From: Desulfobacterales bacterium
GTDB lineage: Bacteria; Desulfobacterota; Desulfobacteria; Desulfobacterales; 4572-123
DNA: 63,042 nt
Direction: 5' to 3'
Assembly: GCA_029939715.1 (NCBI GenBank)
Contig: JAOZSJ010000006.1
Coordinates: 1-63,042 of the forward strand
Shown here: in pieces, positions 1 to 63,042 of the stretch
Layout of the letters: each line of letters opens with the position of its first letter
How positions within the stretch are numbered: position 1 is the stretch's first letter
The notes under the pieces: generated by a model
Told to the model about the DNA's origin: nothing
Database searches by the model: none
Seen by the model: the letters and a program-made list of their open reading frames with translations, nothing else
Position numbers and translations under genes: made by a program

Positions 1-567
1 GGGGAACTTTATGGTGAAGTCACTGCTTCTGTTGGTGATACCACCGTAAATATCGAACTTACAACAATCATAACTCAGGATGATAGCGTTGAATATGCAC
101 CGAACGATGATATTTACGGTTCAGAATTTTTGTGCCAAATTACGGCGGAAGATGGCTCTGGACCGGTCACGGACTTCCCCAACGGCCTGATCGTGACCAT
201 TGATTTTGATCTTGGTAAAGTGGCCCCGGGTGATTTTGAATCCGGAGTCGCGGCTGTTTACCATGCCGTTGACGAGGCTACACTGCTGGCCGGCAATGGT
301 ACGATGGTGCCGGTCGAGGACATTCTTGCCGTCGATTACATCGGTGACGGCCAGACCGGATATGTTACCTTCCGGGTCTATTCGCTGTCGGTTTTCGGTA
401 TTGGTGCGGGCTCCGGATCCGATGCATTGAGTGATCACAGTGATGACAGCAGTTGTTTTATTTCCAGTGTGGCAGGCGGTTTCGGCATGAATCCGCCGGT
501 GGCTGTTTTGGGCCTGGCCGGTTTATTTGCCGCCTCACTGCTGTTGACTGGAAGGAAATGTAATTGA
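1..567 (+). CDS. 5'-truncated secreted/surface protein with CFI-box-like C-terminal sorting signal
   Basis: Frame 1 is open from base 1 (GELYGEVTASVGDTT...) to TGA at 565-567. Acidic, beta-rich body; ends in Ser/Gly/Asp linker + SSCFISSV + hydrophobic helix + RK. Confidence 0.7.
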   Translation, partial: GELYGEVTASVGDTTVNIELTTIITQDDSVEYAPNDDIYGSEFLCQITAEDGSGPVTDFPNGLIVTIDFDLGKVAPGDFESGVAAVYHAVDEATLLAGNGTMVPVEDILAVDYIGDGQTGYVTFRVYSLSVFGIGAGSGSDALSDHSDDSSCFISSVAGGFGMNPPVAVLGLAGLFAASLLLTGRKCN

Positions 568-576
568 TAATCAATG

Positions 577-606
577 TTTTGCGGGGCTGGAAACGGCCCC
601 GCAAAA
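577..606. terminator. Intrinsic terminator-like hairpin, possibly bidirectional
   Basis: TTTTGCGGGGC (577-587) and GCCCCGCAAAA (596-606) are perfect inverted repeats, 10 nt after the stop codon. Confidence 0.75.
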
Positions 607-663
607 TGATTGTCTGATAAATTTAAAGGTAAAATATAATTGATTCAGTGCCGGGAGAAAAAT

Positions 664-1257
664 ATGATTAAAAAAATTACCATAAGTATCGCAGTCTGTT
701 TATGCCTGTTGCTGGCCGCCGGAAATGTTATGGCCCGGGATGAGGGGTTCTATGCCGGTGTTTCAGGGCTTTATGCTCTGGAAAGTATCGATACGGATCA
801 GACCGAGGAGAAATTCAGCGTTCCGACGGCCATTGATTTTGATGATTCCTGGGGTGTTCAGATAAGGGCCGGACTGGTTTTTAATAAACTTATTTCGGTT
901 GAGGCCGTTGTTGAAAATATTGTGCCTTTTGAATCTGATCTTGATGAAGGTGAAGCCAAGATCTATGTAACTAATCTTTCAATAAACGGAAAGATTTCCG
1001 TTCCGTCCTTTGATACATTTGTTCCGTATGTCATTGGCGGTGTCGGATACCTGCACAGTTTCGAAGATATCAGCTATGGGGATGAAACATCCAAGACCAG
1101 GGACTGGGGCATGAGTGCCCGTGGCGGGTTTGGAATTGATTATTTCTTGAAGGAGTCCCTTGCCCTCAATTTCGAGTCGGCCTACACCACCGGGTTCGGT
1201 GATGTGGACCATGTAAAGTATACGACCATTTCTTTGGGAATGACGTTTTATTTTTAG
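664..1257 (+). CDS. Outer-membrane beta-barrel (OmpA-like/porin family) protein
   Basis: Signal peptide MIKKITISIAVCLCLLLAAGNVMA; alternating amphipathic strands; C-terminal aromatic motif LGMTFYF; GGGAGA RBS before ATG 664. Confidence 0.8.
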   Translation: MIKKITISIAVCLCLLLAAGNVMARDEGFYAGVSGLYALESIDTDQTEEKFSVPTAIDFDDSWGVQIRAGLVFNKLISVEAVVENIVPFESDLDEGEAKIYVTNLSINGKISVPSFDTFVPYVIGGVGYLHSFEDISYGDETSKTRDWGMSARGGFGIDYFLKESLALNFESAYTTGFGDVDHVKYTTISLGMTFYF

Positions 1258-1353
1258 TCCATCTCGATAAAGTACACTGAAGCTGTATTGCGGAAAAATA
1301 GAAAATATACTGGCTGTGGGGCACTGACTCATGGCAGTTATATGAAAAATGGT

Positions 1354-1389
1354 AAAAAAGGGAGCGGTTAAAACCGGCTCCCTTTTTTT
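1354..1389. terminator. Intrinsic terminator hairpin
   Basis: AAAAAAGGGAGC...GCTCCCTTTTTT inverted repeat followed by a T-run. Confidence 0.75.
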
Positions 1390-1496
1390 ATAGTGCAAAG
1401 ATAGATGGCAGGTCTCCAGTTCGGACGCATTCCTGATTATTTGACAATACTGCTTGCGTTTGATAATCTTATCATCATGTGAGGTGAGGGGGAACA

Positions 1497-3272
1497 ATGA
1501 AATTTCCATACGGTGTATGCGACTTTAAAAAAATTAATACACAGGGGTATTTTTACTGTGACAGAACAGATAAAATCAACCTGCTTGAAAAATCCGATTC
1601 CCAGCTTTTTATCCGACCCAGGCGTTTTGGCAAAAGCCTTGTTCTTTCAATGCTGGAAAATTATTATGATGTGGCAAAAAAAGACGAATTCGAGGCAATT
1701 TTCGGAAATTTAGAAATCGGCAGGTATCCAACAAAATTACGAAATTCATACTTTATCCTGAAATTCGATTTTTCCTGCGTTGACCCCACTGGAAGTGCAA
1801 GGGAAGTCAAAGAAGCCTTGTTTGATCACATTAATGACTGCATCAAAGAATTTATTCTTTATTACAGAGAATATAATCTTCCTGGTATTGAAATAAACAA
1901 AAACAATGCCATAAGTTCAGTCAAATCGCTGGTAAGCGCAGTCCGCATTACCCCATACCCGGTCTATCTCCTGATAGATGAGTATGATAATTTTGCCAAT
2001 ACGGTAATGATGGGTGTACAGACCGATAAAACAAGATATAAAGCTCTCGTACATGATGAAGGCCCCATAAGAACTTTTTTCAAGGCTGTAAAATCTTCCA
2101 CATCCGGTTCCATGTTTGATCGTGTTTTTATAACAGGGGTTTCGCCTGTTGTGATGAGTGATATTACCAGCGGATATAATATTGCTGAAAATATATATTT
2201 TGAACCTGAGTTTAATGATCTGTGCGGGTTTAAGCAGAATGAAATTGAGGATGTGATTAAAAAAGTTGTTGATCAATGCGGCTTTGAAAAGGAAAAAATC
2301 CGGGAAGCTGTCAATTTGATGCAGACTTATTACAACGGCTATACGTTTTCACATGCGACAGTTGAGCCTGTCTATAATCCGACGCTGTCTCTATATTTTT
2401 TTAAACAATTTCAAAAAATGTGCAAATACCCCAGAGAGATGCTGGATGACAATCTTGCCGTGGACGAATCAAAGCTTGAATATATAGCCCGGATTCCCAG
2501 GGGAAGAGATCTTTTATTGAAATTGATGGAAAATGAATGCCGGGTGACTGCATCAAAAATCAGTAAACGTTTTGGCATCAGGGAAATGCTGGCGGATAAA
2601 TCCAGGAACAATACGTTCCTTGTCTCTTTTCTTTATTATTTTGGCGTTTTGACCATTGTAGAAGATACAGAAAATCTTGAAATAATTTTAAAAGTTCCCA
2701 ATCTGGTTATGAAAAGTCTTTATGTAGAAAGGATTCAGAAGATGCTGCTATCTGAACCCGGCGACAGGGATGATGGTAAAAACGCTGCAAAACTTGTTTA
2801 CCAAAAAGGGAATATGGCACCTTTATGCAAATTTATGGAGGACCGATATTTTAAGGTTTTTCATAACAGGGACTATCGGTGGGCAAACGAGTTGACTGTA
2901 AAGACTGCTTTTCTCACTCTGCTTTACAATGATATTATCTATATCATGGATTCTGAAGCTGAAATTGATCCCAGGTATGCAGATCTCACGATGATCATCA
3001 GGCCGGATAAAAGATATGGTAAAGTATTTGATGTATTGATTGAATTTAAGTTTGTAAGGCTCAAAGAGGCAGGGATAAACGCTGATAAGGCACAAGATCT
3101 GGCCGAGGATGAACTGGTGCTGATTCCTGAAGTTGCAAATCAGTTAACAGATGGTGAAAAACAAGTGCTGGAATACGGAAACAAGCTTGAACAAAGGTAT
3201 GGAAACCTTAGATTGCAGAAATTTGTAGTCGTGGCTCTGGGGTTTGAAAGGGTCTGTTTCAGAAAGGTTTGA
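1497..3272 (+). CDS. AAA-ATPase-like protein with C-terminal PD-(D/E)XK nuclease domain
   Basis: Start motif PYG..DFK; Walker A RPRRFGKS; Walker B LLIDEYD; C-terminal RYADL...VLIEFK nuclease motif. Confidence 0.85.
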   Translation: MKFPYGVCDFKKINTQGYFYCDRTDKINLLEKSDSQLFIRPRRFGKSLVLSMLENYYDVAKKDEFEAIFGNLEIGRYPTKLRNSYFILKFDFSCVDPTGSAREVKEALFDHINDCIKEFILYYREYNLPGIEINKNNAISSVKSLVSAVRITPYPVYLLIDEYDNFANTVMMGVQTDKTRYKALVHDEGPIRTFFKAVKSSTSGSMFDRVFITGVSPVVMSDITSGYNIAENIYFEPEFNDLCGFKQNEIEDVIKKVVDQCGFEKEKIREAVNLMQTYYNGYTFSHATVEPVYNPTLSLYFFKQFQKMCKYPREMLDDNLAVDESKLEYIARIPRGRDLLLKLMENECRVTASKISKRFGIREMLADKSRNNTFLVSFLYYFGVLTIVEDTENLEIILKVPNLVMKSLYVERIQKMLLSEPGDRDDGKNAAKLVYQKGNMAPLCKFMEDRYFKVFHNRDYRWANELTVKTAFLTLLYNDIIYIMDSEAEIDPRYADLTMIIRPDKRYGKVFDVLIEFKFVRLKEAGINADKAQDLAEDELVLIPEVANQLTDGEKQVLEYGNKLEQRYGNLRLQKFVVVALGFERVCFRKV

Positions 3273-3286
3273 AATTCTGTTTCCTG

Positions 3287-3315
3287 TTGACTAAAGAGAC
3301 TGCTTTTATTAATAT
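3287..3315 (+). promoter_or_regulatory. Putative sigma70 promoter for mla operon
   Basis: TTGACT-17 nt-TAATAT upstream of mlaE. Confidence 0.45.
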
Positions 3316-3439
3316 CCGCTTGAAATCAAAATGCGCATAGTTTATTGAATGATGTATACTGGATATGGCGTCGCTGTACTTGTTTTTTTATAGGTACAGG
3401 ATGTCGTTTTTTATTTTTTTAACCATATGAGTAGCCGCA

Positions 3440-4240
3440 ATGCCTGATATGTCTCCAAAAACAATTTTGCAGGACCTGGGTGCCGGAAGCATTTCCTTTT
3501 TACAGGAAATGGGGCAGATGGGCCTTTTTTTTATTCAGGCTTTTGTTCTTATATTTACACGCCCTTTCCAGGTGTCTAAATTTATCCAGCAGATGTATTT
3601 TATCGGGGCCAAATCGGTCTTTGTGATTTTTCTGACCGGAGGTTTTACCGGTATGGTGCTCGGGCTGCAGGGATATTATACCCTGGTTAAATTCGGGTCC
3701 GAGGGGATGCTGGGGGCAGCGGTTTCTCTTTCCCTGATCAGGGAACTGGGACCGACCCTGACCGCCATCATGATTACCGGTCGTGCCGGTTCCGCCATGG
3801 CCGCCGAGATCGGCATCATGCGAATATCCGAACAGATCGATGCTCTGGTCACCATGGACATCAACCCGGTTCGTTTTCTGGTCAGCCCGCGGATTGCCGC
3901 GGCGATTATCAGCTTTCCTTTGCTGACGGCCCTGTTTGATGTAGTAGGCATCATGGGCGGCTACCTGACCGGTTCAGTCTTGCTGGGTATCAACTCAGGA
4001 GCTTATTTCTGGCGGATTGAATCCAGCGTGGTAATGCAGGATATAAGCAGCGGATTTATCAAATCGGTGGTTTTTGCGGCCATTGTCGTTCTGGTTTGCT
4101 GTTTCCAGGGATACACCACCCATACCCGCTCGGAAGGGTTCGGTGCCAGGGGTGTCAGTTTTTCCACCACCACCGCAGTGGTCATGTCCAGCGTACTTAT
4201 ACTGGTGTTCGACTATGTATTGACATCGATTTTGCTTTAA
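3440..4240 (+). CDS. mlaE: MlaE family ABC permease
   Basis: RELGPTLTAIMITGRAGSAMAAEIGIMRISEQIDAL signature; GARGVSFSTTTAVV. Confidence 0.95.
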   Translation: MPDMSPKTILQDLGAGSISFLQEMGQMGLFFIQAFVLIFTRPFQVSKFIQQMYFIGAKSVFVIFLTGGFTGMVLGLQGYYTLVKFGSEGMLGAAVSLSLIRELGPTLTAIMITGRAGSAMAAEIGIMRISEQIDALVTMDINPVRFLVSPRIAAAIISFPLLTALFDVVGIMGGYLTGSVLLGINSGAYFWRIESSVVMQDISSGFIKSVVFAAIVVLVCCFQGYTTHTRSEGFGARGVSFSTTTAVVMSSVLILVFDYVLTSILL

Positions 4241-4344
4241 AGCACTGATTTTTATTTTTTTACCGTTTTGTGAAAATGTGTTATTTGCGGCCTGCGCCTT
4301 TTCAACAGCATTGGGCCGGCCGGATTTAGGGATTTAAGAAAAAT

Positions 4345-5556
4345 ATGCCGGAACCGTTGATACAGCTTGAGAATGTACATAAAAAATTCGGTAATCATGT
4401 GATTTTAAACGGCGTTGATCTTAGTATCTACGGTGGCGAAGTCTTGACGGTTATCGGCAAGAGCGGCGGGGGCAAGAGCGTTCTGCTTAAGCATGTGATC
4501 GGTCTGCTCACACCTGATTCAGGACGTATTGTATATGAAGGGCGATCCATTGATGACATGAAAAAAGCCGAGCGAAGAGCCTTGAAAAACAGGTTCAGCT
4601 ACATGTTTCAGGGAACGGCTCTTTTTGATTCGATGCCTGTTTATGATAATATTGCTTTGCCGCTGAAAGAAAAAGCCCGGTTGTCCGGTCCTGCGATTAA
4701 AGACAAGGTATATGAAAAAATGTCACAGCTCGACCTGCATGACATTGAGGAAAAGTATCCGTCCCAGATTTCCGGCGGGATGAAAAAACGGGTGGCTTTG
4801 GCAAGAGCCCTGGTGACAGATCCGGAGATTGTTTTGTTTGATGAACCAACGACCGGTCTGGACCCTATACGGAAAAATGCCGTGCACAGCATGATCTGCG
4901 ATTATCAAAGCAAGTTCGGTTTTACCGCCGTGGTGGTGAGCCATGAAATTCCGGATGTGTTTTTTATTTCCCAGCGAATCGCCATGCTGGACAGAGGGCG
5001 TATTCATTTTCAGGGCACTCCCGATGAAATTAAAAATATCGATGATCCCGTGGTCAATGAGTTTATCAAAGGGCTGGAGGCAGAGCAGGATGATCTGACC
5101 GGCATGGATACGCATACCTACGGAGAACAGAAGTTCCAGATTGAAATGGAACAGTTGAAAGGAAACGGTAAAACCTTTTCACTGGTTTTGTTCAAGGTGG
5201 ATAACATGGAAGAGATCAACAATAAATGGGGACATACGGAAGGTCAGCGGGTTTTGAAAAATTTTGCCGAACATATTACAAATAATTTACGGCACAATGA
5301 TATCTGCAGCCGCCTGGGACTGAACCGGATCATGCTGCTGATGCCTGATACTAAAATAGATGGAGCGCGCCATGTCTGTGCCAGGATGGCCGGAAATCTG
5401 AAAAGTGCGGATGTTATGGGAGATCGACTGCAAGCCGGCTTCTGCTTTTCCGTCAGTGCCGGGTTTGCGCAGGCGCACAAGGAAAGCACTATGGACGAAA
5501 TGCTGGAAAGGGCCAAGTCCGACCAGAATAAATTTTATGATTTCCGGATCTGTTGA
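4345..5556 (+). CDS. mlaF: MlaF ABC ATPase fused to degenerate GGDEF domain
   Basis: Walker A GKSGGGKS, signature ISGGMKKR, Walker B LFDEPT, H-loop VSH; extra ~150 aa with a GGDEF-like pattern (FSLVLFKVDNMEEINNKWGH...RHNDICSRLGLNRI...SVSAGFA). Confidence 0.9.
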   Translation: MPEPLIQLENVHKKFGNHVILNGVDLSIYGGEVLTVIGKSGGGKSVLLKHVIGLLTPDSGRIVYEGRSIDDMKKAERRALKNRFSYMFQGTALFDSMPVYDNIALPLKEKARLSGPAIKDKVYEKMSQLDLHDIEEKYPSQISGGMKKRVALARALVTDPEIVLFDEPTTGLDPIRKNAVHSMICDYQSKFGFTAVVVSHEIPDVFFISQRIAMLDRGRIHFQGTPDEIKNIDDPVVNEFIKGLEAEQDDLTGMDTHTYGEQKFQIEMEQLKGNGKTFSLVLFKVDNMEEINNKWGHTEGQRVLKNFAEHITNNLRHNDICSRLGLNRIMLLMPDTKIDGARHVCARMAGNLKSADVMGDRLQAGFCFSVSAGFAQAHKESTMDEMLERAKSDQNKFYDFRIC

Positions 5557-5594
5557 TAAAATATTAAACTGAATGTATTTGGAAAAATATAGTT

Positions 5595-6041
5595 ATGAAA
5601 AAGTCGACCACTGAAATTTCGGTAGGTGTTTTTGTCATGATAGGACTGCTGTGCGTTGGTTATTTAACAATCAAGCTGGGACAGATGGAGCTTTTAGGGG
5701 ATGATTATTATCTGCTCAGCGCCAGATTTGATAATGTCAGCGGCTTGAGGCCCGGAGCACAGGTCGAGATGGCCGGTGTGAAAATCGGTCAGGTGGATTC
5801 CATCACTCTTGACAGGGAAACGCTGTTTGCCATTGTCGGACTAAAGATCCAGAACAGCATGGAATTGTCCGATGACGCCATCGCTTCGGTCAAGACTTCG
5901 GGTATTATCGGCGATAAATATGTCAAGATCATTGCCGGCGGGTCGGATGATATGTTAAAACCCGGTGATATGATTACGGATACGGAATCGGCGGTGGACA
6001 TCGAGGAGTTGATCAGCAAGTATGTGTTCGGAGGGGTTTGA
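5595..6041 (+). CDS. mlaD: MlaD (MCE domain) protein
   Basis: N-terminal TM; ARFDNVSGLRPGAQVEMAGVKIGQV; TSGIIGDKYV. Confidence 0.95.
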   Translation: MKKSTTEISVGVFVMIGLLCVGYLTIKLGQMELLGDDYYLLSARFDNVSGLRPGAQVEMAGVKIGQVDSITLDRETLFAIVGLKIQNSMELSDDAIASVKTSGIIGDKYVKIIAGGSDDMLKPGDMITDTESAVDIEELISKYVFGGV

Positions 6042-6068
6042 AAAAAAATTCAAGGGAGCCTGACAGTT

Positions 6069-6689
6069 ATGAAAAAGTTTTTGTTTGCGGCAGTTTTTTT
6101 AATGTGCATGGGAATGATCAATACGGTATCTGCCGTCGAACCCATGGAAGCCCTCAGGGAACCCATGGAAAAGATACTGAATCTGCTGGCGGACCCCCAG
6201 TATAAGGAAGCGAACACCAAGAGCCTGCAGCGGCAGCAGATTACAGCTATCACAAGCAGCCTGTTTGATTATACCGAGATGGCTAAACGTGCCCTGGCAA
6301 GGAACTGGAAGATTTTTACGCCGGCTCAGAGGAAGGAGTTCAGGGATGTTTTTGCCGATCTGCTGGAAACCACCTATTACAGCAAAGTTTACGGTGAATA
6401 TACCAATGAGACGATAACCTATCAGAAACAACAGAAAATTTCCGATGTCAAGGCCCGGGTTGAAACATTGATTCACCGGAAAACAGTGGATGTCCCGATA
6501 AAGTACAGCATGAAGTTAAGCAAGGGCGTGTGGCGGGTATATGACGTCAATATTGAAGGCGTCAGCCTGATTAAGAATTATCGTTCCCAGTTTGCCAAAA
6601 TTCTCAACAAGAATAAGCCGGAATACTTAATACAACGGCTCAGGGATAAGGTTGCTTTGCTTGAAAAAGGTGAGAATCCGGAGACATGA
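6069..6689 (+). CDS. mlaC: MlaC/Ttg2D periplasmic lipid-binding protein
   Basis: Signal peptide; FDYTEMAKRALARNW; WRVYDVNIEGVSLIKNYRSQF. Confidence 0.93.
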   Translation: MKKFLFAAVFLMCMGMINTVSAVEPMEALREPMEKILNLLADPQYKEANTKSLQRQQITAITSSLFDYTEMAKRALARNWKIFTPAQRKEFRDVFADLLETTYYSKVYGEYTNETITYQKQQKISDVKARVETLIHRKTVDVPIKYSMKLSKGVWRVYDVNIEGVSLIKNYRSQFAKILNKNKPEYLIQRLRDKVALLEKGENPET

Positions 6690-7531
6690 TGAAATACGCT
6701 GCTTTTTTGTCTGTTGTTTTAACTCTGCTGCTGAGTATGGGCTGTGCGGCCCATAACGCATCCACGGAATCCGGAGATGTGCTGTCCCAGCCCATCCAGC
6801 CGGCAACGCAGGCAACTGAAAAAGATTTCGTGGAGCAGCAGGACCTGACCGAAGTTGATTCTGAATTTTTAGATGACAGTCTTGATTTTCTGGATGAAGA
6901 GGATGAGGACTTTGAGGATGATATCCGGATTGCGGATCCGATTGCACCACTGAACAAGGTTATATACCATTTTAATGATAAACTGTACTTCTGGGTCTTG
7001 AAACCCGCGGCAAAGGGCTATCGGGCCGTTGTGCCGCATGTTGTTCGAAACAGCGTGAAGAATTTTTTTGTAAATCTTACTTTTCCGGCCCGTTTTGTCA
7101 ACAGCCTGCTGCAGGCCAAAGGACAGAACGCCTCGGATGAACTGGGCCGATTCCTGTTCAACAGCACGGTGGGTGTGCTCGGTTTCTGGGATGCCGCCGA
7201 CAGGTTTTATCCGAATCTGAATCCTGTTTCCGAAGACCTGGGACAGACTTTGGGCAGGTATCGAATGGGCAATGGCTTTTATATTGTCTGGCCAATTCTG
7301 GGGCCGTCCACATTAAGAGATTCGGTCGGTATGATCGGCGACCGGTTCCTGAATCCCGTGACCTATGTGGAACCGGCGGAGGCATCACTGGGTGTCAGCG
7401 CGTATGATAAGGTAAACAGCCTCTCTTTTCGCATCGGTGATTACGAGGCATTGAAAGATGCAGCCCTGGACCCGTATGAAGCGTTTCGGGATGCATACAT
7501 TCAATACCGGCAGAAAAAGGTAGAGGAATAG
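6686..7531 (+). CDS. mlaA: MlaA/VacJ lipoprotein
   Basis: Lipoprotein-type signal ending MGC; DPIAPLNK..FND; EDLGQTLG; WPILGPSTLRD. Confidence 0.93.
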   Translation: MMKYAAFLSVVLTLLLSMGCAAHNASTESGDVLSQPIQPATQATEKDFVEQQDLTEVDSEFLDDSLDFLDEEDEDFEDDIRIADPIAPLNKVIYHFNDKLYFWVLKPAAKGYRAVVPHVVRNSVKNFFVNLTFPARFVNSLLQAKGQNASDELGRFLFNSTVGVLGFWDAADRFYPNLNPVSEDLGQTLGRYRMGNGFYIVWPILGPSTLRDSVGMIGDRFLNPVTYVEPAEASLGVSAYDKVNSLSFRIGDYEALKDAALDPYEAFRDAYIQYRQKKVEE

Positions 7532-7602
7532 ATCTCAGGCTATCAGGCTAAAGGCTATCAGGCTGAAAGCTGTTTGGGCAGTCTGACAGCATGACACGCA
7601 GT

Positions 7603-8118
7603 CTACCTTCCACAACATTTTTTGTATTTTTTGCCGCTGCCGCATGGGCAGGGATCGTTGCGGCCCACCTTGGGGGATGAGCGCACGACCTGTGTTTGGG
7701 AGGGTGCTTCACCGTCATAAAAATACCAGTTATCGTCCTGCTTTTTGAACCGGGCTATTTCATGGTGCCGCTTTTTTTTGTCTTTTTCAATGTATTCGGC
7801 GATAAATTCGACGGTTCCTTCCTTGTCGTCCGGTCCCCCGTCCCGGGTCTCCCTGATTGTAAGCCCGCGCCAGATTGATTTTTCCGCCCATTTTCGGATC
7901 GACCCGGCATCATGATCTTTGCGCTGATCCGGGTGAACCGTGTCAAGCAGATATTGTACATCTGCTTTTGCAAAGGCGGTATAACGGGACCGCATTAAAG
8001 CTTCCGGTGTCTGGGCCGGAACGGTTCCTTCAATAAGCTCCCGGCAGCATTCATCATAGGTTTTGCCGGAGCCGCACGGGCAGTTTTCAGTCGTTGTTTC
8101 CATTTTATGTTTCTCCAT
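7603..8118 (-). CDS. YchJ family protein with N- and C-terminal SEC-C motifs
   Basis: [13 protein letters not shown]; [10 protein letters not shown]; GTVEFIA; WYFYDG; [18 protein letters not shown]. Start may be 8103. Confidence 0.9.
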
Positions 8119-8372
8119 GATTGTTCAAAGGTTACTGGTTACTGGTTCGAGCTATCGCAGGGTGAGTTCTGTTCACCGATAGAGGGAATACCTCTTATCG
8201 AAGGTTACAATTCCACCCCCCATTGCATCCGGAAAAAATATCCGTGTGAGTCCGTGCTTCCCATGGCTGTTTTCTCATAAAAGATTTGATTTTGAAGTGA
8301 ATTTAGGATTATGTCAATCAAAAATACTTTTTACGGGCTCGTCAATAATGCAATGAAAGCTTTTTTGATAAA

Positions 8373-9902
8373 ATGATACTGCTCATCTATCCGCCGGTTG
8401 CAAAACCGTGTGAAATGCCCCCTGGACCGGCCAGACTGGCCGGAGCCCTGGAACATCATAATGTGCCTCACAAAGTGGTGGATTTCAATGTGGCGGGGCT
8501 GCACTATCTTCTTTTGCAGCCGGTTGCAGGGACAGATACCTGGACCAGGCGGGCGGTATTCCGTCTTCAGGAAAATCTGGCGGCCATGCGGAATCGACGC
8601 ATTTATCAAAATATCGACCGCTACAAACGTGCAGTCATGGATATTAACCGGGTTCTGCACCGGCTGGACAAATCGGATAACAGTGTTGTCAGTCTTGCCA
8701 ATTATCAGGATGATCATCTTTTGCCGGTGAGAAGCGCGGATCTGATCAAGGCGTCTGAAACATTTGAAAACAATCCGTTTTATTCTTTTTTTAAAATCCA
8801 TTTGACGTCTTTGCTTGAAAGGCATGGGCCGGATATTGTCGGGTTTTCCCTGAATTACCTGAGCCAGGCGGTCTGCACCTTTGCAATGATCGGTTTTTTG
8901 CGTAAAATCAGCCCTGAAATTAAAATCATTGTGGGCGGCGGTCTGGTTACCACCTGGTTGGCAAATCCGGCCTGGAAAAACCCATTCGGCGGACTGGTGG
9001 ATGATTTTGTGGCCGGGGCCGGTGAGAAAGCACTGCTTGAAACTGCCGGTGTAATTGAAGGGGAAAAGTTTTATACGCCCGATTATTCAGACTTTGAGCA
9101 CAAACAATACCTGTCTCCGGGCATGATTCTGCCCTACAGCGCGTCTGCGGGATGCTACTGGAATCGCTGCGGTTTTTGCCCGGAAAAGGCGGAGGGCAAT
9201 CAGTATTGCCCGGTACCCACGGACAGGGTCATCGAAGATCTCGGGCTGCTGATCAAACATAACAGCCCATGCCTGCTGCATCTGCTTGACAATGCCATCA
9301 GCCCGGCCCTGCTGAAAAGGCTGGCCGCTGACCCCCCAGGGGTCGGTTGGTACGGATTTGCCCGAATATCCAGATGCCTGGCGGATCCGGATTTTTGCTG
9401 CGATTTGAAGCGCGCCGGATGCGTCATGCTGAAGCTGGGGCTCGAGTCAGGAGATTCCGGGGTGCTGGAAGGAATGCAAAAAGGAATAGATTTGAATCTT
9501 GTCGCAACTGTTTTACGAAATTTAAAAAAAGCCGGTATAGCAACCTATGTTTACCTGCTTTTCGGCACTGTTTTCGAGACTCTTGATTCGGCCCGGAACA
9601 CACTTGCATTTACGGCGAAACATGCAGGAGAGATAGGATTCTTAAACCTTGCCATCTTTAATCTGCCGGCCTATGGACCGGATGTCGAAACCCTGGCCAC
9701 CGAAGATTTTTATACCGGGGATCTGAGTCTTTACCGCTCCTTTGTCCACCCCAGGGGCTGGCACCGCAATCTGGTGCGACAGTTCCTGGATCGTGAATTC
9801 AAACACCATCCTGCCATAGCTTCCATATTGAAAAATGATCCTGTAGTGTTCACCTCCAATCACGCACCGTTTTTTGCCGAGCTCTTTAGAGAAGCAGGTT
9901 GA
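8373..9902 (+). CDS. B12-binding domain radical SAM protein
   Basis: B12-binding-like region (DIVGFSL...IIVGG); CX3CX2C motif CYWNRCGFC; LGLESG. Confidence 0.85.
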   Translation: MILLIYPPVAKPCEMPPGPARLAGALEHHNVPHKVVDFNVAGLHYLLLQPVAGTDTWTRRAVFRLQENLAAMRNRRIYQNIDRYKRAVMDINRVLHRLDKSDNSVVSLANYQDDHLLPVRSADLIKASETFENNPFYSFFKIHLTSLLERHGPDIVGFSLNYLSQAVCTFAMIGFLRKISPEIKIIVGGGLVTTWLANPAWKNPFGGLVDDFVAGAGEKALLETAGVIEGEKFYTPDYSDFEHKQYLSPGMILPYSASAGCYWNRCGFCPEKAEGNQYCPVPTDRVIEDLGLLIKHNSPCLLHLLDNAISPALLKRLAADPPGVGWYGFARISRCLADPDFCCDLKRAGCVMLKLGLESGDSGVLEGMQKGIDLNLVATVLRNLKKAGIATYVYLLFGTVFETLDSARNTLAFTAKHAGEIGFLNLAIFNLPAYGPDVETLATEDFYTGDLSLYRSFVHPRGWHRNLVRQFLDREFKHHPAIASILKNDPVVFTSNHAPFFAELFREAG

Positions 9903-9903
9903 A

Positions 9904-12768
9904 ATGAATAAAAAGCCCGACATAAATGAATATATACGCTCCCTTGCAGAATCAAAAAGACTGGGCGGCCAGGTGGCGTTTCATACGGTGCTGGATAAAG
10001 CACCGGCAGTTTTTGGGCAAACTGAAAAACCATGGCCTGCTCAGATCGAAAAAGCACTTGCGGCCGCCGGCATAGGTGAACTTTACAGGCACCAGGTAAA
10101 AGCCGTGGACCACGTGCGATCCGGCCGGCATGTTGTTGTGGCAACGCCCACGGCCAGCGGCAAGACCCTGATCTACAACCTGCCGTTTATGGAAAAAGTT
10201 CTGGAGAATCCAAAGTCCCGCGCTATTTATATGTTTCCCCTCAAGGCCCTGGCCCAGGACCAGCTGCGTCTGTTTCAAGCCCTGGCTTCAGACGGCACGA
10301 TCAAGGCCGAGGCCGCAATTTATGACGGGGATACATCGGCCTGGCACCGCAAGAAGATAAGGCAGGCGCCGCCCCATGTGCTGCTTACCAATCCTGAAAT
10401 GCTCCATCTGAGTCTTCTTCCCTTTCATCATAACTGGGAAGAGCTGTTTGCAAACCTGAAGATGGTGGTGGTGGACGAGGTGCATACGTACCGCGGTGTC
10501 ATGGGATCGCACATGGCCCAGGTTTTCAGGCGGCTGCAGCGTATTTGCAAATATTACGGGGCTGATCCGACCTTTGTCTTCAGTTCCGCCACGGTGGCCA
10601 ATCCTGCTGAACTGGCAACTTCTCTCACCGGCCTTGAGGTTAAAACCATAACCCGGAGTACGGCCCCCAAGGGAAGACGCCATGTCGTTTTTATGGATTC
10701 GCTCCAGGGGCCGGCACAGACCACGATACTGCTCTTGAAGGCCGCTCTTCACCGGGGGCTGAGGACCATCGTATATACCCAGTCGCGCAAGATGGCAGAG
10801 TTGATCTCCATGTGGGTCCAGGACGGTGCCGGGGCGTTCAGCGGCAAAATCAGCGCCTATCGTGCCGGTTTTCTGCCCGAAGAACGGCGGGCCATAGAGG
10901 CCGGACTGGCCAGGGGCGATCTGCTGGCCGTGATTTCCACCAGTGCCCTGGAACTGGGTATAGATATAGGTGACCTGGATCTCTGCCTGCTGGTGGGATA
11001 CCCGGGCACCATTGTGGCAACCTGGCAGAGAGGCGGAAGGGTAGGGCGCAGCGGCCAGGATTCCGCCCTGGTCATGATGGCCGGCGAAGATGCCCTGGAC
11101 CAGTATTTCATGCACAATCCTGATGATTTCATGCAGCGTGCACCCGAGGCGGCCGTTGTGAACCCGTATAATCCAAAGATCCTTGAACGACACCTGGTAT
11201 GTGCGGCAGCAGAACTGCCTCTTGATATCCATGAGCCTCTGATGCAGGATCCGGCCTTTCAAAAAGCCGCTGCAATTCTTGAAAAAAATGGTGCTCTTTT
11301 AAAAAGCGGTGATGGCAGGGAGATCTATTCCAGCCGCATGAGGCCCCAGCGTCATGTGGATTTGAGAGGATCGGGCAGTCAGTTAACGATTTTTGAAACC
11401 CGTACCGGGGACAACCGGGGCAGCATCGATGCACACCGGGCCTTTCGTGAAACCCACCCCGGAGCCATTTATCTGCATAACGGAGTCACCTATATTGTGG
11501 ATGATCTTGAGCTTGCCACGGCAAGCGTGCAGGTGTCCCGCGCCAAAGTCAATTATTATACCCGGGTCAAGGCTCATAAGGATAGCGAGATCCTGGAGAT
11601 TTATGATAGAAAGACGGTGGGCGGGACCCGGTTTTATACAGGCCGGCTGAAAGTGACCGATCAGGTGACAGGTTACGACATGTGGCGGATTCGAGGTCAT
11701 ACGAAGATCAATTCTCTGCCCCTGGACCTGCCTCCACATATTTTTGAAACCGAAGGGTTGTGGTTTACCTTTCCCATGGCCATCCGGAAAGCCGTGGAGT
11801 CCAGGCAGATGCATTTTATGGGGGGCATACACGCCATTGAACATGCGGCTATCGGCATATTTCCTTTGCTGGTCATGGCCGACCGCAACGACCTGGGAGG
11901 CATATCCATGGTATATCATCCCCAGGTTGACAGTGCCGCCGTTTTTATTCACGACTCGGTTCCCGGGGGAGCCGGATTGACGCGGCAGGCCTTTGACAGG
12001 GCTGCGGACCTGCTGGCCTGTACACTGAAAATTATCCGTTCCTGTCCCTGTGAAACCGGATGCCCCTCCTGTGTGCATTCACCTAAATGCGGTTCGGGCA
12101 ACCGGCCCATTGACAAGGGGTCTGCTGCTTTTCTGCTGGAGATGCTGATCAATGGAAAGGCCCCTGAAAAATCTTCCGGCAGGATATCTTCTTTTAAAAA
12201 ATCTGTTGCCTCCCCTGAGCCGGTCAGATTCCCCGGTACCCGTTTCGGGGTCCTTGATATCGAAACCCAGCTTTCCGCACAGGAGGTGGGCGGGTGGCAC
12301 CGGGCAGGCCAGATGAAGGTAAGCTGTGCAGTTGTCTTTGATGCAAAGGAAGATAAATTCGTAGCGTTTAAGGAAAGCAGGATGCAGGCCATGATCCAGT
12401 ATCTTCAAACTTTTGATCATGTGGTGGGGTTTAACATCAAACGCTTTGATTACCTGGTGCTTTCCGGGTATTCGGATTTTAACTTTAAGGCACTGCCCAC
12501 CCTTGATATCCTCGAGGATATTCATAAACATCTGGGATACCGGCTTTCCCTGGACAACCTGGCCCGGGCAACCCTCGGCACCCAAAAGAGCGCCGACGGC
12601 CTGCAGGCTCTTCGCTGGTGGAAACAGGGAAAACTTGATAAAATTATTAAATACTGCACTCAGGATGTGAAGATGACCCGTGATCTTTATCTTTACGGGG
12701 TAAAAAACAGATATCTGCTGTTTAACAATAAGGCGGGCAATACGGTACGGGTGCCGGTTACATGGTAA
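9904..12768 (+). CDS. MrfA/YprA-like DEAH helicase (DUF1998) fused to C-terminal DEDD/RNase_H_2 exonuclease
   Basis: TPTASGKT, DEVH, SAT, QRGGRVGR; CPCETGCPSC cluster; C-terminal LDIET...GFNIKRFD...YCTQDV. ATG 9904 chosen because it directly follows the radical SAM stop. Confidence 0.88.
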   Translation: MNKKPDINEYIRSLAESKRLGGQVAFHTVLDKAPAVFGQTEKPWPAQIEKALAAAGIGELYRHQVKAVDHVRSGRHVVVATPTASGKTLIYNLPFMEKVLENPKSRAIYMFPLKALAQDQLRLFQALASDGTIKAEAAIYDGDTSAWHRKKIRQAPPHVLLTNPEMLHLSLLPFHHNWEELFANLKMVVVDEVHTYRGVMGSHMAQVFRRLQRICKYYGADPTFVFSSATVANPAELATSLTGLEVKTITRSTAPKGRRHVVFMDSLQGPAQTTILLLKAALHRGLRTIVYTQSRKMAELISMWVQDGAGAFSGKISAYRAGFLPEERRAIEAGLARGDLLAVISTSALELGIDIGDLDLCLLVGYPGTIVATWQRGGRVGRSGQDSALVMMAGEDALDQYFMHNPDDFMQRAPEAAVVNPYNPKILERHLVCAAAELPLDIHEPLMQDPAFQKAAAILEKNGALLKSGDGREIYSSRMRPQRHVDLRGSGSQLTIFETRTGDNRGSIDAHRAFRETHPGAIYLHNGVTYIVDDLELATASVQVSRAKVNYYTRVKAHKDSEILEIYDRKTVGGTRFYTGRLKVTDQVTGYDMWRIRGHTKINSLPLDLPPHIFETEGLWFTFPMAIRKAVESRQMHFMGGIHAIEHAAIGIFPLLVMADRNDLGGISMVYHPQVDSAAVFIHDSVPGGAGLTRQAFDRAADLLACTLKIIRSCPCETGCPSCVHSPKCGSGNRPIDKGSAAFLLEMLINGKAPEKSSGRISSFKKSVASPEPVRFPGTRFGVLDIETQLSAQEVGGWHRAGQMKVSCAVVFDAKEDKFVAFKESRMQAMIQYLQTFDHVVGFNIKRFDYLVLSGYSDFNFKALPTLDILEDIHKHLGYRLSLDNLARATLGTQKSADGLQALRWWKQGKLDKIIKYCTQDVKMTRDLYLYGVKNRYLLFNNKAGNTVRVPVTW

Positions 12769-12937
12769 AACAGGCTGAAGGTTGTTTAGGTTGAAGGCTG
12801 AAGGTAGAAGGTGAAAATAGGAAAGGGAAAAGAGGAAAGAGGGGATGAATGGATGGATGAACGGATGAATTTTGAATGGTTTGCAAATGCATGCAGGGGC
12901 TGGCCTTGTGCCTGCCCGATGGTGAAAGGAGGTTGTA

Positions 12938-13486
12938 ATGAGTAAAAAAGTTCTTGTGCCGGTGGCTGATGGTACGGAAGAGCTGGAAGCAGTGGGTATT
13001 ATAGATGTGCTTCGGCGGGCAGAAGCCGAGGTCACGGTGGCATCTGTCGGGCAGCTTCAGATTACGGCTTCCCGCGGTGTCAAATTGATTGCCGATACAT
13101 TGATTTCCGATTGCGTGGATACGCAATACGATCTGGTGGTTTTGCCCGGAGGGATTCCCGGGGCCGACAACCTGCGGGATTCCAGAGAACTGACCGGTAT
13201 TTTAAAGCGTCAAAATGAAAAGGGCAGGTTTTATGGTGCCATCTGTGCTTCACCTGCCATTATTCTGGAGCACCACGGCCTGCTTAAAGGCCGCAGGGCC
13301 ACCTGTCATCCGGCGTTTACAGATCAACTTTCCAATACCGATAAGATTAAATCAAAGGTGGTGGTGGACGGCAACTGCATTACCAGCCAAGGGGCCGGAA
13401 CGGTCATTGATTTTGCTCTGACACTGGTGGAACTGCTCTACGATAAGAAGCGCCGGGAAGCAGTGGCCGCTTCCATGGCAATATGA
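12938..13486 (+). CDS. DJ-1/PfpI (YajL/ThiJ-like) protein
   Basis: GTEELE, LPGG, nucleophile elbow AICASP, ITSQGAGT. Confidence 0.92.
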   Translation: MSKKVLVPVADGTEELEAVGIIDVLRRAEAEVTVASVGQLQITASRGVKLIADTLISDCVDTQYDLVVLPGGIPGADNLRDSRELTGILKRQNEKGRFYGAICASPAIILEHHGLLKGRRATCHPAFTDQLSNTDKIKSKVVVDGNCITSQGAGTVIDFALTLVELLYDKKRREAVAASMAI

Positions 13487-13575
13487 TTTGTTTTAAGCAG
13501 CAGGACGACCCTGTTGCTGGTTTGTATTTACGAGTGCATCATCTTTGAATTACAGGTTTTCTTGAAAGGAGTATC

Positions 13576-13767
13576 ATGGAAATCAATCAGAATTTTATAG
13601 CTCCCTGTGGCCTGTACTGCGGTGTCTGCGGTGTGCACTTTGCTACCCGGGACAACAATAAGGGATTTCTGGAAAAACTGCTGGTGGTATACCAGGGCAA
13701 AATAGCGGGACTGGATCATTTGACCATTGAAGATATCAAATGCAAAACACCGGTGGATTTGGATTAG
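13576..13767 (+). pseudogene. Truncated DUF3795-like Cys-rich protein
   Basis: APCGLYCGVC start typical of the family; ends at TAG right after EDIKC, without the downstream CxxC blocks recalled for this family. Good RBS (AAGGAG). Confidence 0.6.
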
Positions 13768-13770
13768 TAT

Positions 13771-15594
13771 CTACTGCATCTGGCTGATATCGCTCAGGCG
13801 CCGGTCATAGAGTTTTCCTATGCCGTATTCATTGCGGCGCATGAATTTTTCCTTGTCCGGTCCGATGATCTGCATTTCCGGATATAGCTTCTGGACTTTC
13901 AATGCAATGCGCATCTCCTGGGTACAGCCGGTGCTGTATGTGGCATCTTTGCCCACCCACTCGGGGGGTATTCTCATCTCCATGAGCTTGAATGCCCGGA
14001 CGATGTCTTCGTAGCTTTGAAAACGCCAGATATCGATGAGCCCGCTGCTCTGGACAATTTCCCACATGTACATGAGATCGTCTGCATCCATGCCCGGTTC
14101 GAAATGCTCCGAAGGATTGATGATAAATGTCAGGGCCGACTGTTCTTTGAGAAAGGAGACGAATACGGACATCACCTTTTTGGCGATATCCAGTTTTCCG
14201 GGAATGGAGCCTATTATGCCGCTGTAGAACATGACCGTCATGCCCTTTTCCTTGGCCTCTTCCATTCGGGCGATGATGGCGTGGGCCTTCCTGTCAAGAT
14301 CTGCATGGGAAAATTTTATCACATCAGGGTGCCTGGGCTTGAACGATATAATTACCTCTCCATCTGTATTCTTTGAGATATTAAAGATGTCCTGGGTGAA
14401 CTGAAAGCCCGTTTCAAATAAACGCCGTTTTTGAATCGGTCCCCTCGATATAACCGCATCCACCTCTTTGAAAACACGGGCGAAAGTGGTTGACGCCAGA
14501 ATAAGGTTAAGATTTTCGCTGGTGCCGTCGGATATGACCAGAATATGATGCTCGCTGCGCAGGGTTCCGGCCAGTTCGTTTTTACCTATGTTTTTATTGT
14601 CTATCAGCAGGGCTTCGGCCAGTTCTGAATTTAATACCGGATCTTCCTGGGCATCGAAAAAGTCAGCTTTGGTAAAAAGAGGTCCCTCCTTGAAGGCGAT
14701 GATGATTTTGTACCCCAATTTTGTCAGGAAGCGGATAATCTTCAGGTCAAAGATAATTTCACCTGATTCGTCGGCAAGCCAGAGTATTTTCCGGTTCTCG
14801 CTGGATTCGTTTTGATGCGTACAACCAGAAACGTCCATGAAATCGAACAGAGGTTTTACGCCGTTGCCGGTTATCGGCTTATTAAAAATGTTCAGGTATT
14901 TTTTTTCCGGGTAATCCTTTGCAGCGTCCGATTGCCAGAGTGCAGGGTGCCCTAAAAGAGCGAGACGCCGGGAAAGTTCGATTCTTTCAATATGGTTTTT
15001 AATTGCCGGCAGAGAGGCGGGCACCGGTTCAAGGCGGGACCAGTCAATATAATTGAGGGCATGGTTAAATGTCTTGGAGTTCAGAACCGCACGGGCATTC
15101 TTGTTGCGAAATATTTTTTCCTGTCGAAAAGGGTCTTCGATCTGGGTACGTTTTAAAAAAATGCCCAGCAAACGCTTCTGAACTCTTGACGGGATCATGA
15201 TTTCATCCCTGGTTTCATGGTGGTACTTGATAAGAATCAGGGATTTTAAGTACTCTTTTTCTGTTTCATCTTCGATCTTTCGGTTGATGAGATCGACGAT
15301 CGTTTCGAGCCCCAGGGTATATTTCTTTTGTAGATAGGTCGACGGCCTGCGGGCCATTATGGCTTCATAGGTCTGATCCGAACATGGGTAGTATCGGCTG
15401 TTTTTATCGCAGTAGACCATGAATCTTATCTGTTCGGGTGTGGAGGCATGGTCGGGAAAAGAGAAATAGTCCAGATGGTTTTCAATGAAAAAGGCGGTCT
15501 GCCATGCCTCGGACTCGGCGTTTTTGGCATGCCGAAGGTTCCGTGGCCGTGAAGTTTCAGGGATACCGGTTTTATCGGGTTTGTCTGTTGTCAT
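13771..15594 (-). CDS. DUF89/ARMT1-like phosphatase-fold protein with extra C-terminal domain
   Basis: WLADESGEIIFD resembles the DUF89 DNxGE motif; C-terminal FYSGIIGS...IINP...STGCTQE resembles NDT/DUF4406-like domains. Confidence 0.6.
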   Translation of the reverse strand: MTTDKPDKTGIPETSRPRNLRHAKNAESEAWQTAFFIENHLDYFSFPDHASTPEQIRFMVYCDKNSRYYPCSDQTYEAIMARRPSTYLQKKYTLGLETIVDLINRKIEDETEKEYLKSLILIKYHHETRDEIMIPSRVQKRLLGIFLKRTQIEDPFRQEKIFRNKNARAVLNSKTFNHALNYIDWSRLEPVPASLPAIKNHIERIELSRRLALLGHPALWQSDAAKDYPEKKYLNIFNKPITGNGVKPLFDFMDVSGCTHQNESSENRKILWLADESGEIIFDLKIIRFLTKLGYKIIIAFKEGPLFTKADFFDAQEDPVLNSELAEALLIDNKNIGKNELAGTLRSEHHILVISDGTSENLNLILASTTFARVFKEVDAVISRGPIQKRRLFETGFQFTQDIFNISKNTDGEVIISFKPRHPDVIKFSHADLDRKAHAIIARMEEAKEKGMTVMFYSGIIGSIPGKLDIAKKVMSVFVSFLKEQSALTFIINPSEHFEPGMDADDLMYMWEIVQSSGLIDIWRFQSYEDIVRAFKLMEMRIPPEWVGKDATYSTGCTQEMRIALKVQKLYPEMQIIGPDKEKFMRRNEYGIGKLYDRRLSDISQMQ

Positions 15595-15603
15595 TTTCTC
15601 TCC

Positions 15604-16470
15604 TTAATAACAATCCTTTCCGGCTGCACGTATATGGGCCGGAACCTGCATGAGTTCAGTGACCACCAGGTCGGCGGAAAGGCCGTGACATTCTATGTGG
15701 CCCGGCCTGAGGCGCAGTGACCTTGCATCCCCGGCAAACAGGGCGGTTTTCATGCCGGCCCGGGCCGCGGGGCAGATGTCGTTGAGCATGTCATTGCCGA
15801 CATAGAGTGTTGCACCGGGGGCTATTTTTTTGCGCTCCAGAGATTTAAGTGCCCGGTTGAAGATTGTTCGTGACGGTTTGGCACAGCCGATATCACAGGA
15901 AAAAAATGTCAGGTCCTTTTCAAACCCGAGATGTTCCATGCTTGATCCGAGCAGCCATTCAAACAGAAATGGAGTATAAAACTGGGCATTGGAAATGATG
16001 CCCGTCAGGATATTCATCTGCTTTAGTTCTCCCAGCATTTTTGCAAGGTCCGGCATGGGATAAACAGGATTGACAAGCCATTCATACTCAATGGCGAAAT
16101 TTTTCACCAGGTCCGGATCACTGATGTCAAGTACCTGCATCCAGAGCTGCTCGATACGGACTTCTGGAAAATCGGCACCTTTTTTCCTGCTTTTTTCATG
16201 GTCAGCCCGGACAGCTTTCCATAAATTATCCTGCAGGCGTTCGGGGTCTTTTTTGATGTTATATTTATCCAGCAGCCCGGCCAGGCGTTTGATATTTTTG
16301 TCCTTTTTTGTACTGATGCCGATATCACCGGAGGCACTTATAAACAAAGTACCGTAAATATCAAAGAGAACACAGCAGATGCGGTCAGTGATTTTTCCCG
16401 ACGGCGATAGACTGGTGGGAATCGGTGCCAGGGGGCGGATATGGCGGGCTGTGACGCGTTTATCGGGCAT
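15604..16470 (-). CDS. HAD-superfamily hydrolase
   Basis: Motif I FDIYGTL, motif II ISNAQ, motif III KPS, motif IV VGNDMLND. Confidence 0.9.
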   Translation of the reverse strand: MPDKRVTARHIRPLAPIPTSLSPSGKITDRICCVLFDIYGTLFISASGDIGISTKKDKNIKRLAGLLDKYNIKKDPERLQDNLWKAVRADHEKSRKKGADFPEVRIEQLWMQVLDISDPDLVKNFAIEYEWLVNPVYPMPDLAKMLGELKQMNILTGIISNAQFYTPFLFEWLLGSSMEHLGFEKDLTFFSCDIGCAKPSRTIFNRALKSLERKKIAPGATLYVGNDMLNDICPAARAGMKTALFAGDARSLRLRPGHIECHGLSADLVVTELMQVPAHIRAAGKDCY

Positions 16471-17869
16471 AGTCGCTCCATTTCAGCAGGCTGAATCGAT
16501 CCGGCCGCAGAAAACAGCGTAAAAGAAGCTGTTTGTCAAGCCGGTGGCTGACAGGGTTTTCAATGATTTTTTGATACACTTTCATCAGATTGTCAGTATA
16601 GCCGGACATGCCGCAGGTGTCCAGTACAACGGCCCTGTTTTTTCGGATCAGTTCGGCTGGATTTTTTATATACCCGGGTTCGGCAAGGAAGGGATTTATG
16701 CGAATCAGTTCCCGGCGGGCCTGTTTATCCTTGATGACCCGTAAAAGAATCTGTCGCTGAAAATTTTCATCCAAAAGGCCGAAATCGATCCTGCTGCCGG
16801 CGACAGCAGCGGTGAGTGCCTGCCTGATATCGTCATCGCGTGGATGAAAATCAAACCTGCGGCAGACCATGCGAAAAACATTTTTCCAACGGATTGAAAA
16901 TGCTTCCCGGTTGATCCATTCCAGAGGGATGAAGATACCTGAATACATATGATCCAGGTTTATGCCTGCTTTTTCAAAATCACGACATATTTCCGGCAGT
17001 CTGCGGCCCCAGAGCATTTTGCCGGCGGTCCAGGGCTCCAGAAACGTAAATCCGAAACCCTCGGTGATACTGGTGGTGATCAGAAACCTTGCCCGGGAGA
17101 CCAGGTCGCTGAAATCATTTTTCTCCCCGGCTTCAAACCCGACAGCTAAACGGTGTATTTTTACAAAGCGTTTCCAGTCATTGTAACTTTCCCTGTCCAT
17201 GGGACTGTTGGGCGGCAGGGTGATTTTAAGGGATACGCCATGGGGCATGAAAAGCGACAGAAGGATGGCTTCACCGATATTCTTGCGGCGGATGGCACGA
17301 ACCGGATACAGGACATGATCGGCGGTTGCACTTTGTTTTTTTCCGGGCAGCGGCGTGATGGCGTTGAACACCCTGTGCAGGCCATGGGATTTCAGTCCGC
17401 ATTTTAACAGGATGTTGTAATCCCGTGAATTGATCACGCCGTAGTGGCAGTCCGCAGGATAAGTTTCATTATGAAAATAGGCTTGGGGGCGCCCGTCTTC
17501 GGCAAAGTCATGGATCTGCAGAAAAAGAGTTATTCCCCTGATTTGAAGTATTTTAAGAATTTTTAGAAAGTTTCTGTTTTTTGCCAGGGTGGGGTTGTGA
17601 ACATGCAGTATGTCACAGCCGCCGGGCCAGCAGTTGAAAATTGCATTAATCACGGCATCGGCTGTTTCTTCCGGATCATGCCGGATTTCTTCATTAATAT
17701 CATAGCCTATTCCGGGAATGGACCGGGTTTCAACCCTGCCGTATGATCCAGCCATTTCACCGGTGAGCAGCATCACTTCGCAGGTCGGGGAAACCGCCTT
17801 TATCTGCTGCTGCAGAACGGTGGTGACGCCGCCGGTTTTTAGATGGTAGTGGAGAAATGCAATTTTCAT
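16460..17869 (-). CDS. GT-B fold glycosyltransferase (GT4-like)
   Basis: HYHLKTGGVTTV start; LHVHN; RAIRRKNI; EX7E motif EGFGFTFLE. Confidence 0.85.
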   Translation of the reverse strand: MKIAFLHYHLKTGGVTTVLQQQIKAVSPTCEVMLLTGEMAGSYGRVETRSIPGIGYDINEEIRHDPEETADAVINAIFNCWPGGCDILHVHNPTLAKNRNFLKILKILQIRGITLFLQIHDFAEDGRPQAYFHNETYPADCHYGVINSRDYNILLKCGLKSHGLHRVFNAITPLPGKKQSATADHVLYPVRAIRRKNIGEAILLSLFMPHGVSLKITLPPNSPMDRESYNDWKRFVKIHRLAVGFEAGEKNDFSDLVSRARFLITTSITEGFGFTFLEPWTAGKMLWGRRLPEICRDFEKAGINLDHMYSGIFIPLEWINREAFSIRWKNVFRMVCRRFDFHPRDDDIRQALTAAVAGSRIDFGLLDENFQRQILLRVIKDKQARRELIRINPFLAEPGYIKNPAELIRKNRAVVLDTCGMSGYTDNLMKVYQKIIENPVSHRLDKQLLLRCFLRPDRFSLLKWSDYAR

Positions 17870-17872
17870 GAT

Positions 17873-18886
17873 CTATTCTTTTGATGCGTGGACGCGCAGC
17901 CATGCTTCAAGCCGCTCAAGACCCCGGGCAGTCGATATCTCGGGAACATAATCCAGATCCTGTTTGGCAGCGCTGATATCGAACCAGTGGGAAGTGGTCA
18001 GCTCGTTGGCCACAAATCGGGTCATCATGGGTTCGCCGTTTATTTTAAAGGTTTTGTAGAAAAATTCAAGCAGGGCGCCGGCGATCCAGGCAATTCGAAA
18101 CGGTACTTTGCGGGTGATTGGCTTTTTCCCGCCGGCAGCAAGGATGGAATTGACCATTTCCCATAAAAATATGGGTTCGTCCTGACTGATAAAATAGACC
18201 CGTCCGGAAAGATCCGGATTGCAGACCAGTTTTTCAGCGGCCAGGATATGGGCCAGGGCCGCATTATCGATGTAGATGGTATCCACTATGTTTTTACCAT
18301 TGCCGACAATACGGAGCCTGTCGGCCCGGTCCAGAATCCGGGGCACCAGGTGGTTGTCCCCCGGCCCCCATATCAGGTGCGGTCTTAAGATAATTACCTT
18401 CAAGTCTCCGGATGCAGCCGCCAGAACGGCTTTTTCGGCCAATGCCTTGGTCTTGGGGTAATGGGTGGTATGCCGGGCCGCATGGGGTACGGATTCATCA
18501 ACGCCTTTCATATCTTTGCCGTTGAAAACAACACTCGGGCTGCTGGTGTGGATCAGTCGAGACACCTTGTTTTTCAGGCAGGCGGCAATGACATTTTCAG
18601 TGCCGGTGACATTGGTATCATAATAATCGGAATATTTTCCCCAGACACCGGGAAGCGCCGCCACGTGAAAAACCAGGCCCATGCCCCGGCATGCTTTTTC
18701 CACCGCCTTTGAATTGCAGAGATCGCCTTTAATCTGATTTACCTGCAACCGGTCGAGCTCCGGATATGATTTTCTGGAAAAACTTGTCACCCGGCAGCCT
18801 TTTTTTATCAGGCGTTTTACGATGGCCTTGCCGAGAAATCCGCCTCCTCCGGTGACCAGTATATTTTCAGGTGTGGTTTGGGTCAT
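17873..18886 (-). CDS. oleD: OleD, 2-alkyl-3-oxoalkanoate reductase (3-beta-HSD-like SDR)
   Basis: TGGGGFLG, TSSPSVV, YPKTK, LRPHLIWGPGD; directly downstream of oleABC. Confidence 0.85.
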   Translation of the reverse strand: MTQTTPENILVTGGGGFLGKAIVKRLIKKGCRVTSFSRKSYPELDRLQVNQIKGDLCNSKAVEKACRGMGLVFHVAALPGVWGKYSDYYDTNVTGTENVIAACLKNKVSRLIHTSSPSVVFNGKDMKGVDESVPHAARHTTHYPKTKALAEKAVLAAASGDLKVIILRPHLIWGPGDNHLVPRILDRADRLRIVGNGKNIVDTIYIDNAALAHILAAEKLVCNPDLSGRVYFISQDEPIFLWEMVNSILAAGGKKPITRKVPFRIAWIAGALLEFFYKTFKINGEPMMTRFVANELTTSHWFDISAAKQDLDYVPEISTARGLERLEAWLRVHASKE

Positions 18887-19056
18887 TTTCCAATACCATA
18901 ATTTAATGTGTCATTTTGCCAATTTTCCGGATTATTTTGAATATATGCGCGTATTTAATTCCTTTTCATTGCGTATAATATGTTCCCAATAATTGCGTTG
19001 CCATAATTTATTATTAAATCGTTGTCATTTTTTTGACACAAATCGGACCACGTCGT

Positions 19057-20742
19057 TTAAATTTTTCCGGCGGCCCATACGGCCAGTTTTTCACGAAAAA
19101 TTTTGGCATTATGCCGGATATCCACGGGAAAGGATGGGTGAAATAAAATATCTTTTATGGGCTCTGTCATGGGGTTTTCCCCGGCCATTTTAAGCAGCGC
19201 CCTTTCCAGGGTGTCCATATCTTCGTTACCGTGGTCTTTGTTGATCTCAATACAGATCACCGGATACTGCTCGCCTTTTGGCCCAATGCCTACCAGGGCG
19301 GACCGGAAAACCGCCGGGTGATTGTTGAAAACCGATTCGCAGGGTATTGTAAACATATCGCCGTCGCGGGTTGTTACCCGGTGGCTTTTACGCCCGCAAA
19401 ACCAGATTCGCCCTTTTTTGTCCTGCCAGCCAAGGTCCCCCATGCGGTGCCGGATCTCCTCATTATCCCTGATTTTGGCCAGGGCATCATCTTTGGGACG
19501 CATAAAATATTGTCGGGTGACCAGATCCCCCTTTACCACGATTTCGCCGATTTCGCCATCTTTGACAAGGAGTTTTTCCGACCAGGTTTCAATGGGAGAG
19601 TCGCTGATTTTGATCAGTTTGGCATCGATATTATCGATGGGCCGGCCTATGCACATGCCGTAGCCTTTTTCGCTCAACTCTTTGGTTTCCGCCAGAATTT
19701 CCCGGCTGCCGATGGAGATAACGGGCACTGCTTCGGTGGCGCCGTAAGGTGTATGGATCTGGGCTTCTTTACTCATCATGGCAGAAAACTGCCCGATATT
19801 GGCCGGAGATACCGGGGCTCCGGCCGAGATTACCCGTTTCAAGGATGGCAGTTTTATGTTGTTGGCCTTTCCATAGGCCCCCACCCGGTTTAAAAGGGCC
19901 GGAGATGCAAACATGTTGGTGACTCCCTGGTTCCAGATGGCTTCGATGATTCGGGTCGGGTCGACCCGGGCCGGCTGGGTCGGATCCATGTCCGGGATGA
20001 CGGCGGTCATCCCCAGGGCCGGGTCAAACAGAGCAAACAGGGGAAATGTGGGCAGGTCTATCTCATCGGGTGTGATATCAAAATGAGATTTGATCTGTCG
20101 CACCTGGGCGTCAAAGACGCCATGGGTGTAAACAACTCCCTTGGCCGGTCCCGTACTGCCCGTGGTAAAGAGGATGGCTGCAGTTTCATCCCGGCCGGTA
20201 CGGGCAGCGACATAGGGTTTTTCCCGGTCTTCCTGCAGATCCTGCAGCCTGTATCCGCCCCAGAACCAGCGCCTTCCAACCGTTACCCAGATCTTTACGG
20301 TGTCAAAATATTTCGGGCAGAGCTTGCGCAGCACATGGGCCTTGGGGATGCCGATAAAGGCGGCAGGCCGGCCCTCCTTCATACAGCCGAGCATGCGGCG
20401 GATGCCCATGCCCGGATCAACCATCACCGGGATGGCACCGGTCTTGAAAAGGGCAAATGTGAGGGCAAAGAAATCCAGGCTCGGTTTTACCATCAAAATG
20501 GTACGCATTCCCCGCCGAATACCTATGCTTTCCAGGCCTGCGGCGATATTGTCGGATTCCCTGTCCAGCTGCAGGAAAGTGTAATGGGAATAGGTTACCC
20601 GCCCGGCGGAATCACGGCCCACCGGAAAGACCACGGCACGTTTGTAAGGCTGGGCTGCCGCAGTTTTTTTAAGACGGCGTGAAATATTGATAAAAACCCC
20701 GTTTTTACTGCCTGTGTCGGGGGATTGTGTGTCAGCATGCAT
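19057..20742 (-). CDS. oleC: OleC, beta-lactone synthetase (ANL family)
   Basis: FTTGSTGPAKG; TPYGATEAVP; HRMGD; C-terminal VDIRHNAKIFR typical of OleC; cluster context. Confidence 0.88.
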   Translation of the reverse strand: MHADTQSPDTGSKNGVFINISRRLKKTAAAQPYKRAVVFPVGRDSAGRVTYSHYTFLQLDRESDNIAAGLESIGIRRGMRTILMVKPSLDFFALTFALFKTGAIPVMVDPGMGIRRMLGCMKEGRPAAFIGIPKAHVLRKLCPKYFDTVKIWVTVGRRWFWGGYRLQDLQEDREKPYVAARTGRDETAAILFTTGSTGPAKGVVYTHGVFDAQVRQIKSHFDITPDEIDLPTFPLFALFDPALGMTAVIPDMDPTQPARVDPTRIIEAIWNQGVTNMFASPALLNRVGAYGKANNIKLPSLKRVISAGAPVSPANIGQFSAMMSKEAQIHTPYGATEAVPVISIGSREILAETKELSEKGYGMCIGRPIDNIDAKLIKISDSPIETWSEKLLVKDGEIGEIVVKGDLVTRQYFMRPKDDALAKIRDNEEIRHRMGDLGWQDKKGRIWFCGRKSHRVTTRDGDMFTIPCESVFNNHPAVFRSALVGIGPKGEQYPVICIEINKDHGNEDMDTLERALLKMAGENPMTEPIKDILFHPSFPVDIRHNAKIFREKLAVWAAGKI

Positions 20743-20805
20743 GAGGGAGGTTCCATTTAATTGGGTTGATCAGGTTGAAGGTAAAAGTCTTAAAGGCCGA
20801 TACCA

Positions 20806-20842
20806 AATCGTAGGGTGGACTGTTCCCACCAATAGACAGAAT
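20806..20842 (+). repeat. REP-like palindromic element, copy 1
   Basis: AATCGTAGGGTGGACTGTTCCCACCAATAGACAGAAT; 33/37 identical to the copy at 32715. Confidence 0.75.
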
Positions 20843-20847
20843 ACCTT

Positions 20848-21735
20848 TTAATCAATAAATTGTCGTACCTCATCGATAATTTTTTCCGGTATATCTTCTA
20901 TCAGATAATGGCCGGCATCATCAAAAAGATGGGTCACGGCTTTCGGAAAGCGCCGGCACCATTCCCTGTAGTAGTCCGGATCGAATACAAAGTCGTGTCG
21001 GCCCCACAAAATCAGCATGGGAAAGGATTCCAGACAATGAAGATTATCATCCACATGCTTCACAAGGTCATAGCTCGGGTCGCCTTTATAAAGGGGAATA
21101 TCCTGCACGAACTTCAAGGTGGCCATCCGATTGTGCCAGGTGTTGTAGGGGGCGATAAGGCCTTTTTTAACATCTTTGGAAAGTTTTTTACAGGGAGCCA
21201 TATACAGGGCCGCCCGTGCAAAAAGGTTGCCCACAAGGACTGCCGGAACCGCAAAAGGTGCTATTTTGCGTATGATTTTCAGCCGTAACGGTATCTGTTT
21301 TCCCTCCGGCGGAAGAAATCCGGACGTGTTTGTGATAATAATCCGGTCAATCATTTGCAGGTGATCCAGTGCCCAGGCAGCGCCGATCATGCCGCCCCAG
21401 TCATGGACCAGCAGCGTGATCTTTTCCCGGATATCAAGATGCGTCATCAGGGCGTCAAGGTCTTTAACCCTGGTCCTGAGCCGGTACTCATAGTCGGCGG
21501 CAGACGGTTTGTCGGAAAGGCCGCATCCCATGTGATCCGGTACAATGACCCGGTGGTCCGGGGCCAGGGCCGTGATCAAGTTGCGAAAGTAAAAGGACCA
21601 GGTGGGATTGCCGTGAACCATGAGTATCGGCGGGCCGCTGCCTTCATCCAGGTAATGGTACCTATGGCCGTTTATCGAAAGATAGCGGGATTTGAAAGGA
21701 TACAGGTGTCTGAAAGGTGAGATGTCGCAGTTCAT
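20848..21735 (-). CDS. oleB: OleB, beta-lactone decarboxylase (haloalkane-dehalogenase-like alpha/beta hydrolase)
   Basis: HGNPTWSF, HDWGG nucleophile, DAGHY; ATG abuts the oleA stop codon. Confidence 0.88.
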   Translation of the reverse strand: MNCDISPFRHLYPFKSRYLSINGHRYHYLDEGSGPPILMVHGNPTWSFYFRNLITALAPDHRVIVPDHMGCGLSDKPSAADYEYRLRTRVKDLDALMTHLDIREKITLLVHDWGGMIGAAWALDHLQMIDRIIITNTSGFLPPEGKQIPLRLKIIRKIAPFAVPAVLVGNLFARAALYMAPCKKLSKDVKKGLIAPYNTWHNRMATLKFVQDIPLYKGDPSYDLVKHVDDNLHCLESFPMLILWGRHDFVFDPDYYREWCRRFPKAVTHLFDDAGHYLIEDIPEKIIDEVRQFID

Positions 21736-22776
21736 TTACCAGTCCACCCCCAGCATCAGGCAGTTTAAACCGCTGCCGATTCCTAAAAAACCGACCTGGT
21801 CGCCTTTTTCCAGAAATTCCCGTTCTTCTGCAATGGCAGCGGTGATAATCAACGACACGGTGCCGATATTGCCCAGATGGCGAAAAGTTGTAAAATCTTT
21901 TGAATCCGGAATATTAATAGCGTTCAAAATGGTCTTTCGGTGGGTGGCGCCCACCTGGTGGCAGATGATTTTGTCCGGTTTGTCATCGTCCCATGCCAGT
22001 TCCCGGCGCAGGGCGTTGAAGGTTTCAATGCCCAGAGCCACCCCGTTTTGCAGAACTCCCACGGAATCGGTGTGCATCACATGTCCGGCAGTGGCCGGTA
22101 TGCCGGTGTCAGGTCCCCAGATGCATAGGCGGTGATGACGTACGGCGTTATTTACCACTCCGCCCAGGAGTCGGTGGGCATTGCCTGAAAAAGAACCGTC
22201 CGTTAAAACAACCGCGGCCGCACCCGACCCGCCGGTCAACGTTGCAACCGTTTGTTTGAAAAGGTCCATGTCCCGGGATTTGACCAGGTTATCGATGGTG
22301 GTGTCCACAATCTGGCGGCAGGATTCACAGGCCAGGACAACGCCGGCCCTGATCTGGCCAAGGGCGATGGCGTTGGCTACCTGGAGCATGCCGTTCAAGA
22401 TGCCGATGCAGGCATTTGAGATATCATAGACCTGGGCTGTATAGCCTATGCCCAATCCGTCGGCCACGGCACAGGCAGTAGCCGGTTCCAGGTTTTCCCG
22501 GCAGACTCCGCCGTAAATCAGCATACCGATTTCTTCCGGGTCGATTCCGGCGGCATCCAGGGCCTTGCACCCGGCGGATATTGCGCCATCGGAAAGCTTG
22601 AAGTCCACATCCCAGTATCGGCTTTCACGGATGCCGGTAATGGCTTCCAGTTGACCCTTTTGAAAATGCAGGGCCTTGTAAACCGGTTCCAGGCGGTTTT
22701 CAATATCTGCCGCGGTCACTACGTTCGGAGCCAGTTCATAGCCTATGGATTCGATAAAAACATTTTTATAAAGCAT
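21736..22776 (-). CDS. oleA: OleA, head-to-head acyl-CoA condensing enzyme (thiolase/KAS III fold)
   Basis: LEPATA (Glu), ISNACIG (Cys), ICHQVG (His), LGNIG (Asn); TLTGGSGA. Confidence 0.9.
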   Translation of the reverse strand: MLYKNVFIESIGYELAPNVVTAADIENRLEPVYKALHFQKGQLEAITGIRESRYWDVDFKLSDGAISAGCKALDAAGIDPEEIGMLIYGGVCRENLEPATACAVADGLGIGYTAQVYDISNACIGILNGMLQVANAIALGQIRAGVVLACESCRQIVDTTIDNLVKSRDMDLFKQTVATLTGGSGAAAVVLTDGSFSGNAHRLLGGVVNNAVRHHRLCIWGPDTGIPATAGHVMHTDSVGVLQNGVALGIETFNALRRELAWDDDKPDKIICHQVGATHRKTILNAINIPDSKDFTTFRHLGNIGTVSLIITAAIAEEREFLEKGDQVGFLGIGSGLNCLMLGVDW

Positions 22777-22789
22777 GGGTTGTCAACCT

Positions 22790-25700
22790 TCAGTCTTCTT
22801 CTACCATCCTGATCCCGAAATTGTCCATCTTATAGATGCAGAGCCCGTCTATTTTCAAGATACCGTCTGCCAGTATCATGGGCACAGGTGTTTCCTGAAC
22901 CTCAGTGATGACAGCCTCGACCTGGATGAGCGAACTGCCGGGCAGAATCTGTCCGCGATAGGTCCAGTCGTGGGCCGCGCCGGTAACCAGGGAAAACCGA
23001 TGCGTGCCGGCAAGGCGGGGCCATTTTTCCAATGCTGCATATTTAAGGAGCTGGATAAAAGATTCCAGCCCTAAAGATCCGGGACAGACCGGGTCCTGAT
23101 AAAAATGGGCTTTAAAAAACCATTCGTTGGGATCTACATGTTTACTGCCGCGGATAAACCCCAGTTTGTCCGGTCCCCCTTCCGGTACATAGGCATCGAT
23201 GGTGTCGATCATGCTCAGGGCCCGGGCCGGCATGTTAGCCATCGTTCCTGAGGCAGGTGCCGTATTCGGGTCCCCGGGAAAGAGCGGAGCTGTATGCGGC
23301 AGGATTTCGGGGGCGGAATGATTTATCTCATCCTTGCCGGGCCAGGCCGGTTCAGTGGCTGTAATGCCCTTTTGCTGTTCCAGGGCCTGTTTGGTAAAAA
23401 AACCGAAATTGGTATGGCCCGCATAGATCATCTCTCCTTCCTGCATGATTTCAAAATCGAAATCTACAATGAGCATGTCGCCTGTCTGTGAAAACCTGGT
23501 CAGCCGGGTTCGCATGGATACAATCCCGGATCGGGGAAGGATGTCGCGGTACAATGTGGCATGGCCACCCAGGTTTCTAAAGTGCAGAGCCCTGTCGCTT
23601 TTAAGGGCCGAGCCCATGTAGGCCGCACTCCAGCCGCAGGGTTGCAAGGCTATTTCGTTGAGTATGCAAAGGGGCATGGCTCTGCCGCGGTCGGCCGCAA
23701 AATACCAGTCCGACGGTTTTACATCGCACTGGGTTTCTATCCAGATTCCGGTTGTCGGTATCCAGGGAGGAATGTCGACTTTTGTGACCCGGTGGATGAA
23801 AAGATAGGGCTCGCCCGGCAGCCTTGCGATGAATCTGTCCCTGTCAAAGGGCTGGTAGGCATCTCCAAAGGCCAGTGACGGTTTGCCAACGGCAAATTCC
23901 AGCATATGTTTTTTATCGAAAAGAGGCGGGGAGAGTAGTGTCTCATGGCCCTGTCTGATATCCCGGCCGATATCATGGCCAATATCAGGTCCGGCCTTCC
24001 AGAAAGCTTCGATTTCATCGCGGCTTGTGTTGCTTAGTTTCAGGGACATGTTTTCAAAAAACACGATGTAATGATTATCTGCCAGCATATGGGCGTCGGC
24101 AATGACATAGGGCTCCGGATTAAAACCGATCTCCTTTATCTCCACCCGGTAGATGACATGACGGGTTTTCGGTGTTACCGGTCCCCGGCATTTCAGGCGG
24201 CTTTTGATCCCGATAACCGGTTCAAAAACGATCCGTGGTCCGGGTACAACCCAGCCCATGCGCTGGAGCAGTACACGCAGGGTATGGGCGCAGCATTCAT
24301 ACATCAATGTGCCCGGCATGACCATGTCATCCACAAAATGGCAGGTCAGAAACCAGTCGTCCGGGTGAATGTCGGCCTGGGCTTCCACAAGCCCCAGGGC
24401 ATATTGTCCGCCTTTCGGATCCAGATCCAGTATCCGGTCGATCAATCGAAGGCGGCCTCCGGGAAGGCGCTGGGATTCAGGCAGGATGATGCCTTTAAAG
24501 TGAGATCCAAATGCTTTTTCCATCTCCCCCCGGCGCAGGGCATCCAGGGACTTGTCATTCAGCTTTGATCGCGTGAAAGGAACCGGTATATGCCAGCCGG
24601 GCGGTGTCTTGCCGGTTTGTGCCGGGGTGTCTTTTTCGCCGCGAATAATGCCGCCGGAACTAATCACCTCCTGTTCGGTAAAAAAACCGGCGCACCCGTC
24701 TTTCATGGTAATCAAAGGCTTCTCGTTGATCGTGCCTTTAAAATTGAAAAAAAAGAGCCAGGTCTCCCCCTGGCGGATAAACTTGTCTATGTTGATGGTA
24801 TAGCGGATCACCTCTCCGGGTCGGGGCAGTCCCCTGTGGAATGTGACCACGGCATCCAGGAGCCGGTATGTCCGCTGCCCCTTGACTTTGTGATCAATGC
24901 CAAGGTAGGAACAGAGAAAAAGATCTGCCTGGCCTGCCTCCACGGCAATGCAGACCGGTGCCCGGTTACCGTCCAGATACCATGCCCCCGGTTTGACATC
25001 GTGCTCGGTCACAAGCGTTCCCCTGTCCATGGAGAGCTTGTCCCCTGTAACGGAAAGGATGCGGTCCACCAGCATCAGGGGCTCATCAGGCAGTCTTACC
25101 CTGGCATCAAAGGTGTCCACAACGGCAAATTCCGGCCCCAGAACACGTTCTGCGGAGCCAGTGGCAAATTCCATACACATTTCACGCGAAAAAGCAGGCG
25201 CTATGTCCGGTGTCGGTATCGGGCCGCGCGCGGGTTGGCTTTCAGCGGTTGCTAATGTGGCCTCGGGCATTGGAATTTTACCGGTGATGGCGGTTTTCAG
25301 CAATTGATTTTGCAGTTCAAAGGTGTCGGCAAAGGCCCTGGATGTCTGCTTTGAAAAATCGAGAAATTTCCGGTGGGCTTCAGCGGTGGCTTCCATGCTT
25401 TTTGCCATCCCTTGAATCAGTTCCGTATAGGGATTGACATCGCCAGGGGAATTTTTGGAAATTTGATTATCAAATAAACCGGCATCATCGGAAACAGCCG
25501 GTTCAGGATCTGTTTTGACGGCAGGGCGGTGACTTTTATCTATATTTTTTTGATTCCTGCCGGCATGGGAATCCGTCTGCGCGGCTGCCGGATTTACTGC
25601 CGGCGGTTCCGGGCAAGGCGGCCTGCCGCCCGCAGGCAGGACAATCAATGCGGCATCCGATAACGCAGGTTTTTTTGATTGCGATGATTCGTTAACTTGC

Positions 25701-28700
25701 ACAGGGGGCGGGCCTGGATAGAGAAAATCAAGGTTTACAGGAACGCGCTGTGCAATTAATGCCCCCAGCAGTTTTAAAACGGTCAGGGCATCATCTTCAA
25801 ACCGGGCACAGGCGGATATTGCCATGTGGGGCCGGTCAGTCAGTATATGCCGGATCATCCGGGTGCAGGAGTTGTGGGGTCCCATTTCCAGAAAGATGCG
25901 GACCCCGTCGTTCCATGCCTGCTTTATGGTGGCTGGAAAATCAAATCCGCAAAGGGCCTGTGACAAGATGGAGTCGGCTGCGCTGTCCGAGGTCAGATCA
26001 TGGGCCTGTGCTTTTGCGCAACTGTAAAAGGTGATCCTGTCCTGGGCCGTTGTGGGAAAAACATGCAGGGCCCGGTATTCATCCCCGGCCGGGCCGGCCG
26101 CGTCACAGTGGACCGTTACGATGCCTTCTAAAAAAATCGCCTCGCAGGCAATATCCCTGATAAGGGCTTCAACCTGAGGTCTGCGGCCGCCGATAACACA
26201 TTCATTCGGTGTGTTAATGATGAGCAGCCTGGTTTGAGGGTGTTTTTTGATAGCTTTTTTTACCTGTGCGGCCGGGCGGTTGATGGCGGCGGCGCACCAG
26301 TTGACAGCCTCATTTGCCGGTATCTGCCAGACCTTGCGGGCTGCAGTGCAGTCCCCTGCCAGCTGAGTGGTAAAAAGGGTGCTGTCGATCAGCCGCCGCT
26401 GCATCTGTCCGCGGTCCGGCCAGGCGCCAAGGGCAAAAAGTCCGGCGGATTCCCCCAGGCTGTAGCCGATCATGGCATCAGGCTCGATGTTGAAATTCCG
26501 GACAAGATCGGACATGACGCCGCCGTGCATCACCTGTCCGTAAATCATGTGGTGCGGATCTTTTGTGATTCTATCTTTTGCATCCTTTTCCCAGCCCTTT
26601 GACCAGTCGCTGCGCCAGGGTATATAGTATTGAGGCAGCATCTGCGTCTTCAGGTGTCCTGTTTTCTGATCCATACCGCGCAAAACTTCGGGCCAGCAGG
26701 TCCCGATACCGCGTCCCATGCCCAGATAGTGGTTGCCCGAGCCTGGAAAAACAAAGGCGATTTTGCCGGCTTCAGCTATGGGGTTTGAAGAGAAAAAGAG
26801 GTTGCCGCTGTTTTTGTTTGTAAATCTGCCGTTGTCAGCCGTCTTGTTTCTGGCCTGATCAATGAGCTTTAACAGCTGATGCTGATCCGTTGCAACAATC
26901 GCGGTTGCGTAATTTTCTTTTGAATCAGCAGGCATGTGGGCATACCAGGCCCGGGCCATGGAATCCATGGAACCTTGATTAATGGATTTTTCAGGAAATT
27001 TTTCTACAAACCGTTTAAGCCTGTCCAGTGCTTCATCCATTGAGTTCCCGGTATGACCCCGGACTACAAACAATCCCGCCGGCAGGTTTCCCATGGGGTA
27101 TTTTCTCTCCCGGTCAACCTGCTGCTGCGTTTTTTCAGAAAGCAAACCGTCATATGCTTCCAGCAGGAGATGGGTGCAGTTTCCATCTGTTGTCATGGCT
27201 GCCGCACAGGCTCTGCGAGGGCCTTCTTCGCGGTTTCGCAGCCAGTACTGGGGCTGGATCGGGATATGAAATCGATCGGTTGACCAGTTGGCCGGATCTG
27301 CATGTTTGAAACCGGGCAGGGGCGGTATGATCTCCTGGTAGAGGCTCATGGCGGTCTTTACTGCAGAAGCCATACCGGCGGCGGCACCGGTATGCCCGAT
27401 GACCGGCGCAAGCGCTCCGATGGCGCAGGGGGAGTTGAACCGGGTGAAAAAGGCGTGCAGTGCCCGGGCCTCTGTCTTGTCTTCGATAGGATCTCCGCTG
27501 CCATGAGTTTCCATGAATGAGAGGGTTTCAGGTGGGATACGGGCCTCTGCAAAGCAGCGTTCAAGGGAGCGGACATAGGTTTTGTGATCCGCAGCCTGGT
27601 CAATGCCGCCGCCACCGGCATGTCCAAACCCTTTGATGACGGCATAGATACGATCCCCGTCTCTTATTGCAGTTGTCAGGCGTTTGAGCACCAGACAGGC
27701 CGCGCCGTCGCCGGGCAGGGGACCTGCTGCCGCCATGTCAAAGGGGTGTACGGTGCTGTCGGCGGCAAAGGGTCGCAGCGCGTGGGACAAAATGATGTTG
27801 CGGAGATCTCCGGCCATGTCCACGGCCCCGGCCAGCATGATATCGGTCCTGTGCTGCTGCAGTGATCGGACAGCAATGTCCATAGCCTTGAGACCCGAAG
27901 TTTCCTCCCCTGAAACCGTGAAACTGGGACCGCCCAGGCGGAATTCGCGGGCAACCCGGCTGGCAATGATGCCGGCCAGGGCTCCCAGGGTGCGGGCATG
28001 GGTCAGGGGCGGGGCGATCTGGTTTTGCAGGGCCTCCAGCCAGGCGTGTGTCTGTTCGGCGTCGAGGTTGAGGCCCAGATCTTTTTGCCACTGTGCGATT
28101 TTGTTGACAAGGCCCCAGCGCAGATGGAAATTGGTGGCCTCATAATCAAATCCGATACCCATGACGGCGCCCATACGCTTGCGGGGCTCTCTGAGCGGCA
28201 GACCGGCATCCTGCATTGCAGCGGCGGCCACCTCGAGCAGGACAAGGTGCTGTGGCAGGATCTGTGCCAGTTCCCTGGGCGGAATGCGGAATTTTCCCGG
28301 TTCCAGGGTAATGTTCTCCATGAAAGCCCCATAGGCCGCACTTGTGCCCAGATACCGCTTTGCAGTATTGTCGCCGCCTTTGAACCGGAATTCGGGTCTT
28401 TTGCAGATCGTGCCGCTGCCGTTGAATACGGCCAGTTGGAAATCGTGCAGGTTGTTCAGGCTCCCGAATCTGGTATCCATGCCTACAATGGCGATATCAG
28501 GAATATCTTTATCAGTATGGCCCGGGGGAGAAGAGAGCTCAAGGGGCAATTTGTCCCGGTCTGTCGTTTTTTTCAGACAGTACTCTTCAAGCAGCAGATG
28601 GGCATTGATTCCGCCGAACCCGAATGCGCTGACAGCGGCCCGGCGAGGATTTTTGTCATCTCTGGCCACCCAGGGCCGAGGATGAGTCTGAACGTGGAAA

Positions 28701-29929
28701 GGGCTGTTGTGGAGCGGACTGTTTTCAACCGGCGCTGTAAAATTAAGTGACGGCGGCAGGGTCTTGTGATGGATCGCCAGCAGGGTTTTGATCATGCCTG
28801 CTGCCCCGGCCGCGGTGAGCAGATGGCCGGTCATGGATTTGATACTGCCGATGGCGCACTGGCCGGTTTTCCAGCCGGAATTGCCCCAGAGATTTTTTAG
28901 GCTCCTTAATTCCGTGATATCCCCCACCGGTGTTCCGGCTCCGTGGCATTCGATATGATCCACGTCCCGTGGAGCCCATTCGGCCTGTTCATAGGCGGCC
29001 TGCATGGCCCGCACCTGCCCTTCACTGCTGGGAGCCAGAAGGTTGCCTTCGATATCATTGGAGATGCCGATTCCCTTGATGACGCTCCAGATTGTGTCCT
29101 GATGGCACAGGGCGTCTTCCAGGCGTTTCAGCACAAGGATACCGGCGCCTTCGCCCACCACCAGCCCGTCGGCGGTTTTGTCAAAGGGCGCACAGTGTCC
29201 GGAAGGGGAGATGGCTCTGAGCTGGCTGAAACCTATCTGGGTATAAAGAGATGCGGGCCGGGATACGCCTCCGGCGAGCATGGCATCGGCCCTGAAGGAA
29301 GATAATTCGTCACATGCCAGTTTTACGGCATAAAGTGAGGAGGCACAGGCCGCATCCAGGGTAAACGATCCCCCGCCCAGGTTCAGACCGCGTGCCAGAA
29401 TGGCTGCCGGCAGGGCCGTAACCCGGCCGGCCAGGGCCTGGCCGCGGGTCAGATGCATAATTTTTGAATCAGCCGGAGATCGACCCGTCAATTTCTCTTC
29501 AAAAGAGCGTCCCAGCACGATTCCGGCAATCCTGGAGGCTGAATCGGTGGGCAGGGCAATGGCTCCCAGGGTAACCCCGACGCGGCTTTTGTCCAGTGAG
29601 GCTGTTCGTGTTCCTGCAAAAGCCTGTCTCCCTGCATGCAGAACCAGATGATACAATGGGTCCAGGTCCATGATAAGAGCCGGGTCCAGGTCCAGGCCGG
29701 CGGGATCAAACTTGAAATTTTCAACCAGACAGGCCCTTTTTGAAAGGGCTTTGTCCGGCAGCGGGGTCGAATCGTACAGGTCCTTGATGGGCGCAATCCA
29801 GCGTTTCGACGGCACCGGGCCTGCGGCATCGATTTTATCGATAAGATTCCGCCAGAATGCATCCAGGGTATTGGCCCCGGGAAAAACCCCGCCTATTCCG
29901 ACGATTGCAATGGGATGTTTTTTATTCAT
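22790..29929 (-). CDS. PfaBC-type PUFA synthase subunit (KS-CLF-AT-FabA-like DH repeats)
   Basis: KS DAACASS/ECHGAGT/GHLL; second KS with Cys replaced (SGEETSG, CLF-like); AT FPGSG...GYSLG; FabA-like DH motifs WFLTCHF..DMVMPG and WFFKAHF..DPVCPG plus pseudo-DH units; no ACP, KR or ER motif seen. Confidence 0.9.
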   Translation of the reverse strand: MNKKHPIAIVGIGGVFPGANTLDAFWRNLIDKIDAAGPVPSKRWIAPIKDLYDSTPLPDKALSKRACLVENFKFDPAGLDLDPALIMDLDPLYHLVLHAGRQAFAGTRTASLDKSRVGVTLGAIALPTDSASRIAGIVLGRSFEEKLTGRSPADSKIMHLTRGQALAGRVTALPAAILARGLNLGGGSFTLDAACASSLYAVKLACDELSSFRADAMLAGGVSRPASLYTQIGFSQLRAISPSGHCAPFDKTADGLVVGEGAGILVLKRLEDALCHQDTIWSVIKGIGISNDIEGNLLAPSSEGQVRAMQAAYEQAEWAPRDVDHIECHGAGTPVGDITELRSLKNLWGNSGWKTGQCAIGSIKSMTGHLLTAAGAAGMIKTLLAIHHKTLPPSLNFTAPVENSPLHNSPFHVQTHPRPWVARDDKNPRRAAVSAFGFGGINAHLLLEEYCLKKTTDRDKLPLELSSPPGHTDKDIPDIAIVGMDTRFGSLNNLHDFQLAVFNGSGTICKRPEFRFKGGDNTAKRYLGTSAAYGAFMENITLEPGKFRIPPRELAQILPQHLVLLEVAAAAMQDAGLPLREPRKRMGAVMGIGFDYEATNFHLRWGLVNKIAQWQKDLGLNLDAEQTHAWLEALQNQIAPPLTHARTLGALAGIIASRVAREFRLGGPSFTVSGEETSGLKAMDIAVRSLQQHRTDIMLAGAVDMAGDLRNIILSHALRPFAADSTVHPFDMAAAGPLPGDGAACLVLKRLTTAIRDGDRIYAVIKGFGHAGGGGIDQAADHKTYVRSLERCFAEARIPPETLSFMETHGSGDPIEDKTEARALHAFFTRFNSPCAIGALAPVIGHTGAAAGMASAVKTAMSLYQEIIPPLPGFKHADPANWSTDRFHIPIQPQYWLRNREEGPRRACAAAMTTDGNCTHLLLEAYDGLLSEKTQQQVDRERKYPMGNLPAGLFVVRGHTGNSMDEALDRLKRFVEKFPEKSINQGSMDSMARAWYAHMPADSKENYATAIVATDQHQLLKLIDQARNKTADNGRFTNKNSGNLFFSSNPIAEAGKIAFVFPGSGNHYLGMGRGIGTCWPEVLRGMDQKTGHLKTQMLPQYYIPWRSDWSKGWEKDAKDRITKDPHHMIYGQVMHGGVMSDLVRNFNIEPDAMIGYSLGESAGLFALGAWPDRGQMQRRLIDSTLFTTQLAGDCTAARKVWQIPANEAVNWCAAAINRPAAQVKKAIKKHPQTRLLIINTPNECVIGGRRPQVEALIRDIACEAIFLEGIVTVHCDAAGPAGDEYRALHVFPTTAQDRITFYSCAKAQAHDLTSDSAADSILSQALCGFDFPATIKQAWNDGVRIFLEMGPHNSCTRMIRHILTDRPHMAISACARFEDDALTVLKLLGALIAQRVPVNLDFLYPGPPPVQVNESSQSKKPALSDAALIVLPAGGRPPCPEPPAVNPAAAQTDSHAGRNQKNIDKSHRPAVKTDPEPAVSDDAGLFDNQISKNSPGDVNPYTELIQGMAKSMEATAEAHRKFLDFSKQTSRAFADTFELQNQLLKTAITGKIPMPEATLATAESQPARGPIPTPDIAPAFSREMCMEFATGSAERVLGPEFAVVDTFDARVRLPDEPLMLVDRILSVTGDKLSMDRGTLVTEHDVKPGAWYLDGNRAPVCIAVEAGQADLFLCSYLGIDHKVKGQRTYRLLDAVVTFHRGLPRPGEVIRYTINIDKFIRQGETWLFFFNFKGTINEKPLITMKDGCAGFFTEQEVISSGGIIRGEKDTPAQTGKTPPGWHIPVPFTRSKLNDKSLDALRRGEMEKAFGSHFKGIILPESQRLPGGRLRLIDRILDLDPKGGQYALGLVEAQADIHPDDWFLTCHFVDDMVMPGTLMYECCAHTLRVLLQRMGWVVPGPRIVFEPVIGIKSRLKCRGPVTPKTRHVIYRVEIKEIGFNPEPYVIADAHMLADNHYIVFFENMSLKLSNTSRDEIEAFWKAGPDIGHDIGRDIRQGHETLLSPPLFDKKHMLEFAVGKPSLAFGDAYQPFDRDRFIARLPGEPYLFIHRVTKVDIPPWIPTTGIWIETQCDVKPSDWYFAADRGRAMPLCILNEIALQPCGWSAAYMGSALKSDRALHFRNLGGHATLYRDILPRSGIVSMRTRLTRFSQTGDMLIVDFDFEIMQEGEMIYAGHTNFGFFTKQALEQQKGITATEPAWPGKDEINHSAPEILPHTAPLFPGDPNTAPASGTMANMPARALSMIDTIDAYVPEGGPDKLGFIRGSKHVDPNEWFFKAHFYQDPVCPGSLGLESFIQLLKYAALEKWPRLAGTHRFSLVTGAAHDWTYRGQILPGSSLIQVEAVITEVQETPVPMILADGILKIDGLCIYKMDNFGIRMVEED

Positions 29930-30067
29930 TAGTTTGAACTTTTAATCCACTGTGAATTTTGCATGCTGTATACCATGGTGCGAGTCGATGCTCAACCGGA
30001 AAAGAAAACTATAAGGAGGGTAAAAGCTGCCAGCCCATTCGTATATTGAATTTAAAACCGGATTTAT

Positions 30068-30097
30068 TTGACATGGGTTTTAAAATTTCTGTATTAT
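30068..30097 (+). promoter_or_regulatory. Putative sigma70 promoter for PilZ-pyrD
   Basis: TTGACA-18 nt-TATTAT. Confidence 0.45.
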
Positions 30098-30156
30098 GGC
30101 ATGTACTCTGGAAAATGCCTTTAATGAAGTAGAAAAATTAAAAATGGAGGCAGATT

Positions 30157-30537
30157 ATGAATCATCGACAGAAAACAGAAGAAAGAAGAAGATTCAGGCG
30201 GTTTGGGGTACTTGGCCGGGGGTTTTCGGTTGTTCATTACGATTCCGGAGAAATTATAGGGGAGCTTGCGGATATCAGCAGCGGCGGAATGGCATTTTTG
30301 TCAGAGCCCGATGAATTTTTCATGCCCGAGTATTCTAAAATTGATCTCCTGCAGCTTTCCGATGGCGTCCTTTTGAACAGCGTTCCTGTGCGGCATGTTT
30401 CAAGTACCGACGGTTATTTTGAAATAAACCGGCAGAGGATGAAAATGGTGCGCAACAGCCTTGGTTTCCAGGCCCTGGATTCTGATCAGCAAAAAGAACT
30501 GGGAAAGTTTATCCGTAATTATGCCCAAATTCAATGA
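30157..30537 (+). CDS. PilZ domain protein
   Basis: RxxxR (ERRRFRR) and DxSxxG (DISSGG) c-di-GMP-binding motifs. Confidence 0.85.
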   Translation: MNHRQKTEERRRFRRFGVLGRGFSVVHYDSGEIIGELADISSGGMAFLSEPDEFFMPEYSKIDLLQLSDGVLLNSVPVRHVSSTDGYFEINRQRMKMVRNSLGFQALDSDQQKELGKFIRNYAQIQ

Positions 30538-30546
30538 AAGAGCATC

Positions 30547-31488
30547 ATGGGAAAATACAGACCTGACCTGAGCGTGGATATCGGCGGAATAAAAATCAAG
30601 AATCCTGTAATGACGGCTTCGGGAACATTTGGATATGCGCGGGAGTTTGAAAACCTGGTCGATCTGGATCGTCTGGGCGCAGTCATTGTCAAGGGGCTTT
30701 CCCTGGAACCCTCAAAAGGAAATCCACCGCCCAGGATCGTTGAGGCCAGGTGCGGGATGCTCAACGCCATCGGCCTTGAAAATGTCGGTATAGATGCCTT
30801 TGTCAATGATAAACTGCCTTTTCTCGAGAAATTGTCGGCACCGACCCTTGTTAATATATACGGTACCAGTATCGATCAGTACGCTCAACTCGCGGCCCGC
30901 ATGGAAAATATACCGGGCATTGCCGGGATGGAAGTAAATATTTCATGCCCCAATGTCAAGGCCGGGGGGGTTGCATTCGGGGTCGATCCTGTTGCGGCCC
31001 ATGCAGTGGTGAAAGCTGTGCGGGAGCAGACTACCAAACCGGTGATGGTCAAGCTGACGCCCAATGTAACCGATATTACGGAAATCGCACGATCCGTTGA
31101 GGCGGCAGGAGCAGATTCAGTCTCCCTGATCAATACCATTACCGGCATGGCAGTGGATATTGAATCCCGCAGGCCCAGGCTTGCCAATGTTACCGGCGGG
31201 CTTTCGGGCCCTGCAATTAAACCGGTGGCCCTGCGTATGGTCTGGCAGGTTGCCCGAACCGTTAAAATCCCCGTGATCGGCGTCGGCGGCATTATGTCGG
31301 CGACAGATGCCCTGGAGTTTTTGATTGCCGGGGCGACTGCAGTTCAGGTAGGTACCGCCAACTTTGTAAATCCCAAAGCTACCATGGATATACTCGACGG
31401 TATTGAATCCTTTCTGGAGCAAAATGGTGTCGAAAAAATAACCGAAATCATCGGCACCCTCATCATTTCTAAATTATCGGACAAATAA
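30547..31488 (+). CDS. pyrD: Dihydroorotate dehydrogenase family 1B catalytic subunit
   Basis: ASGTFG, NAIGLENVG, EVNISCPNV, KLTPNV, GGLSGPAIKP. Confidence 0.95.
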   Translation: MGKYRPDLSVDIGGIKIKNPVMTASGTFGYAREFENLVDLDRLGAVIVKGLSLEPSKGNPPPRIVEARCGMLNAIGLENVGIDAFVNDKLPFLEKLSAPTLVNIYGTSIDQYAQLAARMENIPGIAGMEVNISCPNVKAGGVAFGVDPVAAHAVVKAVREQTTKPVMVKLTPNVTDITEIARSVEAAGADSVSLINTITGMAVDIESRRPRLANVTGGLSGPAIKPVALRMVWQVARTVKIPVIGVGGIMSATDALEFLIAGATAVQVGTANFVNPKATMDILDGIESFLEQNGVEKITEIIGTLIISKLSDK

Positions 31489-31639
31489 TTTTCAATCGTT
31501 ATTTATTTTTATGGCATAAATAAATAGTTGGCATAAATAATAAAATAAATAATATTTACTTGAAAAAGAGGTGCCGCAATAGTATAGCTGTACCAGTTGA
31601 AGAATTTGTCAAAAAACCCGAGATAAAAGGAGTGTCTAA

Positions 31640-32077
31640 ATGAAAAAATTGCTTATGCTGGTTGCTTGTATGACGCTGTTTATGGCTGGTAATGTCTGTG
31701 CTCAGGATGCCGATGCAATTCTTGGCGGATGGTATACAAAGGATTCAAAGGCACTGGTCGAGATTTATAAATGCGGTGATCTGTACTGCGGCAAAATTGT
31801 ATGGCTCAAAGAACCTCTGGATGATGACGGCAACGAAAAGCTGGATGACAATAATCCGGATGAATCAAAGCGCACAAATAAAATAATCGGATTGAACCTT
31901 GTCAGCAATTTTAAATTTAAAAAGAAAAACAGATGGGCTGGGGGGACTATTTATGATCCCGACAACGGTAAGACCTATTCCTGCAAGATGACACTTAACG
32001 GCGATAAATTAAAGGTGAGGGGATTTATCGGGATTTCTCTTATCGGTAGGACCCAGGTGTGGAATAAAAAATCATAA
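31640..32077 (+). CDS. DUF2147 family exported protein
   Basis: Signal peptide; GKIVW; W.GGTIYDPDNGKTYSC; VRGFIGISLIGRTQVW. Confidence 0.85.
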   Translation: MKKLLMLVACMTLFMAGNVCAQDADAILGGWYTKDSKALVEIYKCGDLYCGKIVWLKEPLDDDGNEKLDDNNPDESKRTNKIIGLNLVSNFKFKKKNRWAGGTIYDPDNGKTYSCKMTLNGDKLKVRGFIGISLIGRTQVWNKKS

Positions 32078-32092
32078 AAAAAGGAGTTTCTT

Positions 32093-32674
32093 ATGCTAAA
32101 AAAAATACTGGCCGGCATGATGATTGTTTTGGTAAGTATCTGTTTCAGCGGTATCGGATCTGCCGGCGATATGGAAATTCTGGGTGTTACCTTTCCCGGA
32201 GAAAAAGTGATTGCCGGCAAGACGCTTAAACTGAATGGTGTGGCCTACAGAAAAGCGTTTGGCATTGTCAAAGTCTTTGTTTCCGGGCTTTACCTGGAAA
32301 ACCCCACCCATGATGCCAAAGAAGCCATCGAGTCCGAGCAGGTCAAGTATCTTCTGACCCATTATCTGACGACTAAGGCCACCGCAAAAAAACTTAAGGA
32401 AGGGTTCATCGACGTGATCGAAAAATGCAATCCTCCGGATATGGTCCGAATCCATAAAGCCGATATCGAAAAATATGCCTCCTGGCTGGACAAAGACATG
32501 GCGCCCGGACTTACATCGGCTTCCACGTATATCCCCGGTAAGGGGTTGACCCTTGAATACCAGGGCGAGTTGCGGGGGACGATTCCCGGAAAAGAATTCG
32601 CACAGATGTATTATCGCTACAACTTCGGCAAGAAAGCCAAAAAGAACATCAGAAAGGGCCTGCTCGGACTGTGA
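32093..32674 (+). CDS. Chalcone-isomerase-fold (Chalcone_3-like) exported protein
   Basis: Signal peptide; LKLNGVAYRK...KVFVSGLYL; IPGKG; GTIPGKEFA. Confidence 0.7.
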   Translation: MLKKILAGMMIVLVSICFSGIGSAGDMEILGVTFPGEKVIAGKTLKLNGVAYRKAFGIVKVFVSGLYLENPTHDAKEAIESEQVKYLLTHYLTTKATAKKLKEGFIDVIEKCNPPDMVRIHKADIEKYASWLDKDMAPGLTSASTYIPGKGLTLEYQGELRGTIPGKEFAQMYYRYNFGKKAKKNIRKGLLGL

Positions 32675-32714
32675 GAAAATGTTTTTTAAACCGGAACAGA
32701 TTAAATCCGTGGTG

Positions 32715-32751
32715 AATCGTAGGGTGGGCCGTGCCCACCAATAGGCAGAAT
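32715..32751 (+). repeat. REP-like palindromic element, copy 2
   Basis: GTAG followed by perfect GGTGGGC-cgt-GCCCACC hairpin. Confidence 0.8.
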
Positions 32752-32760
32752 TCATTATTC

Positions 32761-33089
32761 CTTGTCTGCAGGACCCTGCCGTTATTTACGGCCCAGATAT
32801 AAAGCAGCCAGTTGAATGCTACTATAATGGAGCTTAAAAGCAGAACCGGCATGGTGCGCGGATTCAAAAGGGCGGCGGAGACTTCTCCCCAGCGGCGTTT
32901 AGTCACCAGCAGAGGGATCAGGAATAGAAAAGACCATATTATCCGGTGGTTGATTATTTCTAAAGCCGGAACTGCGGATAGAAGTTTCCAGTAAAGCGGG
33001 CTTAACCCCCAGATCAAAAATGCCGAAACCCCGCAAAGTATCCCTTTCAGCTTTTCAGAACCGGGGTTTGCCGATGAAATTTCATTCAT
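32761..33089 (-). pseudogene. rarD: 3'-truncated RarD (EamA) transporter
   Basis: AFLIWGLSPLYWK, HRIIWS, NWLLYIWAVNNGRVLQ match the RarD N-terminal half; the expected LGYYINP and second EamA repeat are absent, and the frame runs into the REP element. Confidence 0.8.
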
Positions 33090-33236
33090 ATTTCCACCAA
33101 TCTTTTTCTTTCTGCTTGATTTTCTCAGGAAGAACACCTTCAATTTCCAGTCTAACCAGCTTCAGCCTGACTATTTGAGTAGTTACGATCATTTTTTCTA
33201 CTCCAATCGGACGGAGGGGTCAAGAAAATCAAGAGT

Positions 33237-33265
33237 TTGACTTGAGCTTTTCGGCAAAGTATAAC
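33237..33265 (+). promoter_or_regulatory. Putative sigma70 promoter
   Basis: TTGACT-17 nt-TATAAC upstream of the THUMP methyltransferase. Confidence 0.55.
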
Positions 33266-33335
33266 TCATTGGCAGGAAGAATAAATTTATAAAAAAAGAC
33301 GAGGAATAACCCGATTTTACATTTTTTGAAATTGG

Positions 33336-34547
33336 GTGAAAACAGAAATAGTTATGGAAAGTAAAAATCGCGTCATCAGGCGCAAAAAGGGCAGTCGGCC
33401 TGTGTCAGCCTATCAATACCGGCAGAATTCACGTTATTTCGCCCAGATCGCCGAAGGGATAAAGCATGCCGGTGCGCAAGAATTGGCCGAGCTTGGGGCA
33501 GAGGATATTGCCCTGGAATATCGCGGAATTTATTTCAGGGCGGACAAGGCGACATTGTATCGGATCAATTATTTGACAAGACTTGTTTCAAGGTGCCTTG
33601 CGCCTTTAAAATCATTTGCCTGCCCTGACACCGATGTTTTGTACCGGTGTGCAAAGCAGATCACATGGGAAGATTTTATTTCTCAAGGCAGCACATTTGC
33701 AGTGTTCGCCAATGTTTCCGACAGCGCTATCTCTCATTCCAGGTATGCATCTTTGCGCCTCAAAGATGCCGTCGTTGATTATTTCAGGGAGATGACCGGC
33801 AGACGGCCGAATGTGTCTGTGCGGGATCCTGATGTTTTACTGAATCTTCATGTCCGGCATGACAAGGCGGAGATAAGTGTTGATACGTCCGGCGGCGCAC
33901 TGCACCGGAGGGGCTACAGGATAGAGACGGTTTCGGCGCCCATGCAGGAAACCATTGCGGCGGCCATTATTCGTTTTGCAAAGTGGGACGGCTCGATCCC
34001 CTTATACGATCCCATGAGCGGATCAGGGACTCTTTTATGTGAAGCCCTTATGCATTACTGCCATATTCCGGCAGGCATATTCAGGAATAAATTCGGTTTT
34101 GAGTGCCTTCCTGATTTTGATGGCGGGATCTGGAAACAGGTGAAAAAAAAGGCTGACACGGATATCAGGCCCCTGCCGCGGGGATTGATTGCGGGAAGTG
34201 ATATATCTGAAATTTCAGTTGCCGCGGCCAGGACAAACATCATGGGACTGCATCACGGAAAAAATGTAAAAATTGAAAAATCTGATTTCCGGGCGCTGCC
34301 TGCCTTTGAAAAGCACGTTATTGTCGCCAATCCGCCTTATGGCATTCGCATGGGGGCAGGTGAGGATCTTGACGCATTTTATAAGGATCTGGGGGATTTT
34401 CTAAAACAGAAATGCTCTGGTTCAAACGCATATATCTATTTTGGAGACCGGGCATATATTAAAAAGGTCGGCCTGAAAGCATCATGGAAAAAGCCCATCA
34501 GGGCCGGGGGACTTGACGGTCGTCTTGTCAAGTATGAACTGCATTGA
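33336..34547 (+). CDS. rlmL: THUMP-domain RNA methyltransferase (RlmL-like, m2G)
   Basis: LHRRGYR, APMQETIAAA, DPMSGSGT, NPPYG. Start may be ATG 33354. Confidence 0.8.
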   Translation: MKTEIVMESKNRVIRRKKGSRPVSAYQYRQNSRYFAQIAEGIKHAGAQELAELGAEDIALEYRGIYFRADKATLYRINYLTRLVSRCLAPLKSFACPDTDVLYRCAKQITWEDFISQGSTFAVFANVSDSAISHSRYASLRLKDAVVDYFREMTGRRPNVSVRDPDVLLNLHVRHDKAEISVDTSGGALHRRGYRIETVSAPMQETIAAAIIRFAKWDGSIPLYDPMSGSGTLLCEALMHYCHIPAGIFRNKFGFECLPDFDGGIWKQVKKKADTDIRPLPRGLIAGSDISEISVAAARTNIMGLHHGKNVKIEKSDFRALPAFEKHVIVANPPYGIRMGAGEDLDAFYKDLGDFLKQKCSGSNAYIYFGDRAYIKKVGLKASWKKPIRAGGLDGRLVKYELH

Positions 34548-34572
34548 TTTGAAGATTGATATGGGGGGTTCG

Positions 34573-35445
34573 ATGGATAGTAAAGAGTTTGGATTAGTCG
34601 CAGCACAGCAGCTTTTTCAAGTGCAAGATTTACATTATGGATTCTGGGAAGAGGGGGAAATTCCATCAGTCAAGAATTTTTTTGAGGCGCAGAATAAACA
34701 TACTTTATTTTTATTTAAATATATTGAGGAAGCTATCAATGCCGATAAGAAATGCAAGATATTGGATATTGGTTGTGGGATTGGAATAACAACTAAGAAG
34801 CTTCTAAAGTTGGGATATAGAGTCGACGGACTCGTCCCATCTAGTTGGATGGCACAAAAGGCCAGAAAAAACACCCAGCCGTATAAAGATAAAACCAGAG
34901 GTGAGATTTATGAATGTAATCTTGAGGATTTTCCAATTGCATATTTGAGTGAAAAATATCGGAATGTATTTTTTAGCGAGAGTTTTCAATACGTTAATAT
35001 GCAAAAGGCCTTTGATATATTTAATCTGATTTTATCTGAAACCGGAACAGTTATCATCTTTGATTTTTTTAAAAGAGACGGCGTGACAGGGAAATCCCCA
35101 ATGGGAGGGGGGCATTCAATAGGTAAGTTTTATGAAACCGTAAAAAGAAATGGCTACACAATTCATACTGATTTAGACGTGACGAAAAATTTAAGCCCTA
35201 ATCTGAAGCTTCTGAACGATATCTTAGTTAACCGGGCTATTCCTTTCAGCAAAACTCTCGATGCGTTTCTTTCGAGCAGGTATAAAGTTTTGTACAGATT
35301 ATTAAAATATACATTTAGAAAAAAATTGGGGAAAATGAACTACAAATATTCCCAAAGACGTAATGAAGAAAACTTCCAAAAATTCAAAACCTATCGATTG
35401 TTTGTTTTAAAAAAACTTGACAATCGGACAATCGCAGCGTTATAA
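34573..35445 (+). CDS. Class I SAM-dependent methyltransferase (AT-rich)
   Basis: LHYGFW, ILDIGCGIG, FSESFQY; start probably ATG 34573 (or 34561). Confidence 0.8.
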   Translation: MDSKEFGLVAAQQLFQVQDLHYGFWEEGEIPSVKNFFEAQNKHTLFLFKYIEEAINADKKCKILDIGCGIGITTKKLLKLGYRVDGLVPSSWMAQKARKNTQPYKDKTRGEIYECNLEDFPIAYLSEKYRNVFFSESFQYVNMQKAFDIFNLILSETGTVIIFDFFKRDGVTGKSPMGGGHSIGKFYETVKRNGYTIHTDLDVTKNLSPNLKLLNDILVNRAIPFSKTLDAFLSSRYKVLYRLLKYTFRKKLGKMNYKYSQRRNEENFQKFKTYRLFVLKKLDNRTIAAL

Positions 35446-35524
35446 ATACTGACTGAGCGCTCGTTCATAATTTTAGCATTATAATACTTCCGATTCATAT
35501 CAGGGTTAACTTTACGGCTCCAAC

Positions 35525-36175
35525 ATGATGAACATGAATTCAAAGCAGGGTGGAATAAAGGATGTGCCTACCCACATCAAAAATCCTGATCTGGTTGAAA
35601 AGAGACGCCGGCAGATCGTTGATGCGGCAGTCGGGCTGTTTGTTGAAAAAGGGTTTCACAAGACAACTACCCGGCAGATTGCCCTGGCAGCGGGGTTTTC
35701 CATAGGATCTTTATACGAATATGTGGGCTCCAAGGAGGATGTATTATACCTGGTCTGTGATGCCATCCATGCTGAAGTCGAGCGTGCGGTAACCGAAGCA
35801 TTAAACAGGGCTAAAAGCGGTAAAAGCGCGTTGACTGAAGTTATTCGCGAATATTTTCTGGTATGCCATCGCATGAGCGATCATATTCTTTTGATTTATC
35901 AGGAAACCCAGTCTCTTCCTCTTCAATGGCGTAAGCATGTCCTGGAAAATGAAGTGCGAATCACTGGAATTTTCATGGATGCCCTGGCCCACCTTATTGC
36001 CAATGGAGATCTGCCCTGGCTCACTGAGCGATCCCTGGAAATGGTGGCTCACAATATATCCGTAATGGGGCATATGTGGACTTTCAGGCGCTGGTTTCTG
36101 GCGCGTCATTACAGTATTGAGGATTACATAGAACTTCAAACCGAATTTATTCTCAATCGGCGGCATGCCGAATAA
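35525..36175 (+). CDS. TetR/AcrR family regulator
   Basis: RRQIVDAAVGLFVEKGFHKTTTRQIA...GSLYEYV HTH. Confidence 0.92.
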   Translation: MMNMNSKQGGIKDVPTHIKNPDLVEKRRRQIVDAAVGLFVEKGFHKTTTRQIALAAGFSIGSLYEYVGSKEDVLYLVCDAIHAEVERAVTEALNRAKSGKSALTEVIREYFLVCHRMSDHILLIYQETQSLPLQWRKHVLENEVRITGIFMDALAHLIANGDLPWLTERSLEMVAHNISVMGHMWTFRRWFLARHYSIEDYIELQTEFILNRRHAE

Positions 36176-36223
36176 TAAATAATTCATATAAAAGCCTGGT
36201 GTAAGCAGGGCAAAGGAGAGGAT

Positions 36224-39200
36224 ATGGGCTCTGATGTGAATAAATATAAACCGAAGAATAATATCCGGGTGGTGACCGCCACATCTCTTTTTGACGGTCA
36301 TGATGCTTCCATTAATATTATTCGCAGGTTATTGCAGGATACCGGTGTGGAAGTGATTCATCTGGGACATAACCGGTCCGGTGAGGAGTTTGTAGACGCT
36401 GCCATTGAGGAAGATGCACAGGGTATTGCCGTTTCAAGTTATCAGGGAGGTCACATTGAATTTTTTAAATATATGGTGGATCTGTTAAAGGAAAAGAATG
36501 TTGCGCATATCAAGGTGTTCGGAGGCGGAGGCGGTGTCATTGTCCCCGATGAGATCAGGGAACTGGAAGCATACGGAGTTGCTAAAATTTATTCTCCTGA
36601 AGATGGAACCCGGATGGGGCTGCAGGGTATAATCAACCATATGGTTAAAACCCTTGATTTTTCAACCGTTGGCAACACCGGGTTTGAAGTTGATCGTCTG
36701 CGGCCGGACAATAAATATGCGGTGGCCAATATGATTACCGCCGTGGAACTTGCCAGGGCAAAAGACAACGACCGTCTGGCCGGGATTCAATCTTCTCTGA
36801 AAAGGAAAATTAAAGACAGGCGTGTTCCGGTAATCGGTATTACAGGTACCGGCGGTGCAGGGAAATCATCATTGACCGATGAGTTGATCCTGCGTCTGCT
36901 GCACGACTTGAAAGATGCGAATGTAGCCATTTTATGCAGTGACCCCTCACGCCGCAAAACCGGAGGAGCCCTTCTGGGGGACCGCATCCGGATGAATGCC
37001 ATCATGAATCCACGGGTGTATATGCGGTCTTTTGCCACAAGACAATCAAATGCGGAAGTCACAGAAGCCCTTGCGGATGCGATAAATGTGGTCAAGGCGG
37101 CGGGTTATGATCTGGTGATTGCCGAAACTGCGGGTATCGGCCAGGGGGATTCTAAAATTACCGATATGGTGGATGTCGCCATGTATGTGATGACCAGTGA
37201 GTTCGGTGCGGCTTCACAGCTGGAAAAGATAGACATGCTGGATTACGCCGATCTGATTGTTGTGAACAAGTATGAAAAGCGTGGCGGTGAAGATGCGGTT
37301 CGGGATGTCCGCAAACAGGTCCAGCGCAATAGCAGTCAGTGGGAAAAATCGGTCGAAGAGATGCCGGTATTCGGTACAATTGCATCAAAATTCAATGATG
37401 ACGGCGTGACCGGGCTGTATCACGCTCTTCTGGACGCCATTGCCGAAAATACGGGAGTGAAATTCGAATCCAACCTCCAAAGGGTCAATGTCAAAACTTC
37501 AAGTTCCAAGACCATTATTATTCCTCCTGACCGGACCCGGTATCTGGCGGAGATAGCCAAAACGGTCAGAGATTATCACCATGACACGGAAAAACAGGCA
37601 TCGGTGGTGCGGCGTATATGGCACCTGCGGGAAAGTATCGCTGCTTTGCAAAAGGGCCTGTCCGAAGATGATTCCGCTATCGGAATCGAGTCTCTGGAAA
37701 AGGAACTGGCCGCATCTGAAAACCACCTTGCCGTGGAAACAGTCAAACTCCTGGAGCAGTGGGATCAGGTGCGGGATATATATGCCCGCGATGAACTGGT
37801 TTACAATGTACGGGACCAGGAGATAAAAGTGCCCTTGTACAGTGAATCACTGTCTCATCAGAAGATTCCCAAGATTGCGCTGCCCAAATTCACTGATCCG
37901 GGAGAGAATTATCGCTGGATGCGACGGGAAAATCTGCCGGGCCACTTTCCTTTTACAGGCGGTGTTTTTCCGTTGAAACGTGAAGATGAGGAGCCTACCC
38001 GCATGTTTGCCGGCGAAGGAGATGCATTTAAAACAAATCAACGTTTTAAACTTCTTTCTTCCAACTACGAGGCCAAGCGGCTGTCTACAGCTTTTGATTC
38101 AGTGACTCTTTATGGTTATGATCCTGAAGTAAGGCCCGATATCTACGGTAAAATAGGCAACTCGGGGGTCAGTATCTGCACTCTGGATGATGTCAAGGTA
38201 TTGTATGACGGCTTTGACCTGTGCGCGCCCAATACATCGGTTTCAATGACCATAAACGGTCCGGCTCCGATCATGCTGGCGATGTTTTTAAATACGGCCA
38301 TCGATCAGCAGGTTGATAAATACCTTGCTGAAAGCGGGACCAAACCGACCGATGCAAAGTATTGCGAGATTCGCGACATTGTTTTGAAAAGCGTTCGGGG
38401 AACGATCCAGGCTGATATTCTAAAGGAGGATCAGGGGCAGAACACCTGTATCTTTTCCATCGAGTTCGCCCTGAAAATGATGGGGGACATTCAACAGTTT
38501 TTTATTGACAAGGATGTACGAAATTTTTATTCGGTTTCCATTTCCGGATATCATATCGCAGAGGCCGGTGCTAATCCTATCACTCAACTGGCATTGACGC
38601 TTTCCAACGGGTTTACCTATGTGGAGTATTATCTTTCCCGGGGAATGGATATCGACCGGTTTGCACCCAATTTGTCCTATTTTTTTTCAAACGGCATGGA
38701 TCCGGAATATACCGTAATCGGCCGTGTGGCCAGGCGTATCTGGTCGGTAGCCATGCGGGATAAATATGGAGCTTCTCCGCGGTCCCAGATGCTCAAGTAT
38801 CATATCCAGACATCCGGGCGAAGTCTGCACAGCCAGGATATCCAGTTCAATGATATCCGGACTACGCTTCAGGCCCTGTGCGCCATTTACGATGACTGCA
38901 ACAGCCTGCATACCAATGCATTTGATGAAGCCATTACTACCCCCAGCGAGGAGTCGGTTCGACGGGCACTGGCCATTCAACTGATTATTAACCGCGAATG
39001 GGGTCTGGCCAAAAACGAAAATCCCCTGCAGGGCAGTTTTATCGTTGAAGAGCTGACTGATCTGGTGGAGGAGGCGGTCCTTACCGAGTTCGACCGTATC
39101 GCCGAGCGGGGCGGAGTACTGGGTGCCATGGAAACAGGTTATCAGCGCGGGCAGATTCAGGATGAATCCATTTATTACGAGGTTTTGAAACATACCGGAA

Positions 39201-39511
39201 AATTGCCTATTGTCGGAGTCAATACATTTCGTGACCCGGATGCCGGCGGGCTGAATTTCGACGAGACCATGTCTTGCCTGGAGTTGTCCCGTTCCACCGA
39301 AGAAGAAAAACAGTCCCAGCTCAAGCGCCTTGCCGGGTTCAGGAGGCGCAACGAAAAAAAGGCACCGGAAGCCCTGGAAAAACTTCAAAAAACGGTTTTA
39401 TCCGGTGAAAATATTTTCGGAGAGCTTATGGATACGGTACGCTGCTGCAGCCTCGGCCAGATTACACAGGCCCTGTATGATGTCGGCGGCCGGTATCGTC
39501 GTAATATGTAG
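36224..39511 (+). CDS. icmF: IcmF, fused isobutyryl-CoA mutase/MeaB-like GTPase
   Basis: N-terminal B12 motif DGHD; GTGGAGKS GTPase; mutase domain with PTRMFAG (Phe at the position of MCM Tyr89); 1095 aa. Confidence 0.93.
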
Positions 39512-39549
39512 TGTTTTAAAACGCAATGGGAAAAAAGGAGATATGTAAA

Positions 39550-40725
39550 ATGCGGGAAGCAGTAATCGTAAGTGCGGTGCGTACTCCGCTGGGGGCATTT
39601 AACGGCTCTTTGAGCAGCATGGGCGCTACAAAACTCGGCGGTATTGTGATTGATGAAGCCGTAAAGCGGTCCGGAATTAATAAAGAGGCGGTTGACGAAG
39701 TGATTATGGGGCAGGTGCTGCCTTGCGGATATGGTCAGAATCCTGCCAGGCAGGCCGCTGTTCTGGGTGGTATGCCCTGGAATGTTGAATGTCTTACAGT
39801 GAATAAGGTCTGCGGTTCAGCCTTGAAATCCGTTATGCTTGCGGCTCAGGCAATTCAGACCGGTGACGCGGATGTGGTGGTTGCCGGTGGTATGGAATCC
39901 ATGAGCAAGGCTCCCTATTACCTGGAAAAAGCCAGGACCGGGTATCGCATGGGACCGGGAATCATCGAGGATCATATGGTCCATGACGGATTGTGGGATA
40001 TTGTCAATGATTTTCACATGGGCATTTCAAACGAGCTTTGTTCCGAAAAATATGATGTCAGCCGGGAAGACCAGGATCGGTATGCGGCCGAGTCCTATCG
40101 CCGTGCCCTTGATGCGGTTGAATCAGGGCGATTCAAAGAGGAAATTGTATCTGTTGAAATTCCGCAACGCAGGGGAGCCCCGGTTCTGTTCAACCGCGAT
40201 GAATGCCCCCGAAGAACCGATTACGAACGTCTGGCAAAGATGCCCGGTGCCTTTAAAAAAGGAGGATTGGGCACTGCCGGCAATGCGTCCATAATCAGTG
40301 ACGGAGCGGCGGCAGTGGTAGTGATGGCCAGAGACAAGGCCGAGGAATCGGGACTAAGTCCCATGGCCGCCATAGGGGCTCAGGCATCATTTGGTATTGA
40401 TATGAAATATGTTTTGATGGCGCCTTTGTGGGCAATTCCCAAATGCCTTAAAAAGGAAGGAATCGGCCTTAAAGATGTTGACCTTTACGAAATAAATGAG
40501 GCGTTCAGCGGTTCCACGGTTGGAGTTATAAATGAGCTTGGCCTGGATCCGGCAGTTGTGAATGTCAATGGCGGGGCAGTGGCCCTTGGTCATCCCATCG
40601 GCGCCAGCGGCTGCCGGGTTCTGGTGACCCTGCTTTATGAGATGATTCGGCAGGACAGGAAAACCGGACTGGCGTCACTGTGTCTGGGGGGCGGTGAAGC
40701 CGTTGCCATGGTGGTGAAACGGTAA
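39550..40725 (+). CDS. Acetyl-CoA C-acetyltransferase (thiolase)
   Basis: VNKVCGS, NEAF, GHPIGASG, LCLGGG; ATG 39550 after AAGGAG. Confidence 0.95.
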   Translation: MREAVIVSAVRTPLGAFNGSLSSMGATKLGGIVIDEAVKRSGINKEAVDEVIMGQVLPCGYGQNPARQAAVLGGMPWNVECLTVNKVCGSALKSVMLAAQAIQTGDADVVVAGGMESMSKAPYYLEKARTGYRMGPGIIEDHMVHDGLWDIVNDFHMGISNELCSEKYDVSREDQDRYAAESYRRALDAVESGRFKEEIVSVEIPQRRGAPVLFNRDECPRRTDYERLAKMPGAFKKGGLGTAGNASIISDGAAAVVVMARDKAEESGLSPMAAIGAQASFGIDMKYVLMAPLWAIPKCLKKEGIGLKDVDLYEINEAFSGSTVGVINELGLDPAVVNVNGGAVALGHPIGASGCRVLVTLLYEMIRQDRKTGLASLCLGGGEAVAMVVKR

Positions 40726-40815
40726 AATGAAAATTGATGGCCGCAGGGGTGATCCTTGTGGTCGTCCGGTCTATTGTAAAAAAGCAACGTGAAAACGATA
40801 AAAAGGAGATAATAA

Positions 40816-41664
40816 ATGGAAATAAAGACATTCGGCGTAATCGGCGCCGGGCAGATGGGAAATGGTATTGCTCAGGTCGCTGCCATGAGCGGGCTTGACG
40901 TGATCATGAATGATATAAAAACCGAATTTGTAGAAAAAGGCATTGGAAATATTACAAAAAATTTGACCCGCAGTGTAGACAGGGGAAAGATGACTGAACC
41001 TGAAAAATTCGCTGTTTTGGGAAGAATCAAAACCAGTGTTGAACTTGCCGACATGGCTTCAGCGGATTTTGTAGTCGAGGCAGCCACGGAAAACGAGTCC
41101 ATTAAGTTTCAGATTTTCAAAGACCTGGATCGAATATGCAAAAAAGGGGCAATCCTGGCCACCAACACCTCTTCGATTCCCATCGGGCGGATAGCAAACC
41201 AGACCGGGCGTCCGGACAAGGTGATCGGTATGCATTTCATGAATCCCGTGCCGGTGATGAAATTGATTGAGGTGATAAAAGGACTGGCAACCAGTGACGA
41301 GACATTTGATACGACATGGGAGCTTTCAGTCAAATTCGGTAAGACGCCGGCCGAGGCCAATGATTTTCCGGGATTTATCGCCAATCGTATCCTGCTGCCG
41401 ATGATCAATGAAGCAGTGTACTGTCTGTATCATGGTGTGGGAAAAGCCGAGGATATCGACACTGTAATGAAGCTTGGCATGAATCATCCCATGGGACCGC
41501 TGGCCCTTGCTGATTTGATTGGCCTGGATACCTGTCTGGCAATTATGGAAACCCTTTACGATGGTTTTTGCGATTCAAAATACAGGCCCTGCCCGCTGTT
41601 GAAAAAATATGTGGAAGCCGGCTGGCTCGGCAGAAAGACCGGACGCGGATTTTACGAATATTAA
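40816..41664 (+). CDS. hbd: 3-hydroxybutyryl-CoA dehydrogenase
   Basis: GAGQMG, TNTSS, GMHFMNP, HPMGPL, GWLGRKTGRGFY. Confidence 0.93.
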   Translation: MEIKTFGVIGAGQMGNGIAQVAAMSGLDVIMNDIKTEFVEKGIGNITKNLTRSVDRGKMTEPEKFAVLGRIKTSVELADMASADFVVEAATENESIKFQIFKDLDRICKKGAILATNTSSIPIGRIANQTGRPDKVIGMHFMNPVPVMKLIEVIKGLATSDETFDTTWELSVKFGKTPAEANDFPGFIANRILLPMINEAVYCLYHGVGKAEDIDTVMKLGMNHPMGPLALADLIGLDTCLAIMETLYDGFCDSKYRPCPLLKKYVEAGWLGRKTGRGFYEY

Positions 41665-41686
41665 GATAAGGATGGGGGAGGGAAGC

Positions 41687-42238
41687 ATGGTAAAAAAAAA
41701 AGCGGATGTGATTATTCCGGTGGGTAAAAAAATAAAACAGTTCCGGATCCAGAAAAAAATTACCCTGGACAATCTGGCCAATGACACCGGGTGTTCCATC
41801 GACTACCTCAAGGAGATTGAAGCCGGTAAGGCTATGCCGCCGGTTGGGACCCTGCTGCGGATTTCACGGGCTTTACAGATCGATTCAGGTATTCTTTTCA
41901 AAGAGCAGGAGTCAAAACTGCAAAGCCGCATCAAGGCTTATAACAAGCGCACCGACAACTATGCCTATACCACCCTGACCCCGGGTGCTGAAAACAAACA
42001 TCTCAAGGCGTTCCGGGTTGCCGTTGAAGGCAATTCAGAGCACACGGGCGTTGGATACCAGCACGAAGGTGAAGAATTTGTTTATGTGCTGAAAGGCAAA
42101 ATCGAGGTGGTGGTGGGAGATAATGTCAACAGCCTGAGTGAGGGGGAGTCATTGCATTTTAACTCAGGCATCCAGCACAAGCTGCGTAATATGGCTGCGG
42201 AAACCGCTGAATTTTTGGTCGTGATTTACGGGCCTTAA
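41687..42238 (+). CDS. XRE-family HTH + cupin regulator
   Basis: N-terminal HTH_3 pattern; HEGEEFVYVLKG...LHFNS cupin; ATG 41687. Confidence 0.88.
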   Translation: MVKKKADVIIPVGKKIKQFRIQKKITLDNLANDTGCSIDYLKEIEAGKAMPPVGTLLRISRALQIDSGILFKEQESKLQSRIKAYNKRTDNYAYTTLTPGAENKHLKAFRVAVEGNSEHTGVGYQHEGEEFVYVLKGKIEVVVGDNVNSLSEGESLHFNSGIQHKLRNMAAETAEFLVVIYGP

Positions 42239-42257
42239 GCCCTATAAGGAGAAAAGC

Positions 42258-43412
42258 ATGGCGTTCAATCTCACTGATGAACAAAAGATGATTCAGCATA
42301 TGATAAGGGAGTTTTCACGCAAGGTGGTGGCGGCTACGGCCGCGGAACGGGACCGCACCAAGGAATTCCCTGCCGATAATTTAAAAAAAATGTCGGATCT
42401 GGGTTTGATGGGGATGATGGTACCGCTGGAGTTTGATGGATCGGCGGCCGACACTGTGGGATATGTGCTGGCACTTTCGGAAATCGCCTATTCGTGTGCT
42501 TCAACCGCCGTTGTCATGTCGGTTCACAATTCCATTGTGTGTGAAAGCATATTGAATTTTGCTACCCGGGAACAAAAGGAAAAATATTTAAAGCCCCTTG
42601 CAATGGGTAAAATGATCGGTGCTTTTGCTCTGACCGAGCCCCATGCCGGCTCTGATCCGGTAAGTCAGTCCACCACGGCAGTGCGTGACGGGGATGAATA
42701 TATATTAAATGGAACCAAGCGGTTTACGACCACCGGCAAAAATGCCGGCCTGATCATTGTAACAGCTAAAACCGATGAAGCAATGCGACATAAAGGCATC
42801 AGCGCTTTTATGGTGGAACAGGGGACACCTGGTTTGATTGTCGGAGGCATAGAGGACAAAATGGGGCTTCGTGCCTCTGATACCGCAGACCTTATTTTTG
42901 AAAATTGCAGGGTTCCGGCAGGGAATATGCTGGGCGATCCCGGTGACGGGTTCAAGATCGCCATGAAGGGTCTGGACGGCGGGCGTATCGGAATTGCAGC
43001 CCAGTCAGTTGGTGTTGCCGGGGCGGCCCTGGATGCAGCGGTAAAATATGCTAAGGGAAGGGCCCAGTTCGGCCGAAAAATATCCAAGTTTCAGGGGTTG
43101 CGCTGGATCATTGCGGATATGGCTACCGAGCTGGAAGCTGCCCGCCAGTTGATGCTGTCGGCTGCCGCAATGAAGGATCGGGGTGAAAATTATACGGCAC
43201 AGGCTTCCATGGCCAAGCTGTTTGCGTCGGAGATGGTCAACAGGGTTACGGCGAAAGCCCTGCAGATGCACGGCGGGTACGGATTTACAAAAGACTATCC
43301 CGTGGAGCGTTTTTACCGGGATGCCAGGGTGTTTACTATTTATGAAGGAACATCGGAAATTCAGAGGATCGTGATTTCCAACAATATTTTAAAGGATAAA
43401 CGCAAACCATGA
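42258..43412 (+). CDS. Short-chain (butyryl-CoA-type) acyl-CoA dehydrogenase
   Basis: FALTEPHAGSD, KMGLRASDT, GGRIGIAAQ, HGGYG, IYEGTSEIQ. Confidence 0.93.
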   Translation: MAFNLTDEQKMIQHMIREFSRKVVAATAAERDRTKEFPADNLKKMSDLGLMGMMVPLEFDGSAADTVGYVLALSEIAYSCASTAVVMSVHNSIVCESILNFATREQKEKYLKPLAMGKMIGAFALTEPHAGSDPVSQSTTAVRDGDEYILNGTKRFTTTGKNAGLIIVTAKTDEAMRHKGISAFMVEQGTPGLIVGGIEDKMGLRASDTADLIFENCRVPAGNMLGDPGDGFKIAMKGLDGGRIGIAAQSVGVAGAALDAAVKYAKGRAQFGRKISKFQGLRWIIADMATELEAARQLMLSAAAMKDRGENYTAQASMAKLFASEMVNRVTAKALQMHGGYGFTKDYPVERFYRDARVFTIYEGTSEIQRIVISNNILKDKRKP

Positions 43413-43477
43413 TCGAATTGAACAGTGAACAGTGAATAGTGAGAATTGAAGAAATTCTGTCTATTTTAATCTGTAGA

Positions 43478-43960
43478 TTAATCAGAAAAGATTTTAGATG
43501 CCAGATTAATATCTTCAGGGCAGAATACAAACAGGCATTTTTCATCCGGGGATGAAACGGAGCCATACACGTAGTTGATATTAACGCCCTCTTCGCCGAA
43601 TTTTGTGGCCATTTTGGCCAGTTCACCAGGCCTGTTCTCAAGGCGAACGGCAATGACCGGTACGATATCAAAAATATAATTTTTTTGAGATAAGAGATCC
43701 ACTGCTTTATCAGTGTTATCCGTGAGCATTCGGATAAGCGCATACTGGGATGAGTCTTTGCTCATGGAATTGTAACTGGCGGCCGAAGCAATTCTTTTTA
43801 ACGACTTTCCCCTGGCCCTGAAAAGCTGCTGAACATAGGCGGATGCATCCTGAATGGTAAGGGCGTCGATATTTACTTTTTCTTCGGAAAAAAGTGTTGC
43901 CAGTTTTCCCAGTTCGCCGGGAACATTTTTTAAAAAAAGAGATATTTCAGTTCTAACCAT
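43478..43960 (-). CDS. Tandem ACT-domain protein
   Basis: LKNVPGEL...VNIDAL and LENRPGEL...VNINYVY ACT repeats. Confidence 0.85.
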   Translation of the reverse strand: MVRTEISLFLKNVPGELGKLATLFSEEKVNIDALTIQDASAYVQQLFRARGKSLKRIASAASYNSMSKDSSQYALIRMLTDNTDKAVDLLSQKNYIFDIVPVIAVRLENRPGELAKMATKFGEEGVNINYVYGSVSSPDEKCLFVFCPEDINLASKIFSD

Positions 43961-43986
43961 TTTTACACTCCTTTGATGGTATCATG

Positions 43987-45516
43987 TTATCCGGCTTGTT
44001 CACCGCCAAATAATTCTTTTGTTTTAGCTCGATCAATGCTGCCGTCCGGGGTGAGGGGCAGTTTGTCCGTAAATTCCACGTATTGCGGTTTTTTAAAACG
44101 GGCAATGCGTGATCCGACAAATTCGATCAGGTCGCCGGCATCAAGGCTGCGATCCGGTTTCAGAATACAGACGGCTTTGATGCCTTCTTTCCACTGGGGA
44201 TCGGGTATGCCGAATACCACCGTTTGTTCGATTGCCGGATGTTCAAGAATTATTTTTTCTACTTCCGCCGGGTAGACGTTTTCGCCGCCGGGCTTGATCA
44301 ATTCCTTTTCAGCTTTGCGGCCTTCATACCATAAAAAACCGTCTTCATCAAATCGGCCAAGATCACCGGTGTGATGCCAGTTGTTGCTAAATGTCAGTGC
44401 GGTGTCCTCTTCCAGTTTCCAATAGCCCTTAAATACCATGGGACCTCGCAGGGCAATTTCTCCGATTTCACCTTGTGACACAATTTGATCGGTATCATCC
44501 AGCATCACAACCCGGGCCAGGGGGGCCGGTTTTCCGGCCGAACCGGGGCGGTCATTAAACGGCCCTATAGTGGCCAGGCAGGAGGTTTCAGTCTGGCCAT
44601 ATATACTAAAAAACGTTCCTTTGGTCAGATTTTGATATTTTTTGATGGTTTCAGGTGTATCAAGCCCCACAATCGTTTTAAGGGAACTGATATCAAGTCC
44701 TGTTTCCGCTTGTTTTTTAAGAACGGAGTCCAATATCGGCGCAAAGTTGAAAAATATGGACACCTGTTTGTCGGCGATCAGTCGGACCGCCTGTTGAGCG
44801 TCAAATTTGCGCATATTTACATTCAGTGCCCCGGCCTGAAAGCTTTGAGCGGCCATGAACAGGCCTCCAACATGAAACAGCGGAAGCAGGTTTAAATGCA
44901 CATCATCGGCGGTCAAGCCAAAGCTATACATCAACTGCATGCCGGCACACAGGATGTTCCGGTGGCTCAGCAGTGCGCCCCGGGGCCGTCCGGCCACCGC
45001 GGCGGTGTGGATGATGATGAAGCCGTCATCAGAGGCAACCTCCGGCAATGATGTCGCTGCATTTCCGTTTGCCGATGCGTCATAGTCATCAAAGCCTCCC
45101 CGCCCGGATCGAAGGTTATAATATTTGTCAATAGAGGAAAGTTTGCCCTGGATTTTCTGAATCAGTGACTCAAATTCAGAATCGACAAAGAGACAGACCG
45201 GTTCACAGTCATTCAGGTTAAAAGCGATTTCACCGGCGGAAAGGCGCCAGTTAATCGGAACGACAATTGCGCCCGCGGCGGCGGCGGCCCCATACACGAT
45301 AAAATACTCAAGACAGTTCTTGCCCACCACGCCAATGCGTGATCCCTTTTTTACTCCGGATTTTATCAGGCCGGCGGCCAGGGAATCGACCCGGCGTTTT
45401 ACTGCTGAAAATGTAACAGTGCAATTGTCTTCCGCTTCAAACCAGGCAGGCCGGTTCGGATGGCAGCCGGCATTGCGGTTGACAACATCATAAAAAGTAA
45501 AATCGTAAAGCCCCAT
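43987..45516 (-). CDS. ANL-fold AMP-binding protein with degenerate catalytic motifs
   Basis: YGQTE, HTGDLG and IKPGGENVYP are present, but the P-loop reads HTAAVAGRPRG and A10 reads PDGSIDR. Confidence 0.85.
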   Translation of the reverse strand: MGLYDFTFYDVVNRNAGCHPNRPAWFEAEDNCTVTFSAVKRRVDSLAAGLIKSGVKKGSRIGVVGKNCLEYFIVYGAAAAAGAIVVPINWRLSAGEIAFNLNDCEPVCLFVDSEFESLIQKIQGKLSSIDKYYNLRSGRGGFDDYDASANGNAATSLPEVASDDGFIIIHTAAVAGRPRGALLSHRNILCAGMQLMYSFGLTADDVHLNLLPLFHVGGLFMAAQSFQAGALNVNMRKFDAQQAVRLIADKQVSIFFNFAPILDSVLKKQAETGLDISSLKTIVGLDTPETIKKYQNLTKGTFFSIYGQTETSCLATIGPFNDRPGSAGKPAPLARVVMLDDTDQIVSQGEIGEIALRGPMVFKGYWKLEEDTALTFSNNWHHTGDLGRFDEDGFLWYEGRKAEKELIKPGGENVYPAEVEKIILEHPAIEQTVVFGIPDPQWKEGIKAVCILKPDRSLDAGDLIEFVGSRIARFKKPQYVEFTDKLPLTPDGSIDRAKTKELFGGEQAG

Positions 45517-45603
45517 AAATTAACCTCCGGTCAACGGTTTGTGATAGCGTCTGGTTTGCTCGGGACGATCGGCGTTAATGCATCAGAATGCAAAATAAAA
45601 ATA

Positions 45604-45999
45604 TTAATGAATGGTTGTAACCGGGCAGGAGGCTCTTAAAATTATATATTGCGCTGTGGAGCCAAGCAATAGCTTTCGGGTTCGGGATTTTTTTTCGATG
45701 CCTACAAATATGTGTTTGATATCATATTCTTCGGCATACCGGATAATATCTTCCCCAGGCGAGAGCCCGCGGGATGTCTGATAACCCTCACATTCAATTC
45801 CGCTGGCTTTCACAAGCTCCATGGCGTATTTGAGGTCCTCTTTACTTTTTTTGATTGCTTTTAATTTTTCCCGGGGCCCGCCTTCCATGGATGTGATGAT
45901 GTGAACCACGGAATCATGTATTTTTGCATAATCTTTGGCCAGTTCCAAAGCGGCTTTTGCCTCATCGGATCCGTTGTACGCCACTAGAATATTCATCAA
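45604..45999 (-). CDS. Universal stress protein
   Basis: ILVAYNGS...ALELA; LLLGSTAQYI...PV. Confidence 0.9.
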   Translation of the reverse strand: MMNILVAYNGSDEAKAALELAKDYAKIHDSVVHIITSMEGGPREKLKAIKKSKEDLKYAMELVKASGIECEGYQTSRGLSPGEDIIRYAEEYDIKHIFVGIEKKSRTRKLLLGSTAQYIILRASCPVTTIH

Positions 46000-46130
46000 T
46001 GAGTCCTTTCACGGGATGATTGACATTCTTGTTGCAGACACTCACCGGATGGATGTTAAAAAGACCGTTTTGATTCCCCTGTCCTTGAATCATTGAGCCC
46101 TGCCTTTTTGTGACGGTCTATAGATCAACT

Positions 46131-46949
46131 TTACATCCAGCGCTTGCGTCTTTTATAGGATTTGACATTTTTAAAAGATTTTCTGCCGCCTCCCTGAGTA
46201 ATACCCATGTAAAATTCCTTGACATCCGGATTGTCCTTTAGCTCTCCTGATGGACCTTCAAGAACAATTTTTCCTGATTCCATGATGTAGGCATAGTCGG
46301 AAACTTCAAGGGCAATTTTAGCATTTTGTTCCACAACTAGAATGGTTGTATTCATTTCTTTGTTTATGGTTTTAATATTATCAAATATTTCTTTTACCAG
46401 AAGCGGTGCAAGTCCCAGGGATGGTTCGTCCAGCATTAGCATTTTAGGTTTTGCCATCAGTGCCCTGGCTATGGCAATCATCTGCTGTTCCCCGCCTGAG
46501 CAATAGCCTGCCATCCGGTTGGTAATTTTAGAAAGCCTGGGAAAATGGTCGTACATTAAATCATTGTCGGAACGGATATTTCCAATCCCGTCCTTACGGG
46601 TAATGGAACCGACTCTGATGTTTTCGTTTACTGTAAGATGTTTGAAGACACGGCGTCCTTCAGGAACCATAACCGCACCGAGCCGTACTACACTTGTCCC
46701 GAGAACATTGGTAATATCATTTCCGATAAATTTGATATAACCATCACGGATAAATCCGTTTTCCGGCTTCAGCAAACCGCTGATCGCCCGCAGGGTTGTG
46801 GTTTTTCCTGCTCCGTTGGTCCCTAACAGGGACACAATGCCGCCTTCTTTCACATTGAGGCTGACACCTCGAAGGACCTGGATAATGTCATTATAGACCA
46901 CTTCAATATTGTTAACTTCAAGCAGATTTTCTGTTTCTTTTTTATCCAT
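46131..46949 (-). CDS. LivF-like ABC ATPase
   Basis: GTNGAGKTT, SGGEQQM, LDEPSLGLAP, VEQN. Confidence 0.92.
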   Translation of the reverse strand: MDKKETENLLEVNNIEVVYNDIIQVLRGVSLNVKEGGIVSLLGTNGAGKTTTLRAISGLLKPENGFIRDGYIKFIGNDITNVLGTSVVRLGAVMVPEGRRVFKHLTVNENIRVGSITRKDGIGNIRSDNDLMYDHFPRLSKITNRMAGYCSGGEQQMIAIARALMAKPKMLMLDEPSLGLAPLLVKEIFDNIKTINKEMNTTILVVEQNAKIALEVSDYAYIMESGKIVLEGPSGELKDNPDVKEFYMGITQGGGRKSFKNVKSYKRRKRWM

Positions 46950-47012
46950 AGGACGACTTTTTCTTAAGATCCTTGAAAATTGGGTAAGTAATTTTCAGTT
47001 TGTTTGCATGCC

Positions 47013-47053
47013 CCCCTGTACCGCCGGCCAATGTCACGGCCGGGATACAGGGG
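47013..47053. other. Intergenic hairpin after the substrate-binding protein gene
   Basis: CCCCTGTA...TACAGGGG outer stem and CCGGCC...GGCCGG inner stem; may stabilise the SBP mRNA segment or terminate transcription (inference). Confidence 0.55.
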
Positions 47054-47099
47054 TAACCATTGCAGGCTGAATCTATTTTAATAGCATTTAGGTTGGATA

Positions 47100-48326
47100 C
47101 TATTTGATTTTTCCCGTATACTCAGGGATAAACGGAGCGCCTACGGATTTAAAAGCGCCGTTTTTCACCGCGTACAACTGCAGGGTATCAACACCGGCAT
47201 GGTCGGTTTTTGAATAGGTGACCGGCCCGACAGTTGTTACAGGATAAAAAGCGTTTATGCCGTTCATCTGCTGGAGTTCTTCATAAAGAATTTCTTTTGT
47301 GATTTTATTGCCCTTTGCCTTTGCACGCAGAATCACTTCTGCTGCCACCTGGGCCACCATTACGCCGTTGGCGTAATTGTGAGAATTGGCTGTTTTGTCA
47401 TCCCGGCCATACTTTTTGGCCAGCGCAAGTTGTGCATCCGTTCCCACACCCGGCTCGGATGTAACAATGTAAGAAGTTGTCCAATAGTAATTCTCAGAAG
47501 CAGGGCCGGCCAGTGCCACCAGATCATTGCCTCCGGTGTAGTGACATCCCATAAAAGTTATCTTTCCCTTTTCACCAAAGGTTTTGGCGACAATGCCCAG
47601 GCGGGCGGCATCTTTGATCATGGTGGCCACCGGGGACTGAATCGTCTGGCTGATGACATACTGGACACCCTTACTGCCAAGTCGTTTGAGCATGGCAGTG
47701 TTATCCAGATCTTTGCCATGCTCGACAATTTCGACGATCTCCATGTCAAGTCCTGCCTTGACTGATTTTTCCACGTCTGAAACAGGTCCTCTGCCAAATG
47801 CGGACGGATGGATAAACATCGCCACTTTAGGGGTACCTCCTTTGTGATTTTTTACGATATATTCTGCCAGGCCGATGGCTTGGGCCGAATAGGAGGCAAT
47901 GGGCAGAAAGATGTAGTTTGAATCAATCAGGTTACCGGCATGAAATGAAGCCGGAATTACCGGCATCTGCTCTTCTTCAAAATCTTTTTTCAGTGCCAGG
48001 GTGCTGCCCGTTGAGTAGTTGAGATAAAAAACAATGCCCTGATCTAAGAAATCTTCAAAATTTCGCTTTGTTACGGCCGATTTATACTGATCATCCCTTA
48101 TTGTACAATCAATTTTGTCATTTCCAAGAAGTTTCATGTCATTGACATATTTGAAATAATCTTCGACACCCATGGAATATGGGCTACCGGCATCTGAAGT
48201 TGGCCCGGTAATGGCAAGCGACAACGCCAGTTTGTACACTTCTCCCGCCTGAGCCTGAAAAGCGAACGTGAACACTACGATAAAAGAAAGTAAAATTTTG
48301 ATCATCATCATTTTTTTGTTCTTCAT
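47100..48326 (-). CDS. Liv-type (Peripla_BP_6) ABC substrate-binding protein
   Basis: Signal peptide; AITGPTSDAG; RDDQY; PKVAMFI; context. Confidence 0.85.
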   Translation of the reverse strand: MKNKKMMMIKILLSFIVVFTFAFQAQAGEVYKLALSLAITGPTSDAGSPYSMGVEDYFKYVNDMKLLGNDKIDCTIRDDQYKSAVTKRNFEDFLDQGIVFYLNYSTGSTLALKKDFEEEQMPVIPASFHAGNLIDSNYIFLPIASYSAQAIGLAEYIVKNHKGGTPKVAMFIHPSAFGRGPVSDVEKSVKAGLDMEIVEIVEHGKDLDNTAMLKRLGSKGVQYVISQTIQSPVATMIKDAARLGIVAKTFGEKGKITFMGCHYTGGNDLVALAGPASENYYWTTSYIVTSEPGVGTDAQLALAKKYGRDDKTANSHNYANGVMVAQVAAEVILRAKAKGNKITKEILYEELQQMNGINAFYPVTTVGPVTYSKTDHAGVDTLQLYAVKNGAFKSVGAPFIPEYTGKIK

Positions 48327-48461
48327 GTTTCCCCCTTGATTTGGTTGTTAATTATAGGTTTGGAAGTCAGGCTTCTTTTACTCACACAAAACAAAATAAT
48401 ATGTAAAATGTCTAAGCAATTTATATATTAACGCATTTCAGTTTGGTGTTGGCAAATGGTG

Positions 48462-49556
48462 TCAGTAACGAAACGGCCACAATTTGGTATAGGATCGGGC
48501 AATGCGCCACCAGTTGGCGATTCCCCTTGGCTCAAACATCAGAAACAGCACAATGACCATGCCGAATGTAAATGGTTTTAATGCGGTGGCAAGGTTCATG
48601 TTTGATGAAAGCAGATGCCCCGCCTTTTCAGCAAGGGTTTCCACCTGAAGATCCAGGGTCATTATGGCTGCCGGTCCCCATAATGACCCATTCAGTGTCC
48701 CGAGGCCGCCCACGATAGCCATGGCAAGATACATGATCGACTCATGTAGAGAAAAGGATTCAATGCCGACCCCTCTGTACACATACGCGTGAAGAGCACC
48801 GGCCACGCCCGCAAAAAAGCCGGCCAGGGCAAAGGCGTAAACCTTTGTAAGACCGGGGTGCATGCCCATTGCATCCGCAGCCCTGTCATTGTCGCGCACC
48901 GCACTCAAACATCTGCCGTAGCGTGTGCGCAAGAGGTTTCTCATCATAAATCCGCAAAGGACGATCACCACAAGAATGACATAATACCAGAACAGGTAAT
49001 GCTCTTTTCTGGCCACTTTGCCGGTGATCCAGAACACCCTGCCCACGGAAATCGTCTGCCCCTGGTCAAAAAAATTCATAAAATTAATGGTCCAGGTAAA
49101 AATCATCTGAAAAGAGAGGGTGGCGATGGCAAGGTAAAGATGCTTCAGCCGCATTGCCGGAAGGCCGACAATGGCGCCGAAGATTGCTCCCACAAATCCG
49201 GCTACCAGGATCAGCAGGGGCCAGGCATGGGTCAATATAATATGAGAGTCCCCGATAACCCTGCAAAAAGATGCAATTGTATATGCGCCAATACCCACAA
49301 AGGCTGCGTGGCCGATGGAAATCAACCCTGCAAAGCCGGTCACAAGGTTAAGGCCGAGTACCGCAACCACTGCAATGAGAATATTATCAATGACCAGCAT
49401 GTATTTGTTGCTCAGGGAAAAAAAGAACGGCCATACAAAAAACAATGTAAGAAAAACTGAAAATATGGTCCGGTCCAGGTGCGTGAAATAAATTCTTTGT
49501 TCGTCTTTATATGAGGTAAAGTAATTACCGGTTGCTAACCATCTATTTGTTGCCAT
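48462..49556 (-). CDS. LivM-like ABC permease
   Basis: GFAGLISIGHAAF, YLAIATL, AVRDNDRAA, VGGLGT. Confidence 0.9.
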   Translation of the reverse strand: MATNRWLATGNYFTSYKDEQRIYFTHLDRTIFSVFLTLFFVWPFFFSLSNKYMLVIDNILIAVVAVLGLNLVTGFAGLISIGHAAFVGIGAYTIASFCRVIGDSHIILTHAWPLLILVAGFVGAIFGAIVGLPAMRLKHLYLAIATLSFQMIFTWTINFMNFFDQGQTISVGRVFWITGKVARKEHYLFWYYVILVVIVLCGFMMRNLLRTRYGRCLSAVRDNDRAADAMGMHPGLTKVYAFALAGFFAGVAGALHAYVYRGVGIESFSLHESIMYLAMAIVGGLGTLNGSLWGPAAIMTLDLQVETLAEKAGHLLSSNMNLATALKPFTFGMVIVLFLMFEPRGIANWWRIARSYTKLWPFRY

Positions 49557-49559
49557 AAT

Positions 49560-50453
49560 TTATACCCGTTCAATTTCATGTATACCAAAGAGTCCATGTG
49601 GCTTAAAGAGCAGTATAACCAGTAAAATAATATAAGGCAGCACTTCAGCGGTGCCGTTAAGGCCAAAATTGCCGTCCAGATATCCGCTTGCGAACTGCTG
49701 AATCAGCCCCATGATGATGCCGGCCACCACAGCGCCCAGGATTGAATCCAACCCTCCTAATATGACAACCGGAAAAACAGCAATGCCGAACGCCTGAAGA
49801 GTTTCAAAATTAAGGCCGGTGATATTGCCGATGATACAGCCGGCTGCAGCAGCACTCAATCCGGCAGTGGCCCAGGCAAGGCCGAATACCCTGGGAACGG
49901 AGATGCCCACGGACATTGAGGCAAACTGGTCATCCGATACCGCCCGCATGGATATTCCCACGGTTGATTTTTTGAAAAATAGTGAAAAGCCCCCAATCAT
50001 AACGGCTGTAACCAGAACACCCACAAGCTGGGTCCATGAAATGGACACTCCTCCAAAGGCAATCAGTTCGGCAGGTAAAAATTGTGGGAAAGAAAAATTT
50101 ACAGATCCAAATGGCGTCAGAAAAATCAGACCGTCAAGGATTGACATCAGCCCGATGGTGACCATGATGACCGAGATGATGGGTTCTCCGATCAGGCGGC
50201 GTAAAAAAATCCTCTCCACGCTCATGGCCAGGAAAAAAGTAATCGCAAGACTAAGGAAAAAAGACAGATAGATCGGAATCCCCACCCACCCGGTAAGGGC
50301 ATAGGCAATAAAAGCACCGGAGGCGATGATTTGTCCGTGTGCAATGTTAAGCACCTTGCTGGATTTGTAGATCAGCACAAATCCAAGTGCTGCCAGTGCG
50401 TATATGGAACCTACCACAATACCGCTGACCACAAGTTGGAAAAAATAACTCAT
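49560..50453 (-). CDS. LivH-like ABC permease
   Basis: GSIYALAALGFVLIY, MRAVSDD, VILGGLDSILGA. Confidence 0.9.
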   Translation of the reverse strand: MSYFFQLVVSGIVVGSIYALAALGFVLIYKSSKVLNIAHGQIIASGAFIAYALTGWVGIPIYLSFFLSLAITFFLAMSVERIFLRRLIGEPIISVIMVTIGLMSILDGLIFLTPFGSVNFSFPQFLPAELIAFGGVSISWTQLVGVLVTAVMIGGFSLFFKKSTVGISMRAVSDDQFASMSVGISVPRVFGLAWATAGLSAAAAGCIIGNITGLNFETLQAFGIAVFPVVILGGLDSILGAVVAGIIMGLIQQFASGYLDGNFGLNGTAEVLPYIILLVILLFKPHGLFGIHEIERV

Positions 50454-52384
50454 CAGACCCCTTCCATCGTATAAAAGGAAATTTTAGTTTTAACAGCCGT
50501 TGACTGGCCGTCCTGGTACTGAAACATTGCCTCCACCTCTTTTTCCTTTATGCTTTCATCATATAATGCGTCATAGAGATTCTGGTATTTTTCACGAACA
50601 AACTTTCTGCGGATTTTACCGGTTTTTGTCAGTTCATCGTCATCCATATCCAGAAGTTTGTAAAGCAGGGCAAAACGCTTGATCTTGAAATGCTCCTTTT
50701 CAACCCTTTCGTTTATCTCTTTAACCTGATCGTAAATAAGTTCGGCCACTTCCGGCTTGGCCGACAGGTCCATGTAGGTTGTATAGGAGATTCCTCTGTC
50801 TTCGGCCCATTTACCAACAACAATCGGGTCTATGTTTATAAGGGATGCGACGTAGTCCCTTTTGTTACCGAATATTACAGCTTCCTTTATGTAGGGGCTG
50901 AATTTAAGTTTGTTTTCGAGGAACATGGGGGAGAACATTTCATCCCTGTTGTTATGCATTACGTCCGACAGGCGGTCTATTACAATAAGGTGCCCGTGTT
51001 CGTCGATATAACCCGCATCCCCGGAATGGAGCCAGCCGCCTTCAAGCAGTTCCTTTGTTTTTTCCGGCATTTCAAAATATCCGGGTGTCACACAGGGGGA
51101 TTTTGAAAGAATTTCACCTTCCTTGGAAATTTTGCACCGGGTGTCTGGAAGGGGTTTGCCCACCGTATCCGGCCTCACATCTCCGTCCCGGTGCATGTAG
51201 GCAATTCCCACGATTTCCGTCTGGCCGTAAATCTGTTTCAGGTTGACTCCGATGGCCTGATAAAAGGTAAACAGCTCCGGCCCGAGGGCCGCTCCGCCTG
51301 TATAAGCGCGCCGAAGGCGCAACAGGCCGATCTGGTTGATAAGAGGCCTGAATATTATTTGATATCCGAGCCATGACTTGAATCTCAAGCCGGCCGGCAT
51401 TTTTTTCCCGGTCATGCGATAGGTCGCCGATTTTTCGCCGATTTTGATAAAGTAGTTGTATAGCATCCGGTTAAGCCAGTAAGACTCATCGATTTTAAGC
51501 CATATCTGGGATCTTATGGTCTCATAAATCCTCGGCGCGCCGAACATGAAATGTGGGCCGATCTCTTTTAAATCCTCCATGGCCGTTTCCACCGATTCGG
51601 GAAAGTTGATGGTGATCCCTGTGGCCATGGCAATACCGAATGAGTTCATCTGTTCGCCGATCCAGGCAAAGGGAAGAAACGAAACATATTCGTCCGTGTC
51701 CTCAAGGGTATCAACCTCTGTAATCTGAAGGCCCATGCTGATATAATTTTTATGGGTGAGCATGGTGCCCTTGGGAAGACCGGTTGTTCCAGATGTGAGA
51801 CAGAGGTGGCACGTATCCTCGGGTTTGCCCTGATCTACAAATGATTCAAAAAGATCCGGTTTTTCCAGGTGGATATTTTCCCCGATTTCGTAAAGATCCT
51901 CGATATACATGAACCAGTTATCTGTTTTGTAATCACGCATGCCCCTGGGATCTTCGTAAATCACTTTCTTAACAAACGGAACCTGCTCCCTTATTTCGAC
52001 AATTTTGTCAACCTGCTCCTGATCATTGCAAAAGACCACGGCAACCTTCATGTATGCGAGCAACTGGGCTATTTCATCAGGCATGGTTGTCTGATAGATG
52101 CCTGCTGAAATTGCACCGATGGACTGTGCGCCAAGAGCCATGAAAAGCATTTCAGGAATATTGTCCCCGATCAGGGCGATGATATCATTCTTTTTTACTT
52201 CAATTTTGGAAAGGCCCAATCCGACTTTCCGGACATGGTCGTAATACTGGCTCCAGGTGTAGCTGTTCCAGCATCCAAAATCTTTTTCCCGCAGCGCGAC
52301 CTTATCACCTGTATTTTGTACCCGCCATCGCAGTAACTGCGGTATGCTGAGTCCTGTTAGATGTTTTTTGATGTCGTTATCCAA
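50453..52384 (-). CDS. Long-chain acyl-CoA synthetase embedded in ABC operon
   Basis: LTSGTTGLPKG, YGQTE, LHSGD, LTKTGKIRR; overlaps the livH-like start by 1 nt and abuts the livG-like stop. Confidence 0.9.
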   Translation of the reverse strand: MDNDIKKHLTGLSIPQLLRWRVQNTGDKVALREKDFGCWNSYTWSQYYDHVRKVGLGLSKIEVKKNDIIALIGDNIPEMLFMALGAQSIGAISAGIYQTTMPDEIAQLLAYMKVAVVFCNDQEQVDKIVEIREQVPFVKKVIYEDPRGMRDYKTDNWFMYIEDLYEIGENIHLEKPDLFESFVDQGKPEDTCHLCLTSGTTGLPKGTMLTHKNYISMGLQITEVDTLEDTDEYVSFLPFAWIGEQMNSFGIAMATGITINFPESVETAMEDLKEIGPHFMFGAPRIYETIRSQIWLKIDESYWLNRMLYNYFIKIGEKSATYRMTGKKMPAGLRFKSWLGYQIIFRPLINQIGLLRLRRAYTGGAALGPELFTFYQAIGVNLKQIYGQTEIVGIAYMHRDGDVRPDTVGKPLPDTRCKISKEGEILSKSPCVTPGYFEMPEKTKELLEGGWLHSGDAGYIDEHGHLIVIDRLSDVMHNNRDEMFSPMFLENKLKFSPYIKEAVIFGNKRDYVASLINIDPIVVGKWAEDRGISYTTYMDLSAKPEVAELIYDQVKEINERVEKEHFKIKRFALLYKLLDMDDDELTKTGKIRRKFVREKYQNLYDALYDESIKEKEVEAMFQYQDGQSTAVKTKISFYTMEGV

Positions 52385-53146
52385 TTAATCTTCTCCGATG
52401 TAGGCTTCTATTACTTTTGGATTTGAAGCCACTTCCTCCGGTGTGCCTGAACCGATCACCCGGCCGAAATCCAGAACATAGATTTGATCTGAAATATCCA
52501 TTACAACACCCAGGTCATGTTCCACCAGTATAATCGTGGTTTCGCGATCCTGTTTTATATCCATGGTGAACCGGACGATGTCTTCCTTTTCCTCTATATT
52601 CATTCCGGCCATGGGCTCATCCAGAAGCAGCAGTTCAGGGTCCAGTGTAAGTGCCCGTGCAACCTCAACCCGTTTTTGAATACCGTAGCTGAGATTGCCT
52701 ACAATACTCTTGCGGTATGGTTCCAGTTCCATGAAGTCGATCACATTTTCCACATATGCCCTGTTTTCAGCTTCAAGCCTTGAGGCTTTTCCGAAGTATA
52801 AAGCAGCGTGGAGGAAACTATATTTAAGGTTGGTGTGCCGTGCCAGCAGCAGGTTGTCCAGCACTGAAAGGCCGCCAAACAGTTCCAGGTTCTGGAAAGC
52901 TCTGGCAATGCCCATTTTAGTTACCTGATGCGGTGATGAGTGGGTAAGGTTTTTTTCGCCGTAGAATATTTCTCCTTTCGTGGGATGATAAAAACCGGAT
53001 ATGCAGTTTAATAGGCTGGTTTTTCCTGCTCCATTGGGCCCGATAATCGATGTGATAAGTCCGGGTTCAATGGCCATACTGACCCTTGAAAGAGCGTTCA
53101 GCCCGCCAAATGAAAGCGTAATGTTTTTGACATTGAGAGGTTCCAT
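52385..53146 (-). CDS. LivG-like ABC ATPase
   Basis: GPNGAGKTS, LSYGIQKR, LDEPMAG, VEHD. Confidence 0.92.
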   Translation of the reverse strand: MEPLNVKNITLSFGGLNALSRVSMAIEPGLITSIIGPNGAGKTSLLNCISGFYHPTKGEIFYGEKNLTHSSPHQVTKMGIARAFQNLELFGGLSVLDNLLLARHTNLKYSFLHAALYFGKASRLEAENRAYVENVIDFMELEPYRKSIVGNLSYGIQKRVEVARALTLDPELLLLDEPMAGMNIEEKEDIVRFTMDIKQDRETTIILVEHDLGVVMDISDQIYVLDFGRVIGSGTPEEVASNPKVIEAYIGED

Positions 53147-53430
53147 AAGTTTTATTTTTAAATAGTTGTCAAGTAAATGATATTATTGACTTTTGAATAA
53201 AATTTATACAATTAAAAAAATAGAAAAAATGAATTTCATTCAGATAATAAGCAAATTTGTACTATTTTTTCATTATAGTCAAGGAAATTTTTTATTTTTT
53301 CAGTTGTTCGAAATAAATCGGTTTTAATTTTGTTGTTTTGCAAACTTAGATCGAACAAATCGGCATTCATCATTTAATTATCAGAGATCGAGAAGTTATT
53401 TCATTTTTGAGTTGTCCCCGACTTGATTTA

Positions 53431-53459
53431 ATTAAAAACATTTTTACTCAACTTGTCAA
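53431..53459 (-). promoter_or_regulatory. Possible sigma70 promoter for ABC operon
   Basis: TTGACA-17 nt-TTTAAT on the minus strand; lies ~285 nt upstream of the start, so uncertain. Confidence 0.3.
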
Positions 53460-53496
53460 GTTGTTAAAATAGCGGTAAAATAGTAGGGATAAACCA

Positions 53497-55086
53497 CTAC
53501 TGATCAAAACTCAAGAGCCGCGATCGCAGATTGGTACGGGTGTTTTTAATTTTTAACTTAGTGCGGATATTATGACGATGAAACAGTACCGTATTTTTCG
53601 AGATAAGCAATACTTCCGCAATTTCTTTATTAGTGTGGCCTTCTTTAATAAGATTGGCGACCTTAATTTCAGTCGGAGTGAAATTAAAGTATTTTGTCGA
53701 GAGTTTATTGATAAACGGTGAGACAATATTGTCCAGGTTGGATTCAAGAATGCTGAGCATGGTTAAGTGGCGGGTGCCTAGGCGGGCTTTTTTAATTTTG
53801 TTCAAATATGGGGTGACCAGTTCTTTTACGTTGGATAATACATTTTCCTGCAATTCGGTTTTGTCTATTTCTCTTTGCTTGATCAGGACTTTTAGAGCGG
53901 TATTGACCTCCTCCAGGTGCTGGGCCTGGGCCTGCTGTTCCTTTTCGCGCTGCCGCAGGGCTTTTTCAGCCCGTTTGCGTTCCTCGATTTCAATACCCAG
54001 TTTACTGTTGGCCCGGCCAAGTTCCCCGGTGCGCTCTTCCACCAGTTCTTCCAACTGATTTTGATAATTGTATAGAACCCTTTCCGCGATTTTTCGAGAG
54101 CTGATATCCCGTAATGTGACGATGTTGCCTGATGGCTTCCCGGATTGATCCAGGTAGAGCGTGGAGCTGATTTGTACATCAAGCAGACGGCCGTCTTTGG
54201 TAAATCGCCGAGTCTCGAATAGATTGATTTTTTTACCGTTGAGCATGGCATCAATGGCTGCCTTGGTTTCAGGCCAGGCCTCGGGAGGAACAAAATCGAC
54301 ATGTTTACCGAGAAGCTCATCACGTGTCAATCCAAAAGTTTGTTCAAAGGCGGGATTGACATAAGTGGCTACTCCTTCCATATTGTATACTACAATCGGA
54401 TCGGGAGATGATTCCAGCAGGTTAAGGTAGCGTTGTTCACTTTCGCGGATAAGGGCTTCGGCTTTTCTTCGTTCTTCCAGTTCCCGGCGGGCATTTGCGT
54501 ATAATTCCGCCTTTTCCAGGGCAAGCAGGGCCAGGGTAGCCAAACGGGAAAGAATCATAACGTCATCCTGATCGAATCGTTTTTCCGGCTTGATATGTGC
54601 CAGGCCCATGATTCCCCTGATGCTTTGACCAGCATCCAGAGGGATGCCCATCACGCAGTGCAGGTCGTTTAAATCAGGGTCGGGGATGCGGTTTTCCCAA
54701 GTTTCGTAATCATTGATCAATATCGGCCTGCCCGTTTGCCAGACCGTGCCGCCTATCCCTTCGCCAAATCGTGTCCGGCGGCCCACCTGTTGTTTGAAAA
54801 AGCCCGTGCCCTGACAAATCCGGATGTGGCCGTCGTCTGATTTTTTATCTTTTAAATAAATGAAAACATGATCGGTACGAGCCAGGGCCGAGGCACTTTT
54901 CAAGATGGTTTCCAACAACTGGGTTTTGTCCAGCTTATTGATAAGGCCCAGAGATGTTTCATGCAAAATCGTCAGATATCTGTTCTGCTGCTGGACCGCC
55001 TTTTCCGCCCGGGCCAGTTTTTCGGATCGACGGCTTAATGAATCGACCATGTGTCGCAGTTCATCATATGTCGGTTCAGCACTCAT
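53497..55086 (-). CDS. GAF-PAS-LuxR HTH one-component regulator
   Basis: GAF (GEGIGGTVWQTG...IPL); PAS (NPAFEQTFG...RDIS); coiled coil; FTPTEIKVA...NKEIA...NTVLFHR HTH; no receiver domain. Confidence 0.88.
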   Translation of the reverse strand: MSAEPTYDELRHMVDSLSRRSEKLARAEKAVQQQNRYLTILHETSLGLINKLDKTQLLETILKSASALARTDHVFIYLKDKKSDDGHIRICQGTGFFKQQVGRRTRFGEGIGGTVWQTGRPILINDYETWENRIPDPDLNDLHCVMGIPLDAGQSIRGIMGLAHIKPEKRFDQDDVMILSRLATLALLALEKAELYANARRELEERRKAEALIRESEQRYLNLLESSPDPIVVYNMEGVATYVNPAFEQTFGLTRDELLGKHVDFVPPEAWPETKAAIDAMLNGKKINLFETRRFTKDGRLLDVQISSTLYLDQSGKPSGNIVTLRDISSRKIAERVLYNYQNQLEELVEERTGELGRANSKLGIEIEERKRAEKALRQREKEQQAQAQHLEEVNTALKVLIKQREIDKTELQENVLSNVKELVTPYLNKIKKARLGTRHLTMLSILESNLDNIVSPFINKLSTKYFNFTPTEIKVANLIKEGHTNKEIAEVLLISKNTVLFHRHNIRTKLKIKNTRTNLRSRLLSFDQ

Positions 55087-55372
55087 GCAGGCAGTATAGC
55101 AGATGGCCTTTATGATTAGCAACCTTTTGCATATACGATTTCGCAGGTGATGATTTTTTCATGATGTCGTTTTAAAAAAAGCGTAAATCGGTGAAGGAAG
55201 GCGGTCTGTTTGTGTTTTCAGCCTGATCCTGTCAAAGGCCGGGCAATGCCGGGCACGATGATTGTTGACAAAAAATAAAAATAATAATAGTTAACATATA
55301 TTATGTACGAAATTCATTTAAAATAATTGATCATTATTTATTATTGGCAACCTCAACAAAGGAGAAACAATT

Positions 55373-57034
55373 ATGAATACCATTGTTCAAGGCTTTCCAT
55401 CTACATCTCAGAATGATTACCAGTTAAATGTTACCAACATTATCAAGCAGGCATCCCTGAGTTTCGGAAACCAGGAAATCGTCAGCAGGAAGCTGGACGG
55501 AACCATGTTTCGTTATACTTATGCGGATTCTTATAAGCGCATGGGGAAATTGGCCAACGCCCTTACCAGGGTAGGCGCAAAGGTCGGAGATCGAATCGGC
55601 GTACTGGCTTGGAATACATTTGAAAACTATGAGATTTATTTCGGGGTGCCCGGAACCGGTGCGGTCATGTTGCTGCTGAATCTGAGGCTTTCACCGCCGG
55701 ATCTGAGCTATGTCATCAATCATGCCAGGGCTAAATATATTATCGTGGACGAAACCCTCCTTCCCATTGCCGAGGCTGTTGCGCCGTTATGCGAGAACGT
55801 CAAGGGATATGTTATTATTACCGGAAAGGATATCAAGGATGTCAAGACCAGGCTGGACCCGGTCTACAGCTATGAAGAGATCCTGGCCGGGGCCGATGCC
55901 GAATTCGACTGGCCGAATCTGGATGAAAAATCCGCGTACGCGGCATGCTACACCACAGGCACCACAGGCAAACCCAAGGGTGTGTACTACTCCCACCGCA
56001 ATGTTTATCTGCACAGTATGTCCATTGCCAGCAATGCCGAGATCAGCATGAATGATGTGTTTTTCCAGGTAGTGCCCATGTTTCATGCCCTGGGCTGGGG
56101 TACGCCACAGGCAAGCACACTGGTCGGCTCCAAGATCGTTCTGCCGGGCATATACACCCTGGAGAATCTGGGGCCCCTGGCAGAAATGTTCGTCAAGGAG
56201 AAAGTGACGGTGTCCGACGGTGCCCCGGCTATTTTCATGCCTGTGTTGGAATATATTCGTAACATGGATGAAAAACCCGATCTTAAAGGAGCGCGGCTGC
56301 TTTCCGGCGCCTCGGAGCCGCCCGTGGCCATGATGAAGGGATTCGATGAGTTGACCGGGGCCGAAATCGTGCATGCCTACGGGGCCACCGAAACCACGCC
56401 CCTGGTCACGGTGAACCGGATTAAACCCTGGCTGGAGAGCAAATTGTCCGAAGATGAAAAGTGGGACTTAAAGCGCAAGCAGGGTTATGTAGTTGTGGGG
56501 CTTGATGTAAAGATCGTGGATGCATTCGGCAACGAACAGCCCCGTGACGGAGAATCCGCCGGTGAAATTTTGATCAGAGGGCCCTGGATCACCGCATCAT
56601 ACCATGATGCGCCCGGTTCGGAAAACCAGTTTACAGCCGATGGTTTCTGGAAGAGCGGTGATGCCGGCACCATTGATGCGGAGGGCTACCTTAAAATAAC
56701 CGACCGGGTCAAGGATTTGATCAAGAGCGGTGGTGAATGGATCTCCTCTGTTGATATGGAAAACGAAATTATGGCCCATCCATCGGTGCTTGAAGCGGCT
56801 GTGACCGGAGTTGCTCATCCCAAGTGGGAGGAGCGTCCGGTGGCCCTGGTGGTGTTGAGAGAGGAGTATGCGGGCAAAGTGAGCCGGGACGATATTGTGG
56901 CGCACCTGGCCCAAAAATTTGCCAAATGGCAGCTTCCCGAAGCAGTGCTTTTTGTTGACGAGATTCCCAAAACCAGTGTTGGTAAGTTTAACAAAAAAGT
57001 GATCAGAGAGCAGCAAAAGGATATTTATATGTAA
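55373..57034 (+). CDS. Medium/long-chain fatty acid-CoA ligase (AlkK/DmdB-like)
   Basis: YTTGTTGKPKG, PMFH, YGATET, SGGEWISS, PKTSVGKF. Confidence 0.9.
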   Translation: MNTIVQGFPSTSQNDYQLNVTNIIKQASLSFGNQEIVSRKLDGTMFRYTYADSYKRMGKLANALTRVGAKVGDRIGVLAWNTFENYEIYFGVPGTGAVMLLLNLRLSPPDLSYVINHARAKYIIVDETLLPIAEAVAPLCENVKGYVIITGKDIKDVKTRLDPVYSYEEILAGADAEFDWPNLDEKSAYAACYTTGTTGKPKGVYYSHRNVYLHSMSIASNAEISMNDVFFQVVPMFHALGWGTPQASTLVGSKIVLPGIYTLENLGPLAEMFVKEKVTVSDGAPAIFMPVLEYIRNMDEKPDLKGARLLSGASEPPVAMMKGFDELTGAEIVHAYGATETTPLVTVNRIKPWLESKLSEDEKWDLKRKQGYVVVGLDVKIVDAFGNEQPRDGESAGEILIRGPWITASYHDAPGSENQFTADGFWKSGDAGTIDAEGYLKITDRVKDLIKSGGEWISSVDMENEIMAHPSVLEAAVTGVAHPKWEERPVALVVLREEYAGKVSRDDIVAHLAQKFAKWQLPEAVLFVDEIPKTSVGKFNKKVIREQQKDIYM

Positions 57035-57220
57035 ATGATGAGGACTCGGTGGTGGGATATGGGTGGAGAGTGAAAAAGGGGTTGCGGTTGCCGGGTCACA
57101 GTTTTATTCTTAAGTAACGAAATTCTGAGATTCGTGTTTTTTTATGTCAAAAAAAACATGTCAAAGACAATGATGAATTCGGAGTCGTTTCACTCAGCCG
57201 ATTTTATGAATTGTGGAAGT

Positions 57221-57246
57221 ATCGTAGGGTGGGCTGTGCCCACCAA
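57221..57246 (+). repeat. REP-like palindromic element, copy 3
   Basis: ATCGTAGGGTGGGCTGTGCCCACCAA. Confidence 0.8.
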
Positions 57247-57403
57247 AAGACTTCTCACTTCTCACTATTCAATTTGGTTATAGCTTTGCCAGGTTAGGCT
57301 ATCAGCTGTCAGCTATCTGGCATCCCGTCACTGCTTTTTTGCCGTGAACCGATAACCGGCAACCGGAGACCGGCAACGTATCTTACAACCGTCACCTTTC
57401 CAT

Positions 57404-58054
57404 TCACACAATGACCACCTTCTGGATGGTGCGGACAATCTCTTCGGGATCGTCCATGATTTGGAAGAGATCAAGGTTTTCAGGAGATATACTCTGTTCG
57501 GCCAGAAGACGGCTTTTAATCCAGTCAAGCAGTCCCGTCCAGTAATCAGAGCCCACAAGAATTACCGGAAACTGTTTTATACGCCGGGTCTGTATCAGGG
57601 TCAGGACTTCAAATAGTTCATCCATCGTGCCGAAACCACCGGGCATCACCACATATGCTGAAGCATATTTGATAAACATGACTTTGCGGATAAAAAAATA
57701 CTTGAATTCCATCGTTATGTTGGCAAAGGGATTTGGTTTCTGCTCAAAAGGAAGGTGGATATTAAGCCCGACGGATGTTCCCCCTGCTTCGGCTGCGCCT
57801 TTGTTGGCAGCTTCCATCACACCGCCACCGCCACCGGTAACTACGGCAAAATTATTTTTTGCAAACAGCGCTGCTATTTTTTCTGTTTTTTTATAACAGG
57901 ATGTATTCGGGGCAATACGGGCGGACCCGAAAATACTCACGGCCGGACCCAGATCATGCAGAGACTCCACTCCGTCAACAAACTCTCCCATGATTTTAAA
58001 CAGTCGCCATGATTCGTTCAGTTTGAAGTCGTCAATTAAATATTGTTTTTCCAT
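57404..58054 (-). CDS. LOG family (TIGR00730-like) nucleotide monophosphate nucleosidase
   Basis: FGSAR, TGGGGGVMEAAN, RKVMF, PGGFGTMDE. Confidence 0.9.
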   Translation of the reverse strand: MEKQYLIDDFKLNESWRLFKIMGEFVDGVESLHDLGPAVSIFGSARIAPNTSCYKKTEKIAALFAKNNFAVVTGGGGGVMEAANKGAAEAGGTSVGLNIHLPFEQKPNPFANITMEFKYFFIRKVMFIKYASAYVVMPGGFGTMDELFEVLTLIQTRRIKQFPVILVGSDYWTGLLDWIKSRLLAEQSISPENLDLFQIMDDPEEIVRTIQKVVIV

Positions 58055-58287
58055 ATATCTCCTGTGTATAGTGTTCAGGCTCGAAGTTCAGATGCCGGGG
58101 CTATAGGTTTGGATAAGTAGCAGTGTTTGAACGAAAAGTATTTTTTTCAATACTGGCAATAGGTTCAACTTATTTTGCTATGTGAAGATTTGTGAACAAG
58201 CCATCAGCTCTTAGTTAAATAGTGTTATCTGTTTGATTTTTTTAAGCTAAAGGCTAACCGCTAAAAGTTAATATCGGCGATTTTTTT

Positions 58288-58306
58288 GACCGGCTTCCAG
58301 CCGACC
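58288..58306 (-). promoter_or_regulatory. Candidate bacterial SECIS for U73
   Basis: GGUCGGCU-GGA-AGCCGGUC hairpin beginning after an 11-nt spacer 3' of the UGA. Confidence 0.75.
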
Positions 58307-58308
58307 TG

Positions 58309-58536
58309 TTATACTCCTCAGCTTTTTCCCTTGAACCCGATCATAACATCGTCCTGATCTACGATTACAGGCACCTTACGGGTTCCTCCTGAATATTTCA
58401 GCATATTGTCCAATTTGGCGGTATCGGCCAGGACATCCATGTAGGTCACGCTTTTACCCTCTTGCGCATAGGCTTCACGAGCCGCATTGGTATAAGGTCA
58501 TGTATTTTTTCCGAAAATTAAGATTTTTTTCGACAT
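58309..58536 (-). CDS. 75-aa glutaredoxin-like selenoprotein with two Sec residues (UXX-star-like)
   Basis: Hand translation: MSKKILIFGKNT-UGA-PYTNAAREAYAQEGKSVTYMDVLADTAKLDNMLKYSGGTRKVPVIVDQDDVMIGFKGKS-UGA-GV-TAA; RBS GGAGGGA; Grx cis-Pro motif VPVI; hairpins after both UGAs. Confidence 0.88.
58471..58483 (-). promoter_or_regulatory. Candidate bacterial SECIS for U13
   Basis: GGCU-CGUGA-AGCC upper stem at +15..+27 after the UGA, extendable by a lower stem. Confidence 0.6.
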
Positions 58537-58757
58537 GGCATCCCTCCTGTGTTTTTGCACAGCGCATGATCGAATCATACGCAGGTTGATGGGATAGTGC
58601 TGTCAGTGCTATTACTCTGACCGTGCACTCATCACGAATGAATTATATTTAAAATAGAAATAGAACCATATCAGCAGTTTGTTGTTTGGTCAATGATTTC
58701 AGATTGACACCATGAAAGTTGATTGATAAAAGCCAGATAAATTTAATTATACAAAGA

Positions 58758-59039
58758 ATGGGAAGCCGGGTGGAATTGATTTCAAGAAATGTAACAATTG
58801 TAAATGAGTTGGGTCTGCATGCCCGATCCGCCGGAAAAATTGCTGCAATTGTAAAAAACGCCCGATCAAACGTGTGGATCAAAAGGGAAGGGGAAAGGGC
58901 GGATGCCGCCAGTGTGATTGATATTCTCACCCTTGCCTGCGCCAAAGGTTCCAAAATTTCAATAGAAATTGAGGAGCCGGCGGATCTCAATATTTTAAAT
59001 GAGATTGAAGAGCTTGTTAAACAGGGGTTTAGAGAATAG
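58758..59039 (+). CDS. ptsH: HPr phosphocarrier
   Basis: NELGLHARS (His15); ADAASVIDILTL (Ser46 region). Start ATG 58758 or GTG 58770. Confidence 0.92.
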   Translation: MGSRVELISRNVTIVNELGLHARSAGKIAAIVKNARSNVWIKREGERADAASVIDILTLACAKGSKISIEIEEPADLNILNEIEELVKQGFRE

Positions 59040-59054
59040 ATTCAGGTTACTGAT

Positions 59055-60815
59055 ATGGCTAAAAAACAAATAACGCTGGAAGGAATAAGCGGTGCTCCTG
59101 GAATCTGTATAGGCAAGGCATACCTTGTAGATACGGAAGGGGTTGATATTGTTGAAAAATATTTTATCCACGCTGATGCACTGGCGGATGAAATTATCCG
59201 TTTCAAGGCGGCGGTCAAAGATACCCGGGATGAATTGCTGGAAATAATCAGTAATACCCCTGAAGAATTGCATCAGAGTTCTTATATCCTGGAAACCCAT
59301 GTGGCCCTTCTGGAGGATAAGATGCTCTATGGCCGGGCCATAGAGACTATCGAAAAACAGTATGTCAATGCCGAATGGGCACTTAAAACGGTGATTTCGG
59401 ATATAAAGGCCATGTTCCAGAATATTACCGATGATTATTTAAAAGAGCGGAAGGGCGACATCATGCACGTCGCCAACCGCATTATGGCAAAACTCGCGGG
59501 TGTGGAATCGGTGAATATCGCCGAGATTGACAAGCGGGTTATCCTGGTAGCCTCCGATCTGAGCCCGGCCCAGACCAGCCAGATACAACTGGAGCGGATC
59601 AAGGGTTTTATAACCGACCGCGGCGGAAAGACATCGCATACCACCATAATTGCCAGAAGTCTCGGGATCCCCGCGGTACTGGGCCTTGATAATGCAACCG
59701 ATATTATTCAGACCGATGATATTATTATTGTCGATGGCACCACAGGAAAAGTCATAATCAACCCGGACGAAGAGACGCTTGTATACTACGAGGAGCGCCG
59801 GGGCCGGTTTGAAGCACACAAAGCCGTATTGGTCCGGGGCAGCCGCCTGCCGGCTGAAACCAAAGATGGATTGCTGCTGCAGGTGATGGGTAATATCGAA
59901 CTGCCCGAAGAGGTAGTATTGGTTCTTGACAACGGCGGCGAAGGCATCGGCCTTTACCGGACAGAGTTTGAATATATGAACAGCCCCAGTTTTCCCGGCG
60001 AGGATGAACTGTTTGAGAGATACAGGGATGTGGTCGAGGTGATGGGCCGGAGGCCGGTAACCATACGTACCCTTGATATCAACGGCGATAAATCTGTTGC
60101 CTACGCCGCCGACCGGTATGAACTCAATCCCGCCCTCGGACTGCGGGCCATACGCTATTGTCTCAAAAAGCCGGATATTTTTGAAACTCAGTTGCGTGCT
60201 ATTTTAAGGGCTTCCGCCTTTGGCAATGTTAAAATTCTGATTCCGATGATATCGTGTTGCGGTGAAATCGACAAGACCCGCTTGATTCTGGATAAGGCGG
60301 CCGAATCGCTGGAGAAAGAAGGCATTCCTTTTGACAGGGATATAAAAGTCGGTATCATGATCGAGGTTCCTTCGGCCGTGATTATGGCGGATATAATGGC
60401 TGAAAAAGTTGATTTTTTCAGCATCGGAACCAATGATCTGATTCAGTATTCACTTGCCATTGACCGCGGTAACAGAGAAGTCTCACATCTGTTCCAGCCG
60501 CTTCACCCGGCAATTTTGAGAATGATTCATCGCGTTACCGATGTCGCCGTAGAAAAGGGTATCGATCTTGTCATGTGTGGAGAGATGGCTGCCGATCCTC
60601 TGTACATACCCGTTATTCTGGGCCTAGGGATCAAGAACTTGAGCATGAATCCGCAGTCGATACCGCTTGTTAAAAGTGTTGTCAGGGCCTTGAAAAAATC
60701 GGATATGGAACCTTTTATGAAAGAGGTCATGAAGCAGACCAATCCTGTGGATATTGAAACTGTGATTCAACATAATTTCGGCACTGTTTTTTCTGAAAAA
60801 ATTTATTCCCGGTAA
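59055..60815 (+). CDS. ptsI: PTS enzyme I
   Basis: GGKTSHTTI phospho-His; GIGLYRTE; NPALGLR; GIMIEVP; FSIGTNDL; MCGEMA. Confidence 0.95.
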   Translation: MAKKQITLEGISGAPGICIGKAYLVDTEGVDIVEKYFIHADALADEIIRFKAAVKDTRDELLEIISNTPEELHQSSYILETHVALLEDKMLYGRAIETIEKQYVNAEWALKTVISDIKAMFQNITDDYLKERKGDIMHVANRIMAKLAGVESVNIAEIDKRVILVASDLSPAQTSQIQLERIKGFITDRGGKTSHTTIIARSLGIPAVLGLDNATDIIQTDDIIIVDGTTGKVIINPDEETLVYYEERRGRFEAHKAVLVRGSRLPAETKDGLLLQVMGNIELPEEVVLVLDNGGEGIGLYRTEFEYMNSPSFPGEDELFERYRDVVEVMGRRPVTIRTLDINGDKSVAYAADRYELNPALGLRAIRYCLKKPDIFETQLRAILRASAFGNVKILIPMISCCGEIDKTRLILDKAAESLEKEGIPFDRDIKVGIMIEVPSAVIMADIMAEKVDFFSIGTNDLIQYSLAIDRGNREVSHLFQPLHPAILRMIHRVTDVAVEKGIDLVMCGEMAADPLYIPVILGLGIKNLSMNPQSIPLVKSVVRALKKSDMEPFMKEVMKQTNPVDIETVIQHNFGTVFSEKIYSR

Positions 60816-60894
60816 GCCGGCTTGTATACATTTACTCTGAATTTGGCGATTTGATTGCACCTGCTATTTTTGTAACCGGATTGATGAGGTTGTT

Positions 60895-61356
60895 TTGGCG
60901 GAAAAAAAATATGGAAAAATAATAACGGAAAACCGTAAGGCGCGTTTCAATTATTTTATTGAAGATGAATATGAAGCAGGCATGGTACTGAAGGGAACCG
61001 AGGTTAAGTCCATGCGCCTGGGCCGCGCTAATCTCAAGGATTCATACGCCAGGATTCACAAGGGCGAGGTGTTTGTGTACCAGATGCATATTGCCGCATA
61101 TCCGTTTGCCTATTATGATAACCATGAACCGTTGCGGATTCGAAAATTGCTGCTGCACAACCACGAAATTAAAAAACTATACGGCAAGGTCAATGAAAAG
61201 GGATATTCTCTGGTACCGTTGCGGCTGTACTTTAAACACGGCAAGGTCAAGATGAGCCTGGGCCTGGCCAGGGGCAAGCGCAAGGTGGATAAGCGGGAGA
61301 CCATTCGGCAGCGGGATCAGAAGAGGGACCTGGACCGGGCTAAAAAAGAATATTAG
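60895..61356 (+). CDS. smpB: SsrA-binding protein
   Basis: NRKARFNY, GMVLKGTEVKS, RKLLLH, DKRE. Confidence 0.97.
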   Translation: MAEKKYGKIITENRKARFNYFIEDEYEAGMVLKGTEVKSMRLGRANLKDSYARIHKGEVFVYQMHIAAYPFAYYDNHEPLRIRKLLLHNHEIKKLYGKVNEKGYSLVPLRLYFKHGKVKMSLGLARGKRKVDKRETIRQRDQKRDLDRAKKEY

Positions 61357-61386
61357 CCGCTTTTGCCGTTAACCTGAATCAAGGCG

Positions 61387-61415
61387 TTGACAGATCGGTG
61401 TTTGTGGCTTACCAT
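61387..61415 (+). promoter_or_regulatory. Putative ssrA promoter
   Basis: TTGACA-17 nt-TACCAT, about 26 nt upstream of the mature 5' end. Confidence 0.6.
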
Positions 61416-61441
61416 ACTAGTATAAAGTTCTTTTAAAAATT

Positions 61442-61793
61442 GGGGGCGAAACGGCTTCGACGGGGATATAGAAGCTATGGTTGCATACCGAGTTCCTGCC
61501 AGCTCGTAAAACCGGCGGGAAATAAACATAATCGCAGACGATTATAACTACGCTCTGGCCGCTTAAGGCCAGCGTTCTGCCGGATTATTCCTGCGCATCC
61601 GGTAAGAGCGTCGACTAGCGGGATAAACTTGTTTTGGATGTTTGCTCCGATTCAGGTGAAATTTTGCAGACTAGTCTTTAAAGTATCCTGCCTGAAGGAG
61701 ACTTAAAAGGCGAACTATAGAGTTCGGGCTAAGTATGTAGATACCATTGTGGAATATTTTCGGACGCGGGTTCGACTCCCGCCGCCTCCACCA
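61442..61793 (+). ncRNA. ssrA: tmRNA; tag peptide (A)ADDYNYALAA
   Basis: 5' GGGGGCG pairs with 3' CGCCUCC-A-CCA including the G3:U alanine identity pair; T-loop GGTTCGACTCC; tag ORF at 61534-61566; follows smpB. Confidence 0.97.
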
Positions 61794-61909
61794 CGCTTCG
61801 CCTTTCAGGCTACGCGTGGCAGGCCTGCTCAATGGTCTGATTGATCTTTTTAAATAATCAGTTTGTATCGTTAAGAAGCGTGCCTTGCGTAGTTCATTGG
61901 AACGAAGCG
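61794..61909. repeat. Imperfect inverted repeat pair directly 3' of tmRNA
   Basis: Left arm CGCTTCG-cctttcagg-CTACGC-gt-GGCA (61794-61821) matches the reverse complement of 61881-61909 (CGCTTCG-ttccaatgaa-CTACGC-aa-GGCA). Confidence 0.7.
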
Positions 61910-61926
61910 GGGCAGATATTATCCTA

Positions 61927-62208
61927 ATGTATTACGTCTATATGCTCCGCAGTATTTCATATCCGGAGCAAACCTATATCGGGTTTTCCAAAGATCTGAA
62001 GGCACGAATAAAGGCTCACAATTCAGGCCAATCCCCGCACACGTCCAAATACAAGCCATGGTCATTGATCACTTATTTGGCATTCAAAGAACGACAGAAA
62101 GCCCTTAATTTTGAAAAATATCTAAAATCCCATTCCGGAAAAGCATTTGCCTGCAAACGCCTGTGGTCATCCCCACCGATTACCAGCCCCGAATCCTCTC
62201 TAAATTGA
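61927..62208 (+). CDS. Small GIY-YIG endonuclease
   Basis: YYVYML...YIG...LKARIKAHN...T.KYKPW...FEKYLKS.SG. Confidence 0.9.
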   Translation: MYYVYMLRSISYPEQTYIGFSKDLKARIKAHNSGQSPHTSKYKPWSLITYLAFKERQKALNFEKYLKSHSGKAFACKRLWSSPPITSPESSLN

Positions 62209-62460
62209 ATATCATTCACGAGTCAAGTCACGAACCCATTGTTTTCTAAAAACGCCCTTTTAACCGCCGCACCCTTTCTATTACTGGCCGGCGCTGACCC
62301 CCTGCTGAAAGATTTCCTTTGCATGAAATCGACGGACTACAATCAAATCATGTGCGCCGCTTACAGGAGTCAGCTATCCGACAATCGCTTCAAAGAATAC
62401 ATACCATCAAGGCCGGAAATCAGTTTGGGAATTTTATGGTTTTTTGACTGAAGATGATGC

Positions 62461-62793
62461 TTGATTCACTCGACGACACTCGACGGCGAACCGCTGGAAG
62501 CTGACGGTATCGCTCTGGAAGGCAAAAACTGCGCGGAGCTGGTGGATATCATGAAAGGCCAGACACCGTTCACTATCGAAGCGACCGCTCGTGATTACAT
62601 GCTCGGTGTGCTTGGGCGCATCGAGCCGGAGCGGAAACTCAAGCTCCCTGCAGATCCCGAAGCGGCCGCAGCCGAATTCCTGACCCTGCTGGGAAAGCAT
62701 GGGCTGGTGGAGTTCCTGCCGGATGATGCCTTCATCGACCTGCCGCCGGAGGACACCTTTGACAAGGAGGATGATCTATGTGCGGGCAAGTAG
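62461..62793 (+). CDS. Hypothetical, probably decayed phage-like gene
   Basis: Higher GC than the upstream region; weak TTG start with an in-frame stop just upstream; overlaps the next ATG. Confidence 0.5.
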   Translation: MIHSTTLDGEPLEADGIALEGKNCAELVDIMKGQTPFTIEATARDYMLGVLGRIEPERKLKLPADPEAAAAEFLTLLGKHGLVEFLPDDAFIDLPPEDTFDKEDDLCAGK

Positions 62794-63042
62794 GCATCAT
62801 CGTCGGAACCTATAACGGCACCATTTACAACGCCGATTACCTGTTCCGCAGGCTCGGCCTGCCGCGCTATGCCGAATTGGACAGTGAGTTGCTTTTCAGG
62901 CTGGCCGATCGCTTCGCTCCCGATGGAAATATCGATACCAGAGGCTTCCGCAAAGCCCTACGCCTTTGTCAAGGCCAAATGAGCGCTGTGTTGGCCTCAC
63001 TGCTCGACTCTGGGGCTATTACCGTCCTCAAAGGCAAGTGGC
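62778..63042 (+). pseudogene. Class II glutamine amidotransferase-like gene with internal deletion, runs off the window
   Basis: MCGQVGII is joined directly to VGTYNGTIYNADYLF...DSE; RBS AAGGAGG; the GHxR-containing segment that normally separates these motifs is absent. Confidence 0.65.

Follow-up and report, generated by a model that had tools for sequence, protein, structure and literature searches.

To our knowledge, the only known handle on the post-translational regulation of the Mla phospholipid transporter is MlaB together with the C-terminal handshake of the ATPase in Gammaproteobacteria. Among ABC importers, the ATPases ModC and MalK have C-terminal regulatory domains that cause trans-inhibition, and the OpuCA/OpuAA-type osmolyte ABC ATPases bind c-di-AMP through C-terminal CBS domains. 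Regulatory modules are also found among degenerate GGDEF domains; PelD of P. aeruginosa (PDB 4dn0/4euv) and PopA of Caulobacter are receptors of this type that bind c-di-GMP through the I-site.

In E. coli MlaF, a C-terminal extension (CTE) of ~25 amino acids handshakes with the other subunit and touches MlaB (PMC7367683). Deletion of the CTE abolishes function, which is rescued by a GCN4 dimeriser, and MlaB is needed to keep MlaF on MlaE (PMC7367683). The same study discusses the regulatory logic of MetN-type C-terminal domains for MlaF, and describes the methionine of the LSGGM signature, rare in ABC transporters, as a hallmark of Mla/TGD NBDs (PMC7367683).

We analysed a stretch of 63,042 nucleotides (the window) from a Desulfobacterales bacterium (assembly GCA_029939715.1, contig JAOZSJ010000006.1), in which the mlaF gene of an mla operon continues into a degenerate GGDEF domain. 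The fusion joins two known kinds in a new way, the degenerate GGDEF receptor with an I-site and the ABC ATPase with a C-terminal regulatory domain, and is not a new kind of system. A description of it was not found in the literature on MlaF with GGDEF or c-di-GMP, or on degenerate GGDEF domains with ABC transporters, Desulfovibrio included.

An mlaF-GGDEF fusion gene in an mlaE-F-D-C-A operon

The operon consists of five genes in the order mlaE-F-D-C-A, all on the + strand. The permease gene mlaE (3440..4240, 266 aa; Pfam MlaE, E 3.7e-77; TIGR00056 above cut-off) is followed by the fusion ORF (4345..5556, 403 aa; ABC_tran and GGDEF in Pfam), mlaD (5595..6041, 148 aa; TIGR04430 OM_asym_MlaD, 165 bits against a cut-off of 135), mlaC (6069..6689, 206 aa; Pfam MlaC, E 4e-43) and the lipoprotein gene mlaA (6686..7531, 281 aa; Pfam MlaA, E 3.4e-69). 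Nothing recognisable lies in the 104-nt spacer between mlaE and mlaF, and an Rfam scan found no riboswitch near the operon. The sole Rfam match was a tmRNA at 61442-61793. An earlier reading of the window from its sequence alone (hereafter the sequence-only reading) had described an mlaE-F-D-C-A operon without mlaB; the Pfam and NCBIfam gene calls agree, and none of the operon genes encodes a STAS protein.

Residues 1-244 of the fusion protein (4345..5076, + strand) make up the MlaF ABC ATPase domain, as identified by Pfam ABC_tran (residues 21-170, E 3.6e-33), PRK11831 and Foldseek. Walker A (GKSGGGKS), Q89, the signature ISGGM (142-146), Walker B (LFDEP, with D166-E167) and the H-loop histidine H200 are all present, and these catalytic motifs are invariant or nearly so in an alignment of 61 sequences (A3). 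The signature carries the methionine typical of Mla proteins. PRK11831 MlaF was the best NCBIfam Mla match, over residues 5-244; at 179 bits its score is below the curated cut-off of 441 bits for this equivalog, so we assign the fusion protein to the MlaF family and not to the E. coli-type equivalog. An AF2 model built on 61 aligned sequences had a mean pLDDT of 84.8, against 50.7 with 8 sequences, and reached about 90 in the ABC part. Its top Foldseek match was MlaF (6xbd_I; E 2.7e-27, target-normalised TM 0.86, rmsd 1.9 Å, 242 columns).

Compared with the MlaF subunits of the MlaFEDB complexes of E. coli, A. baumannii and P. aeruginosa (6xbd, 6xgy, 7d06, 7cha), the ABC fold is shared (target-normalised TM 0.82-0.90, 34-35% identity), as are an LSGGM-type signature and the partners MlaE, MlaD, MlaC and MlaA. 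Judged from its sequence, the ATPase half is an intact MlaF of the canonical Mla (MlaFEDCA) phospholipid transporter. Unlike the MlaFEDB proteins, however, it lacks both the ~25-aa handshake and MlaB, and a 159-aa GGDEF-like domain follows directly after the ABC core. The ABC match stops at residue 244. The DxLTG motif of the GGDEF domain (residues 249-253) follows directly after the last ABC helix, and no E. coli-type handshake extension is present.

A degenerate GGDEF tail with a primary I-site

The tail comprises residues 245-403 (5077..5556 with the stop codon, + strand) and was recognised as a GGDEF domain by Pfam (PF00990, residues 247-391; E 7.2e-22, 78.3 bits against a gathering threshold of 23.8), by phmmer against PDB chains and by AF2, which gave it a GGDEF-type topology with pLDDT 65-91. 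The phmmer search with the fusion protein matched 39 diguanylate-cyclase chains, the best being 3ign (E 1.8e-15). In the alignment to solved cyclases, RHND falls on the I-site RQSD, RLGLNRI on RYGGEEF and FKVD on FDID. The RxxD-x5-GGDEF spacing thus reflects true homology and not chance. Residues 316-329 translate to RHNDICSRLGLNRI, exactly as the sequence-only reading had given them when it reported this spacing with a destroyed active site. Within this stretch the RxxD motif R316-H-N-D319 is encoded at 5290..5301 and GLNRI, which replaces GG[DE]EF, at 5317..5331; R347, by our own residue count the counterpart of PleD R390 and thus the third residue of the primary I-site, is encoded at 5383..5385 (all + strand).

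The I-site of PleD consists of R359, D362 and R390 with R313 contributed by a neighbouring domain, and D344 is its guanine-binding residue (PMC7288161). We took the residue roles from that review and the correspondence to PleD from our own count on the alignment. All three primary I-site residues are kept, as R316 (PleD R359), D319 (D362) and R347 (R390), and the arginine from the neighbouring domain (R313) is lost in the window's genus, with Q270 in its place. Around the former active site, K284 stands at the metal-binding aspartate (D327) and Q301 at the guanine-binding aspartate (D344); D286 (D329) and N292 (N335) are kept. The strings FKVDN (residues 283-287) and NNKWGHTEGQ (292-301), which had been read as an altered metal-binding region, contain K284 and Q301, respectively.

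In short, where an active diguanylate cyclase has GG[DE]EF, the metal Asp and the guanine Asp, the tail has GLNRI, K284 and Q301, and where the review defines an I-site receptor by RxxD five residues before the motif (PMC7288161), the tail has this arrangement together with R347. By these residues, the GGDEF domain is catalytically dead and its primary I-site (R316, D319, R347) is intact. The initial description of the ORF as MlaF fused to a dead GGDEF domain with an intact RxxD stands. The tail resembles PelD and PopA in its inactive GGDEF domain, the RxxD five residues upstream and an extra basic residue on the following helix. It differs from them in its partner, which is an ABC ATPase in place of the membrane/GAF module of PelD or the receiver domains of PopA, and in the absence, in the window's genus, of a counterpart of the trans arginine (PleD R313); c-di-GMP binding is putative here.

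Distribution of tailed MlaFs and retention of the I-site

A search with the tail alone across 201 genomes of the same order gave a full-length match in about 80, at E <= 1e-19 and in frames of ~403-415 aa; ordinary GGDEF proteins start at about 1e-17 in this search. In a sample of 401 genomes from the phylum, 39 carried a full-length tailed MlaF, spread over at least 15 families outside the window's order, and most of the remaining genomes carried an MlaF of ~250 aa. The 34 phylum-level loci that we fetched had the same operon as the window. Named carriers include Desulfobacteraceae and Desulfobacterales MAGs, Desulfonema limicola, a Desulfovibrionaceae MAG, a Desulfovibrio sp. and a Lentisphaerales MAG. 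Many 50%-identity clusters of ~400-aa tailed MlaFs were also present in a library of 1.84 billion representatives, their tails grading from a good match to barely recognisable; ten MlaF representatives of ~380-407 aa had tails with no match to the tail HMM and no domain call in a Pfam scan.

That catalysis has been lost and that tail-less relatives exist might suggest a functionless relic, merely tolerated at the end of MlaF. We consider this extremely improbable, since the reading frame of the tail is open and of near-constant length (~155-170 aa) in all 88 tailed MlaFs, with stops or truncations only at contig ends, and the tail persists in the 15 or more families outside the order and has many strongly conserved positions.

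Our conservation claims are based on 40 same-order orthologues picked by tail similarity, regardless of motif; a separate count was set aside as circular, its clade having been defined by D319 itself. The mlaE-F-D-C-A synteny was found at all 40 wherever the contig reaches far enough. Although the tails of the order have diverged to a median pairwise identity of about 36%, D319 was kept in 40/40 and was the only invariant tail residue in the alignment (A2), R316 was kept in 36/40, and position 347 was lysine or arginine in 35/40. Arginine occurs at position 270 in 28/40, with Q or H in the window's genus. The active-site positions tell a different story: GG[DE]EF was found in none of the 40 orthologues (and in none of the 88 tailed MlaFs), position 284 was T, K or S throughout, position 301 was Q in 31/40, and N292 was kept in only 21/40.

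The 88 tailed MlaFs fall into two groups. The first (n = 50; tail identity to the window 26-100%) keeps D319 and includes all same-order sequences; the full RxxD is present in 42/50 and a basic residue at 347 in 43/50, and R316 is lost in 8/50. In the second (n = 38; tail identity 12-30%), whose members are nearly all from other orders or from the Desulfovibrionaceae and Lentisphaerales records, G-x-G-G replaces RxxD and position 347 is non-basic (acidic or small) in 37/38. Across tailed MlaFs, R316, D319 and a basic residue at 347 thus behave as a set that is either retained or lost. The proposal of c-di-GMP control had been made dependent on RxxD being conserved in orthologues. This is borne out within the order (D319 40/40, R316 36/40) and fails for the 38 of 88 tailed MlaFs that have no I-site.

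Because the second group folds without the I-site residues, their retention in the window's clade is better explained by function than by structure, and it argues for a ligand-binding role there. The alignments point to purifying selection on the primary I-site within the order. Some of this conservation could reflect inheritance and not selection, given how common RxxD is among GGDEF domains. Q301 and R323 occur in both groups, which fits a single ancestor that was already inactive.

In a quick tree of the ABC domain, a branch with SH-aLRT 100 separated 54 plain MlaFs (Nitrospirota, Geobacteraceae and others) from all tailed MlaFs and a tail-less Desulfobacter/Desulfobacula group. The tails without an I-site form one group in this tree. 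The tree nested the tail-less Desulfobacter/Desulfobacula MlaFs among the tailed ones, as expected for secondary loss of the tail, but an AU test did not reject a tree uniting all tailed MlaFs (p 0.76). These sequence data are compatible with a single origin of the fusion, and the tail-less sister group may have lost the tail or may never have carried it.

The tail might instead sense or dock something other than c-di-GMP, such as 3'3'-cGAMP made by the Hypr-type cyclases of this phylum, a nucleotide, a partner protein (for example an active diguanylate cyclase), or a redox or metal signal received through clade-specific cysteines. Three cysteines are conserved in the window's clade, C321 (conservation 0.94), C345 (0.88) and C367 (0.78), and the other clade lacks counterparts of them. 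Deltaproteobacteria contain cGAMP-producing Hypr GGDEF enzymes (PMC13090378, PMC7288161), and degenerate GGDEF domains with other functions are known, including GTP sensing by CC3396 and the ATPase activity of YybT (PMC7288161). The GTP-binding residues of the tail are gone, however (K284, Q301, no GG[DE]EF, and a poorly conserved N292), which disfavours GTP sensing at the A-site. The cysteines may be mere core residues, and no conserved partner gene adjoins the operon. On balance we judge a different ligand or partner improbable.

MlaB, ATPase pairing and a putative role for c-di-GMP

No STAS gene was found in or near the mla operon in this assembly (3.96 Mb, 98% complete), where STAS matches are confined to four contigs (C148, C218, C41 and C96). 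The only free-standing STAS gene, on C148, adjoins an RsbU-like phosphatase/kinase gene; we rejected it as a candidate mlaB, as this neighbour marks a partner-switching module. The match on C96 corresponds to the N-terminus of another MlaE. The gene is part of a second, separate MCE transporter, which has an MlaF of its own (264 aa) as well as a long MlaD and an auxiliary lipoprotein. In five other fusion-bearing genomes, all STAS_2 matches lay >150 kb from the mla operon or on a different contig. The absence of mlaB across homologous fusions, a check named beforehand, accordingly held for the orthologous operons examined, none of which has an adjoining mlaB.

The sequence-only reading had gone further and suggested that the GGDEF domain takes over the regulatory role of MlaB. 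We do not retain this idea. In Desulfobacter, Desulfobacula and many other lineages, the same mlaEFD(C)A operon is run with a tail-less MlaF (246-250 aa) and without MlaB or an E. coli-type extension, and most of the 66 plain MlaFs that we compared have <20 residues past the ABC core. As these proteins manage without MlaB, its absence requires no substitute.

What the tail does in general must also apply to the clade that has kept it without an I-site. Since that whole clade retains the tail, the tail has a function independent of c-di-GMP, and c-di-GMP sensing cannot be the function common to all tails. Pairing or positioning of the ATPases is the most economical candidate, as it matches both the site of attachment of the tail and the E. 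coli extension data, and the general role of the tail is probably to pair or regulate the ATPase dimer.

Taken to its limit, this would make the dead GGDEF domain a ligand-independent dimerisation or scaffold module that does the job of the CTE handshake, with RxxD retained for structure or for the interface. The tail begins exactly at the start point of the E. coli CTE, for which an artificial dimeriser can substitute (PMC7367683). It persists in a large clade without R316, D319 and K/R347, some members that keep D319 have no R316, and the residues common to both clades are mostly those typical of the GGDEF fold core. On the other hand, few positions of the tail are as well conserved within the order as the I-site residues, while the remainder has diverged widely (to about 36% identity), and a purely structural reason for keeping them is unlikely, since the clade without an I-site shows that the fold tolerates their loss. 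The tail-less MlaFs of 246-250 aa in sister lineages further indicate that an extra dimeriser is not obligatory. We therefore regard pairing without any ligand as rather unlikely for the window's clade.

c-di-GMP sensing is plausible as a lineage-specific layer on top of the general role. The genome encodes three other GGDEF proteins with an intact GG[DE]EF, one EAL, about six HD-GYP-type and nine PilZ domains, one of the last in the window (30181-30513). With the I-site apparently under selection in a genome equipped to make and break c-di-GMP, binding of this messenger would be the most likely added function. The reading we favour, tentatively and short of conviction, is that of a Mla ATPase whose dead GGDEF tail would help to pair or position the ATPases and in which c-di-GMP at the I-site would couple lipid transport to the c-di-GMP level. 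The stronger form, in which c-di-GMP would occupy the I-sites kept by the two MlaF tails and gate phospholipid transport by Mla directly, seems to us possible but somewhat more doubtful.

In the mechanism we envisage, the two tails of an MlaF dimer would sit under the NBDs, like the C-terminal domains of MetN, ModC and MalK, and would help to pair or position the ATPases. The C2 domain of MetN (MetNI, PDB 3tui/6cvl) is likewise a small alpha/beta domain fused right after the NBD, and Foldseek aligned the whole model with MetN, NBD and C-terminal regulatory domain, over about 363 columns. This model-based comparison suggests a similar two-domain architecture and no more than that; the whole-model search is dominated by the ABC domain and yields no independent structural match for the tail. 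Since the linker is modelled with low confidence (residues 241-260, pLDDT 57-66) and the pTM of the monomer model is only 0.61, the placement of the tail relative to the ATPase stays a proposal. In contrast to MetN, ModC and MalK, the tail has a GGDEF fold and not an ACT-like or TOBE fold, and its putative ligand is a second messenger and not the transported substrate. The likeness to OpuCA/OpuAA lies in a cyclic-dinucleotide sensor (putative in the window) at the C-terminus of an ABC ATPase, albeit with another messenger, another sensor fold and another class of transporter.

In the window's Desulfobacterales clade, c-di-GMP would bind the I-site formed by R316, D319 and R347. In most orthologues, those that also keep Arg270, it would cross-link the two tails; in the window's genus, where Arg270 is absent, c-di-GMP, if bound, may act within one tail and not as a bridge. 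Bound c-di-GMP would restrict NBD movement between the open and closed states, which would link lipid transport to the cellular c-di-GMP level. As to sign, our low-confidence guess is that high c-di-GMP acts as a brake, in analogy to the immobilisation of cyclases through I-site cross-linking (PMC7288161) and to the trans-inhibition of MetNI, which has been cited in the context of MlaF (PMC7367683). A possible consequence would be more outer-leaflet phospholipid and more vesicles in the sessile state. The expectation of such phospholipid and vesicle effects is based on the phenotypes of mla mutants.

The fusion places a different, hard-wired regulatory domain on the Mla ATPase in many lineages of sulfate reducers, and provides a natural experiment, with the c-di-GMP I-site complete in one tailed clade and lost in another. 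Even if c-di-GMP turned out not to bind, the tail would still represent an unstudied means of pairing ABC ATPase domains. Should c-di-GMP prove to gate Mla, it would be the first instance in any bacterium of a second messenger controlling outer-membrane lipid homeostasis and, through it, possibly vesicle release. The tail would also be the first degenerate GGDEF domain with a regulatory role in an ABC transporter ATPase. With c-di-GMP bound to the tail, envelope lipid asymmetry would join the processes under the control of the biofilm and motility second messenger.

Surroundings of the tailed MlaF gene

Within the operon, mlaE and mlaF are separated by 104 nt (window 4241-4344), whereas the corresponding spacer in relatives, including members of the same genus, spans about 4-30 nt. 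Scans of the 4241-4344 spacer revealed no RNA family, no repeat and neither a convincing promoter nor a convincing terminator. Directly upstream of the mla operon, on the forward strand (window 1497-3272), lies a gene for a 591 aa protein combining AAA-ATPase_like and PD-(D/E)XK (PDDEXK_9) domains. This gene may be mobile or acquired, since the GC content of its region is ~38%, compared with ~47% in the mla operon. The window also carries a tmRNA gene at 61442-61793 on the forward strand (Rfam RF00023, 210.7 bits).

Another MCE-type transporter of this bacterium

The genome contains a second MCE-type transporter on another contig, C96 (fetched locus L012:2911-7038, reverse strand). It comprises a 381 aa MlaE with a STAS domain at its N-terminus, a plain MlaF of 264 aa, an MlaD-like protein of 337 aa and a lipoprotein of the ABC_trans_aux type. 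Type VI secretion genes (TssJ, PAAR-like) adjoin this locus. Elsewhere in the order, other genomes have STAS_2 matches inside frames of ~376-423 aa, which suggests that the STAS-MlaE fusion is recurrent.

Variation among GGDEF-like tails

Three cysteines of the tail, C321 (window 5305-5307), C345 (5377-5379) and C367 (5443-5445), are conserved at 0.94, 0.88 and 0.78, respectively, in the I-site-bearing clade of tailed MlaFs, and their conservation is limited to that clade. A C-terminal cysteine, Cys403, is likewise common. C321, C345 and C367 may come together in the fold as a metal or redox site, or may simply belong to its core.

One genome, G343, encodes two tailed MlaFs in a single mla operon, both on the reverse strand of locus L137. 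The first (L137:2469-3773) occupies the usual operon position and has a tail lacking the I-site. The second (L137:6672-8027) is placed after mlaA and shares 56% identity with the MlaF-GGDEF protein of the window; its tail reads EITD at the RxxD site, having lost the arginine and kept the aspartate.

Other C-terminal extensions of MlaF

Several MlaF-like ATPases of ~370-407 aa, including the cluster representatives P0039, P0042, P0043, P0052, P0060, P0069, P0071 and P0116, carry C-terminal tails of ~140 aa that matched neither Pfam nor the HMM built in this analysis for the GGDEF-like tail. Further, unrecognised C-terminal domains may exist on MlaF. A nearly canonical GGDEF tail is present in P0031, an MlaF-like protein of 426 aa, with RKSD followed by RFGGKEF and with the guanine-pocket asparagine and aspartate retained. 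P0031 resembles an MlaF-GGDEF fusion of this kind at a stage where degeneration has gone less far.

Follow-up and report, generated by a model that had tools for sequence, protein, structure and literature searches.

A PtmA2-clade ANL protein with a T-A-A P-loop ends a carboxylate-uptake operon in a Desulfobacterales bacterium and may be a thioesterification-only ligase

The stretch of DNA analysed here, called the window below, comprises 63,042 nucleotides from a Desulfobacterales bacterium. On its minus strand, at 43987..45516, lies an open reading frame uninterrupted for 509 aa, with an RBS-like GGAGG 7 nt 5' of the ATG. The product, which we call ANLx, has a Pfam AMP-binding domain (E 1.2e-65) followed by AMP-binding_C (E 1.9e-15), the two-domain ANL fold. 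Among the enzyme genes of a LIV/HAAT-type ABC operon for carboxylate uptake, ANLx comes last. The operon begins with a LivG-type ABC ATPase (52385..53146) and continues with an embedded canonical 643-aa ligase of AMP-binding plus AMP-binding_C_3 architecture, ACS643 (50453..52384), a LivH-type permease (49560..50453), a LivM-type permease (48462..49556), a periplasmic substrate-binding protein of the Peripla_BP_6 family (47100..48326) and a LivF-type ABC ATPase (46131..46949). A 131-aa member of the universal stress protein (USP) family (45604..45999) separates LivF from ANLx, and a 160-aa tandem-ACT protein (43478..43960), with an RBS of its own, begins 26 nt beyond the ANLx stop codon. The six ABC-operon genes, USP and the ACT pair are all on the minus strand like ANLx, the co-orientation that an earlier sequence-only reading of this DNA had described. 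Convergent with ANLx and ACT, on the plus strand, is an acyl-CoA dehydrogenase (ACAD) gene (42258..43412), the last gene of a TetR-IcmF-thiolase-3HCDH-ACAD block; at several other loci an ACAD gene follows ANLx on the same strand. Upstream of the operon is a minus-strand gene for a GAF-PAS-LuxR regulator (53497..55122), and loci L003, L011, L190 and L199 have such a regulator in the corresponding place. A scan of 43200-47200 for promoters and terminators gave nothing above shuffled expectation.

What sets ANLx apart is the state of two motifs, whose register against the canonical YTSGTTGxPKG...LSHxN and LPKxxxGKILK was fixed by flanking conserved residues. The aligned A3 region, or P-loop (residues 170-180; 44977..45009, minus strand), reads H-T-A-A-V-A-G-R-P-R-G. 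Canonical ANLs have S at position 172 and an invariant G at 173, where ANLx has A172 and A173; the second half of the loop, G-R-P-R-G, is retained. The aligned A10 region (residues 490-496; 44029..44049, minus strand) reads P-D-G-S-I-D-R, with Ser493 at the position of the adenylation Lys. Across the 38 canonical ANLs compared, neither the A10 Lys nor the Gly at 173 varies. The two other ligases of the window have both motifs intact: ACS643 reads LTSGTTGLPKG and KTGKIRRK, and a divergent 553-aa ligase reads YTTGTTGKPKG and SVGKFNKK. To this extent the sequence-only reading, which had pointed to an intact 509-aa ANL protein with both motifs altered beside two ligases that keep them, is confirmed by reading frame, Pfam and motif register. 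ANLx also lies outside the canonical, FadD-like AMP-forming acyl-CoA synthetases as defined by P-loop, A10 Lys and the NCBIfam model for long-chain ligases, NF004837, against which it scores 393.6 bits where the cut-off is 476. The A8 region, in contrast to the altered motifs, is preserved: residues 400-420 (44257..44319, minus strand, by alignment) read R-K-A-E-K-E-L-I-K-P-G-G-E-N-V-Y-P-A-E-V-E, and K408 aligns with luciferase K443, whose role we take from established knowledge.

Are the altered motifs signs of decay? The same reading had proposed aligning orthologues, and the alignments are clear. No variation occurs at T171-A172-A173 in 120 close homologues, nor in 34 sequences reaching down to 34% identity, the wider sampling having covered about 30 further clusters formed at 50% identity. 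In the subfamily that contains the Rhodopseudomonas palustris-type protein of PDB entry 3ivr, T-A-A is present in 111 of 113 clusters and T-A-S in the other two. The A10 Lys is found in none of the 120 close homologues and in none of the 113 clusters; in the 3ivr subfamily the position is E, D or A, and often acidic. A few clade members (P0148, P0184, P0251) have a Lys there again, which counts against the reading we favour below. Equally invariant down to 34% identity are A4 His215, Q308 and E310 of A5, T383-G384-D385 of A7, and, in A8, R400 and K408-x-G410-G411-E412-N413; P416, E418 and E420 are likewise invariant in the clade. The AMP-binding motifs (QTE, TGD and Arg400) are thus kept, as are His215 and the Lys-x-Gly-Gly-Glu-Asn stretch, which are tied to the second half-reaction. 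Because the T-A-A replacement is itself invariant, selection for a new state, and not drift, is indicated, and dN/dS of ANLx against four orthologues is 0.13-0.15. The loss of the adenylation residues is ancient and under purifying selection; recent decay is ruled out. We also considered, and rejected, the class of ANL pseudoenzymes: only adenylation-specific residues are changed, with neither loss of residues for all steps nor relaxed selection.

The closest solved relative of ANLx is 3ivr, from R. palustris CGA009 (HMMER E 1.9e-142; 47% identity), a 2009 structural genomics entry described as a "putative long-chain-fatty-acid CoA ligase". The two proteins belong to the same family: 3ivr reads HTAAVGGRPRG and GAIDR, and its A8 region is identical. 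The modelled part of the crystal is the N-terminal domain only, about 393 residues; a literature search for papers citing 3ivr as a PDB entry found none. The next solved relative is PtmA2 (E 2.8e-70), with the P-loop YTAAMSGRQCG and an A10 Lys replaced by Ala. Conversely, the best non-self PDB match of PtmA2 is 3ivr, at 229.6 bits versus 189 for the next. A tree was built from PtmA2, 3ivr, 38 members of the family and an outgroup limited to 14 canonical ANL sequences; the 38 comprise 33 representatives of clusters, P0001 and four of the close homologues. All but the outgroup share one branch, with SH-aLRT support of 99, and of 98.3 when the P-loop and A10 columns are removed. By raw identity PtmA2 and ANLx are at 33%, no closer than ANLx is to the best canonical paralogue of its own genome. 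The AF2 model of ANLx (pLDDT 89.4) has 3ivr, FadD13 and PtmA2 as its top Foldseek matches, with a TM-score of 0.96 to 3ivr over the N-terminal domain. We tried the modelled conformation as evidence and set it aside: ANLx lies closest to the second-conformation structures 4g37_B, 5bsr and PtmA2 5ups (rmsd 3.7-4.3 Å), but the canonical 553-aa ligase, modelled as a control, likewise takes the second conformation (5bsr at 3.3 Å; 3rg2), so the comparison does not discriminate.

PtmA2, from Streptomyces platensis (PDB entries 5e7q, 5upq, 5ups and 5upt), belongs to platensimycin and platencin biosynthesis. A ptmA2 mutant is reported to accumulate acyl-adenylate. To our knowledge PtmA2 is the sole characterised member of the clade and the sole ANL enzyme studied that does not adenylate, and it serves an antibiotic pathway. 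In two papers (PMC6594144; PMC7204872), both citing Wang et al. 2018 (PMID 29867143), the two steps are described as split, PtmA1 carrying out adenylation and PtmA2, reported not to adenylate, carrying out thioesterification only. ANLx shares with PtmA2 the ANL fold, the T-A-A P-loop, the replaced A10 Lys, the conserved A5 GQTE and A8 ...ENxxPAEVE motifs and the common clade. The differences are also plain. PtmA2 carries further changes, GRQCG, LKSAAEN and HTTD, that ANLx does not have, and it sits in a secondary-metabolite cluster with PtmA1 as dedicated partner, whereas ANLx sits in an uptake operon of primary catabolism whose embedded ligase looks complete.

Might ANLx nonetheless be a complete, ATP-using acyl-CoA ligase, a second one whose substrate range among the imported acids differs, in which the T-A-A loop and some other basic residue (R177, R179, R496 or K498, for example) have taken over the canonical roles? 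All of ANLx outside A3 and A10 resembles a working ligase, and the fold and the A4, A5, A7 and A8 motifs are those of the canonical synthetases FadD13 (3r44), FadD5 (8r2q), MatB (4fut) and ttLC-FACS (1ult), at 25-33% identity. The G-R-P-R-G half of the P-loop is kept, and a terminal position in an uptake operon, with ACAD neighbours, suits an ordinary second ligase. The canonical synthetases, however, retain (T/S)(S/T)G(T/S)TGxPKG and the A10 Gly-Lys, both of which are altered in ANLx. The invariance of Gly173 and the A10 Lys among the canonical ANLs speaks against replacement of their roles, as do an A10 residue in the 3ivr subfamily that is often Glu or Asp, opposite in charge to the catalytic Lys, the shortfall against NF004837, and the report that PtmA2 does not adenylate. 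We regard a complete ligase as unlikely.

A second alternative is the one that the sequence-only reading preferred: an ANL fold without catalysis, serving as sensor or scaffold by binding AMP, acyl-AMP or acyl-CoA, with the ABC transporter as a possible target of regulation or USP and ACT as possible partners. In its favour are the loss of adenylation residues from a protein that is still conserved, and the two small proteins of ligand-binding type, USP and tandem ACT, that flank ANLx in the near clade. The tandem-ACT gene is present only in that near clade, and USP, ACT or both stand beside ANLx in 8 of 60 family loci, all 8 of them among the 27 loci whose identity is 57% or more. Where the same kind of operon occurs elsewhere, the USP slot is empty or holds a LEA_2-like lipoprotein. 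USP and ACT are thus lineage-specific neighbours, and the family as a whole does not conserve the proposed regulatory module. Other members of the family have ACAD, enoyl-CoA hydratase and 2-oxoacid dehydrogenase genes as neighbours; the invariant H215, K408 and G410-G411 serve second-conformation chemistry, beyond binding; and the characterised relative PtmA2 is an enzyme. Since adenylation-specific residues alone have changed and ANLx groups with PtmA2, we do not favour the sensor or scaffold, to which we give only a slight chance; ANLx is probably not a dead sensor.

Our preferred reading, held with middling confidence, is that ANLx is a thioesterification-only ligase that needs a donor of acyl-AMP. 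By analogy with PtmA2 it would be a functional member of its clade, in which the residues for ATP-dependent adenylation have been replaced (P-loop Ser/Gly/Thr by T-A-A; A10 Lys by Ser, Glu, Asp or Ala) and those that hold AMP, like those tied to the second conformation, are strictly retained. On this analogy ANLx would be unable to form acyl-AMP from acid and ATP, and would instead bind a preformed acyl-adenylate and catalyse acyl-AMP + CoA -> acyl-CoA + AMP. ACS643 would be the most obvious adenylate donor, and the acyl-CoA product could pass to the adjacent acyl-CoA dehydrogenase, thiolase and IcmF block, which may serve catabolism of short or branched acyl-CoA. The sequence state, clade membership, conservation and synteny of ANLx are matters of observation; its half-reaction, donor and substrate are inferred.

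The synteny bears on the donor in both directions. A LivF-type ATPase, the commonest gene directly upstream of ANLx orthologues, takes that place at 22 of the 42 loci with at least 3 kb of upstream sequence. In the close subfamily, the canonical, ACS643-type ligase (~640 aa) of the same LIV-type operon, the putative adenylating partner, lies within 11 kb of ANLx at 9 of 12 well-flanked loci. The link between ANLx and the operon persists where the operon is rearranged (L114, L116) and where its proteins have diverged by 22-55%, and a Spirochaetes MAG shows it too. Among 301 Desulfobacterota genomes sampled, 42 have ANLx; an ACS643-type ligase is present in 39 of these 42 versus 92 of the 259 without ANLx. 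One subfamily of the clade is thus linked to an operon for the uptake of fatty acids or carboxylates. Against the preferred reading, the same ABC operon occurs without ANLx at 14 fetched loci, and many of the more distant family members (41-49% identity) are solitary: their neighbours are unrelated genes, and a second ANL is absent for 9 kb around. Neighbour enrichment for these distant members (92 ORFs, 123 Pfam families) found no family in more than four ORFs, and a literature search on the ABC-plus-ligase operon in sulfate reducers returned nothing specific.

Is ACS643 specialised as a donor? PtmA1 and the fatty acyl-AMP ligases (FAAL), which are adenylation-only proteins, illustrate that the two ANL half-reactions can be separated onto different proteins, the half lost in them being opposite to the half lost in ANLx; ACS643 bears no recognisable sign of that type. 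We entertained a thioesterification-dead ACS643, on the strength of an Asp at the conserved A8 Gly (HNNRDEMFSP), and dropped it: the position varies among G, D, S, E, Q and R in operons with and without ANLx. No alignment column of the ACS643-type ligases separates the two sets of operons, and we saw no systematic difference between them. Because these ligases are alike in both settings, ACS643 is, as judged from sequence, in all probability complete as an enzyme, and no more than a candidate for a dedicated source of free acyl-AMP.

The optional presence of ANLx has also to be weighed for the alternatives. Operons that function with one ligase make ANLx an optional extra, as a complete second ligase would be. 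They fit, too, a catalytic ANLx with another job: one that scavenges stray, reactive acyl-adenylates, passing them to CoA or hydrolysing them; that runs in reverse, acyl-CoA + AMP -> acyl-AMP + CoA, so that a canonical ligase, also reversed, could yield ATP for an anaerobe short of energy; or that transfers the acyl group to a non-CoA thiol or an amine. Housekeeping or scavenging accords better than an obligate partnership with the many members that have no neighbouring ANL, and the family is widespread in the anaerobic Desulfobacterota. The repeated tight placement behind LivF argues instead that the role of ANLx is bound up with what the transporter imports, and the motifs of CoA-using ligases, A8 GGEN and the A4 His, are kept. 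Such other jobs together seem to us quite improbable.

The analysis shows that a gene of the window falls in the PtmA2 clade, that this clade is an old, large and little-studied branch of the acyl-CoA ligases, and that one of its subfamilies is operon-tied. Thousands of such proteins are annotated as "AMP-binding protein" or "long-chain acyl-CoA synthetase"; should they prove unable to use ATP, metabolic reconstructions that count clade proteins as ligases are wrong. A more speculative extension of thioesterification-only activity, and one we think doubtful, is that primary carboxylate catabolism commonly relies on a PtmA1/PtmA2-style split, in which a transporter-linked ligase would hand acyl-adenylate to an ATP-blind, thioesterifying ANL ending the same LIV-type operon, in thousands of bacteria of several phyla (Desulfobacterota, Alphaproteobacteria, MAGs labelled Chloroflexota, Nitrospiraceae and Spirochaetes). 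The operon-tied subfamily opens the splitting of ligase half-reactions in primary metabolism to direct test, and a genetically tractable host, R. palustris, and a crystal structure, 3ivr, already exist for the clade. One R. palustris strain encodes a protein with 96% identity to 3ivr, and its gene is solitary: an enoyl-CoA hydratase gene and two ACAD genes lie 2.5 kb off, and at a distance of 7 kb, on the opposite strand, is a LIV-type ABC cluster that includes a ligase gene.

ANLx, a 509-aa ANL-fold protein, is encoded on the minus strand at 43987-45516 by 509 open codons; its ATG is preceded, at a spacing of 7 nt, by a GGAGG ribosome-binding site, and the Pfam domains AMP-binding (E 1.2e-65) and AMP-binding_C (E 1.9e-15) cover the entire length. 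The canonical motifs Y-T-S-G-T-T-G-x-P-K-G and L-P-K-x-x-x-G-K-I-L-K were aligned to ANLx with the L-S-H-x-N after the P-loop (A3) and the L-P before A10 as anchors. In this register the P-loop reads H-T-A-A-V-A-G-R-P-R-G (residues 170-180) and the A10 region P-D-G-S-I-D-R (residues 490-496). Both motifs are intact in the 643-aa ligase of the ABC operon (LTSGTTGLPKG and KTGKIRRK) and in the divergent 553-aa ligase (YTTGTTGKPKG and SVGKFNKK), so that reading all three sequences confirms the contrast drawn by the sequence-only reading. In ANL enzymes the P-loop binds the beta- and gamma-phosphates, and the P-loop and the A10 Lys (K529 of firefly luciferase) serve the adenylation half-reaction.

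Are the altered motifs a sign of decay? The sequence-only reading had proposed conservation of the altered P-loop and of the Lys loss as a test, and the outcome is positive. Among 120 homologues of 63-88% identity, H170, T171, A172, A173, G176, P178 and G180 are invariant, and the A10 column holds Ser in 94, Thr in 10, Glu in 5, Gly in 4 and Lys in none; dN/dS against four orthologues is 0.13-0.15 at dS 0.5-0.9. Farther out, when 1.84 billion cluster representatives were searched, the best 150 matches included 34 single-domain relatives of 440-600 aa, one per distinct 50%-identity cluster and 34-63% identical to ANLx, of which about 30 retain T-A-A. Among the columns that never vary in an alignment of 34 such relatives are T171-A172-A173, H215 (A4), Q308 and E310 (A5), T383-G384-D385 (A7) and, in A8, R400, L406-I407-K408, G410-G411-E412-N413, P416, E418 and E420. 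The A8 Lys-x-x-Gly is the counterpart of luciferase K443/G446, an element linked to the enzyme's second conformation. Since the AMP-holding residues and this motif are invariant while the P-loop and A10 are altered, the changes are confined to residues assigned to adenylation. The alphaproteobacterial subfamily around the R. palustris structure 3ivr (113 clusters) has a like pattern, with Glu in 41, Asp in 31 and Ala in 29 at the A10 position. Measured against 38 canonical ANLs, the clade-defining columns are A172 (canonical Ser), A173 (canonical Gly, invariant), F258, P260, H381, D495 and R496. Judged by these alignments, the altered motifs are an old conserved state and not decay. One small subclade (cluster representatives P0148, P0184 and P0251; 34-40% identity) has the T-A-A P-loop, yet carries an A10 Lys (G-K-V-D-R-E) and P-K-G in the P-loop; its members may be partial revertants.

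The closest solved relative of ANLx is 3ivr (E 1.9e-142, 47% identity), a structural-genomics "putative long-chain-fatty-acid CoA ligase" from R. palustris CGA009, for which our literature search found no citing paper. Next (E 2.8e-70) is PtmA2, reported to be the non-adenylating acyl-CoA ligase of the Streptomyces platensis platensimycin/platencin pathway (PMC6594144; PMC7204872; both citing Wang et al. 2018). Its P-loop is YTAAMSGRQCG, and its A10 Lys is replaced by Ala. PtmA2 itself has 3ivr as its top non-self PDB match, at 229.6 bits versus 189 for the next. A 54-sequence maximum-likelihood tree places PtmA2, 3ivr and every family representative on a single branch (SH-aLRT 99), apart from 14 canonical ANLs. 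The canonical sampling is thin: nine are paralogues encoded in the window's genome, and five come from other genomes. Support is 98.3 once the P-loop and A10 columns are taken out, so the grouping is not driven by the trait. The raw identity of ANLx to PtmA2, 33%, is not above that of ANLx to its best canonical paralogue. By its placement in this tree, ANLx is a member of the PtmA2/3ivr clade.

What, then, might ANLx do? The best-supported reading, to which we give about even confidence, is a half-ligase that performs thioesterification only. The proposal that ANLx is a pseudoenzyme, acting as a non-catalytic sensor or scaffold, drew on the altered motifs; it is not borne out by the clade or by changes limited to adenylation-assigned residues, and we hold it quite unlikely. 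A complete ligase whose ATP site is unorthodox would accommodate the invariant AMP-holding residues, and would have to work with the altered P-loop and A10; we think it unlikely. Structure prediction was tried as evidence for the half-reaction. The AlphaFold2 model (pLDDT 89.4; low confidence just at residues 141-160, the P-loop at 171-180 and the hinge at 401-420) superposes full-length on second-conformation structures. So does a control model built for the canonical 553-aa ligase, and the predicted conformation therefore carries no weight and was rejected.

As a half-ligase, ANLx would be blind to ATP in the manner of PtmA2, taking an acyl-adenylate from the operon's 643-aa ligase, making the CoA thioester, and passing the acyl-CoA to the neighbouring dehydrogenase and beta-oxidation genes. 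The minus-strand run comprises a GAF-PAS-LuxR regulator, a LivG-type ATPase, the 643-aa ligase, LivH and LivM permeases, a binding protein, a LivF-type ATPase, a USP, ANLx and a tandem-ACT protein. Converging on the ANLx and ACT genes is a co-directional plus-strand block (35525-43412) encoding a TetR regulator, a 1095-aa fused B12-binding/MeaB/mutase protein of IcmF-type isobutyryl-CoA mutase architecture, a thiolase, a 3-hydroxyacyl-CoA dehydrogenase, an HTH-cupin regulator and an acyl-CoA dehydrogenase. This block is one of short or branched acyl-CoA catabolism, and its position beside ANLx suggests import of short or branched-chain acids.

The 60 family loci, collected from isolate genomes, MAGs and metagenomes, show the operon linkage repeatedly. 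Of the 42 loci whose upstream sequence reaches 3 kb or more, 22 have a LivF-type ATPase immediately upstream on the same strand; of the 29 with 8 kb or more, 13 have a ligase of the 643-aa type within 11 kb (9 of 12 in the subfamily of at least 57% identity, versus 4 of 17 among more distant members). The linkage survives divergence of the operon proteins to 22-55% identity; it is also seen in a Spirochaetes MAG (L015) and, despite rearranged internal order, in L114 and L116. At these last two loci (L114 4460-11500; L116 2697-11503) the order is, for example, PermH-PermM-SBP-ligase-LivG-LivF with ANLx directly after, and an acyl-CoA dehydrogenase gene follows on the same strand, immediately adjoining in L116. 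Across 301 genomes of the phylum, ANLx occurs in 42 and the 643-aa type ligase in 131; the ligase is present in 39 of the 42 versus 92 of the 259 without ANLx, as raw counts that ignore kinship. ANLx is probably a ligase that carries out thioesterification only and is repeatedly associated with a LIV-type uptake operon containing another ligase. Apparently new are how large the clade is and that it is linked to an uptake operon of primary metabolism.

The more distant family members frequently occur alone, or lie amid acyl-CoA dehydrogenase, enoyl-CoA hydratase, SDR and 2-oxoacid dehydrogenase genes. In an R. palustris strain (L202; protein 96% identical to 3ivr) the 3ivr orthologue (10001-11509) stands alone, with a cluster of small uncharacterised genes on one side and a TonB-ExbBD cluster on the other. 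An enoyl-CoA hydratase and two acyl-CoA dehydrogenase genes follow 2.5 kb downstream, and 7 kb off on the opposite strand is a LIV-type ABC cluster that includes a 566-aa AMP-binding gene.

The 643-aa ligase (50453-52384, minus strand) is the obvious acyl-adenylate donor, but it is the weakest link of the proposed mechanism. It keeps the P-loop, A5, A7 and the A10 Lys, its type is present in 14 fetched operons without ANLx, and we found no sequence feature distinguishing the ligases of operons with and without ANLx; ANLx is thus an accessory and optional. Adenylates released by the first ligase may be completed or rescued by it, or it may act on a different acid, or have a role not yet conceived. 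Another catalytic role, such as scavenging, the reverse reaction or another acceptor, would sit with such an accessory, and we consider it quite unlikely beside thioesterification. Residues about 469-490 of the window's 643-aa ligase read DRLSDVMHNNRDEMFSP, with Asp at the A8 Gly position conserved in most ANLs; HTKNGDMFSP is the reading in L003 and L004, its nearest orthologues. In a set of 31 orthologues the position is occupied by G, D, S, E, Q or R, irrespective of whether ANLx is present, and the Asp was dropped as a lead because the position varies throughout the family, whose A8 is unusually relaxed for an ANL family.

A regulatory module of ANLx with the USP and ACT proteins had also been proposed; these genes occur at just 8 of the 60 loci and are additions peculiar to the window's near clade. 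In this lineage the place between livF and ANLx is taken by the USP gene (45604-45999, minus strand); in other operons of this type the place goes to a lipoprotein of roughly 200 aa (e.g. L007 9336-9932) or is empty. The USP nucleotide-binding motif is G-x2-K-x9-G-S, with Lys where the usual G-x2-G-x9-G-S/T has its second Gly. At L086 (9253-15844), PermH-PermM-LivG-LivF, an ANL of about 510 aa (26% identical to ANLx) and a T-A-A-clade member (49% identical) lie on one strand, so that an ANL of another type can pair with the T-A-A clade.

Follow-up and report, generated by a model that had tools for sequence, protein, structure and literature searches.

The review PMC13188914 lists a glutaredoxin-like selenoprotein family as 'Distant Grx-like protein 1', with a UxxT motif and two selenocysteine (Sec) residues. 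There, the family is credited to Zhang & Gladyshev 2008, and further UXX-star families are credited to Haft & Tolstoy 2025. Curated NCBIfam models exist for family 1 of the UXX-star selenoproteins (NF041114), for families 2 and 3, and for a parent subfamily (NF041212); another model, NF045501, describes fusion proteins of other organisms, with a UXX-star domain joined to a redox domain of the C_GCAxxG_C_C type. A selenocysteine insertion element (SECIS) located after the stop codon has been engineered, for production of recombinant rat thioredoxin reductase 1 (TrxR1; Arner et al. 1999, as cited in PMC3834832).

We analyzed a gene of this kind in a contig of 63,042 nucleotides (JAOZSJ010000006.1, assembly GCA_029939715.1), hereafter the window. 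The kind of gene is already curated and published, and the locus adds one more member, from a Desulfobacterales-type metagenome-assembled genome (MAG).

Gene structure and family membership

An earlier note, made from the letters of the window alone, had described a glutaredoxin-like gene missing from the list of open reading frames (ORFs), with a ribosome-binding site, an ATG, UGA at codons 13 and 73, and the cis-Pro motif VPVI between both UGAs. We found each of these elements where the note had placed it, exactly to the base (Table 1). With translation table 11, the ORF listing contains a 43-aa internal GTG fragment alone at this locus; thus, the gene is invisible to ordinary ORF calling. 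Reading both UGA codons as Sec (U) yields the product MSKKILIFGKNTUPYTNAAREAYAQEGKSVTYMDVLADTAKLDNMLKYSGGTRKVPVIVDQDDVMIGFKGKSUGV, in which residues 54-58 form the cis-Pro motif K-V-P-V-I; the 3' end of the gene reads TGA-GGA-GTA-TAA (58320..58309). GGAGG-type sites are found at the same position in most of 23 homologues. A promoter candidate lies upstream, and the sigma-70-like consensus matches show no enrichment over shuffled sequences.

Table 1. Features of the selenoprotein locus (positions in the window)
Feature	Position	Strand	Remarks
Sigma-70-like promoter candidate, TTGACC-17-TATGGT	58665..58693	(-)	Upstream of the selenoprotein gene; consensus match only
Shine-Dalgarno sequence, GGAGGGA	58541..58547	(-)	4 nt before the ATG
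UXX-star family 1 selenoprotein gene	58309..58536	(-)	ATG at 58536..58534; 75 codons and TAA
UGA codon 13, read as Sec	58498..58500	(-)	T-U-P-Y-T; site of the first Cys in CPYC
In-frame SECIS hairpin 1, GGCU[CGUGA]AGCC	58471..58483	(-)	Loop starts 21 nt from the U of UGA-13
UGA codon 73, read as Sec	58318..58320	(-)	S-U-G-V-stop; three residues before the end
True terminator, TAA	58309..58311	(-)	
3'-UTR SECIS hairpin 2, GGUCGGCU[GGA]AGCCGGUC	58288..58306	(-)	Loop starts 22 nt from the U of UGA-73
TIGR00730/LOG-family gene	57404..58054	(-)	153 bits; downstream, same strand; syntenic, not a demonstrated partner

For profile scoring, the U residues of the protein were read as C. The protein matches NF041114, 'UXX-star selenoprotein family 1', with 105.6 bits (cutoff 72, E = 1.1e-30), and the parent subfamily NF041212 with 82.8 bits (cutoff 66); it scores below the cutoffs of UXX-star family 2 (52.7 vs 100), of family 3 (47.4 vs 97) and of the YruB model. 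The Pfam Glutaredoxin domain, PF00462, is matched with 37.3 bits. The protein is neither an NrdH-redoxin (TIGR02194, 24.3 bits vs a cutoff of 85.75; no second Cys or Sec at xxT) nor a classical Grx3 (TIGR02181, 33.3 bits vs a cutoff of 90; UPYT motif and no a3 helix). Glutaredoxins of the latter, glutathione-dependent dithiol type combine a C-P-Y-C active site with a C-terminal helix and a GG..DD motif for binding glutathione. The two features by which the family is recognized are present, namely, the UxxT motif of the two-Sec family in PMC13188914, as T-U-P-Y-T at codons 12-16, and U-x-x-stop, with the Sec TGA located exactly three residues ahead of the true stop. Taken whole, the best explanation is that the product of the gene is a true selenoprotein of 75 residues and belongs to the curated UXX-star family 1 (probability of about 0.85); that it is a double selenoprotein is very likely. 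The earlier note had named UXX-star families as deltaproteobacterial. The family assignment stands, on the NF041114 score and the glutaredoxin fold, whereas the confinement to Deltaproteobacteria does not, given carriers in Acidobacteriota, Brocadiales, Nitrospirota and Myxococcota.

Conservation and the Sec/Cys pattern

A family member above the cutoff, with a frame of 70-75 codons, is present in 23 of 41 related genomes, and all 23 have both U-P-[Y/F/H]-T at codon 13 and the terminal U-x-x-stop. The protein is conserved on both flanks of each TGA (mean column identity of 68% in alignment A3), and P56 is invariant in the family alignment. The terminators of the 23 genes vary (TAA in 12, TGA in 8, TAG in 3). 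Metagenomes were scanned with a DNA pattern that fixed just the N-terminal I-[FY]-G-K-x-x-TGA-P-x-T, and 74 of the 74 family members recovered in this way end in U-x-x-stop. A frame shared with both TGAs by the members in 23 of 41 genomes and by 74 of 74 metagenomic copies is far beyond chance.

A separate genome scan used a back-translated pattern that happened to require Cys at codon 13. It identified 80 loci, 72 of them ending in U-x-x-stop and one in C-x-x-stop, in Acidobacteriota (Vicinamibacterales), Brocadiales, Nitrospirota, Anaeromyxobacter, Desulfobacterales and others; overall, a Cys codon (TGY) is aligned with codon 13 in 72 or more homologues. Three Cys-13 loci (L055, L056 and L076) end in U-R-I-L or U-R-V-V, with Sec four residues from the end. 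An exhaustive profile search also yielded homologues with Cys at both Sec positions (P0023, P0051, P0059, P0066, P0106 and others). These all-Cys homologues were considered as a path to a characterized family, which was rejected because they match the Uxx_star models only.

The counts of residue pairs are 97 for (U13,U73), 72 for (C13,U73), at least 11 for (C13,C73) and 0 for (U13,C73). Sec-13 is never found without Sec-73 (97:0 among the genes counted). Sec usage is ordered, with the C-terminal Sec first and the active-site Sec second, and the pattern fits a coupled pair in which the C-terminal residue is dominant. The earlier note had made its case depend on conservation past codon 13, on Cys or Sec at both positions in homologues, and on Sec machinery in the genome. 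Conservation extends past codon 13; the homologues are U/U in 23 of 23 genomes and 74 of 74 metagenomic copies, Cys-13/Sec-73 in 72, or all-Cys; and nothing that the note had set down in advance as speaking against it was found.

Public collections hold the family 1 protein only as TGA=Trp miscalls or truncated fragments (P0002, P0152-P0166). The double-Sec proteins carry Trp at both TGA positions, because gene callers pick code 4 on short contigs; since TGA is a normal stop in the genome that contains the window, these entries are gene-caller artefacts. The Cys-13 forms are cut off at the C-terminal TGA and named 'glutaredoxin 3'.

SECIS hairpins

Hairpin 1 is located within the coding sequence, where it is built from the codons for A-A-R-E-A. 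It is small, with 4-6 bp, and 31% of TGA-13 genes do not have the full set of core pairs; all four core pairs are present in 66 of 95 TGA-13 genes (69%), compared to 5 of 72 Cys-13 genes (7%). Covariation at third (synonymous) positions, U-A to C-G, was observed in five sequences. The Arg codon in the loop is CGU or CGG in the Sec forms and mostly CGC in the Cys forms, and the peptide is AAREAY in the former vs AARDDY in the latter. In this comparison, which is the decisive control and lies within the family itself, the in-frame SECIS accompanies TGA at codon 13 and is lost in the Cys-13 genes; it constrains the peptide to AAREA.

Hairpin 2 lies wholly beyond the stop codon and is not followed by a U-tract. 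All 23 relatives have a hairpin of 5-14 bp, with the loop beginning at 20-24 nt from the U of the C-terminal UGA, compared to 2.6% of 1856 ordinary long-ORF stops in the window genome. In the subset with fixed geometry, there are compensatory changes in all six stem pairs, and a single G in the loop never varies. From this subset we built a covariance model (R1); it detects the element where expected in 83 of 98 family loci, and off site twice in 486 kb. Pairing reaches 97% in the R1 alignment, and there are 151 double-sided changes vs 33.8 in shuffles, figures that are biased towards structure, as the alignment is model-fitted. An anchored analysis and the covariance model were used because MAFFT/RNAalifold mis-registered the hairpins in the 3' UTRs. 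Folding of single sequences was no better than shuffles for either 61-nt SECIS region, and is uninformative for hairpins so small; therefore, the RNA evidence for both elements is entirely comparative. No known RNA family was detected in positions 57300-59100 at E <= 1.

An intrinsic terminator was considered as an alternative identity of hairpin 2, and was rejected given the missing U-tract, the missing terminator call and the fixed distance to the UGA. The terminator is itself a TGA, only 9 nt past the Sec codon, in 8 of the 23 relatives and 32 of 73 Cys-13 genes; two UGA codons 9 nt apart, one Sec and one stop, may be told apart because the spacing of the hairpin is fixed. The geometry of the UXX-star hairpins is matched by the SECIS of the selD gene of the window genome, UCCAGG[GGA]CCUGGA, with the loop at +23.

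Selenocysteine machinery

The genome encodes selA (603 bits), selB (382 bits) and selD (374 bits), all above the cutoffs, and selD is itself a selenoprotein gene with an in-frame TGA in G-S-G-U-A-S-K (C162:33738-34664 (-), locus L010). Thus, for three of the four genes that the earlier note wished to see confirmed, the answer is positive; the fourth, selC (tRNA-Sec), was found neither by ARAGORN nor with Rfam RF01852. This absence is most likely an assembly gap, because the 249 contigs of the assembly hold just 38 tRNAs; several standard tRNA isoacceptors are missing as well. The contig that carries selB (C73, selB at 16622-18517) ends at position 19285, right after tRNA-His and tRNA-Arg and inside a tRNA cluster, and this break is a plausible site for the missing selC. 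TGA is a normal stop codon in this genome, ending 677 of 1878 long ORFs (36%).

A tRNA-Pyl(CUA) gene at C56:34477-34550(-) adjoins a gene for the PylS C-terminal domain (334 bits, cutoff 178; together C56:33585-34550). This Sec-using genome appears to encode pyrrolysine as well.

Predicted structure and proposed mechanism

AlphaFold2, run on the 23-sequence alignment, predicts a b1-a1-b2-a2-b3-b4 fold with pLDDT of 91, including the tail; the a3 helix is missing, and b4 is followed by a 9-residue tail. The top Foldseek matches are A. fulgidus Grx-1, C. oremlandii cGrx1 and NrdH (TM 0.75-0.77). It should be noted that the models were built with Cys in place of Sec, and that the tail contacts were read from DSSP strings, not coordinates. 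In the full model, DSSP marks two-residue ladders at K54-V55 and at U73-G74, together with bridges at 68 and 71, and residues 10-13, the sole other candidates for pairing with 54-55, are unmarked. A model of residues 1-68, with 69-75 deleted, retains all helices and strands (pLDDT 88.9) and loses the marks at 54-55 and 68. The loss of the 54-55 ladder on tail deletion indicates that the VP motif is the pairing site of the tail in the model; we infer that U73-G74 probably docks on this motif, next to U13. In class I glutaredoxins, the backbone of the VP-motif Val forms a hydrogen bond with the Cys of bound glutathione (GSH) (PMC11724882). A tail docked on the VP motif would thus place Sec-73 at the glutathione sulfur site, beside Sec-13. 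In the window genome, gshA and gshB were not found (the search for gshA used the proteobacterial-type model only), and thioredoxin reductase is present (382 bits).

The analysis establishes the gene with its family and fold, the two SECIS elements, the Sec/Cys pairing and, except for selC, the Sec machinery. In the best explanation, SelB with Sec-tRNA(Sec) decodes UGA-13 via the small hairpin inside the coding sequence, and UGA-73 via the stronger hairpin wholly in the 3' UTR. The docked tail, the diselenide and the choice of reductant and substrate belong to a scheme that we infer. In this scheme, helix a1 would carry Sec-13 at its N-terminus, with U-P-Y-T as a mono-selenol site. The C-terminal residues would fold back, with Sec-73-Gly-74 pairing with the Lys-54-Val-55 backbone before cis-Pro-56, in the groove that glutaredoxins use for the glutathione cysteine. 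A reversible diselenide could thereby form between both selenols of the molecule; in the Cys-13 relatives, the bond would be a selenenylsulfide. The protein would thus act as a redox carrier independent of glutathione, and would probably be recharged by thioredoxin reductase. By analogy with the GCUG tail of mammalian TrxR, its C-terminal Sec would be the main site of reaction.

The most likely candidate function is that of a diselenide-forming redox protein. That it is specifically a glutathione-independent redoxin, cycling via a diselenide between the active site and the tail, has about an even chance in our estimation. The earlier note had proposed a diselenide redox switch, an idea that gains support at the level of models, from DSSP of the full and the tail-deleted AlphaFold predictions. 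A bolder version, which we put forward tentatively and with the odds somewhat against it, is that the UXX-star tail is a covalently tethered 'seleno-glutathione' mimic, with its Sec-Gly docked against the VP motif in the scaffold site for glutathione, which would make the protein a self-contained, glutathione-independent glutaredoxin, with Sec-73 catalytic and Cys-13 or Sec-13 resolving. A primary Sec-73 and a resolving residue 13 would explain why Sec-13 never occurs without Sec-73, and why the Cys-13/Sec-73 combination is common. If true, such a mimic would be a glutaredoxin for anaerobes that make no glutathione.

Gene neighbourhood

Members of the 75-aa subgroup are located between divergent ptsH-ptsI genes and the LOG gene on the same strand. 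In Acidobacteriota, 23 loci have a different gene after the Cys-13 gene, in the same orientation; its product, of about 585 aa, matches Thy1 (ThyX) twice (e.g., L084:3256-5010). Among 505 neighbouring ORFs of 102 loci, and in the distribution of LOG and HUGP in relatives, no conserved partner or substrate was found.

The genome that contains the window also encodes HUGP on its own, as a selenoprotein that belongs to the 'putative redox-active' C_GCAxxG_C_C family and has its Sec in G-Y-H-U-G-P (C245:6635-7117 (-), L262:1417-2094 (-)); this protein matches positions 1-160 of the HUGP/GUXX-star model with 254 bits. By Rosetta-stone logic, HUGP could be an obligate partner of the UXX-star protein. 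This candidate was rejected because HUGP is present in only 6 of 41 relatives, two of which are without UXX-star, and its distribution does not track that of UXX-star. From the HUGP/UXX-star fusion, no more can be drawn than general support for a redox role of the module.

Farther along the window are smpB (60895..61356), a tmRNA gene (61442..61793, tag ADDYNYALAA) and a small GIY-YIG-like ORF (61885..62208). tmRNA genes are common integration sites.

Discussion

The evidence has to be weighed against other readings of both decoding and function. If the gene were not a selenoprotein gene, its TGAs would be ordinary stops, in a decayed gene or after a 12-codon peptide, or else codons for Trp or Gly. 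The tRNA-Sec missing from the assembly and the public entries with W at both positions are in line with this reading, which is nonetheless hardly credible: about 170 loci, distributed over several phyla, keep the frame across both TGAs, the aligned residue of homologues is Cys and never Trp or Gly, and position-specific, covarying hairpins follow both TGAs. Moreover, selA, selB and selD are present, with selD itself in need of Sec decoding, and a genome in which TGA ends 36% of the long ORFs does not fit TGA as Trp or Gly. Given that the gene is a double selenoprotein, its function could be metal or metalloid handling, with Sec-13 and Sec-73 chelating Hg, As, Cu, Cd or selenium in a chaperone or buffer. 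PMC13188914 suggests metal binding for the family, and two soft ligands joined by the modelled docking of the tail would suit linear or trigonal coordination. However, no metal-resistance or transport genes recur among the neighbouring ORFs of the 102 loci, the context in the window is ptsHI, LOG and an acyl-CoA ligase, and the known fusion partner of UXX-star is a putative redox domain. Thiol-disulfide oxidoreductases, moreover, have just this fold, this cis-Pro and this placement of residue 13 at a helix dipole, so that we consider metal handling rather unlikely.

A dedicated electron donor, analogous to NrdH for ribonucleotide reductase, is another conceivable role, with the LOG/TIGR00730 protein as the recipient or, in Acidobacteriota, the ThyX-domain protein. 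The arrangement of the genes is what recommends it. In 22 loci, LOG is the next gene downstream, in the same orientation, with a median gap of 88 nt and, in the window, no terminator-like site in between, and the ThyX-domain gene is downstream in its 23 loci. Yet LOG orthologues (E < 1e-98) are present in at least 10 relatives that have no selenoprotein gene, and five of the nine such genomes inspected retain ptsI-ptsH directly next to LOG; in the 70-aa subgroup, LOG is located elsewhere. The persistence of LOG, and of its adjacency to ptsH, without the selenoprotein implies that LOG is not a dependent partner, and it was rejected as a functional one. LOG and ThyX are not known to require a thiol reductant. 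Such a donor role is accordingly improbable, and a redox protein that forms a diselenide remains the preferred reading of the function.

For annotation, the consequence is that the gene is to be called with two Sec residues; such genes are systematically lost at present. The locus is also a compact natural case of a 228-nt ORF served by two SECIS elements, the second of which lies wholly in the 3' UTR. Three leads, namely, the order of Sec usage, an in-frame SECIS that depends on TGA-13 and the predicted docking of the tail, together would amount to a testable model of a diselenide-forming, glutathione-independent redoxin for a widespread family.

Compared to the known systems, the protein differs in no respect of kind from UXX-star family 1, with which it shares the length of about 70-75 aa, the glutaredoxin fold, the UxxT motif and the second Sec three residues from the end. 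With UXX-star families 2 and 3 and the NF041212 subfamily, it has in common the fold, the C-terminal U-x-x-stop and the 3'-UTR SECIS; these proteins generally have Cys at the active site, where the window protein has Sec. The C-terminal 70 residues of the HUGP/GUXX-star fusion (NF045501) are a UXX-star domain, whereas in the window genome the HUGP and UXX-star halves are unfused. The closest solved folds and sequences are those of C. oremlandii cGrx1 (PDB 7c10/7c12) and the NrdH-type redoxins, which similarly have Sec or Cys at the N-terminus of helix a1. However, these have a U/CxxC dithiol and a C-terminal helix, in contrast to the UxxT motif, the missing a3 helix and the Sec-bearing tail of the window protein. 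Mammalian TrxR, with its Gly-Cys-Sec-Gly end, resembles the window protein in having its reactive Sec within a few residues of the C-terminus, on a flexible tail, although its flavoenzyme fold is unrelated and the redox partner of its Sec is the adjacent Cys. When this enzyme is produced as a recombinant protein in bacteria, the SECIS must be located past the stop codon, as it is in the window gene; the bacterial 3'-UTR SECIS that was engineered for TrxR is natural here.
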